A DNA stretch of 53,543 nt. It comes from Selaginella moellendorffii (taxonomy: Eukaryota; Plantae; Lycopodiophyta). Both the position numbers and the translations under genes were made by a program. The stretch lies in assembly GCF_000143415.4 (NCBI RefSeq), contig NW_003314310.1:134461-188003 (forward strand), read 5' to 3'. Below are positions 1 to 53,543 of this stretch, piece after piece; within the stretch, counting starts at the first letter, position 1; each line of letters starts with the position of its first letter. The notes beneath the pieces are model-generated. The model was not told where the DNA came from. It searched no databases and saw only the letters and a list, made by a program, of their open reading frames with translations.

Positions 1-39
1 CCCCTGTTGCTCATCTTGGACCACTCCGCGATCCCAACA

Positions 40-597
40 CTACCAGTATGCTTGAAACCGAGTGATATAGTCAAGAACAAACTCGTGAGCACCTTGCCAG
101 AATGAAAAGAGGTCGACAAATAGTCGATTTGTGGGTTTTTCTTCAATGACACATTCTCTAAAAGAAGCAAGTAGTGTCTGGAAGTCTTTCTGGTCCTCTG
201 GGAGGAGAGAATCTGCCCAAGTTGCTGCTTTACCCTCGAGAGACTGCAAGAAGTCACGGCACATACGGTCATCGTCGATGATTATGTTTGTGGTGCAGTA
301 GTAATCAAAGTGACTGATATGCGATGTTGGAGAGACTGTTCCAACACCTGAGAAGGTTTGTAAATCACTCCCCTTTTGCAGAATATGGAGCTGAGGTCGA
401 GCTAAAGGTGGCTGTGCCATAGCTCGTAGATCTAAGTCACTGGAATTTACCAAGGATGAAGAGGACTCAGCCCGAGAAGGTGTTGTGTCATACCTAAGCT
501 GCCTTTGGATGTGAAAAAGCTTACTCCATACTTTAAGGCCTTGAGGTATGGTAAAAGGGTGCCAGTTTGTCTCACGTCTAGTTTGTACTGGCATCAA
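40..597 (-). pseudogene. gag: gag (retrotransposon gag-like) of element A1
   Basis: ORF contains FLQSLEGKAATWADSL...LLASFRE...LFSFWQG...VLDYITRF, typical of retrotransposon gag. Premature stop at 40. Confidence 0.75.
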
Positions 598-859
598 ATA
601 CCCGGAACACTACAAATGCCTGGTCAAGGCAACTGGGTTGACAGGAGCAAGAAGACTATAGGCTAGTGCTCAAGTTGCTCAAAGTTGCCCAAAATGCCTA
701 TGTCGAAGAGAAATAAGGGTGAAAATGGAAGGAGACGTAGGCCTCAAGCGCACATAACCATTAACCCGTAGGGTAACCGCGGGAGTAACTGTTGGAGTAG
801 CCGCTAGAGTAGCCGATAACCGGTAACTAGTAACCAGTAATTGGGGACCTGTAACCTTC

Positions 860-985
860 TGCTCTCGCTCCTACTCCTGTGCCTGCTCCAACTCCTATCC
901 CTATGCCTGCTCCTACTGTCCCTATTCCTACGCCAACTCTTGTTCCTACTCCTCTTGTTCCTGTTCCTATGCCTACTCCTGTTCC
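860..985. repeat. Degenerate (CTCCTR)n hexamer tract in the A-family 5' UTR
   Basis: Directly visible. The same tract occurs as (GGAGTA/AGAGCA)n at 33540-33715. Confidence 0.8.
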
Positions 986-1731
986 TTGAAGATTTCTTCA
1001 TTCCCAAGGAACTCCCAACAAAGTTTAGCCCAAAAGAAAAAACTAAGTCCTCTGATCTTGATCCTTCCCCCTTTTGACTATTGGTGGGTTCGTTGGAAAG
1101 GGCTCAACCCCTTCTACCCTCTATTGCAGGAATTTGTGAAGAAGCTACCTCAATATTTCCTGAAATCCAAGAAGAAGTAGCCTAGAACACCAATATTGTG
1201 GAAAAGTGCATATCATTGATGTAGATCAATACTAAGGCACCGTTGGTAACTTCGGAAAGCCTAGGATCAGGAGCACCTCTAGAAACAAATGGCATCCAAA
1301 ACAAAGCTTGGAGAAGCTTGGATTCCTTTTACAAAGATGACTCAACCTAGACAGAAAAGAAAATTCTTTTGCATGCCATCAATTCGCTAAATCTAACGCC
1401 AAGAATCACCACTACTTGTAGATCTAGGCCAAATTTACAAGCTTAAATGCATTACTTTGAGAAATTGGGCCGAGAATCTAGGCAAGAAAGTGAAAACCTC
1501 AAAATGTTCCTTCAACCGAGCCAAGAAACGTTATATCTCTTCAAATACTGCACGGCTTGATGAACGCCATACCTCAATGGAAAGAGAAGCTCCTGTCCTA
1601 TCCAAAAAGCCTAAGATCAAACAAAACCACCACAAGATGAACAAGAAATTGCTTCCCAAACTTTGCGGTCAAAAGAAAAAGAGAGAAATGATGCCTCAGA
1701 AAGTGCTATATATCACATTGGGTTCAGTATT

Positions 1732-1921
1732 TGTTGGGGGAAAGAGGGGTGCCTCCCTAACACTCACTCAAACACGAGAAATGCTTTGATACTCTCCACA
1801 AAAAGCAAAAAGCCCCCCCCCCCCCCTCGCCCTTGTGGGGCAAGGGTTTTATACAAGGAAGATGGGGAATATTTTGAGGACAAGAATATTCCCTCTCTCT
1901 CTTGGTGGCCACGCCTTAACA
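1732..1921 (-). repeat. 5' LTR of A1 (190 bp, TG...CA) followed by a degenerate tRNA-Trp PBS at 1712-1729
   Basis: Minus strand reads tgttaaggcgtggcc...cccccaaca, then aa, then tactgaacccaatgtgat. Confidence 0.8.
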
Positions 1922-4804
1922 ACATAAGCTGAAGAAGACAGCAAAATTTGAACCAGGAGCAAGGGAAGAACGTGGTAGACTCCAAGGCAATCTTCAGTCG
2001 GCTGGAGAGCTGGAAGTACTAGTGTTAGCTGTGGAAACCGGAGGCCAATTGCAGTAGAGAGGCCGTGGCCTTTATGTGAGTGAGGGTTTTGAGCCACTTA
2101 TGATGGCGTGCAAGCTAAGGAAAGAGCTAAGAGGTCGCCAAGTTGATGGAAAAGGAGATGGAGCCATTGAGGTTCCACAGAGATCAAAGCCACAGCAACA
2201 CGGTGTAGGCTTTTTGGAAAACTTGGCCCCAATTTCTCCAAGTGTGGGGAACAGTGGAGATCAATCAAAGATGGACGGTCAAGAAGAAGCCGCAGGGGTT
2301 GAGCCAGCCCAAGAAAAACACCCCAAAAAGAATGCTTAGATCTCTCAAGAAGTGATGCGCGGGGCTGGAATTTCTACTCCAGAGCAGCTGAAAAAGGTAT
2401 TTGATGAAGTGAGAGGGCCGAGTGAGGCTCGAATTGCTGCTAAGAAACAGCGACGCTGCTATAAGCAGGTGCACAACTTGGAGACTCACCCCTATGATAT
2501 TCTCAGAGATCTGGAGAATTAGCAACCAAGCATCACAATTGCCCAGCTATTGCAGCTTGCCCTAGGTCTCTGGAAGGTGATCTCCACAGCTGTAAAGGGT
2601 CATCGTGAGGTAGTTGTAAATGCGACATGGCCAATGGTGGATATGGATGCTCCTTGCATCAATATAGAGATTAGTGGAGTGAAGCTGCAGGGCTGTGTGA
2701 TTGATGGAGGCTCTGCAGTGAACGTGATGCCTGAACACATTGTGCAGAAGCTCAACCTTGAGGCCCCTGTACCTGTGCATTTCCGGGTACAGATGGCAAA
2801 TAATTCAAGATCCAAGCCACTTGGTGTGATCACGGGAGTGAAGACAGAGATCGCAGGCTTCCAGTTCTTTATAGACTTTGTGGTGCTGCGGAAGGAGGAT
2901 TCAGAAGCAGACTACCCCGTGTTACTGGGCTGACCTTGGCTAAAGCAGTCCCGAGCTGAACAGAACTGGCTGACAGGAATGTTGGTCATCAGAGATGGAA
3001 CAATATGCAGCAGATACGAGTGGCAATGCAGAGGAAGCCAGCCTTGACTCTGGTGGCTCTTGAGCCAGTTGATGCTGTGGACAACAGCAGTGATACAACT
3101 TCCGGCATAGGGGATGGTGCAAGAGGAAGTGATTCAGTTGGAAGTGAAGATGGAACCCAGTCAGAGGCTGAGAGTTTTGTGGGGGTTGTGGAACTCAAAT
3201 GCTCAAGCTATGATAATCTGATGCTGTCACCTTTTGAGGAGGGCATGGCGAGTGAACGCCTCCAGCATTGGCTGAGGGGTGGGGAAGTTACTTGTGGAAT
3301 GGTGAAGGTCGAACAGATGCCTGACCAAGAGAAGATGGAGCAATTTCCAGAGCATTTTCGTCATGTGGAGCAGCTGGAGGAACCTGTGAGAGTTAGATGC
3401 TCCGGCTATTCTCTCTGATGGAACTGGAACCAGCAGATTTGTGTGATGACTTGAGCTGCAAGACTTGGAGCTGGAACCAGGAAAGGCAGTCCGGATTGCA
3501 GTGGATATTGGGCCGAAGCTGCAAGAGCAACTCCTACTCCTATTCCACGAGTTCATTGATGTGTTTGCCTGGAGTTACCAGGATATGAGAGGTGTTGACC
3601 CCAAGTTGGTGCAACACCACATTGTGTTGATGGAGGGTGTGAGACCAGTGAGGCAATGACCTTACTGGATGAACCCGGCCTATTCTCAAGCAGTGAGTGA
3701 AGATATTGACAAGCTCTTGAAGGCTGGCTTCATCTATGAAGTGGAGATCAGTGAGTGGCTCTTCCCCATCGTTGTTGTTCCCAAGGAGAATGGGCAGCTC
3801 CGGGTGTGTGTAGACTATTGAAAGTTGAATGACGTGACGAAGAAGGATGGGTTCCCACTGCCATTTACAGATACAGTGCTGGACACGGTTGCTGGCCACA
3901 AGTAGGAGAATTCTACTTGTTCCTGGATGGATACAGTGGCTACAATCAGATCAAAATCGCTTCAGAGGATCAGCTGAAGATGGCATGTGTTACTGAGTGG
4001 GGTTGCTTTGCTTAACGGGTGATGCTGTTCGGGCTTTGCAATGCCCCAGCTACCTTTCATTTTGTTGTTACAGCAGCCTTTCAGCCATACATGAGGGAAT
4101 TTATGGAAGTTTTTCTTTGATGACTTCAGCATATTTGGGAGCTCGGACCAGCACAAGGACCTATTGAGGAGCTGTTTTCTGAAGTGTAGAAGCTTTGGCA
4201 TTTCCTTGAACCCACACAAGTGCCAGTTTGCTGTAACGCATGGAGTCCTGCTGGGCCAGATTGTGAGCAGAGACGGCTTAGCTGTGGATCGTAGCAAGAC
4301 TGAGGTGATCATGAGCTTGAAGCCACCAGAGACAGTGAAGCAGTTGCAGGCCTTCCTCAGCTATGTTGGGTATCATTGGCGGTTTATCCAACATTATGCA
4401 GACAAGGCTCTTCCACTCACAGCTCTACTACAGAAGGACGCCAAGTTTGAGTGGAGTGAGGCTTGCCAAAAGGCGTTCCAGCAGCTGAAAGACACTGGTT
4501 GCTGGTGGACATTCTAGGGCGCGTGGGGATGATCGCCAAGGCGGAGGAGGCGCTGCGCGGCATGCCCTACGAGGCTGACTCCATCGCTTCAGCTGTGGCA
4601 ATTGGTGTGGTCCTGTGCCAGCAGTTTGAAGATCAGGTGGACCATCCCATTTGTTTCAGTAGCCGGCAGCTGAACAAAGCTAAGAAGAACTACTCTACGA
4701 CAGAGCATGAAGGACTGGGGATGATTTATGCTATCAAAAAATTCTGCCACTACTTGCTTGAGAAGCAGTTTGTCTTCTACTTAGACCATCAAGCATTGAA
4801 GTAT
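1922..4804 (+). pseudogene. pol: Element E: decayed gag-end/protease/RT/RNase H of a non-chromovirus (Athila/Tat-like) Gypsy
   Basis: Protease VIDGGSAVNVM (2550-2933). RT FAWSYQDMRGVDPKLVQHHI, CVDY.KLNDVTKKDGFPLPFTD, FLDGYSGYNQI, FDDF. RNase H PICFSSRQLNKAKKNYSTTEHEGL...DHQALKY. Several stops and frameshifts. Confidence 0.85.
4493..4585 (+). pseudogene. Captured fragment of a PLS-class PPR gene inside element E
   Basis: Translates HWLLVDILGRVGMIAKAEEALRGMPYEADSI, matching the consensus HY.CMVD.LGRAG...EAEE.I..MPFEPD. GC/CpG-rich relative to its flanks. Sits where the RT-RNase H linker should be. Confidence 0.75.
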
Positions 4805-5858
4805 CGGATGAGATTGTGGACCAAATGGCCAGCCAACAGTTTTATTCTTTTATGGATGGATTCTTGGGCTATAATCAGCTCCAGATTCATCCTTCTGATT
4901 GTGCACTAACTGCTTTTCACACACCCTAGGGAGTTTTCTTCTACAATATGCTCCCTTTCGGTATGTGCAATGCAGAGGCAATGTTTCAATGGTTCATGAC
5001 ACATGCTTTCCATGATCTTTTGGGAGGAGCTCTATGTGTGTACATGGATGACTTATGCACAGCTTCCCAGAAGTTCCAGATCACCTCCAACATTTGGAAT
5101 AGGTCTTTAGTTGGTGCCGACAACACCATTTCTCACTCAATCCGGCAAAGTGCAAGTTCAGGGTCACAAAAGGCTGTCTGCTGGGATTTGATGTCTCTGG
5201 TCAAGGCATTTCTCCACAAGCAGACAAGTGCAGGGACATTTTACAACAACCTCCTCCTTCCACAGTGAAGCAGTTGCAAAGCTTTCTCAACAGGACCGGA
5301 TTCTTCAGGAGGTTCATCCAAGACTATGCCGCTCTAACTTGTCCTCTGGTGGCCCTACTCAAGCATGACAACTCTTTCTCTTGGGGACACACTCAGAAAC
5401 ATGCTTTTGATCTCTTGCAAGAAGCACTGACGTCACCACCCATTCTCTCACCACTGGTATTGGGCCAACCATTTGAGATATTTGTCACGGTTGGAGATGA
5501 GCTGTTTGGATTTGTCTGTGCCAATCTTCTGGGCCGGGAGAGCCCCCACATGCAACATACTTTGCCCCTCACTCAGTCAAGGAGTCCAAGAGCAAGTTTC
5601 TTGAGGTGGAAAAAGAGGTAGTGGCAGTGGTTTATACTCTCCAATGTTTCTGACACATTCTCCTAGGGAGTGATATCCTTTTCCATGTTTCTAACAATTT
5701 TCTAATGTTTCTTTTACAGCGAACCACTCATGCTCCACATACTTTTTCGTGGAAATTTGTGATTCAAGAGTTCAAGCCTCATTTTGTGCTGAAGAAGAAG
5801 CACATTCTCAACCCCAACCAGTTGACAGTGGCTGTGGCTCAAGATTTTGCAGTCCCAG

Positions 5859-6091
5859 TGTTATGATCCGGCGCAAAAAGACAAAGATCTAGTTGCCCTA
5901 GACTATGCTATGCCACCTCTTGAGGTTCCTCACCACCCAACCACCCCCGAGCTACCTCAAAAGCTCCACTACACCGCCGCTCCACTGTGAGCCCTAGGGT
6001 AGGTTAAGTCCCTTACCCTAACATGCCTTAGTATACCCTTGAGCCTCCCTTTGACCGATGTTGACCACGTAGTCAAAGCTGGCGCCTAACA
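5859..6091 (-). repeat. 3' LTR of D1
   Basis: Direct repeat of 10543-10765, adjacent to the PPT. Confidence 0.95.
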
Positions 6092-6165
6092 ATTCTTCCC
6101 CCCCAACAAAGTCCTTGTCCCAAGGACGAGTTGTACCGGTGATCACCCTTTCTGGGGAATCCTGC

Positions 6166-7341
6166 TCAAGCTCCTGGTCCATCTTCCACAGCCATATACA
6201 TCAAGGAGGCATTGGGCCCGTCACTCCGAGATAGTACACCTTTCAACTGGCTGACATAAAATACCGGATGAATTTTCACCCCAGCTAGCAGCCGCACCTG
6301 ATAAGCCGCTTTACCAATGCACTCCAGCACTTCATATGGACCAGCATATCGATGGGAGAGTTTATTACTCTTCCCTGTCCATAAAGGCACCAAGGTGTTC
6401 CGCCGCTCACTTGACGGAAAGATCACTCGCACGAAGACGAGATCACCCACCTTATATTCCCGGAATTGGCGATGCTCATTAGCAAACTTCTCCGCTCTAT
6501 CTTGAGCTGCTTGCAAATTCCGTTTGCACACCACCAGAATCTCATCAAGTTCTGTGGCCAGATCAGTTGCCTCGGAATCAAGCTTATCTTGAACGTCCTT
6601 ACTCAAATGCAATCCCAACTCCACCGTTGTTCGAGGATGCCTTCCAAACATGGCAAAGTAAGGACTTAGCTTGGTTCCACTGTGTTGGCTATTGTTGTAA
6701 GCAAATTGCACCAACGGAAGATATAGATCCCACTGTCCTTGCCTTTGACCAATGCTACAACGTAGCATATCCTCCACCACCTGATTCACACGCTCAGTTT
6801 GCCCATCCGTCTGAGGATGATCTCCACTCGAGAGTTTCAAAGTCACTTGCATAGCCTTTGCAAAGCTTTTCCAAAATCCAATGGTGAACTTTGAATCTCG
6901 ATCATTAATGATTTCCTCCGGCAAACCAAAATCAAGAAAAACCTTCTCCAAGTAAACCGCAGCCAAGTCTGAGGCAATGACAGTCTTCCGAAGAGCCAGC
7001 AACCGCACATACTTCGTCAACCAATCTACTATGACCCATACTTGCTCCTTTTGCCTCTGTGTTCATGGCAAACAAGTGATGAAGTCCATAGAGATACTAC
7101 ACCAACGGCTTTGAGGAATAGGTAAAGGTTGCAAAAGTCCCCCCGGATTCTCCCTTGGCACCTTAACCCGCTGACAAAGTTCGCATGATTTACAATACCT
7201 GAGAATATCAGCCTTCATATTCCTCCAATAAAAGTTGCGCTTAATCAACTCATACGTCTTCTTCCCCCCAAAATGACCGGCCTCGGGACAATCATGATAG
7301 TGGAATAAAACTTGAGTAATTAACGCATCCACCCGTGGCAA
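6166..7341 (-). pseudogene. pol: Integrase of D1 (zinc finger, core, GPY/F), interrupted by stops; no intact chromodomain
   Basis: HD...GHFG...C..CQ, SMDFIT, DRDSKF, HPQTDGQTERVN, YAGPYEVL...HPVFYVSQLK. Confidence 0.9.
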
Positions 7342-8638
7342 ATATACACAGCCATGTAGTAGAGAATCCCATCCACCAATGAGAAAGGGGCTTCCAGATC
7401 ACTACTCGCAAAGAGGCTACCTCAGCATCCTGAGCCTGAGCATGCTCAACCAACTGCCCAAACTCGCTGACCACCTTACTCAAATGATGACAAAATCGTG
7501 TTCGTAACGTCGTCACATGACGAACACGAGATAAAGCATCCGCCACCACATTTGATTTTCCCGGACGATGCTCAATAGGAAACTCCCCAAACTCCATGAG
7601 TTTGACCATCCAACGAGCTTGCCTAGTGTTCAACTCCTTCTGTGTGAAAAGATACACAAGTGGTTTGTGATCTGTCAACACCACGAACACTGCACCATAA
7701 AGATAGTGCCGCCACGTCCGCAAAGCATGAACAATAGAGAGTAACTCTTGCTCATATGTGGAATAGCGTTGCTCCGCGGAATTCAAAGTTCGACTCTCAT
7801 ATGCAATAGGCTGTCCCTCTTGTATGAGAACTCCTCCCAGTGCATAACCACTCGCATCGCATGTCACCTTGTAAGGTTTCGATGGATCAGCAATGCGAAG
7901 CACTGGAGCCTCGATCAACAATCGTTTCAGCGCCACAAAACTCTCCTCTTGTGGCGTCTTCCACTCGAATGGCACATTCTTGCGTAACAACCGCGTCAAT
8001 GGAATAGCCACCTCTGCAAACTTATACTGGAAACGTTGGTAGTAACTAGCCATATCAAGAAAACTGCGCAACTCGGCCACTGTAGTTGGTGTAGGCCAGT
8101 TTTCCACCACAGCCACCTTCCTTGGATCCGTCTTGACACCCTTAGATGTCACAATATGGCCTAGATATTCCACCTCCGACTTTGCAAATTCACATTTGCT
8201 CTTCTTCGCATAAAGTTTGCTGTCTCGGAGTAACAAAAGAACCTTGCGCAAATGCACCCTATGCTCCTCCATATTCTTGCTAAAAACAAGAATATCGTCC
8301 AAGAAAATCTCCACAAACTCATGAAGATAACGCCCAAATACCTCCGTCATCAACCGAGTAAATGTGGCCAGTGCATTCGTCAAACCAAACGGCATAACGG
8401 TAAACTCAAAATGTCCGAAGCTTGTGTTGAATGCCGTCTTGGAGATAGATGCATCATCCATTGCAATCTGATGATATCCACTCTTCAGATCAATCTTGGC
8501 AAACACTCGTGCTTCACCAAGCTTGTCCAGGATATCATCCACACGTGGCATCGGCATCTTATTCTTCACTGTCTTCTTGTTTAAAGCACGGTAGTCAATA
8601 CACATCCGCATTGAACCGTCCTTCTTCTTCACAAGCAA
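7292..8638 (-). CDS. pol: Reverse transcriptase-RNase H of D1 (open segment of a disrupted pol)
   Basis: [62 protein letters not shown]. Confidence 0.9.
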
Positions 8639-8704
8639 GACCGGAGCACCAAACGGAGACTTACTTGGCTGAATAAATCCAAACTCAAGTAACTCCTTGA
8701 CTTG

Positions 8705-9698
8705 TCATTGAACTTCTTGCTCCTCCGCATAACTTAACCGAAATGGACGCCGGTAAATTGGCCGCGTCCCCGGCTCCAATGTAATCCCATGCTCCACACC
8801 TCGTAATGGAGGCAATCCATGAGGAAGTTCAGATGGAAAAACATTAGAAAACTCATCAAGTACATCCCGTACTGCTGCTTCTCCCCCACACGTGCCTTGG
8901 TCCCCCAAGTCACGAACAAACAGCAAGTAACTTGAAAGTGCTTTTCCATTACAACAAGCCCGCTTCAAAGATGTAGCAGAGAGCATAACAACTGGTGGTT
9001 GAACGCCCTTGCCAAACCACACATCTTTAACGCCACCATACTCCAGCGAGATACGCTTAATGCTCCACTTTATCTCTGGATCCACCTTCACCAACCATGG
9101 CATCCCAAGAATGAGATCCACACGATGGATATCCGCGAGATAAAAAGTCTCCACAAGTGTGGTTTTGCCAACCAACACTTCCAGCCCCTCAACACAAGCA
9201 TCGAAATGCTGAGCAGAGGTAGTTGCACCTTCCACTGTGTATGGAAGAACTCCATGTGTGTTCAGGCGATGCTCCACAACAAACTTTGCCGAAACAAAGT
9301 TGTCATCACTCCCACTATCCAGTAAAATCCGCACTGGATCGCCACGGAACACGCCCTCCAGCATTAAAGCTAATTCACGCATATCCTCAAGCTCCATCTT
9401 GTTCCACACACAGTTGAGCTGACGAGCAACGATCGAAAGTCGCTTCCTTCGACCGGAATGGTCGTTCTCCTCCTCCTCACGCTGCAAAGTTTGCAACTTT
9501 TTAGTATTGGACTTACCGTGAGAAGAAGATTGGCCATTCTTTTTGTCCTGCTGCTTGTTCTTCAACTGCGGACAATCAGCCTTGTAGTGTCCAAGTTTGC
9601 CGCAATGATGACAACCTTGTCTATAATTCTTCACAAAGAACTTCTGCTTCTTGGACCCCTTTGCATCCGAAGTAGTCACCACTGACTTCAATTTGTGA
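8705..9698 (-). pseudogene. gag-pol: gag C-terminal CCHC knuckle plus aspartic protease of D1
   Basis: CHHCGKLGHYKADC, ILLDSGSDDNFVS, LILGMPWL. In-frame TGA at 8705, where D3 has CGA. Confidence 0.9.
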
Positions 9699-10498
9699 NN
9701 NNNNNNNNNNNNNNNNNNNNNNNNNNNNNNNNNNNNNNNNNNNNNNNNNNNNNNNNNNNNNNNNNNNNNNNNNNNNNNNNNNNNNNNNNNNNNNNNNNNN
9801 NNNNNNNNNNNNNNNNNNNNNNNNNNNNNNNNNNNNNNNNNNNNNNNNNNNNNNNNNNNNNNNNNNNNNNNNNNNNNNNNNNNNNNNNNNNNNNNNNNNN
9901 NNNNNNNNNNNNNNNNNNNNNNNNNNNNNNNNNNNNNNNNNNNNNNNNNNNNNNNNNNNNNNNNNNNNNNNNNNNNNNNNNNNNNNNNNNNNNNNNNNNN
10001 NNNNNNNNNNNNNNNNNNNNNNNNNNNNNNNNNNNNNNNNNNNNNNNNNNNNNNNNNNNNNNNNNNNNNNNNNNNNNNNNNNNNNNNNNNNNNNNNNNNN
10101 NNNNNNNNNNNNNNNNNNNNNNNNNNNNNNNNNNNNNNNNNNNNNNNNNNNNNNNNNNNNNNNNNNNNNNNNNNNNNNNNNNNNNNNNNNNNNNNNNNNN
10201 NNNNNNNNNNNNNNNNNNNNNNNNNNNNNNNNNNNNNNNNNNNNNNNNNNNNNNNNNNNNNNNNNNNNNNNNNNNNNNNNNNNNNNNNNNNNNNNNNNNN
10301 NNNNNNNNNNNNNNNNNNNNNNNNNNNNNNNNNNNNNNNNNNNNNNNNNNNNNNNNNNNNNNNNNNNNNNNNNNNNNNNNNNNNNNNNNNNNNNNNNNNN
10401 NNNNNNNNNNNNNNNNNNNNNNNNNNNNNNNNNNNNNNNNNNNNNNNNNNNNNNNNNNNNNNNNNNNNNNNNNNNNNNNNNNNNNNNNNNNNNNNNNN
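9699..10498. other. Assembly gap (800 N) covering the gag N-terminus of D1
   Basis: Run of N. Its size agrees with the roughly 0.8 kb of gag expected from the D2 and D3 copies. Confidence 0.99.
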
Positions 10499-10542
10499 TG
10501 TTTAGCTTGGTCGGCCATTGCAACCAACTCCTTTGATACCAA

Positions 10543-10765
10543 TGTTATGATCCGGCGCAAAAAGACAAAGATCTAGTTGCCCTAGACTATGCTATGCCAC
10601 CTCTTAAGGTTCCTCACCACCCAACCACCCCCGAGCTACCTCAAAAGCTCTACTGCACCGCCGCTCCACTGTGAGCCCTAGGGTAGGTTAAGTCCCTTAC
10701 CCTAACATACCCTTGAGCCTCCCTTTGACCGACGTTGACCACGTAGTCAAAGCTGGCGCCTAACA
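10543..10765 (-). repeat. 5' LTR of D1
   Basis: Followed on the minus strand by the tRNA-iMet PBS. Confidence 0.95.
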
Positions 10766-12455
10766 CCCAACATCTCTGATTGAGGATCCAAAGTACTTGG
10801 ACACTGGTTCTATTATAGACCACGTGTCCAAGACACAGAAGCAAGCTCTTGGGATCCAAGCACAGCAATATTGCCTTTTGGGAGGCTCCATCTATCGCTG
10901 CACCGCACATGGGGTCCTGCTTTGCTATGTCACTGAGGCTGAGATCCCCAAGCTCTTGCAAGCTTTTCACTCATGCTCTAGACACTATGCAGGCAAAACA
11001 ACAGCTGGCACTAGAAACACTTGCTGGCATACTTGGCTGTGTCATGATGAATGGAAGGCCAATAGAAACCATGTCACAGAAGAAGCTGAGCTCAGCAATT
11101 CAACCCCCACAACAGCATTCCCCATCTTTCATTCTATGGGGCCTTTCTTCAAATGGGGTTTAGACTTCATCAGCCCTATTTCTCCCCCGAGCTCATGGAC
11201 ATTGATATATTTTGATGGCAACGGACTATTTCACGAAGTGGATTGAGGCAGTTCTTCTCAAGTGAGCAGACTAGACATCTACAGTAAAGTTCCTATATGA
11301 GTTTATTGTGTGCCAGTTTGGAGTTCCAGCTGTTCTAGTATCTGACTGCAGTGGTGCTTTACTTGGATGAGTTGTGGAGTATCTCTTGCAGCAGCTTCAT
11401 ATCCAACATGTCAAGAGCAGTAGCTACTATCCATAATCCAATGGGCAAGCTGAGTCCAGCAACAAGATCCTCAAGGCCATCCTCTCCAAGCTGGTGGATG
11501 AGCATCCAAGGAAATGGCATGAGCACTTACAAACTGCACTATGGGCATTTTGGACAATGTACAAGACGTCTATCTCAGCCACACCATTCTCCTTGGTCTA
11601 TGGGACTGAAGCTGTGCTTCTGGTAGAGCTCCAAGTCCCTTCACTCCAGTTCTCTTTGTGACAAAGTTCCAGCTTTCAAACGACATCAAGCTTGGGACAT
11701 CCTAGCTTTGGATGAACAGCAACAACATTCAGCTGAACACCTTCATGCTGCAAAATGTCAACTCAAAGCTAGGGAGGATCAACACAGGGTCAGGAGTAAA
11801 TACCAACCTAGACAGTTGGTTCTTCTCAAGGATCAAACTCCTACCAATAAGTTTTCTCCACGGTGGCTGGGTCCTTTCTTTGTCAAGTCTGCCACTCCTG
11901 GAGGAGCATACACACTCACAGATGAGACTGGACAGGAGCTCCCTCACTCTCACAATCACTCCCATCTCAAGTTGTTTCGGCGGTGAGATCTTTCCATTTT
12001 CTCTTTTCTTTTTATTTCTTCTCTCTTTCTTGCTTTTATTTCTGCTCTCACTCTTCTTACATATTTCTTCAGGCCAGGGAATCATGTGGATCAAGTCTCT
12101 TCCATGGTGAACACACTTTAGCTGCATTACCAATTATATGAAGACTCCTCAACTCTTGCTAGTTTGTGCTTCATTTCTTTGGCTTCTTTCCCTATATCAA
12201 TTCCATCCTCACATTCTCATCACCTCCATGCTTTAAAATTCCCTTCCACACACTCACACCATTGTTGCCTAGCTCTCACTACACATATTCAATCTACTCT
12301 TTCACATTTTCCACCATTCATCATCCATTCATACTAGACACTTGGGGACAACATTTCATCATAGAGGACAGGGGGGGGGGGGGATTTGTAGAAAGATTGG
12401 AGCATTTTCTCATGTTTGAGCAAGCATTGCAGGAGCATCCCTCATTCCCCCAACA

Positions 12456-13540
12456 AAGCTTCTCTCCCTCACTTCTAAAGAATTGAAAGATTCTTTTATG
12501 AGGCTTTAAGTACCCATTTAGGAGTCCAACCCAAATAGCATGAAGTAACAATATTGGTGGTTGATAACCATATTGACCAAGATCTCTTCCATCTAACCTG
12601 AATTAACAAAATCCCAAATGAACCCCAAGGTATACATAGGTTCACCACTCCCCCCAATAACTATGACTTGAGGTGACTTGAGCTCCACCAGATGCTCCAG
12701 CTTGAGGTGCTTCACAACCTCAAGGACTGACTGATTAGCACTAAAATCTAGCAACACCTCAACCTTTTGGCCAAAAATCATTGTTTTCATAATTGCATAA
12801 GGTTATTCTAGATAATCCTTCTTGAACATGGCAGTCTTTTCACCTTGCTTCTTCTTCCAATTGGCCTTAACTCTATGCCAATCTTCATCCACTTGTTTTG
12901 CAAGTAGTCTTAGGGCCCTCCAACCATCATTAGTAGTGAGGCTGAAACTGAAATTGTACAAGAGATTCCTTTATATACTTTGTCATCTCTTGGGTTCAGT
13001 ATTTGGCTCCCTTGGAGGTGGTTTTATCCTTTCTTCCATAGCCTTGGCCTTCTCAGCTACAGTCCTCTTGTTACATTCTTCAAGTCCTCTACTGTCGTTC
13101 TCGAGTGTGAATCATATACAATTGCAGATCCTCTTCTTCATTGTTGTGCTTAGAATCTAGCTTATTTGTCTCTTCCAGATCCCCAGCCCAATAATCCCCT
13201 TCACACTTGAAACATTTACCCTGTCTATTGCTTTGGACTTGATCTACCACCTTTATACCAAAGGCCACCATTTGGGGTCCATTTTGAGTTGGGCTTTTTT
13301 TTTTCTTATATGAGGTTTGTGGTCAAGCTCTAGACCTTCTTATGCAACTTTTCTGCAGTAGCATCTTCCACATTCTTTGCTTGGTCCGTAGATTTCACCA
13401 TCTTGTTCACCTTATGAATCTCTGTCTCATAGAAATCTTCTCCATGTTTGAACTCAATTGCTTGTGTTACTGCCTATGCATATGACTCCTATAAAGTGTT
13501 CTTCATACAATCTTTCAATAGAGTCCTCAATCCCTCAAGA
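12456..13540 (-). pseudogene. Element H: highly decayed gag knuckle plus protease of another LTR retrotransposon
   Basis: GKCFKCEGDYWAGD knuckle remnant (13089-13271) and VEVLLDFSANQS protease-like motif (12593-12790). Boundaries approximate. Confidence 0.55.
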
Positions 13541-13878
13541 GAACTAACCAAGCAACCAAAGACAACAACTCAAAATATAAATTATAAGGGGTTTAAAGAG
13601 GGAAAGGCCCCTTTTCCAATTAGTTAAGGGCATTGGGTTACTTAGGGTTAAGTGTCCTTAGGTTTGAATAATATTGAGCTAAATAACCTTTGAGGAAATC
13701 TAAATTTAGGAGTTTACATTTGGTATTATAGAGGGTCTCAAGTTTAACTTTGTTAGTTTAATAGAGGAATCATATCATATGTTGAAATTGACATTTAGTA
13801 GGTTCAATTTGCTTATGGCTTGGCTTGACCCAAGGAGTAAGGTGTCAAGAGAGTGAGGTTTTCAGAAGACCTATGGCA

Positions 13879-14060
13879 AAGTCCAAATTCAAGAGCATAT
13901 GGGCCTCAATTGCATTGTAAGCCGACTCAAGGCATTTGCAAAAGTCTGGATAGTTTCACTGCTGAGTGACCTCTTGAGGAGAAGTCCAAATTTAGGAGCT
14001 TACAAGGCCCAACTACATTGCAAGCCAACTTAGGGCATTTGCAAAATTCCAGAAAGTCTC
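13879..14060 (+). repeat. Diverged tandem duplication with a unit of about 104 bp
   Basis: agtccaaatt...cattgYaagcc.act.agggcatttgcaaaa at about 13880 and about 13984. Confidence 0.7.
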
Positions 14061-15129
14061 ATTGTTCTTCTGAGTCTTTGTGGCAAGCTCATATAGGAGT
14101 CTTCAATTATCCAAGTTGAGAAACTAATCTCTAAACTTCCACTCAAGCCAGTTGAGCCTAATCTCACATCCCTCTGGATCCCCTAGGAAATCTTCCTTTG
14201 AAGAATTCCACTAAACCTTGGCCGGTCCAGTGGACATTGCACTTTCAGCCCATAGCAAGGTGTTGTAGTCTAACCAACCATTCAATTTTGCTATGAAAAG
14301 GGTTGCCAACCAGTTTTGATTCTTAGTTGGTTTACCATCTCCCTTGAAACTAGGCAATTTAAACTTGCTAGAGATAGTGGCATCTCATTCACATAGTGTA
14401 GTAAGACCTCATAATCCACTAAACATCCTAGGAGGATTTATCAATGATCCTTAGCATACACTTCAAACATAGAGTTGTAAGTAACTAGGACATGAGGATC
14501 TTCCTTCTAGTGAACACTTAAGTATTTACATAGTTTAGTTCTTTTATGCCCCAACTAGAATAATGATTTTCCCCAAATCTTTGTTATCCTCTAGCACAAA
14601 TTCTCATTGCACAACTCCTAGGGAATATCTACATATCTTCACATCACACCTTCAATCAAACATGACTTTGACTATTTCAAGGGTTTGGACAGCACATGGA
14701 CATATGGTGTGGAAATGGGATGGAACATGCATAATGAATGATGAATAATGGTGTCATGAGTGACCAAATGAGTGAATGGTGAATATGAAAATAGAGAGGA
14801 TGATATGTAGAGGATGACATATAGAATGAAGTGACGTTGATAAGAACTTGGTATCTAACTTGGTATGACAATCTGATTAATAATCTTGGTAGTTAGGAAT
14901 AGGGTGCCACCATTTCCTTACTGTGAAAAGTCTCCACTGAATAGGGTTTCTTTAATCCTGGTGTGGGGAGACTAGCAGCTGGAAATTGTGTGCATCTGAC
15001 TAAAGTGCCTATTGGGTCCTAAGCCCACATCACCAGTGGATATTCTGCCACTTGGCCAGATGTGTGGCAAGCTCTTCTAAAAACATGGAAGCACAAAGTC
15101 AATGAGAGTAATAGTGCATACTAATATCT

Positions 15130-15790
15130 GAAGGGCAAGTTTGATTGTTCCCCCTTCCTTGATATCAAAGGGTAGTAGAATATTACATATCCTATCATTT
15201 GGTTGTGTAGGGAGTGAGACTAAATAGAGAGATCTGTCATCTTTTCTAGAAATAGCAAAGAATCTCCAGTATTAGCATCTATGAGGCATATTTGTAGAAT
15301 GTAAATTATAAAACTACAATCTAATGCCATTTCATATTTAATAAATTTTCATGATTGTTTCAAAGACTAACTCCTAAGACTGGGGTGTGGGGGGGTTGTG
15401 GGGGGTTTTAAATGTATAACAAGAGTAGTGGATAGGTTGGGTATGGTTGACTAACTTGAGGTGTAGTGGGTCTTGGGCCATTGAATAAAGGGATGGGAAA
15501 ATTCTTGAGTATATAATAAAGGAGCAAAGGAACTAAAGCATAGAATAATTCCTTAGAATATAACTCAAAGTGCAAAGGGACAAAAGTAACACTAGAATAG
15601 TTTTAGAGCATACAACATCTTAATGCTAAGACCAGCACACAAAATGGAGCTAAATGAAGTTTGGCACTACCACTATACTAGTGGTTTAATGTGAAGATAT
15701 AAATCTTTTATCAACTAGCATGGTATGGAGCTTAGGCTTTATCCAAGCCAAGCAAAGGATAAGCATGCAAAGCAAGGTTCTCCCTTAGTC
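15130..15790. repeat. Old diverged LTR related to element C, internally inverted
   Basis: 15290-15467 matches the reverse complement of about 23680-23950. 15468-15770 matches about 23350-23675 in direct orientation. Left boundary uncertain. Confidence 0.7.
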
Positions 15791-16059
15791 CATGTATTCA
15801 AGAGTTTAAATTCCATGTACTGCAAATATGTTTAGTCGTTTGTGTTTGTGGCAACCATGCACAACACCTTAATGCTGCAGTTTGCATCTTGAATGCTAGC
15901 AAAATTCTACAAACACATACACATTTTTTATTTAAATAATTATAAAAATATAAATTAATACACACAGATATAGAAAACCAACACAAAACAAGAGTAGAAA
16001 ACCAGTAAAAACTTGATAAACTCCTCATATTGTTGTTATTATCATCTTTGTCTGGTTTT

Positions 16060-16250
16060 ACATAATCCCAAGCCTTGATATCAGGCGGTGATTTTGTGCA
16101 CACAGGGATCCCTACACCCTTCAATTGCACAAGATGCCATTAATCCTCTTTACCACTCCTTGAAATTTGCTGTGGCAGTTTGCATTTCCATTTGCGAACT
16201 CTAGAGTGGTAGGATCCCATGACCACAACATGCTCTCATTCTACATTTGC
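16060..16250 (-). pseudogene. BED zinc-finger remnant, probably the N-terminus of an hAT transposase
   Basis: With 2 frameshifts it reads E(W)EHVVV...KWKCK.CHSKFQGVVKRI.WHLVQLKGVGIPVCTKSP, i.e. the W..C-x2-C..HL..C pattern of plant hAT zf-BED. Confidence 0.6.
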
Positions 16251-16305
16251 CATTGCTTGTGTGCAAAACATTGCCCACTGTTTGCAAAACACTACACATA
16301 TTCTT

Positions 16306-16324
16306 TGTGTGTGTGTGTGTGTGT
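16306..16324. repeat. (TG)n microsatellite
   Basis: Directly visible. Confidence 0.9.
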
Positions 16325-16421
16325 TTTAATTTCCCAGCCAAAGCAAAACAGATTTTGCGAACGTTTGGATATACTGGCAAACGTGTTCATAAGTAACCAT
16401 GAAAGAATGCTTCACTCCTAG

Positions 16422-16650
16422 TGTTAGGTGCCAGCTTTGACCACATGGTCAACATCAGTCAAAGAGAGGCTCAAGGGTATATTATGTTAGGGTAAGGGAT
16501 TTAACCTACCCTAAGGCCTACAGGGGAGTGGTGGTGCAGTGGAGCTTTTTGAGGTAACTCAGGGGTGGTTGGGTGATGAGGAACCTCAAAAGGTGGCATA
16601 GCATAGTCTAGGGCGACTAAATTTCTGTCTTTTTGCGCTGGATCATAACA
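16422..16650 (+). repeat. 5' LTR of D2
   Basis: Reverse-complement homolog of the D1 LTRs. TG...CA, with the PBS following. Confidence 0.92.
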
Positions 16651-16689
16651 TTGGTATCAGAGGAGTTGGTTGCGATGGCCAACCAAGTT

Positions 16690-18403
16690 ACGTTCAGCGA
16701 TCTCGCCGGATTGCAGCCCTAAGTTGTTTGAGGAGAGAGCTCGAAGGCACTAGAGAGAGAGTGTGAGAAAGAGGGAGGGAGCGAGTGTCCAGGGCGGCAC
16801 AAGCATCGCAGACCGCGGCAGCAACACACGGAGCTCGTCTCCCTCCTCTTTCTCCTCTTTTCTCTCGCTCTCTGTCGTTTTTATCGATATCTCCCAAACG
16901 GCTGGGAGAAACCTCGATTCCTTCGACGGGGGGCTTCTAGGAGTGTAGATTCTCATCCTCCTAGAAGGCCGCGGCGAGATCTGCCACGGATCTGGAGATC
17001 TCGCTGGCCCTAGGTCGCTGCTGTTTTTAGGGTTCTTCGGCGGCGGCTAGGGTTTTTCGGGGCTTAGAGATCTGGAGGAGTGGAGAGGGCAGCTAGGAAC
17101 ACCACGGCTGCAGCAGCTGGACGCTCTCCTCTCCTCCTCTTCTTTTTTCGCTTCTCATGGTTTCAAGTTTTTTGGGAGCTCATAACTCCTGAACGGCTTG
17201 GAATTTTTCCACAAAAATTCACAGGGGGATAGCTGGGAGGGAGCCTCACACCCTCCCAGAAGCGCAGGCAAAAATTCTTCACGGTCTCAGAGTTCTCACC
17301 TGCCCTAATTCGTGGCTAGGGTTAGGGTTCTTGGCTGGCTTTTGCCCTAACTGCGGTTAGGGCAGGACTTAGGGTGGCGGCGGGATCTTCGATCCGGCCA
17401 CTCTAAGTGTCAGGGATCTTCGTTGCATGTGGTTGGCACGGCAGCAACATGGTGGAAACGCAACGGTTGCTGGTCTCGCAGCTTCGAGCGGGATTTCTCG
17501 CCTTAGGTCGGGCCATGCAAGGTGGCGACTAAGGTACGGAGAGCGTGAAGCTGCATGTGTCGGAGGTTCTTGGCGACTTGAGTCGTGGAAACACGACCAA
17601 GTCATGGGAACTTTGTTGACTGGTGGAGGACAGTTTGGGACGACATCCCGACATAGCGAAGTGTCCGCGGTGGATGGACGTGGAAGACACTATGGGCGCA
17701 TTTTTGGATCTAGTGACAGGGAAGTGCTGTCACAAAGGGGGCCAGTGGCGGATGGCTGAGTTGGTTTGCTCGCGGAGGGGATCCCACATGGTTCTTGCTT
17801 CAGGGCTAGTCCTTTGAGGAGGTTCGCGGAGGCTTGCAAGTCTTGTGATTGTCGCGATGCCGGCAACGGGGGCTCGTATATCATTGAAGGGGGCCAGCGC
17901 ACTTGTCTAGTGTGGGAGGCAAGGTAGCATGCTCTAGTCTAGAGCTGGAGGAGGCTCACACCTCGCTTGTTCTACGCTTTGGAGTTTGTTCGCAATGGGC
18001 ACCGACTTAGTGCTGGAAGTACACTGGGGAGGTAGGCGCTCCAAGACACAGCATCACGTCTTGGGGCGTAACAGGTGGCTTCAGCTTGTGCAGTGGAGTC
18101 ACCTTGGAGGCGAGTGACCCATGAGCAACGCCGGGTCATCGTGCTCGAGTTGGACCACTTGGCTGCGACGACATCGAGCTAGATCGACATGGTGTTCGTC
18201 TGGCTTGTCATCATTGTGACCGAGTGGAGGAGTGGCAAGGCGAAGCAGGTGGCTTCAAGCTCCGCGGTGGAGTCACCTGGGAGGCGGACGGCCCAAGAGC
18301 AGCGCCGGGCGTTCGCGCTCATAGTTTCACTAGTCTCTTCGAGAGTGCGCTCTCAATGTTGTTTTGATCCCTTTGGGATTGGGGTAATGTACATACATGT
18401 TTA
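16690..18403. other. 1.7-kb GC/CpG-rich segment bounded by perfect 18-bp direct repeats
   Basis: gcgatggccaaccaagtt at 16672-16689 and 18404-18421. D1 appears to lack the segment. Confidence 0.75.
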
Positions 18404-18406
18404 GCG

Positions 18407-18993
18407 ATGGCCAACCAAGTTGAACGCTGGAATTCTATTCTTGATGGTGGTGCCGAAGATGGTGCCAACAAAGCTATAAAGATTTAGACAATTTAAGATG
18501 TTGTTCATGAATTGCGAGCCCTTAATTGAAATCGGTAAATGATGCAAGACAAGATACATGGCATGATGGATACCATACGTGAGCATGTTGAGGCACTCGA
18601 GGCTAGACGTGGTAGCACTCCAAATAAGCCTTCCTTGGTAGATTGACTCAAGATTCCAATCTTTTCTAGTGATGATGGTATGGATGACTGTCTCGTTTGG
18701 CTAGCCAATGTGAAGAAGTTCTTGGCTGTTAGGGGAACTCCGGATGCAGAGGCTTTAATTGTTATTTCAATGGTTTTGTGTGATGCGGGTCTACAATGGT
18801 GGAATTGGCTTGAGGAGTCTCATGTTGTGGATAAGAAACCACCAGTGTCTACCATGGATGAGTTTGAGGCTGCTTTCTTTTTACATTTTCCCCTCACTAC
18901 GACGTGGAGAATGCTCACACAGAACTTCGACATTTCCAGCAAGGGAAAATGACGCTCGGGAACTATATTGAGAAGCTTGCTCACTTGCTTAAC
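18407..18993 (+). pseudogene. gag: gag N-terminal part of D2, truncated by deletion
   Basis: MVLCDAGLQWWNWLEESHVVDKKPPVSTMDEFEAAF matches the D3 gag ORF 52932-53540. Confidence 0.85.
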
Positions 18994-19106
18994 TGTGATA
19001 AAACCCTTGCACCACAAGGGTAAAAGGGGGCATTTGTGAAGAGCATTGGAGCATTTCTCGTGTTTAAGTGAATGTTAGGGTAGGTGCCCCTTTTTCCCCC
19101 AATAAA

Positions 19107-19124
19107 TGGTGAACTTAACGTGAT
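19107..19124 (+). promoter_or_regulatory. Primer-binding site complementary to the 3' end of tRNA-Trp(CCA)
   Basis: The three copies (19107, 1729 minus, 33321 minus) give a consensus near tggtgaacccgacgtga. This is the reverse complement of the plant tRNA-Trp end ...TCACGTCGGGTTCACCA (recalled, not searched). Confidence 0.7.
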
Positions 19125-19862
19125 GCGTAGCGCTTTTTATTGCATTATTTTTCTCTTTTCTTTTTGGCCACAAACTTTGAGAAGCAATTTCTTGTTCGTT
19201 TTGCAGTGGTTTTGCTTGATCTTAGGTGTATTGAATAGGTTTTGAGCTCCTCTTTCTGACAAGCTATAGCACTCATCAAGCTGTGAAGTATTTGAGGAGA
19301 TATAATGTTTCTTGGTTTGGTTTAGTGAATATTTTGGGGTTTCTCCTTTCTTGCCTAGATTCTCGGCCCAATTTCTTAAGATAATGCATTTGGTTTTGTA
19401 GATATGGCCTAGATTTACAAGTAAATGTGCTTCTTGGTGCTAAATTTGGGAGAATTTATGGCATGCAAAAGGATTTTCTTCTTTAGCTAGAAAAGGGCAT
19501 CTTTGCAACAGAAATTCATGCTTCTCTAAGTTTTGTTTTGGATGCCATTTTTTTCTGGAAGTGCTTCTAGTCTTAATCTTTTTGATATCAACAGCACCTT
19601 AGTATTGATCCGAATTGATGACATGCAGATGTTTTTCCATAAAATTAGTGTTTTGGGCTATGTTTTCTTAGATCTTACAGGATATTAAGGCATTTTCGTT
19701 GCAAATTTTTAGAGTAATATGGTAGATGGGGTTGAGCTCTTTCCAACAAGCCTCCTTATAATCAAAATAGTGAAGGATCAAGACCAAAGTACTCATTTTT
19801 CTCTTTTATGCTAAACTTTGGTGAGAGTTTCTGGGAAAGAAGCAATCTTTGGGGAGTAGAAG

Positions 19863-20023
19863 TGTTGAGATGTGGCATCTCAATTCTCCTCCTTTCTGTG
19901 GCTTTGCTCACATCCTAAACTCTCTCTCTCCATGCTCTAACTTAGGATACAAAGTGTAAAACCCTTGATATTTCACCCTCATAGGGCTTTTATACAACCA
20001 TTTAAAATATTCCAGGAATTAGA

Positions 20024-20058
<35 letters not shown>

Positions 20059-20151
20059 ATGCCCACAGCTGCAATTGGGGTGTAGGAGGAGTAGGAGTAA
20101 GAGGAGTTAGAGCTGGAGTGGGAGTAGGAGTATATGGCTATGGTTGCAACA
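19863..20151 (-). repeat. 3' LTR of B, includes a (CT)n tract
   Basis: Direct repeat of 33322-33612. Confidence 0.8.
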
Positions 20152-20401
20152 GGTGATCACAGTGGATTGCCACTAGCTCCAACGTGGCGAGAATCCACAA
20201 CTAAGCTGAGGAAGTTTGATGCCAAGACCTGGTATCTGTTGCAAGTGGTAGAAACAAGAAAATATAAGGGAAAAGAAAAGTAAGAGAAAATGCTGCAAAG
20301 TTGAAAAGGGAAATGGAGTGTGAAGTTCTGGATTAGAGGGAAAACCACATGGAGAAAAATCTAAGCCAAAATTGGATGCTCAAATCAGGAAAAGTGATAA
20401 A

Positions 20402-21120
20402 GAGAGAAAAACAAAGGAAAAGAAGAAAAAGAAAGGAAAAACAAGGCACAAACCTAGACTTCAGCCTTATAGGTCCCCAAACCTTCGAGAAGTTCCTCTA
20501 ACACGCCCAACTCACCCCTAAAGTTCTGAAAAGTGGAATGAATACATTGTGGTAAATGATAGAGAAGGGAGCTATACATGATGTGATGTAACAAGATTGG
20601 AAGTAGCAGCTGATATGTCATTGGGATTTGATGTAGATTATGCTGCAACCCAGAATGAAGTGGCTTCTATGGCCAAACGAAGCTGGAAGTATGTGGAGTG
20701 AGGAGTTTTGTCTGCTCCACTAGTGAGTGTCTGGATGCTTGTTCTGTGCAGGCCTAACTGACTAAAAAAATGAGAGAAAAACAAAGAAAAAGAAGAAAAG
20801 AAAGGAAAAACAAAGCATGAACCTAGACTCCAGCCTCACAAGTCCCCACACCTCCTCGAACACACCTGGCCCATAGGGAAGAAAGTGAAGTGGAGTGAAT
20901 GCATTGTGGTAGATGATAGAGAAGAGGGCTATGCATGATGTGATGTAACAAGACTAGAAGTAGCAGCTGATATGTCATCAGGATTTGATGTAGAACTTGT
21001 TGCAACCCAGGATGAAGTGTCTTCTATGGCCAAATGCAGCTGGAAGTACATGGAGTGAGGAGTTTTGTCTCCTCCATTGGTGAGTGTCTGGATGCCTATT
21101 TTGTGCAGTAACTGATTGAT
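20402..21120. repeat. Tandem duplication, about 370-bp unit, in the B 3' region
   Basis: Units begin gagaaaaacaaag.aaaagaagaaaagaaaggaaaaacaa at about 20402 and about 20772. Confidence 0.85.
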
Positions 21121-21323
21121 GAAAAGAGCTGAAATGTCCCTGGATTTGCTATAAGTGTAATGGTTCAAGCTGTATCTTTTGTCTCCAACATCCAAAAAAT
21201 GTGATTTTTGTTGCGTTGTATTGCTGAATGTCTTCCAGATAGAGTGATGCTAGAAGATTCCAAGTACCATATATGAATGGTGTAGAAATGATGAGAAACC
21301 AAGAGTGGGTAGTTGTGATGATG

Positions 21324-23160
21324 GAATGCAGTGATTATGAAAGTGAATAGGGTAATGATTTGTGAATGGATGTGTTCCTTAAAGTGATAAAGACAAAAAC
21401 CTGGGAACCAAGGGGAAAGGCCAAAAGATGAACGAGCTCCTGGATGAGTGGAGTTAAGGCCACCTTGAGGCTGGAACCCAAGCTTGAGCTTGTGTCAGAA
21501 AGAGCATATAGGCCTTGAATGGTGGATTCAAGTCCCGTAGAAGAACCAACTGTCCCAGTGCGAACTCATCATCTAGCTTGGCACAGTCCTTTTGGGCTTT
21601 GAGTTTGCATTTTGCAGCCTGGAGGTGATCAATGGCTGCCTGTCCTTGTTCATCCAAGGTGATGATGTCCCAGGCTTGAGCCTGTAACTTCTCATCTGCT
21701 GTAAGTCATGTGTCTACATCGTGTCGAAGTGAAAGTGATAGTGATGGAACTGTGAGCTCCAGGGGAAGGATGGCCTCTATGCCATAAACCAAAGAGAAAG
21801 GAGTGGCTGAGATGGAAGACTTGAAGGATGTCCTGAAAGCCCAGAGTGCAGTTGCCAAGTGGTCGTGCCCTTTGTGAGGATGATCGGCGATCAGCTTGCC
21901 AAGGATGGACTTTAAGATCTTATTGGAGGATTCTGCCTAGCCGTTTGCTTGAGAGAAATGGCTGCTACTCAGAGTGTGTTGAACGTCCAGCCTTTCCATG
22001 AGGTGCTCAACCACTCAGCTAAAAAATGCTCCTCCATGATCGGAGATGAAGACTACTGGGATGCCAAATCTGCAAATGGTTGATTCATAGAGGAACTTTA
22101 CCATGGAAAGTTGATCTGCATGTCGATCTGTATCTTAGAATGCAGTGATTATGAAAGTGAATAGAGTGATGATTTATGAATGTAAGTGGATAGAAATGAA
22201 GAGGAGGATGTGTTCCTGAAAGTGATAAAGACAAGAACTTGGGAACCAAGGGGAAAGGCCAGAAGATGAAAAAACTCCTGGACGAGTGGAGTTAAGGCCA
22301 CTTTGAGGCTGGAACCCAAGCTTGAGCTTGTGTCGGCAAGAGCATATGGGCTGGTAGGACATGAGATACAAGTGAAAATAACAAAGAAAAGAAAAGAAAG
22401 TGAAAAGAAAGGAAAGAGGTCACCGGATGTTGAGGTGGCTATGGTTATAAGCATGGGGAAGCTCATGACCATCCTCATCAACCAAGGTGTAAGAACTGTG
22501 ACCAAGACACTGCTGGATGAAGAATGGTGCCTGCCACTTTAGAGAGAACTTGAATGGTGGATTAAAGTCACGTAGAAGAACCAGCTGTCCCGATGGCAAC
22601 TCACCATCTAGCTTGGCACGGTCCTTTTGGGCTTTGAGTTTGCATTTTGCAGCCTGGAGGTGATCAGCAGCTGCCTGTCATTGTTCATCCAAGGTGATGA
22701 TGTCCCAGGCCCGAGCCTGTAACTTCTCATCTGCTGTAAGTCGTGTGTCTACATTGTGTCAAAGTGAAAGTAACAGTGATGGAACTGTGAACTCCACTGG
22801 AAGGACGGCCTCTATGCCATAAACCAAAGAGAAAGGAGTGGCTGAGATGGAAGACTTGAAGGATGTCCTGAAAGCCCAAAGTGCAGTTGCCAAGTGGTCG
22901 TGCCCTTTGCGAGGAGGATCAGCGATCAGCTTGCCAAGGATGGATTTAAGATCTTGTTGGAGGATTCTGCCTGGCCATTTTCTTGAGAGAAATGGCTGCT
23001 ACTCAGAGTGTGTTGAATGTCCAGCCTTTTCATGAGATGCTCAACCACTTGGCTCAAAAATGCTCCTCCATGATTGGAGATGAAGACTGCTAGGATGCCA
23101 AATTTGCAAATGATTGATTCATAGAGGAACTTTGCCATGGAAAGTTGATCTGCATGTCGA
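21324..23160 (-). repeat. Tandem duplication of the B integrase C-terminus and 3' flank (21324-22126 and 22138-23160)
   Basis: Both copies start gaatgcagtgattatgaaagtgaatag and end gttgatctgcatgtcga. The first copy has internal deletions. Filler tctgtatctta lies between them. Confidence 0.85.
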
Positions 23161-23198
23161 AGAGGAACTATTTCAACCCACTTTGTGAAGTAATCAGT

Positions 23199-24356
23199 TG
23201 TAGCGCACGTGGTTTTGACCCTTTATCCTATGGTGATTTACCATAGGATAACACCACGAAGCGGAACCTAAACCCTTTTTGTGCCACGTGACAGATGCCA
23301 CGTGTCACATACCACGTGTCCAAAGGACAGTGGTGTGGAACCCGAGGTTCAAGGCATTGGGCCACTGAATGAAGGAACGGTGCCAAACTCCCAAGTATGG
23401 AGCCAAGGAGTGATGGAACCGGACCACAGAGCAACTCCCGAGCATACAACCCAAAGAGCGAAAGGACAGGAGGCCAGAGCGACTTGGAATAGTCCTGGAG
23501 CAATCAACATCCTAATGCTAGGACCAGCATGCAAAATGGAGCCAAATGGAGTCTGGCGCTGTTTCAGCATACCAGTGGCCTAACGTGAGGACATGGGTAC
23601 TCCCCAGCTAGCATGGAATGGAACTTGGGCTTAGACCCAAGCCGGATGCAGAACAAGGATAGGCATGCAAGTGGGAGCTAAACTATGCCTCAGGTTGGTC
23701 ACCCATGCCCGACCTACCTACTATCCCTACTATACATTTGGAATCCCCCACAGCCCCCCCCCCCCCCCCCCTCCCCCTTGAGGAACACACGCTTTGGACT
23801 TTCACCCCAAGCCTCCCTTAGTATCAGGAGTTAGTCTCTAGGACAAGCTCGAAACTTACTAAATATGGAATGACGCTAGATTGCAAATTTGGACACAGGA
23901 TGAACACCATTGTGTTCAGGCTAATCTTTATATTCTGTAGATATGCCAAATAAGCAAATCTAGACACTTTCCATAAATAGCATTTGGGACCGAAATGAGA
24001 CTAACACAAAGGGCATGATAGCGAAGGTGTTTGGCAGACACAGTAAACTATCATTTAGCGATATTGAGGGACCAATCTCAATACGCAAGGGTTCTTGTCA
24101 AGCCAGTGCAAGACAAAGCAAAAGAGAACTAAAAAGCTAGGCCAAGTATGCTTGGCTAAATAGAGATTTAGGAATTCTATCCTTATGCTCATCCGGCCAA
24201 GTACAGATGCAAAGTCCAGTTTGCTAACACTTGAACAAGAGGGACTAATAAAGGGTCTAGCAATACCAACCTTCTGCCATCGTGGCAGTAAAGAAAGAGT
24301 GTCCATAAGGATTAGCTGACAGGTAACTTTCAATACTCGAAGTCACATTCGCGACA
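23199..24356 (-). repeat. 3' LTR of C
   Basis: Direct repeat of 29357-30502, with the PPT adjacent. Confidence 0.95.
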
Positions 24357-27300
24357 CTCTCCCCCCCTTGTGAAGATCGACGTCCTCGTCGATGCATACT
24401 CGAGTCTAGAATACCGCCAAGGAAACAACTCCAGAAAAAGTTCATGGTATTCACACTATGTGAAAAATGCACTAACTTAAATGAGTTAGGAGGCAACCTC
24501 TTTGTCTAACGCGGATGCGCTACCAGCTCAGACACCTTCTGGCCGTCGCCGACAAGGAAATGACCAACGGAATTAGCCACCCTTGCTGCTCTGGGAGTCA
24601 CCTAGCTTACAAAAGTGTGATATGCCCCTGCCCACAAGGACATAGAGAGAGAAGCCAGAGGCCCCAACCCTCATAAGCAAAAAAACCAAACCCATCGGTA
24701 AGGTTTAGATAGACTACTGTAAACAGGCAGTTAGAGTTGTTTACACGGTCATGCCCTTTGAATGGAATAAGGAACATTGACAGAGAGGTGGGTGATATGA
24801 CTAGTCGACAGTAACTACCCCATGACTAAAGATTTCACTATGCACACGAAGTGCCGAAGCTAGTCTGCCCATTACTGGCCCAAACTCAAAGATCAATAGA
24901 TGGACAATATCAAAGTCAGAGACAATGATATCTTAGAGACTTAAGTATCTGTGAGTAAATCTTAGATTAGAACACAAAAGTATTCCAAGTAAGTTATCAT
25001 CTGATAAACTAGTATTATAAGATAGGAACCACCAAGATCATCATGTTTGGAAAACATAGGAGTCACCATCCAACAAAATTCAATAGCAAGTATATCATCA
25101 AGGAAACTCAATGATGAAACTTCACTATCGAAGATGGCAGATAGTATGCCAAACAACTTACTAAAGATAACTCAAAGAACACAAAGTATTATTGACTGGC
25201 AAGCAAAATGCTTGCGAATGTATCTTCCAAAGGAAATAACATCCCAATCTATCAAATCTAACTCAAGCAATAATCAACAAAACAGAATGAATGCGGTAAA
25301 ACCAGCAAACACCCATTCATGCCAACTATCACAGAAGCCAATCTGAATAGATCCCGGTCAACAATACTAAGGAACTAGAGTTGCAAGTGTCAGCAACATC
25401 CTACTGATGTCTCAAACCCAAAAGACCAATCCAGAGCAAACCACAAAAAACATGTGGTATTGCGAAAAGCCAAAAGCTATCAAAGAGAACAACTAACTAT
25501 CATGAAAGACCATTAATCATCCCATCAATAAAAGATATGCATAATCATCATCAACGAAGGAATCCACCATCTCGAAAAACAGCAAATCATTTTATATCAA
25601 CAACAATCAAGCAAAACTTTTTGACAAGGATAATCAAGTATCCTAGATGATAGTCAATCGTCACTAATGATTGCCAGATGCATAAGCCAACTTCAACATT
25701 GAAGCTAATAAGCCAAAATGCCTTTCCCAACAACTTCAAACAAATGGACCACGAGCATGATAACTTAAGGAACCAAAAGCTCGAAAAAGTCTATAGCTAA
25801 GTTTTGCCTAACAATGATCACAAGTCTTGCATGAACGAATTTCAATGCTAAAGAAGAAATCATGGTACAACCCACAATATTCTCCTCAACACATCCATAA
25901 GCCAAACTTCATAATGCTAAAGCTAATGAAGAGTATATTTGCATCAATCCAAAAGCTAAGCATAATGAAACTATGCTCAACAAGTGACCACCAAACAATC
26001 TTCCATAAATCCATGTACAGCAAGGCATAACTCACTTCATAACAAGCACAAAAAGAATCATCAATAATTGATATATCTCAATTCAAATCCAACAAGGATT
26101 CAAACATTCAAATATCGATCACTAACTCTTCCACTTGTAAGGTTAGTATCGTCCACGATTGAATCACTTTTCAAGGAAAAGCTAAAGCTCAACCCTCTAC
26201 TAAATAATCTTATTTAGAACACAACTAACTCAAACTTGCCACTCAGTTCATTTGAACGTCAACACAGTTGCTAACTAGCAAATGCACGAATGCCAATAAC
26301 ACAAAGCCATAGCCCCAAATCATCAACACTATTTTTATCAAGACTAATGAAACTCAATATCAATCCTAAGGATAGACATCTCATCTCACTTGAATCTCAA
26401 CATCAATAATATCAATGACAAGGCATAACTTCAATGCCATCAGCACCAAATAAAGCTAGAAGAAAGCCAGAGTGAATTACCATCCAAACTCTCTAGCAAT
26501 TAAGCTAACCAAAGTCGAAGATACTTTAGTCAGTATCCAAGACTAATCCTTCAGCAAAACTCAGTTACAGATAACACTTCCTCAAGGAGTGAATCACCAT
26601 ATCAAAGACTCTATGAAATCCAACACTACAGACTAAACATAACCAAATGTCATTGACAAAGGAATCAATATGCCAACATGGAAAATTCATATAAGTCTAA
26701 CGACACGATCCTCCGCAACACCATCCGGTAAAGCAAGCCCATCACTACTAAATCATTATCAAGTGAAGCAAGTGTCAAACAGTCCTCGACAAAGTCTACA
26801 AGCAATCACTAGTTGCAAAGCAACTAATAATCAATTTTTCAACTTGCCTTCACAAGACCCAAACACTAAACTCACATCATCGAGTTATACACTTGTCCAA
26901 CATAAACGTGATACCTCAGGTACGAGATAAAGGTTCATAGACAAGCACAAACTAAATGACTACTCGAATCCAACTCAACCGCAATAAACTCACTAATGCA
27001 TTTAGCCAATAGCTCTGAGCATGCCTTGAAGAGGCTAGCTATGCATGATCAACACTCAGTTGGAACCAAAGTGAAGACCATAAGATGGACTCATATCGAT
27101 ACACAACCTCCACTTAGACAAAGCTATAGTACGGGTACCAACATCTCAACTGCAAATAACGAAGTTGGACATCACCATCCTCAGCCAAGATGCAGGGCCA
27201 CTAAGGCCAAGTCAAGATCAGTGAGAGCTCACTACTCTCATAGAGTCTTAACAAAATGCAAGGTGCAACCTACCACCATGCATAATACTATAGAAGAAAG

Positions 27301-29356
27301 GCATAAGAGTCACCCTTCTTAGAAAAGTGCAATGGCCACTTTTCTACACCAACTCTAGACTCTATCCAACTTAATTGCATTAGCCCCAAAAGTTAATATC
27401 CCTTTCGGGTTGTATTATACAAATTACCTACTAAAGTTTAAGCCAACCAAAGTCAACTCCAACCTTTTCACTAGTTTGTATTGACTTACAAAAACAGAAT
27501 GGTTTTTGAGCAAGATGATCAACAGATCAGCCATTGGAAAAATCTAAGAAAATTTGTGGAAAAAATTTTCCATCCTAGAGAAAGAATGACTCTCAGTCCA
27601 GGAATACAAACTTTCAAGACTCAACCAACTTCTTTCTACTAACAATTTCACATAAGTTTACCTCAACACCAATTCTCATAATCCAACAGTATGCTTAAGC
27701 ATCGAACATCTTTTTGCCCATACTTTCGACATTCAACACCGACATCCATAAAATGCAAAATGAACATCCAAGGCTTGATCACGAAGACCACATCTTCGGA
27801 TATCCACATTGCACTAACACTCTTCTTCATTCACCTTCAAGATCCAATGTGAAGCCAAAACACTAACAAGAAAAATGACATGGAAAATCAAGCTCTAAGG
27901 AAAATTCCTCATCACTTGAACAACAATGCCACTTTCACTAACACAAGTGCTAGCAAAGTCAATGCTTCAACTACACAATTTCTCCATCCAATAATTTACT
28001 CCAAGTGTTAACAGATCAACTGACAAGCCATAGCAAGTGAATGCTAAAACCCTTTTCCAACACCTCATGGGCAAACTCTTATGGAAACAAGGTACCAACT
28101 TAAGCTTAGCATATCATAGATCATTATTGAGAATCCAGTTAAAGCTACTACAACGCTACTATGTGCAAGTACACTAGCTTCACCATCAACCACTTTGGGG
28201 TTGATCATTATTTAACCAAGCAACTTCGTAAACACATTTCTCATTATCATATGGATATGATATAAAATCATAATGACTTGATCATCAATTGAGTAACACT
28301 ACGAGCAATGCCAATGTCATTACTTTAAAGTGTTTATGTGAGCATCAATTCGACAAAATGCAACATAAATGCCACACTCCACCAATAGAGACTTACAACA
28401 CTGAACACTACTAACTTTTGTTCACAACACAGATAAGCCCATGCTGCTCTCTTTCTGACCAAACTCAAAACTAATCTAACACAAAACTACTCAAGGAGCA
28501 ATAGCAAAGTTCCCCGGAAAAGAATTGAGCATTGCAACCCAAGTCTTCCAATAGCAAGTCTAGACAAAATAGTTTAGCGCTTCACTACTATCCATCCCAC
28601 AACTCACCATTTGTAAGACCATCATCTCCAAGATGTGTCAAGGTAGAGATTCTTGATTGCACAATGTGAATACAAACAATGAGTTAACACCTTGTTGCAA
28701 ACCATCTCTCTAAGAAGAGAAAATGATTTACATGTTTGATCCTTCGTCCCTGACGACTCTCTTTTCAGTCTCATCTTTGACTAAACCTTAAGCTTGCATT
28801 CGCACTACCTTCAGTCTAATCTAAGAAAAGTTTATGAGAGAGCACGGTAATAACTACTCGAACCAATAAACTAATCCCTACAGTCTTGATTGATCCACTT
28901 GTATTCATACCTAGGAAGGATCCACTAGTGCCATGCTAAACAGCTATGGACCAGCCTATTTGCCACTCATAGCAAACCCAGGGTAGATTTACTTTCACCC
29001 ATGATACATGGAACAACTCATGGAACCACTAGAATAACTCATGGAACCATCGATAGGCTAACATTAATCCTGCCAACTCAAAGTGTAACCTCGAGTTGCT
29101 AATGTGCCTCACTCATGAGCCCAAGTGTAAACTCGTGTAAACGGAACAACTCAATCCCTTTTATGAGCCCAAGAGCAAGCTCACATTATCATGGTACAAA
29201 AAGGTAACAAAAACCATACCCAAGGTACCAATGCGAAGTCTTTGCACCCAAACGTGTACCCACTCAGATCATCGTTTTCATCTCTACGTATGCAACGAGA
29301 CTAGTTGCCCAATCTCATTGGATAGTACTCGCTGAGACGTAACCTTTGATACCAAA

Positions 29357-30502
29357 TGTAGCGCACGTGGTTTTGACCCTTTATCCTATGGTGATTTACC
29401 ATAGGATAACACCACGAATCGGAACCTAAACCCTTTTTGTGCCACGTGACAGATGCCATGTGTCACATGCCACGTGTCCAAAGGACAGTGGTGTGGAACC
29501 TGAGGTTTAGGGCCTTGGGCCACTGAACGAAGGAACGGTGCCAAACTCCTAAGCATGGAGTCAAGGAGTGATGGAACTGGACCACAAAGCAACTCTCAAG
29601 CATACAGCCCAAAGAGCGAAGGGACAGGAGCCCGGAGCGACTTGGAATAGTCCTGGAGCAATCAGCATCCTAATGCCAGGACCAGCATGCAAAATGGAGC
29701 CAAATGGAGTCTGGCGCTATTTCAGCATATCAGTGGCCTAACATGAGGACATGGGTACTCCATCAGCTAGCATGGAATGGAACTTGGGCTTAGACCCAAG
29801 CCAGATGCAGAACAAGGACAAGCACACAAGTAGGAGCTAGACTATGCCTCAGGTTGGTCGGCCATGCCCAACCTACCCACTATCCCTACTATACATTTGG
29901 AACCCCCCACAGTCCTCCTCCCCCTTGAGGAACACATGCTTTGGGCTTTCACCCCAAGCCTCCCTTAGTATCAGGAGTTAGTCTCTGGGACAAGCTTGAA
30001 ACTTACTAAATATGGAATGGTGCTAGATTGCAAATTTAGACACAGGATGAACACCATTGTGTTTAGACCAATCTCTACATTCTGTAGATATGCCAAATAA
30101 GCAAATCTAGACACTTTCCATAAATAGCATTTAGGACCGAAATAAGACTAACACAAAGGGCATGATAGCGAGGTGTTTGGCAGACATGGTAAGCTATCAT
30201 CTAGTGATATTGAGGGACCAATCTCAATACGCGAGGGTTCTTGTCAAGCCAGTGCAAGACAGAGCAAAAGAGAACTAAAAAGCCGGGCCAAGTATGCTTG
30301 GGTAAATAGACATTTAGGAATTCCGTCCTTATGCTCATCCGGCCAAGTACAGATGCAAAGTCTAGTTTACTAACACTTGAACAAGAGGGACTAATAAAGG
30401 GTTCAGCAATACAGACCTCCTGCCATCGTGGCAGTAAGGAAAGAGTGTCTGTAAGGATTAGCCGACAGGTAACTTTTGATACCCGAAGTCACATTCGCGA
30501 CA
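29357..30502 (-). repeat. 5' LTR of C
   Basis: PBS adjacent. Confidence 0.95.
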
Positions 30503-30529
30503 TCAGTGGCCACGAGGAGATATCGATGA

Positions 30530-31410
30530 CTATAAACCATATTATAGTGGTAGAGCATGTTGGCACGCTACCATTCTCTAGTATGAAATTGCCTTTTAAT
30601 CTTGGAAATATAGATAAAGTTGATTCTTTGATGTGATATTACTTTTGAGTCTTTCGAAAGATTTCAATTTCTTTTATTATCATTCACAAACAACTCCCAA
30701 AAACTTTTAGTGAGGATTCACTACAAAAATACATCTTGGTCTTATCATATGAGAGGACTGTGATATAGGCAAGCAATAGAGTTTTTAGTATGAATTAATA
30801 TGTAAATTATAAATGTCATAGAATGGTCTATGGAGTAGATTTCTTGGTGCTTTCCAACATTCTGTTTATTTCTTCATTTCTCTTGCTCTGAACTATTGTT
30901 TCAGAAGTAACAGGACCATTTTTATCAATCATGATAGTTGTTTCTACATTCCTAGATGGGTAATAAAGACTAGAAGTGTAATATAGAGATTGTGGTAATG
31001 AAATAAAATTAGCATTCTCACATTCTTTTGCATTACAGCTTTTATTCATAGATCTTGTATTTTCCTTGCTTCCTATCTTCTCAAAAACCCTAAAAAAATC
31101 TTTTGAATGAAGGAATAATATCTACAGCTGTAAAAGTATTCAAAATATTAAGTAGTCAAATAAAAATATGACAACTGTAACAATAGTCATAATAAAATAA
31201 TATAACTTTATAAAAGATAGGTTCTCGTGAACTTTGTGTTTTTTAAACAATTCAATCTTATAGAAACTTTTAACTCAAATATTTACATATTTAAATATTT
31301 TAAAGTTTGTTAGAACCTTCATTTGTTCAATTTAAATTTCCTTTGTAAGACTTCTAGTTGATTGTGTTGACTTGAGTTGACTTGTGTTGAATTGAGCTCA
31401 ACTCAACTAT
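30530..31410. other. AT-rich foreign segment replacing PR-RT-RH of element B
   Basis: Lies between the B integrase and B gag. Ends in gttga repeats and the near-palindrome gttgaattgagctcaactcaac. Confidence 0.5.
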
Positions 31411-32060
31411 AGACCATCCCCACTTTAGCTCTTGTACAAAGGCAGCAACCATGGTTGTCTCTATAAAGTCTGGGATTTGAGTGAGGTATAGCTTCTAGTG
31501 TTGCTTGAACCACCAGATATACTCGACAACATACTTATGTAGTGCTTGCTGAAAAGAAAAAAGCTTGGTGTAGAGTTATTAGAGATCCTTCTCCTGTCTA
31601 AACATCTTGAGGAAGAGCCTCTTCACCTCTATATATCGTTCCTACTCTATATCCAAGAGTGACTTTGCCCAAAGTTGGGCTTGTCCATGCACCGATTGAA
31701 GGAAGTGGTTGCACCTACCCGCATCCACCGTGATTCCATTTGAGTCACAAAAGACTTCAAATTCTACTATATGGCTCCATGTTAATGAAGCTTGTGAAGA
31801 GAGGTAAATCCATACTATACTGTAGGATATGGACTGGATTAACTATCTCTACTGGCTGTTGTAAATCTCCAAACAAGGTATCTACTGAATCTAGTGAATC
31901 CTCCTCGTCCAAGATGAATTGGTGGAAATCAAGCTCTTGTCTTAAAAGTGAAAATTTGCCTTTAAGAGTGCAAACTGGTGCTTTCCAGATGGATCCTCTA
32001 GATGATTGTGAATGTGTTGTCACTAGCAAAAAATGTTTAAATCACTGCAAATGCCCAAAC
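31410..32060 (-). pseudogene. gag: gag remnant of B
   Basis: Minus strand LFLKMFRQEK...KLFSFQQALHKYVVEYI..F...MVAAFVQEL resembles the A1 gag. Confidence 0.55.
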
Positions 32061-33321
32061 CTGGTAAACGCTACAAAGTGATGCACCCAATCTAGCAAGT
32101 TGAATCATCCCCATATACCCTATACAAAACTCACAACAAAAATAAATGGCCGTGAACATCACAAACACTAAAAATAAATCTCCAAAAGGTATCTCCAAAA
32201 AAAACAAGTGTTGTGCTTTTCTACTAAGAACTCCTGCTATGATGGTAGATGGAATCATCTGGAAAGTGGCTTGATGTCAGCATAAGAAGCCAAGCCGTCC
32301 TCCTCATGCAAAAGATTTGCAAAAACTGAGTGCAAGATGGGAGAAAAACTCTCAAGAACAATGATCACGCTCAAACAAGGATGAAAGTTAGTGAAAAATG
32401 GCAAAATTTCATGGGATTAAACACCAGACAATATGATTCAACTTGGGAATGATAGATCACAAAAAGATCTATAATCCTAATGCAAGAGATTGTGAGAAAG
32501 ACAAAAACTTGGTGTATTAGAGAAGCATGCAACTTTGTTTGTCATACAGCATTAGAGAAAATGACTCTGATCTAGCATAAAACTCCATGCAAATATTGAA
32601 GTCATGACTCAAAAGAAAGAGTAGAGTAAGCTGCACATAATGCAACAAACGGCAGTGAAAATGAACTTCAAACGCTCAAGAAATTGGTGCTAAAATATTG
32701 CCATGGCATGAAAAAGAAAACAACTAAAGTGTGATTGGCAAAAAACAATAGAAATGCACAAATGGAAAGAGTTCTCACCATGCAAAACTTCCACACCAAA
32801 TCATGTTCGCACGCTGAAAGAAAAATGCATGTATGTTGTGGCTCCTAGTGAATTGGCTTCTAAGAAACCACTCACCAGATAGCTCTTAGCAAGATCTAGG
32901 AGCCCATCAAACAAATTGGTACAATCTCTCCCCAAGATTCGAGCTTAGAGTGAAAGAAGATGCACATAGGAAGAGGGATCAAAACCAAAAGAAAAAATGG
33001 CAAGAACTCCTTCACCCTTCCACCAAATCACCAACGCTTATACTTGTTAGAAAGAGGAGATCGAGATCTACATACTCAAAGAAAGAGCACCTCAAATGGA
33101 TCAAAGAAAAGGAATAAAATTCAACTGGAATCTCATGTTGCCCACTATAGCTTTGAAAATATGAAATCTCACTCCCACACTTAGAAATCTTTCCATGGGG
33201 GTAATTCCTACTGTGCCTAGCCTATCCCTCTCCAGGATCACCACTTTAAATCCTTTGGATCCTCTCTGTCAATCAAGAAATGCTCCAAAAAGCAAGAAGG
33301 CAAGTCATGCCAAATTCACCA

Positions 33322-33612
33322 TGTTGAGGTGTGGCACCTTAATCCTCCTCCTCTCTGTGGCTTTGCTCATGTCCTAAACTCTCTCTCTCTCCATGCTCTA
33401 GCTCAGGACATAAAGTGTAGAACTCTTGATATTTTGCCCTCGTGGGGCTTTTATACAACCATTTAAAATGTTCCAAGAATTGGAATATTTTCTCTCTCTC
33501 TCTCAAGATGACAATTGCAACCAGGGTGTAAGAGTCAGCTAGGGAGTAGGAGTCAAAAGATTCGGAGTAAGAGTAGGAGTAGGAGTGGGAGTATATGGCT
33601 ACAGTTGCTACA
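33322..33612 (-). repeat. 5' LTR of B
   Basis: Immediately followed on the minus strand by the TGG-starting PBS. Confidence 0.8.
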
Positions 33613-34105
33613 GGAGTAGGTGCAGGAGCAAGAGCAAGATCAAGAGCAAGAGCAGGATTAGAAGCAAGAGCAAGAGCAAGAGTTGCTGGAGTAAGTGGTG
33701 GAGTAGGAGTGAGAGCAAGGGGTTACTAATTACCAATTACCACAAGTTTTCAATGGTTACTTTAACCTTGAGAGTTAGTGGCTATATATGTTTTAAAGTG
33801 TGTTCTAGGATGTTGAAAGAGTTACACTAAAACACATTTATTAACTGGCCTATATCTCCTTCCATTTTCAAGCTTGTTTATCTTTGTCATGGGCATTTTG
33901 GGAAACTTTGAGCAACTTATGGACAAAGTAAAAGGTTCTAGGCCATTTATTTTGGCTAAGGATTCTTCTTTCTATGCTTTGAAGAAGTCTACTGTCTTAT
34001 TGCTCTTGTTGATCTTAGGGCATTTGTAGTGTTTAGGGTATTTGATGTTAGTACAGACTAGATGTGTGGCAAATTAGTGCCTTTTTACCATACCTCAAGG
34101 CCCTA

Positions 34106-34791
34106 GAGCAAACTGGACCAGCCAGATGTCAATCAACATGTGGTGTCATTCCCTTAGCCAACCAACAGAGTCAGACTCGAGACCGCTCTGATACCAAATG
34201 TAAGCTCCTGAGTTTAGACTTCCCGGGAGGTCACTCAGCCCAGTACTATTCAAACCCAAGGACGTTTAACCCCGAATATCCCAAGACCCTTAACCGATTG
34301 GAAAAGGGGGTGCACTCTTATTCATGGGCCCTTTCCCTCTATATTTGAACCCCATGGACCGTCTCTCGAGTCGTTCCCTTTGGTTGCTTACAATCCACCA
34401 CGCTTCCCTGCAAGTTCACACCCTAGTGAACGGAAGCTAAGAGCCGCAGCTCTCCCGAGAGCCCCGCTCTCTTGACACCCTACCACTCGGGTCGAGCCCA
34501 GTGGGAGCAAATTGGACCAGCCAGATGTCAATCAACATGTGGTGTCATTCCCCTAGCCAACCAACAGAGTCGAACTCGAGACCGCTCCGATACCAAATGT
34601 AAGCTCCTGAGTTTAGACTTCCTGGGAGGTCACTCAGCCCAGTATTATTCAAACCCAAGGACACTTAACCCCGAATATCCCAAGACCCTTAACTGATTGG
34701 AAAAGGGGGTGCACTCTTATTCATGGGCCCTTTCCCTCTATATTTGAACCCCATGGACCGTCTCTCGAGTCGTTCTCTTTGGTTGCTTACA
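34106..34791 (-). mobile_element. Cassandra TRIM, inverted part: LTR 34598-34791, internal, LTR 34199-34392, half internal
   Basis: 194-bp TG...CA LTRs containing the 5S rRNA-like core gttaaacgtccttgggtttgaatagtactgggctgagtgacctcccgggaagtc. PBS tggtatcagagc (34185-34196), second copy at about 34584-34595. 399-bp period. Confidence 0.92.
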
Positions 34792-36216
34792 GTATAACAT
34801 ATCTCGGATTGAAAAGGTGATGGGAGTGTCAACTAGTTGCTGAAGAATTGGCTCTGGAACATGAATAGCTGCTGGTGAGATCACAGGAGGAGAAGAGAAT
34901 AGTGACTTGAAGGAGAGCTTACAAGCCACCCTCTATGTCACTAGATTTGGTGCCGATAGAGATTCACTCTCAACCGATTCTGAGGGATCCACGACAGGCT
35001 GAGCAGCTGCCTTCTTCTTCACTTGGGCTTGAGTGGTTGCAATTTGCTACTACTATTTATAGAGTTTCTCGGCTACCAAAATCATGTTGACCAATGAGAC
35101 TGGTGCCTTGCCTTTGCTTGACAAAGGGGCTGCCTCAATTGCTTGTTGCTCCAATTGCTCCTAGTATATTTCTGGACCACGAGATGGTGTGGAGTTGTCA
35201 GCAAAGGGACATTGCTAGACATGTTGAGAAGGTGGAAGCTGAAGCTCTAGGTGAAGGTTGAAGTAGTGTTGTATGTTGTGTGTGTTCATCTCGCAGTGAG
35301 TGCAGCAACGGGACTTGAATTGGCATTCCCAAGCTGGAGCAACCTCCTTCCTGGACTCTACAAGCTTCTAGAGCAGCTATCATGGTGTGACTGTTGTTGA
35401 AAAATTATCTCCTTCAATTGCCGTAGCTCATTGAAGAACTTCTCGATAGCCAAAGTTGTATGCTCAACAACAATGGGCTTTGGTGTTGATGGGCAGACAA
35501 CTACACAAGACAACTCTAATGAGGTGATGGCTTGGTTGAAATTGACTCTGGCAATCCCCAAGTTGACAAGCAGCTCTCTTTCCAACTTTGTGGGAAACAA
35601 AAATGCCTCGCAACAAGACCCAAATGTCTTCTTAAGAAGTTTCCGCTGCAAGTTCCCTCATAGACCTATTGTGAATGCTATTATCCCATACTGCTCATCT
35701 TGGACCACCCTAAGATCCCAACATTGCTTCTAGTATGCTCAAAAATAGGTGATGTAGTCAGGAACAAACTCATGAGCACCCTATCGAAACAAAAAGAGGT
35801 TGATAAGTAATTAATTTGTGGGTTTTTCTTCAATAAAACGTTCTCTAAAAGAAGCAAGTAGTGTCTGGAAGTCCATTTGGTCCTTTGGGAGAAGAGAATC
35901 TACCCAAGTTGCAACTTTGCCTTCAAGAGACTACAAGAAGTTGCGGCATATACAATCATCGTCGAAAATCATGTTTGTGGTGTAGTAGTAATCAAAGCGA
36001 CTAATATGTGATGCTAGAAAGATTTTTCTAACACCTGAAGGGTCAGCAGACCATTCCCTTCTATAAAACATAGAGCTAGGGTTGAGCTAAAGGTGGCTGT
36101 GCCATAGTTTGTAGATCTAAGTCATTGAAATTTACTAAGGATGAAGAAGACTCAACACAAGAAGGTGTCATGTTGTACTTAAGTTGCCTCTAGATGTTAG
36201 AAAGTTTACTCCATAC
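34792..36216 (-). pseudogene. gag: Inverted gag region of A3
   Basis: 35760-36216 is colinear with A1 gag 70-530 but opposite to the orientation of the rest of A3. Confidence 0.85.
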
Positions 36217-36524
36217 CTCCCACTGGGCTCGACCCGAGGGGTAGGGTGTCAAGAGAGCGGGGCTCTCGGGAGAGCTGCGGCTCTTAGCTTCCGTTCACGA
36301 GGGCATGAACTTGCAGGGAAACGTGGTGAATTGTAAGCAACCAAAGGGAACGACTCAAGAGACGGTCCATGGGGTTCAAATATAAAAGGAAAGGGCCCAT
36401 GAATAAGAGTTCACCCCCTTTTCCAATCGGTTAAGGGTCTTGGGATATTCGGGGTTAAGCATCTTTGGGTTTGAATAATACTAGGCTGGGTGCCTCCCAG
36501 GAAGTCCAAACTCAGGAGCTTACA
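36217..36524 (+). mobile_element. Cassandra TRIM, remaining part: second half of internal domain plus LTR 36332-36524
   Basis: Reverse complement of 34199-34505. 5S-like core ggttaagcatctttgggtttgaataatactaggctgggtgcctcccaggaagtcc at about 36453-36507. Confidence 0.92.
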
Positions 36525-36639
36525 TATGCCTTGTCCCTGGATTCAGCTAGTGTTTGGAGGAGTTTGCATGGTTTGGAACACCACAAAGCACCCTCTATAG
36601 GACTCCTCAAGATGTGCACATTGTTAACATGACAAGATA

Positions 36640-36990
36640 TGGTGGAAATCCTAGTCCATTCTTCATCCCGGTGCAGATTAGTACTTCTTCTTACAAGATG
36701 GATGCTTTGGTTGACTCCGGTTCTGCAAGCAATATTATCTCTCTTGAAGTTGCCTTCTCAGCATAGCTACAAATCAGTAATAGCTCCTCCATTGTGCTCA
36801 AAACCTTTGCCAATCACATTGTTCCTCCAACGGGCATTTGCTGTGGTGTCAAGGTCTTGGTGCAGAGTGTTATTTCTGAGGTAGATTTCCTCATGATTGA
36901 CTACTAGTGTCTTTGAATGTGCTATTTGAAGGACTTTATCATCCTCAGCCACTCATGCCAAGTTGCAGCCCATTGCACTATTGACAGTGC
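36640..36990 (+). pseudogene. pol: Aspartic protease of A3
   Basis: FIPVQISTSSYKMDALVDSGSASNIIS. Confidence 0.75.
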
Positions 36991-37914
36991 AAAAGACAGG
37001 ATGGAAATTAGCAATGAAATCCATAGTGCCACCTTTCTCAACAACCATGGCAGAGCTCTTTCTTAGCACACCCAGAAGGTTCAGGCTAAGATGGTCTCCA
37101 CACCACACTTTCCTCCTAAGCTCATAGAGATTTTCCCTGAGTTGGCAGTGGAGTCACCCATATATGCGATAGATGCTTTCTCATGCAATGTGATCGACAT
37201 TGTTGGAGGTGAGTCCAACATCTCTAAACATCTCTCCTCTCTTTATTTGAGAGTAAGGATGAGCCTCTAGCCATGCCCTTTTTATTTGATGGTGGGGCTT
37301 ATAGAGTGCTGGCTTCCACATCCAACTTTTTGGAGTGTTTCCCAATTGAGGAAGGGCTTCTTGATTCATTTCTTGCAGGACCAACTCTCTCTCATGGAGT
37401 TTGATGATACAGCCACTCTAGACTAGGTCCATATTTCACAGAATATAGATGAATTCAGTTTTCTTCAACCACTATTTAAGGTGTCACACAGCTGGCATCT
37501 TCCCACTAAAATCATTGTAGCTGGTGACTCTAAGCATATTTTGTCATGCCATTTTTTGGAGACAAAGGGTATTCATTCAGACAAACAGCTGACAGAAATA
37601 ATTAAGCCAATTGGACATGCTGCATGCAAGCTATATCTCAGTGACTTCAGAATTTCCTACTGTGGAGCCCCTAGTACAGATCCAAGTGTATTGCATTGAA
37701 GATTCAACCCCAGACTTGGACTCAACTTCAATGGAGGATCTTCCCTCACTAGTAGAACACTTGGCTTTAGTCCTTGCATTGGAGATTGTGTGCTTAGAGC
37801 ATCAGAAGCAAGAGAGAGCAAGAGACAAAGGCCTTGGATCCAACAACAATGTTCTTGCCCCACTTTCCAGAGATAGACTTGGTGGATGTGGAGTCTCTAG
37901 CATCTTTATTCAAG

Positions 37915-38330
37915 GAAGAGGACACTCCTATAGTTACAGCTTATTTTGATAGCACTTTCTACCCCAAAATCCAAGTTGCAAGCATTAGAATTTGGATGAT
38001 TGATTTTGTTGAGAACAAAGTAGCCGACCTCTCTATCACTTTATCAGCAATATCAACTAATGAAGTGGAGTACTTGGTAGAGCTATCAGTGCCATGAATT
38101 TTGCCACAGATCTCAAGTTTAAGCAAGCCACTTTCATTAGAGATGTGCAACTCATCATACGCCAATTTACTGGAGAATACCAGATCCACAAAGACAACCT
38201 AAAAGAGCTATGGCAACTTGCGGTCAACCTAAAGGATGAGTTATCTCAGGTGACTTTTCAAAGTTTCCCTTATGAAGAAATTTTTTGGGTAGATAGGTTA
38301 TCACATCAAGCAATCATCACAATACAAGAG
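37915..38330 (+). pseudogene. Additional (archaeal-type, aRH) RNase H domain upstream of RT in A3
   Basis: AYFDS...ISTNEVEYL...AMNFATDLKFKQATFIRDVQLIIRQFTGEYQI...FQSFPYEEIFWVDRLSHQA follows the RNase HI pattern FDG..TNNEAEY..GDSQLV..Q..G.Y..PRE.N..AD.LA. One frameshift. Confidence 0.75.
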
Positions 38331-38479
38331 GCAAAAGACACTCCCAGCTCTTTGATTTCCAAGGTCGAAGAGGAATCTGAGATAGATGAGCCCTCTGAGC
38401 CTAACGTTCCTCTAGACTCCAGGGTTCATGCCATTTTCCTAAGTGATGACAAGGACCTGGTCTTTATCGCCACATTGCT

Positions 38480-40740
38480 TGCTTCAACAAACACAACAAA
38501 GCTTTTGAATCTCCTTCACTGTTTCAAGGATGTGTTTGCTTGGGACTAAAGCCAGATTCTAGGAGTCCCCATAGACACAATCATGCACAACATTATGCTT
38601 TTGGAGTCAGTAAAACCAATTTGTCAAAAGAAGTAGCATTTCAACCCAATAGCTCACTTGGAGATGAAGTTGGAGATTGAGCGACTTTTGGCAGCCTGCT
38701 TTATTTACCCTTTGGAGAACTCAGAGTGGGTGGCCAACCTTGTCCCTACACAAGGAAAATGGAAAACTCCACCTTTGCATTGACTTTCAAGACTTGAACA
38801 AGGCAACTGCAAAAGATCACCTTCCAACTCTATTTATCGATGTGATTGTGGATGAGATGGCCGGATACCAATACTACTTTTTCATGGATGGTTTTTCAGG
38901 CTACAACCAAATCTTCATTCATCTCGATCATCAGGATCTCCTTCTAGACACCTGGGGGCATCTTTGCTTTCAATATCCTACTGTTTGGCTTGTGTAATGC
39001 CAAAGCTCCTTTTTAGCGCTTTATGACCCACACCTTTCACAACTTGATTGGAGATTCCTTTTGGGTGTATATAAATGATTTGTGCATGACCTTTGACTCT
39101 TTTGATGGCCACCCTTTGCACTTGGAGTAGATCTTCACTCATTGCCAAAAACACAAGTTTTCTTTGAACCTAGCAAAGTGTAAGTTTGGGATGATTGAAG
39201 GCTGGTTGCTAGGCTTTGATGTCTCATAGGATGGGATCAAGCCCTAGATGGCCAAATCTCGGGAGATTTTGGATCAGCGCTTGCCAACCAACTTGAAGCA
39301 GCTTTATGGCTTCCTCGGGCAAATAGGTTTCTTTCACCATTTCCTCCACAACTATACTGTAAGTTCATGGTCTCTGATAACTCTGCTATAACACAATGGT
39401 GAGAGCCAACAACAAACCTTTGATTCACTGAAGCAGTCCCTACACACGGCCCCGGTACTCCAGCCACCAGAATAACAACTTCCTTTTGAGATTTACATCA
39501 TAATTGGAACAGAGGCTTTTGGAGCCAACATTTAGAGCCTGGCAAGCCACCTCATGCAACTTGCTATGCCTCACATTCTTTCAAAGAGACTAAGAAGAAG
39601 TATGTGGATGCAGAAAAAGAAGCAGTAGCTATTGTTTACACCTTCTTTTATAGTGATTGGTTCATAGTCCTTGTACTTTATCTTGGATTGTGACCATCGA
39701 AAAGTTCCAGCCAACTTTTTACATGCGGCAGAAGCGTATGATGGATCTAAGTGAGTTCTTAGTTGCTGAAGCTACCTCCTTTGTGGTCCCAGTAGTGTTA
39801 TAGGACATTGCAATGTACCTAGATTCAGGCAAGTTCCTAGCTGATTCCTCATCAGTGCAACAAAAGGCATTAGAGATCCGAGCATGGGGGTTTTGCCTTC
39901 TCAACAGATAACTTTACAGGAGGACTTCTCAAAATGTTTTGTTATGGTGTGTGGGTGAACATAAGGTCCCTGAGCTCCTTTGTGCTTTCCACTCTTGTGT
40001 GGGGCATTTCTCGGGACGGGTCACAGCGCACCTCCTCTTGCGCCATGGCTACTTTGGCCTCGGATTCACTAGGATAGTCTGGACTATGCAAAGGCATGTG
40101 AGCAGTGCCAATGGTTCAACCCTCGGAGCTATGTTCCACGTCTTCCTTTCCAGCTTGTCAGTTCTCCGGGTCCCTTTTTCCAGCGGGGACTTGACCTCAT
40201 TGGTTTGATCAACCCATCGAGCTCAAAAGGACAGCAATACATCATCATGCCAATGAATTATTTCACGAAATGGGTTGAGGCCATCCCTCTACAACAAGCA
40301 GATCAACAATCTACAACAAAGTTTGTCTACAAGTACATCATTTGCCAATTCAAAGTTCCTACAATTTTGATTTCTGATCGTGGTAGTGGCTTCCTTGGAT
40401 AGGTGATGCAGCATCTTCTCCAGTAGCTGCAAGTCAAGCACTTGAAGAACAGCTACTATCCTGAGTGCAATGGCTAGGCAGAGTCCAGCAACAAGATATT
40501 GAAGACAATCATCTTAAAACTTGTGGAGGATCACACAAGGCGTTAGTATATACACTTGGTTACAGCGTTGTGGGCCTTTCGGATGTCAATTAAGACATCC
40601 ATCTTTGCTACCCCATTCTCTCTTGTCTATGGGACAGAGGCTGTGCTTCCAGTGGAGATCTAGATGCCATCACTCTCACTTTCACTTCGATACGCAGTAG
40701 CAATGGAACTTAGTGATGAGGACAAGCTTCATGTGTATGA
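38480..40740 (+). pseudogene. pol: RT, RNase H and integrase of A3, heavily decayed
   Basis: FKDVFAWD, LCIDFQDLNKATAKDHLP, FMDGFSGYNQI, GHFSGRVTA, NYFTKWVEAIPL, ISDRGSGF. Confidence 0.85.
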
Positions 40741-41144
40741 CTTGGGCAATGCATCCCCTCTTCTACCTATCCTTCTTTCTCGATTTTGGCCAATCCTTGG
40801 AGCATACCTAAAGTCATCATGAGGTTGCATTTGCATATTATACTTTCCTAAGCCAAAATCCAGGTACGGGTTAAGTTCTTTGGGTTTTTCTTCTCTTTCC
40901 ATACTTTTCTTCACTTTTTCTTTTACATCAAAGTTTAGTTTGACTATAGGGTTTCCTACCGAGTTTTCCTCCCTGTTTTTCAACTTCACATCTACCCCCT
41001 TTTCTTTTTTTTTCCCACTTTATTTTTCAAGGTTTGTACTATTTCACGCAGTTACTAGCACTTGGCATCAGCAGCAGAGGTACACTCTACACTTTTTATA
41101 GGGTTCTTGTGCCTCTGGAGTCAGTGCGATCCACCGTGGTCGCA

Positions 41145-41332
41145 TGTTAAGGTGTGGCCACTTAGAGAGTGTGAGAGTGAGAGAGAGAATATTCTAATTC
41201 CTGAAATATTCCCTATCCTCCTTGTATAAAACCCTTGCCCCACAGGGGCAAAAGGGGGCATTTGTGAAGAGCATTGGAGCATTTTTTGTATTTGAGCAAG
41301 CGTTGGGGGAAGTGCCCATCCTTCCCCCAATA
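41145..41332 (+). repeat. 3' LTR of A3 (188 bp)
   Basis: tgttaaggtgtggcc...cccccaata, homologous over its full length to the A1 LTR. D-family sequence resumes at 41333. Confidence 0.85.
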
Positions 41333-41529
41333 CCAACTAAGGTGAAAATTCATTTGGTATTTTATGTTAGCTAGTTGAAAGGTGCACTATCTTGGAGTGA
41401 AAGGCCTAATGCCTCCTTGATATATACAGCTGTGGAAGATGGACTAGGAGCTTGAGTAGGTTTCCTTAGAAAGGGCGATCACCGATACAACTCATTCTTG
41501 AGATAAGGACTTTGTTGGGGGGGAAGAAT

Positions 41530-41762
41530 TGTTATGTGCCATCTTTGACCACATGGTCAACATCGGTCAAAGGGAATCTCTCAAAGCTATATTAAGGCAT
41601 GTTAGGGTAAGGAACTTAACTTTACCTAGGGCTCATAATGGAGCAATGGCATAGTGGAGCTTTTGAGGTAGCTCGGGGGTGGTTGGGTGGTGAGGAATCA
41701 AAAGGAGGCGTAGCATAGTCTAGGGAGAATAGGTATTTGTCTTTTAGTGTTGGATCTTAACA
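41530..41762 (+). repeat. 3' LTR of family D (D2)
   Basis: Preceded by PPT gggggggaagaat. Homologous to the D1 LTRs. Confidence 0.9.
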
Positions 41763-42888
41763 AGTGTAAAGATTTTAAGACAATATGGGACTTTTAAGAT
41801 TGTAGAATAATATAGTTTTATATTTCTATTAGATCTGATTCAAACTTCCAAAACCTAAAGATAATTAAATGGGGAAATTTCTTCTGCATTACTGAAATCA
41901 TTTGCCACTTTTGTAAATGTTTTCTTTGCTGACATTTCATTCTTTGTCTTGGCTCTATATAATTGGAAGCTATGATTTGCAACAATACCAGCATAGTTGA
42001 ATGCTCAAAGTTTCTTCTTTTAGGAATATATAAAGTGGATAATATTAGGATTTACAACATTCCAAGTCCAAAAAGACTTGAGATTTTGAATAAGTGCTTG
42101 TAGTAGACCTTATCTTTCTCCCCTTAAGTCAATCAAAGAAAGAGAAATTTTTTTATAAGAAAGTCTTTAATAATTATATTATCCCTATTTATCCCTTAAT
42201 GTTCTAAGGATTCATAGTGACAGTATACCCAAATCTCATCCCATGATTACATTGCTACATTAGCTGCCAACTTTGACTTCATTAATATTCAAAGCTGTTT
42301 GCAATGTTTTTCAATTTTCTGACCTCTTTGTTGATATGCACTTGTTTTCGCATAGGCCTATAAGCGAGCTCCTATCCACATACAATGGCAACATCTTTTT
42401 TGAGCTACTACCTTTTGTTAATTCAAAGTGAAAAAGGATGGAGACTAAGCAAAAGTTCCATAATTGGTGCAAGATCAAGATCATACACTTTTAGCATTTC
42501 AAAGGTATAATGTTTATAGTTCATTATGGTGGGTATTTAGATTATGGATGAAACATGCAATCGAGATGATGGTATAAATTCTACCTTTTTTGAAGTACCT
42601 ACAATCAATCCTCCCACCCATGACATAATTGGTGTTAGATTCAATTGTCGATTTTGCAAGAATACTTCATTATATTGTGTTGTCAGTGCATGGAATATGG
42701 AAAGGGAATATAGAAAATGTGCATATCAATTAGCCCAAAAACCTTAGCTTATATACAGAAGTGAGTGGTCCGAATTGAAACCAATCCGATGGCTACCAAA
42801 ATCCCATTACGCTAATATTAGTATACGGCATCGTAGCCGTACACTTGGCCCTCACATCATCCCGTCCTCTCGGAATAATGGAAGACCA

Positions 42889-45800
42889 TCAGGGTTCTTT
42901 TGTAGATGGGCCGGGATTTGGAGGAACATCAGAAGGAGGCATCGGTGGATCTGTAGGTGGTATTAACTCCTCCTGATCCCTTTGTATGAAGCGTTTCAGC
43001 CGTTGCACATGCACGATCTCTGGAGGATCGGTCTGCTGAACGTCATGCTGAACCTCATAAACTTGTGGTCCAACTTGCCGCAACACCTAATACGGTCCTT
43101 TCCACTGCGCAAGAAGTCCCTTAGATAAACCACGTACCGTTCCCTCTATATTTGAACCCCATGGATCATCTCTCGAGTTGTTCCTTTTGGTTGCTTACAC
43201 CCTCTTCTCACCATGCCCTAGTATGGGGTTAGGACTTGAACCCAACCTTGCTATACTAGAGGGGTTGGACTCGAACCCAACCTTCGTAGAATATGATGGG
43301 GAAAACAGACTAACACCAAATCATCCACTTTGTACTCCGTAGGTGGACAATGATGAGAGTTGTAGCGCCGTTGTTGTCCTACTTGTACACAGCCTAAGTG
43401 TTCAGCAGGCTCTGCTTGGACAAGTGGAAGAATGCTCGTCAAATACTAATCCCACGACCTAGCATCGGCAGCTCGCGGCAATCGCGAAGGTAAACCCAGC
43501 TCCGTTGGTAATATTGGATCATGACCATATAAGAGTTTATATGGTGAAGCATCAACAAAACTTTGCACCTCTGTGACATATGCATACCGAAGAGACAGCA
43601 AATAACCATCCCAATTCGAATGCTGAAAGTTCACATACTTCGCAATCATCCCTTTGAATGTCCGAACAAGCCGCTCCACCAGACCATCTGATTGTGGATG
43701 ATAAGCACTCGTGAAAGTGTGGCGTATCCCCAACCGAGACGTCAAAACATAAAATACCTCAGCCATAAATGCGGGACCATTATCCGAAAGAATCCACTCT
43801 GGACAAGAATGCTGGAACACCACTCGATTGAGGAGGAAGTAGCCAACAGCAGTTGCAGAGGCGCTAGCAAGAGCACCAACTTCCACCCAACGAGTCAAGT
43901 AGTCAGAAGAAATAATAACATACTCATTGCCAGCAGTTGACCGTGGAAAAGGTTCTATAAGATCAAACGCCACCAACTCAAACAGACGGGAAACCGCAAT
44001 TGACTCCAACCGTCCTTCCGCAGCACAAGGGGGAGTATTACGAGCTTGGCACCAAACGCAGCTACACACATACCGGATAACATCACGTTACATCTCCGGC
44101 TAGTATAAAGACCTACGCAGCTTCTTGGTTACACGACAGTGTCCCATATGCCCACCTAGAACAGGAGAATCATGGTAGGCATGGAGAAACTGTGGAATAA
44201 AGACAGAAGGCACCACCAGCCGTAAATGATCCTCAGGATCCGTCCCCACAAAATAAAGAAGGCCATCTTCAAGGCGATATTGAGAATGTAAATGCCGGAA
44301 AGGCAAGTCATCAGCAAGTGATGCAGGATTCTCAAACCCATCTCGAAGCCTTTGAATCCACGGCTCAATCTTTTGAGCCTCGCGAACATCATCAAGAGAA
44401 GGTAGATCTTGCTTTGCGCCTTGTGGACACTGAACGTCAAGGACAGCAACCGCCAACGGCATAGAATCCTCATCTAGAAAATCCACAGATGCTGGAACAA
44501 CAGGCTCGTCAGAAATATGAGAAGTGAGTGAAGAAGGAAGAGGAGCTCGAGAAAGGGCATCAGCATCAGCCATAGAACTCCCTGGGCGATGAACAACATC
44601 AAAATCATATATCTTAAGCTTTAAAGCCCACCGAGCAATACGACTAACCAGGTTCTTCCACTTCAATAATGAAATAACGGCAGCATGGTCACCTTCAAGT
44701 AACGTCTGAGAACCATGTAGATATGCATGAAGTTTCTTGAAACCCCAAACTGCCACTAAACACTCCTTCTTTGTTGTGGAGTAGTTCACCTCTGCTGGTT
44801 GTAACGTACAGCTTATATATGCAATGGGATGGCGCTGACCAGGCACACTCGGGCTCTCTTGCATTAACACACCTCCAAGACCAATATCATAAGCATCAAT
44901 GCGCAAAATAAAAGGTCGAGTGTAGTCAGGATATGCCAAAACCGGAGGAGTCGTCAACAGCTCTTTGAGATCCACAAACGCCCGCTCACAATCTGAAGAC
45001 TAGATGAAAGATGACGTTGATGACTTCAGCAACATTCGCAATGGTGCAGTGCGATCAGAAAGATGATCCACAAAACGACCGAGATACTGCACCTTGCCCA
45101 GGAAGCGCTGCACATCATTCACACACTTCGGAGTAGGGAACTTTAGAACGGCTACGAGTTTGTCAGGATCAACTTGCAAACCCTCACGAGAAATACGGTA
45201 CCCAAGATAAGTTGTGTCCTTGGACCCAAACACGCACTTCGACCGCTTCAGCTTTAAACCAACATCCCGTAGCCAATCCAACACTTTACACACATCACAA
45301 ACGTGCTCTGCCCACGTCCCCTCCGAGTGAATCAAGACATCATCAATGAAGTCAGCAGTCACCTTTAGCATATCACAAAGAACCTCATCCATCATCTGTT
45401 GAAAAGTTGCTGGAGCATTGTTCAAACCAAACGGCATCACCAAGAACTCATACAAACCAAACAGTGTACGAAAAGCAATCTTAGGAATATCTTCGTCGGC
45501 CATCGGTACTTGCCAGTACCCAGAAGCAAGATCTAGCTTGGTGAACCAACGACTTCGCCCCAGGCGATCCAAAAGATTAGCAGTGTGAGGAAGAGGGTAC
45601 ACATCCGGGATCATCACTTCATTTAACGGACGATAGTCGATGTAGAAACAAATACTCCCATCAGGCTTCGTCACAAGATGAGGTTCACATGCCCAAGGAC
45701 TCCGCAACTTCCGAATAACACCCTTCTCCAACATCTCCTTGACGTTTGCACGTAAAATCTTGATCTCCTTGGGTGACTGACGATGAATAGGAGCCTTGAT

Positions 45801-46500
45801 TGGACGAGCATCCCCAGTTGGAATGGGATGACGTGTGGCAATCTTGGCCCCAGACGATAGGTCAAATTCAAAGAGATCAGAATACTCCTTCATGAGCTGG
45901 TCAATAGCTGCAACACAAAGATCATCAGAGGGATCGGAAAAGGGAAGAGCAGAACAAGATGGAAACACAAGAGGAAATAGTGGGGGAACAAAAGTAATGG
46001 AAGTAGAGGTAAAAGTAGAGGGACGAAGAGGTACGGAAGTGAGAGGAATGGATGAAACATAAGGAAGTATGAGACAAGGGGGAGAAGCCTCAAAGTCACA
46101 CTTGGCATGATTGTGCTGCAACCAATCCATACCAAGAATGAGGTCAAAAGCTTGACTCGGCACCACTCGCAATGACTGCAACTCAAGCTCGAGATCGCCC
46201 ACATGCACAACCAGGTCCGCCTCATCTCGTGCACATGCATGTGTACGGCCGTTGCCATAAAGAATGAAAACTGGATCTGCCGCACGACGCAAGTGTAGAC
46301 GACAACGTGTGGCAACAGGTCAAGCAATAGAAGATAAACTTGAACCTGTATCAACCAACACGGAGAGAATAATAGGAGACCTCTTGTTATAAAAACGAGC
46401 TTGGAAAGTAAACACTGGATGAACTGGTGCCGAGTGAACCCCTTGATGATACTCCCGAAAGAAAGATGGAGGGGTCACTAACTTATTCGTGCAAGGTCCC
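42889..46500 (-). pseudogene. pol: pol of G (PR-RT-RH-INT, with stops and frameshifts)
   Basis: VLVDTGSS, KLDLASGYWQV, MPFGLNNAPATFQ, FIDDVLIHS, ADADALSR, HDSPVLGGHMG, DYLTRWVE, SDNGPAF, AYHPQSDGLVER, WKGPY, VHVQRLKRF. Confidence 0.92.
43140..43284 (-). other. Insertion in the G integrase: 60 bp of Cassandra LTR 5' end plus about 85 bp of foreign flank with a duplicated ggactYgaacccaacctt motif
   Basis: 43140-43199 matches 34733-34791. Confidence 0.8.
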
Positions 46501-46599
46501 TCCATTACTCGTGCGACTCCTCGTTTCCCGGATGCACCTCGGTGTCCAAACCTTCCACCGCAGCAGCACCAATGGGACGTTGCTGACACCAAGGTCTCC

Positions 46600-47340
46600 A
46601 CCCAGGAAATGGAGGTCGCCAATCCGGAAAGTGCCGACAACGCCGATAAGTATGACCAACTTCATCACACGCCCAGCAACGAACATCACGGCCACAACCA
46701 CGTCCTCGCCCTTGTCCTTGGACTCAAGTAGCAGCAGCATCAACCTCCATTGGAACAGGACCATCACTCATAGGAAGTGGAGCGGAAGGACGTGCAGCGA
46801 GAAATGGAAGAGGCGACGTTTCATAACGTTGTGCCAAGCGAAGAGCATCGTCAAGGGTGGCAGGAGCAAGTGCATGCACAAGGCCGACAAGATCTTGACG
46901 AAGTGCTGGCCATAACATTCCTAGCTTGATCCGCTCCGACATATTGGGCTCCGCACGAAGCAAAAGACTTCGGAAACGAATGCTAAATTGCATCACTGAC
47001 TCAGATGGCCCTTGGCGAAGACGATGCAATTGTTGGAAGGCATCGTCACAATCGTCGGCATATCCGAAGGCGCGTTTGAAGACGTCTGAAAGAAGACTCC
47101 AATCCCCACGAGTGGCCGCACTCAAACCATTGTACCACTGCAATACCGTCCCTTGGAGACACATGGGAAACTCATGCAAACGTCAAGCATCATCCCAAGA
47201 ATGATATGTGGCAATCACTGTGAAGTGATCGAACCAATGGTACACATCATCCCCAGGATTCCCACGAAAGAACTCCGGCCGAACGCGAGGATTGGCACCA
47301 AGAGCAGGAGGAGTTGGACCACATGCCGTGAATGCCACCA
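46600..47340 (-). pseudogene. gag: gag of G with CCHC knuckle
   Basis: LQGTVLQWY...LRQGPSESVMQFSIRF...PVPMEVD, then CWACDEVGHTYRRC after a stop. Confidence 0.85.
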
Positions 47341-48424
47341 TCAATTGAGTTTAGTTGTTCAATTGTAAGCGCATAGCATCAAGCAATTGGACCAACTGCT
47401 GCTCTAGAGTCAAAGGAGGAGATTGCTGATCTGCCATGAAGATGGACGAAGAAAGAGCAAAAGAAGAGAAAAGACAAAAAATGAGAAGGAAATGGGAGAT
47501 CTAGACAATACAAAAAGCTAGATCTAAACCAAAATCCTAAAAGGGAAGAAAAAGAAAGGAAATGGAAAAAAGCTAGATCTAGACGATGCAAAAGCTAGAT
47601 CTAACCAAAATCCCAAATTCAAGCACTCATCAGGGACAATCAAAGGTGCCCCTCATCTCCACCAATGTGAGTGCATAGAATATGGAAAGGGAATATAGAA
47701 AATGTGCATATCAATTAGCCCAAAAACCCTAGCTTATATACAGGAGCGAGTGGTCCGGATTGAAACCAATCCAATGGCTACCAAAATCCCACTACGCTAA
47801 TATTAGTATACGGCATTATAGCCATACACTTGGCCCTCACAGTGTTATTTCTGAAGCCAAGATATATTACTTTCTTCTTTAGGATGGAGAGACTATTAAA
47901 ACCATAGCATATGTTAGCACACATGCATATCCAATACAGGAAAGAATGCAAAGGAGTTCACTGAATTTTTTCAAAGGTTATGTGTAGATAGAGATCATTT
48001 GAAACTCATCTACATCTCTAAAGCATATTCAGAAGACTGTGCTCAAGGATTTCATCACAAATACCCTACTTAATCTGGGTTGTTAGAAGACTCAACTGGA
48101 TGATGCTAATTTATGGGACTTGCTACAATCCATACAACCTGCTACTAGCTTTAGAAGGTAAGCAAATAATATTTTGTACTTTATAATCATATCTTTCCTA
48201 TATATTAATCTGATTTGTATGACTTTTTTCAGTGAGGGTTGTTTCTATACAAGTTATCCATAGAAGTTTGTTTCTAAACTAAGTTATTAGTCAATAAGCA
48301 AGCCCTTTTGTCTTGAAGATGTCTATAATGGGCTCTACCTCTAGTGTAGATTTTATCTCTCAAATAAATATATCTAGATCAAATGACCTTCCTAATAGAT
48401 AGACATATTTTTGTCAACTGGATT

Positions 48425-50400
48425 TTACTTATTTATTCTCTATAAAACCGTAGAGTCTAGTTTCAACATACTTGAAACTAGAAAAGAGCAAATGGGGTGG
48501 TGAGAGGGCCAGAGCCGAATTGAAGCTCAAGTTTGTATCACTTATGGTCCATGTGGTTGAAATCCCTAATGGGGAATTTGAGGGACTTGAGGAGGTATAC
48601 GTTCCATTGCTCCTGGACAAGTGGTGTTAGAGCCATAGTGGTGGTTTCCATGTTCATTCGTCTTTGCCAGCCTGGCTTCTGTGTCTAAAGAATGGCTAGA
48701 GAGCTTGTTCTTGAGCAATCTTTCCTTTGTTCCCTCTCTTTGTCAGTGTGGATGCCAATGCAACAATTAGGTATGACCAAACCTTTGAGATTGTTGCCTA
48801 AGCTGAGGGGTTCTTGTTGTTGAACACCTTGGTGTAGTGAGCTTTCCAGATCTCTGCTAGAGTACATCCCCTGAGGATATAAAAAAGCTCTTGATAGAGA
48901 TGTGTGAGGTGAGTTCACATCCGGTTGAGTTGGTCAAAGTGGGGGTGTTCATTGTGCCTCCATTTCCAGACGTTTGAACATTTTGTGTTCCCTTGCAGAA
49001 AGCTGCCCTATAGTGCTGATTCATAGATTACCGTTGTTCCTCCTTGAGATGTTTGCTTAAGGATTGCCATGGCTCCTTCCTAGACTTCTTGTGTTGTTGA
49101 GCACTCCCGTAATATTGGTCATTGTGTCTCCTTTTCTCCACATATGGTGCACGCCATGTTTGGGAAGTGTATTGCCACGAGTGAGGTCATTCCTACTAGG
49201 CCAGCCACATAAAGTAGTGGGTTTTGGCAGACCAGCAGCCTTTCCAGATCTTGTTCACACACTGTGAGTAGTTCTAGGGGAGGATCTATTGTGCTCTTGC
49301 TTTTTTGATAAAAGTGGACTGAGTTGGGGGGTGAATCATTCTTCAGCCGAACTTGGTTTTATACTGAAAGAATCCTTTGCATGTGTCCTTCCATTCCACA
49401 CTCTACTCGATCCAACTTTAGTTCTTCTAGAGTCTGGTTGCGAAACCAATAAAGTTGGGCATACTATCATTTCAAAATTGTTGGGTTTGTGCATGCTGTC
49501 TTCTTCTCCATTTGGATCATGTGGACAGGCTTGGCATTGGTCATATCTCGGAGTTTCTCATATTCTGGGTGATTATGGGCCCACATATCCCACCTCAAAG
49601 ATCAGGTTAGAGGCTCTACCAAGGGGGGTGCACAAATGAGTGTCATTTAACTTCCACCATCAATGGTCTAAAGTGTCGGGTATCTATAGTGTCTCAAGGC
49701 ACACTTGCTGGGCTTTGTGGAAGGTAGTTTGGAATTTTCACATGCTATGCTCTGAGACGTCTAGGCCATAAAAGGCTTTGATCCGGTCACAGTTGTTAGC
49801 CGTCTGCTGTTCTTGGATCATAGTATCAATCTTTGCAAATATGCACATACTCATTTTGCATAGGTCCCCGCAGGTTTGGTCTAGGCCTCGATCTTCCATT
49901 TCACTGAGCATTTTCCTTTGACCTGGAACCACTTGTTGATGAAGATTGGTTGTCGGTCCAGCTGTTCTTTGGACTGTAGTTGTTCTCACTATAGCTTACA
50001 TTTGAACTGGTTCCAGATCTTGAAGAGCTTCCTCATGAAAGTGCTGGCACCAAGCATTTTGAGTTTGGCATTTGAGAACAACCATTGTTCATCTAGTGCC
50101 TTGTCCTGTTGTGTGTGCTCTTGGCGATGTGGGAAAATCTTGAGGAACTGGTGGCATAAAAGTAGCCTCTACAGCTGGTTTCCTGGCATAAGCATCCACA
50201 TAAAGAGCTTGAAGAGGAGGGCCTTGCATTGTTCCTGGATGTTGATGATGTTCAGTTCTTCTTCATGCTTAGGCAGTATGACTGACCACCAGTCCACTTT
50301 AGCACCGCCCCGTGAGAAATAGGAGGAGCCTTTCCAGACATATGTCCTGATCAATTGGTTCATCTCATAGATCATCCTTTGATCTAGGGCATAGGCACAT
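48425..50400 (-). mobile_element. 5'-truncated decayed L1-like LINE (ORF2 C-terminal region and 3' UTR)
   Basis: IRTYVWKG...AKVDWWSVILPKHEEELNII...KALLFK is the post-RT motif. EIWKAHYTKVFN resembles the WxxRN..VF motif. A-rich 3' end at about 48425. Confidence 0.7.
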
Positions 50401-50415
50401 TTTGTCTAATGGGGC

Positions 50416-51000
50416 TTTTCATATTTATCCTCTTAAAAACTATAGGTCCAGTTTCGACATGCTCGAAACTGGAAAAGAGCATATGGGGTGGTGACAAAGG
50501 GGGGATCCCTGGAACTAGAGTTCGGTTATGTGCAGATTAGACCAAAGAACTAGAATCTGGTTCTGTGCCGCCCAGATCTATGCCACTCACTCCACAAACG
50601 TGTGCTCCCTATCCATACTAGTGGTGAACTTTGCACCTTATCCATGGTCCCCAGCCTTATCTCTCCCATGTGATTGCATCTACCGATGTGAAGGACTTGA
50701 GTTGATTGTGAGATCAGTAGAGGTACACCACCCTTGCTTGATCTCCATCTATATCCATCTCCTACAATTTCCTAGAGATATAAAAAGCCCTTGGAGATGT
50801 ACTGTCTTGGATCCCACAATGCAGTGAACTGAGGAGGAGTGTGCAATCTCTAGTAATGGTGATGCTACTACTGCCTGGAAGTCCTCTCCTCGCTGCTGAG
50901 TGACTGATCCCCTTCAATTGGAATTGCTGTTTCCAGCCTCACATCAGGTCGTGCAAGTGTAGTGCCGCCACGCCAGTCCCATGCCCTCATACCAGTATAG
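50416..51000 (-). mobile_element. Second, related LINE 3' fragment
   Basis: 50422-50495 is homologous to 48431-48505 (the 3' end with hairpin). Upstream extent uncertain. Confidence 0.55.
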
Positions 51001-51002
51001 CA

Positions 51003-53543
51003 GTTTGCCTAGTATTCAACTCCTTCTGTGTGAAAAGATACACAAGTGGTTTGTGATTTGTCAACATCACAAACACTGTACCATAAAGATAGTGCCACCA
51101 CGTCTGCAAAGCATGAAAAATAGAGAGTAACACTTGCTCATATGTGGAATAGCGTTGCTCTGCGGAATTCAAAGTTCGACTCTCATATGCAATAGGCTGT
51201 CCTTCTTGCATGAGAACTCCTCCCAGTGCATAACCACTCACATCGCATGTCACCTTGTAAAGTTTCGATGGATCAGCAATGCAAAGCATTGGAGTCTCGC
51301 TTAGCAATTGTTTCAGTGCCACAAAACTCTCCTCTTGTGGCTTCTTCCACTTGAATGGCATATTCTTGCGTAACAATTGCCTCAAAAGAATAACCACCTC
51401 TGCAAACTTATGCTGGAAACATTGGTAGTAACTAGCTATACCAAGAAAACTGCGCAACTCGGCCACTATACTCGGTGTAGGCTAATTTTCCACCATAGCC
51501 ACTTTCCTTGGATCCGTCTTAACACCCTTAGATGTCACAATATGGCCCAGATATTCCACCTCTGACTTTGCAAACTCACATTTGTTCTTCTTTGCATAAA
51601 GTTTGCTGTCTCGGAGTAACAAAAGAACCTTGCACAATGCACCTTATGCTCCTCCATATTCTTGCTAAAAACAAGAATATTGTCCAGGAAAATCTCCACA
51701 AACTCATGAAGATGACGCCCAAATACCTCCGTCATCAACTAAGTAAATGTGGCTAGTGCATTCGTAAAATCAAACGGCATAACTATAAACTCAAAATGTT
51801 CAAAGCTTGTGTTGAATGCCATCTTGGAGATACATGCATCATCCATTGCAATCTGATGATATCCACTCCTCAGATCAATCTTGGTAAACAGTCATGCTTC
51901 ACCAAGCTTGTCTAGGATATCATCCACATGTGGCATCGACATCTTATCCTTCACTATCTTCTTGTTCAAAGCGCGGTAGTCAATACACATTCGCATTAAA
52001 CCGTCCTTCTTCTACACAAGCAAGACCGAAGCACCAAATGGAGACTTACTTAGCTGAATAATTCCAAACTCAAATAACTCCTTGACTTATCGTTGAACTT
52101 CTTGCTCCTCCGCATAACTTAACCGAAATGGACGCCGGTAAATTGGCCGCGTCCCCAGCTCCAATGTAATCCCATGCTCCACACCTCGTAATGGAGGCAA
52201 CCTATGAGGAAATTCAGATGGAAAAGCATCAAAAAACTTGTCAAGTACATCCCGTACTATTGCTTCTCCCCCACACATGCCTTGGTCCCCCAAGTCACAA
52301 ACAAACAGCAAGTAACTCGAAAGTGCTTTTCCATTATGACAAGCCGCTTCAAAGATGTAGCAGAGAGCAGAACAACTGGTGGTTGAATGCCCTTGTCAAA
52401 CCACACATCTTTAACACCATCACACTCTAGCTAGACACGCTTAATACTCCACTTTATCTTTGAATCCACCTTCACCAACCATGGCATCCCAAAAATGAAA
52501 TCCACACGATGGATATCCACGAGATAAAAAGTCTCCAAAAGTGTGGTTTTGCTAACTAACACTTCCAGCTCCTTGACACAAGAATCGAAATGCTGAGTAG
52601 AGGTAGTTGCACCTTCCATCGTGTATGGAAGAACTCCACGTGTCACCAGGCCATGCTCCACAACAAACTTTGCCGAAACAAAGTTGTCATCGCTCCCACT
52701 ATCCAGTAAAATCCGCACTAGATCACCACGGAACACGCCCTCTAGCACTAAAGCTGATTCACGAGTATCCTCAAGCTCCATCTTGTTCCATACACAGTTG
52801 AGTTGACAAGCAATGATCAAAAGTCTCTTCCTCCGACCAGAATGGTTGTTTTCGTCATTCTCACACTGCAAAGTTTGCAACTTTTTAGTATCTGACTTAC
52901 CGTGAGTAGAAGATTGGCCATTCTTCTGGTCCTACTGCTTGTTCTTCAACTGTGGACAATCAACCTTGTAGTGTCCAAGTTCTCCACAATGATGACAACT
53001 TTGTCTATAATTCTTCACAAAGAACTTCTGCTTCTTAGACCCCTTTGCATCCGAAGTAGTCACCACTGACTTCAACTTGTGATGCTTGTTCCCATCCTTG
53101 TGTCCACGGCGATCATCACAACGATTCTCGACAAAAGGACTCCGCGAACGCTTGCGAGACTTGTGCTTGTCATTGTCAAGTCGACGAGCTGCATCAAAGA
53201 GCTCCTCCAAACTCTTTGTAGGCTGAGAATGACGCAAGTGGTGCCGCATGCTCTCACTATGTAGGCCATCAATGAAGTAGGACTTGTTCTGATCTGGATC
53301 CTTCGTTGGAACACGACTAATCAAGCGAATAAGCTTCTTAATAAAGTCCCTGAGTGTCATTTTCCCTCGCTGGAAATGTTGAAGTTCTGTACGAGCATTC
53401 TTCATGTCGTAATGAGGGGCAAAATGTAAACGGAAAGCAGCCTCAAACTCATCCATGGTAGACACTGGTGGTTTCTTATCCGCAACACAGGACTCCTCAA
53501 GCCAATTCCACCATCGAAAACCCACATCACACAAAACCATTGG
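51003..53543 (-). mobile_element. Element D3: third family-D copy (gag, PR, RT, RNase H), truncated in RNase H and running off the right edge
   Basis: Colinear with D1 7617-9698. gag ORF 52932-53540 contains CHHCGELGHYKVDC. LLDSGSDDNFVS. More stops than D1. Confidence 0.93.

Follow-up and report, generated by a model that had tools for sequence, protein, structure and literature searches.

A shared non-purine block as a candidate replacement for the polypurine tract in old TatI-like Ty3/gypsy elements of a spikemoss

In LTR retroelements the plus strand is held to be primed almost universally from a purine tract, and this polypurine tract (PPT) serves annotation tools as a hallmark of such elements. 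Ty3 has a canonical PPT; so does HIV-1, which in addition carries, in U3 and conserved among isolates, a motif complementary to the anticodon stem of tRNA-Lys3 that has been proposed to aid first strand transfer. The Ty1 plus-strand primer, TGGGTGGTA, is reportedly a PPT that is interrupted by pyrimidines. As for the minus strand, the short 5′ primer-binding site (PBS) of Ty3 needs a partner at the 3′ side (review PMC5371799; Gabus et al. 1998).

In the Tat elements of the Ty3/gypsy group, a domain order with an extra archaeal-type RNase H (aRH) between the PROT and RT domains defines the TatI and TatII clades (Neumann et al. 2019, PMC6317226). TatI, which is lineage I of Ustyantsev et al. 2015 (PMC4408406), is a club-moss clade with 4 known elements, a tRNA-Trp PBS and 4-bp target-site duplications (TSDs; PMC6317226, supplement 5). 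The PPT of TatI was not analysed in those two papers (PMC6317226, PMC4408406), in which the clade is based on only those 4 elements. Compared with TatI as described there, the locus studied here holds at least three diverged families that are without a purine tract and that have a common non-purine block at the junction of the internal region with the 3′ LTR.

The window, by which we mean the whole 53.5-kb stretch of DNA that was analysed, is a nest of plant LTR retrotransposons (Table 1). Three Tat-like families, A, B and C, are present in it; C is new in this analysis, and its proteins are 40-70% identical to those of A3 and B. The A-type LTR is short, at about 188 nt, with the layout TGTTAAGG...TATAAAA...CCCCCAAYA. 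Family A is inserted into a G-type element, and downstream of the A3 3′ LTR lie the INT C-terminus, the PPT and the LTR of this different, 4.9-kb gypsy element. B sits within the A2 leader, which resumes past B just as it reads in the uninterrupted A1, while C is cleanly split by the insertion of G1. The Tat-like copies in the window are all old, with stops, duplications and nested insertions, and there is no young copy among them.

Table 1. Positions, within the window, of the retroelement features discussed in the text
Feature	Position	Strand	Remarks
A1 5′ LTR	1732-1921	-	fixes the A-type LTR start
A1 PBS-like sequence	1729-1713	-	TACTGAACCCAATGTGA, after A1 5′ LTR
A2 5′ LTR	18994-19104	+	5′ side truncated
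A2 PBS	19107-19123	+	TGGTGAACTTAACGTGA, after A2 5′ LTR
A3 decayed pol	36551-40760	+	order PROT-aRH-RT-RH-INT
A3 PROT	~36.7 kb	+	DSG
A3 aRH	38064-38546	+	
A3 RT	38668-38994	+	
A3 RH	~39.5 kb	+	
A3 INT	39.9-40.7 kb	+	
A3 rve match (INT)	40073-40399	+	
A3 11-mer	41114-41124	+	TCTGGAGTCAG, perfectly complementary to the anticodon arm (nt 27-37) of tRNA-Trp; lies 6 nt upstream of block
A3 block core	41130-41143	+	TCCACCGTGGTCGC, one base before LTR
A3 3′ LTR	41145-41332	+	complete, 188 nt, TGTTAAGG...CCCCCAATA
B, whole	33612 to 19863	-	carries nested element N
B 5′ LTR	33322-33612	-	
B PBS	33321-33305	-	TGGTGAATTTGGCATGA, directly after B 5′ LTR
B tandem duplications	20399-20751 with 20768-21108; 21368-22126 with 22206-23160	-	
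B homologous motif	20152-20196	-	
B block core	20166-20153	-	TCCACTGTGATCAC, one base before LTR
B 3′ LTR	19863-20151	-	289 nt
C, third Tat-like element	1922-5854 plus 10767-12455	+	
C block core	12101-12114	+	TCCATGGTGAACAC, one base before putative LTR start
G1	5855-10766	-	
G copy	16422-18993 with 41341-41762	+	
G copy	~49200-53543	-	
N	23199-30502	-	nested in B
E	42681-47847	-	
PPT of G1 and G2			TTGGGGGGGAAGAAT
PPT of N			AAGGGGGGGAGAG
PPT of E			GAGAGGACGGGATGA

Several further features of the nest were recorded. G is a compact 4.9-kb Ty3/gypsy element, present in the window in 3 copies, with LTRs of 228 nt (TGTTAGG...TAACA) and a PBS, TGGTATCAAAGG, which we take to be of iMet type; G1 retains long open gag-PR-RT-RH-INT pieces and has a gap of Ns at about 10440-10498. 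E, a 5.2-kb element with LTRs of about 180 nt, has gag, PR, RT, RH and INT pieces and a PBS, TGGTGGAGATGAGGGG, that is presumably of tRNA-Ala type, going by the 3′ end of that tRNA; it fits the Selgy clade, so far described from Selaginella alone, in keeping with Selaginella moellendorffii as the probable host. N has LTRs of 1158 nt that are 92% identical and an iMet-type PBS, and its internal region showed no conspicuously long ORF. In C the RT-RH region is found twice (3990-5620 (+)), with about 3992-4430 and about 4807-5369 both matching one and the same part of A3, which reflects either an internal duplication or a nested fragment. In B the INT C-terminus and the 3′ UTR are tandemly duplicated (20399-23160 (-)). 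Upstream of the A3 pol there is a 399-nt tandem repeat, 96% identical, at 34106-34791 (+), with an inverted copy 1.5 kb off at 36217-36525; the gag-like piece beside it (35692-36216) is in the opposite orientation to A3, yet it matches A1 (8-531), which suggests an inversion or a separate fragment.

The elements fit TatI by domain order (in A3) and by PBS (in A and B). The extra RNase H of A3 is placed between PROT and RT, and no space is left for one between RH and INT; its RVT_3 match, in what is a decayed copy, scores 18.3 bits, under the Pfam cut-off of 21.6. Likeness to TatI extends to the tRNA-Trp PBS described below and to the spikemoss host. The 4-bp flanks of B, the only copy with both ends, are CTCC and CTTC; they may be a TSD, with 1 mismatch and in a repetitive target. 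The closest database proteins are 38-53% identical and all are of RH-aRH-INT type: the A3 INT piece, used in an exhaustive HMMER search, gave only matches of at most 53% identity, from angiosperm, gymnosperm and fern elements of this type. No relatives came up when the A1 gag-like ORF was used in a word search, and an LTR pattern had no match in viral contigs. A Logan hit (L122) and a legume hit (L121), considered as copies of the family, were rejected, being unrelated at the DNA level.

The stretch that drew attention to this locus, 41101-41144 (+), makes up the final 44 nt of the A3 internal region; it belongs to the 3′ UTR, lies about 280 nt past the decayed INT region and directly abuts the 3′ LTR. 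The initial annotation quoted this sequence and its counterpart in B, both of which are present (at 41101-41144 (+) and 20196-20152 (-)), and placed an LTR start immediately after each. Both placements are right. The A1 5′ LTR and the A3 3′ LTR turn alike exactly at TGTTAAGG, the flanks upstream of this point being unrelated, and the two B LTRs turn alike exactly at TGT; this comparison of 5′ with 3′ LTRs rules out a mis-set boundary in A and in B.

At the boundaries so fixed there is no PPT, as had been claimed for A3. The last 15 nt before the A3 LTR hold 6 purines and the last 15 nt before the B LTR hold 5, the longest run being 2 in each; the corresponding 15 nt of four other LTR elements in the window (two G copies, N and E) hold 12-14 purines by our count, in runs of 7-13. 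A canonical PPT, taken as some 8-15 purines in a row that run up to the first base of the 3′ LTR, is thus absent from the boundary in two families whose boundaries are proven, and probably in the third, C. We place the LTR start of C at about 12116, where it reads CTTT and is without TG, with an alternative, TGTTGCC, at 12263; there are 6-8 purines in the last 15 nt at either candidate boundary. Because no canonical PPT is present at a verified LTR boundary, plus-strand priming would have to use a non-purine site, and the non-PPT route that was originally suggested is supported in the two families with proven boundaries and probably in a third.

It might be that a normal PPT was present in the active founders of these families, and that the copies in the window have lost it or been rearranged. 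The age of all the Tat-like copies here, with their stops, duplications and nested insertions, is consistent with such decay, as is the putative LTR start of C in CTTT rather than TG; however, equally old copies of G, N and E retain their PPTs. Furthermore, since the LTR pair of B is about 87% identical, corresponding to only about 6% change since insertion, decay cannot have erased a run of 10-15 purines from B. Because A3 and B have different LTRs, and belong to different families, yet can be aligned collinearly as far as the boundary, their common ancestor already had the non-purine junction. We therefore consider decay or aberrant copies an unlikely explanation.

A (GA)n run is found within the Tat-like LTRs, at 41165-41192 (+), 20052-20020 (-) and 1903-1889 (-), and resembles the Ty3 PPT. 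In A it begins 20 nt past the LTR start and in B about 100 nt past it, just ahead of a shared promoter-like AATATTCTAATTCC...TGTATAAAA. As a candidate for the real PPT it was rejected: it is inside both the 5′ and the 3′ LTRs, there is no TG after it and, by eye, C showed no such run.

The non-PPT route had also been tentatively tied to the extra RNase H of this lineage. This link is weakened by an angiosperm-type Tat element with an aRH (JGI contig; L123, L125), which keeps a normal PPT, AAAGAAGGGGCAAC followed by TG, the junction reading AACAAAGAAGGGGCAAC and then TGTCATAACC; because of this element, possession of an aRH does not by itself explain the loss of the PPT.

What the three families do have before the LTR is a common 14-nt block, TCCAYNGTGRWCRC, which ends one base before the LTR start (in C, the putative start). 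The merged pattern of the block occurs exactly 3 times in the 53.5 kb, always in the sense orientation and at the ends of the Tat-like 3′ UTRs, although this count is circular, the pattern having been built from the same three sites. Scored against a pattern from A3 and B alone, C matches at 11 of the 14 positions, where about 0.04 such matches would be expected in its 280-nt UTR (scaled by hand). The initial annotation had called the whole 44-nt motif conserved. No other non-coding stretch is as well conserved between A3 and B as the last 45 nt, with 67% identity as against 43% over the initial 30 nt of the LTR, but this is only slightly above the 44-64% of the neighbouring UTR upstream.

The block is mildly dyad-symmetric, and B bears a perfect palindrome, GTGATCAC, at this place. 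The near-palindrome of A3 is out of register with the palindrome of B, and the predicted hairpins differ. A conserved hairpin was likewise rejected, the folds of A3 and B being different, with z-scores of -0.8 to -2.5 for the two sequences. No known RNA family was found, and the duplex energies for 5′-3′ cyclisation between the motif and the leader were no better than those of shuffles. Rather than a primer site, the block may be one for protein binding or for packaging. In C the block holds TGGTGAAC at 12105-12112 (+), which in the sense orientation equals the first 8 nt of the tRNA-Trp PBS (p about 0.035).

Primer use was assessed against a tRNA-Trp obtained by scanning metagenome contigs for the anticodon arm together with the PBS-derived 3′ end, which gave 120 DNA stretches; ARAGORN called tRNA-Trp(CCA) in 9 of the 9 loci tested. 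The sequence used is identical in 118 of about 125 tRNA-Trp copies and is of plant type, although it may not be that of the host. No tRNA genes were found in the window, and a literature string search for the tRNA-Trp sequence gave no match. As initially proposed, the PBSs of A and B point to tRNA-Trp: against the 3′ end of the plant-type tRNA, A1 matches at 13, A2 at 14 and B at 12 of 18 positions, the mismatches being mostly transitions. In all three copies the PBS is of full length (17-18 nt) and lies 0-2 nt past the LTR end, which sets them apart from Ty3 with its short 5′ PBS.

The 11-mer within the A3 motif, originally matched to the anticodon arm of plant tRNA-Trp, does pair at 11 of 11 positions with nt 27-37 of the ARAGORN-called plant-type tRNA-Trp(CCA), with a nominal p of about 0.0003-0.003 by shuffles, depending on the test. 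The poorer match of the B copy, GTTGGAGCTAG, was also correctly noted: it keeps 7 of the 11 letters, or 9 of 11 pairs if G-U pairs are counted by hand, and the complementarity of B to tRNA-Trp is not significant (p 0.16-0.87). C keeps at most 7 of the 11. The tRNA-Trp complement is therefore perfect in A3 only and is no feature of the family, contrary to what had been supposed. The longest complements in the three families fall on different parts of the tRNA, namely nt 27-37 in A3, 6-12 in B and 68-75 in C. The idea that the motif holds a longer antisense copy of the tRNA was rejected, since the signal is driven by the 11-mer alone and is absent in B. Nor, as its LTRs are about 87% identical, has B changed enough (about 6%) to have lost a perfect 11-mer. 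By hand arithmetic, about 1.7 matches of at least 11 nt to tRNA-Trp are expected in such a window. Elsewhere, in the gag region of a G copy, there is an unrelated 12-nt exact complement of tRNA-Trp nt 32-43, TTCTGATCTGGA, at 53287-53298 (+); this match is due to chance and indicates how often such hits arise as background. To judge from these comparisons, the A3 11-mer is most likely a chance match too, or at most peculiar to the A family.

These results bear on the proposal that the 3′ motif pairs with the anticodon arm of tRNA-Trp and so aids strand transfer or an unusual start of the plus strand. The perfect complement stands 21-31 nt ahead of the LTR in an element that uses tRNA-Trp as its primer, and this argues for such a bridge, as do its nominal p (0.0008-0.003, where about 0.001 is low for pure chance) and the G-U-tolerant pairing that B retains, and there is a precedent in the 5′-3′ bipartite PBS of Ty3 (PMC5371799). 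The locus is like Ty3 in that a stretch complementary to the primer tRNA lies close to the 3′ terminus of the genomic RNA, and like HIV-1 in that this is a short (9-11 nt) complement of the anticodon arm of the primer tRNA. However, the 3′ part of the Ty3 site belongs to U3 and is complementary to the T-psi-C and D arms, whereas here the complement is outside U3, unlike in both Ty3 and HIV-1, concerns the anticodon arm and is found in one copy only, so that there is no conserved 3′ tRNA-complementary segment of the Ty3 kind. Its letters are not conserved in B and C, which show no significant complementarity to nt 27-37 and have their best complements elsewhere on the tRNA; extending the alignment adds little past the 11-mer, and the second 12-mer in the G copy gives the measure of the background. 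Because the 5′ PBS is of full length, no 3′ partner would be needed. We regard a tRNA-Trp bridge as improbable. The initial observation is confirmed as to the missing PPT, the boundaries, the PBSs and the 11/11 match, but not as to the 11-mer as a family feature or the near-palindrome.

Least credible, and in our view very improbable indeed, is the idea that tRNA-Trp primes both strands, with the tRNA or a 3′ fragment of it annealing to the minus-strand DNA and starting the plus strand, for although the block resembles the PBS start (in C, where the first 8 PBS nt, TGGTGAAC, lie inside it, p 0.035) and the tRNA 3′ end (TCACC in B, which terminates in GTGATCACC), this resemblance varies from copy to copy and, in the sense orientation, neither the A3 nor the B junction is significantly similar to the tRNA (p 0.09-0.84). 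We give equally little credence to the more elaborate suggestion that the spikemoss TatI elements swapped their PPT for a partly dyad-symmetric TCCAYNGTGRWCRC that is both PBS-like and tRNA-3′-like, with tRNA-Trp or its 3′ fragment acting at both ends; were tRNA-Trp at both ends true, it would be a route of plus-strand initiation not known for any LTR retroelement.

We lean instead, with some caution, towards the reading that the stretch is the 3′ internal end of an old TatI-type Ty3/gypsy element, in which the shared block, and not a PPT, would be the plus-strand primer site and the 11-mer a matter of chance. The minus strand would be primed from tRNA-Trp at the ordinary, full-length PBS, and the TCCAYNGTGRWCRC block would be the equivalent of a PPT, read by its sequence or shape rather than as a purine run. 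After minus-strand synthesis the RNase H of the element may leave an RNA ending in ...GTCGCA (A) or ...ATCACC (B), and this left-over RNA would then prime the plus strand, setting the first base of the LTR. That the block resists RNase H and is used as a primer is what we infer from sequence comparison. Ty1 offers a likeness, in that a short, G/T-containing and not purely purine sequence stands right before an LTR start in TGTT...; the Ty1 primer has 7 purines in 9, whereas in the spikemoss block, which differs in sequence and whose primer role is putative, 4-7 of 10 are purines. With two proven junctions and one that is putative, all in dead copies, we offer the case as a lead and not as a result.

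If the block does serve as the plus-strand primer site, an early-branching Tat lineage would set its LTR start by a non-purine block, which would imply that primer selection by RNase H can be retargeted. This would explain the failure of such elements in PPT-based annotation, and the spikemoss elements would provide a natural system for asking what lets an RNA primer resist RNase H.
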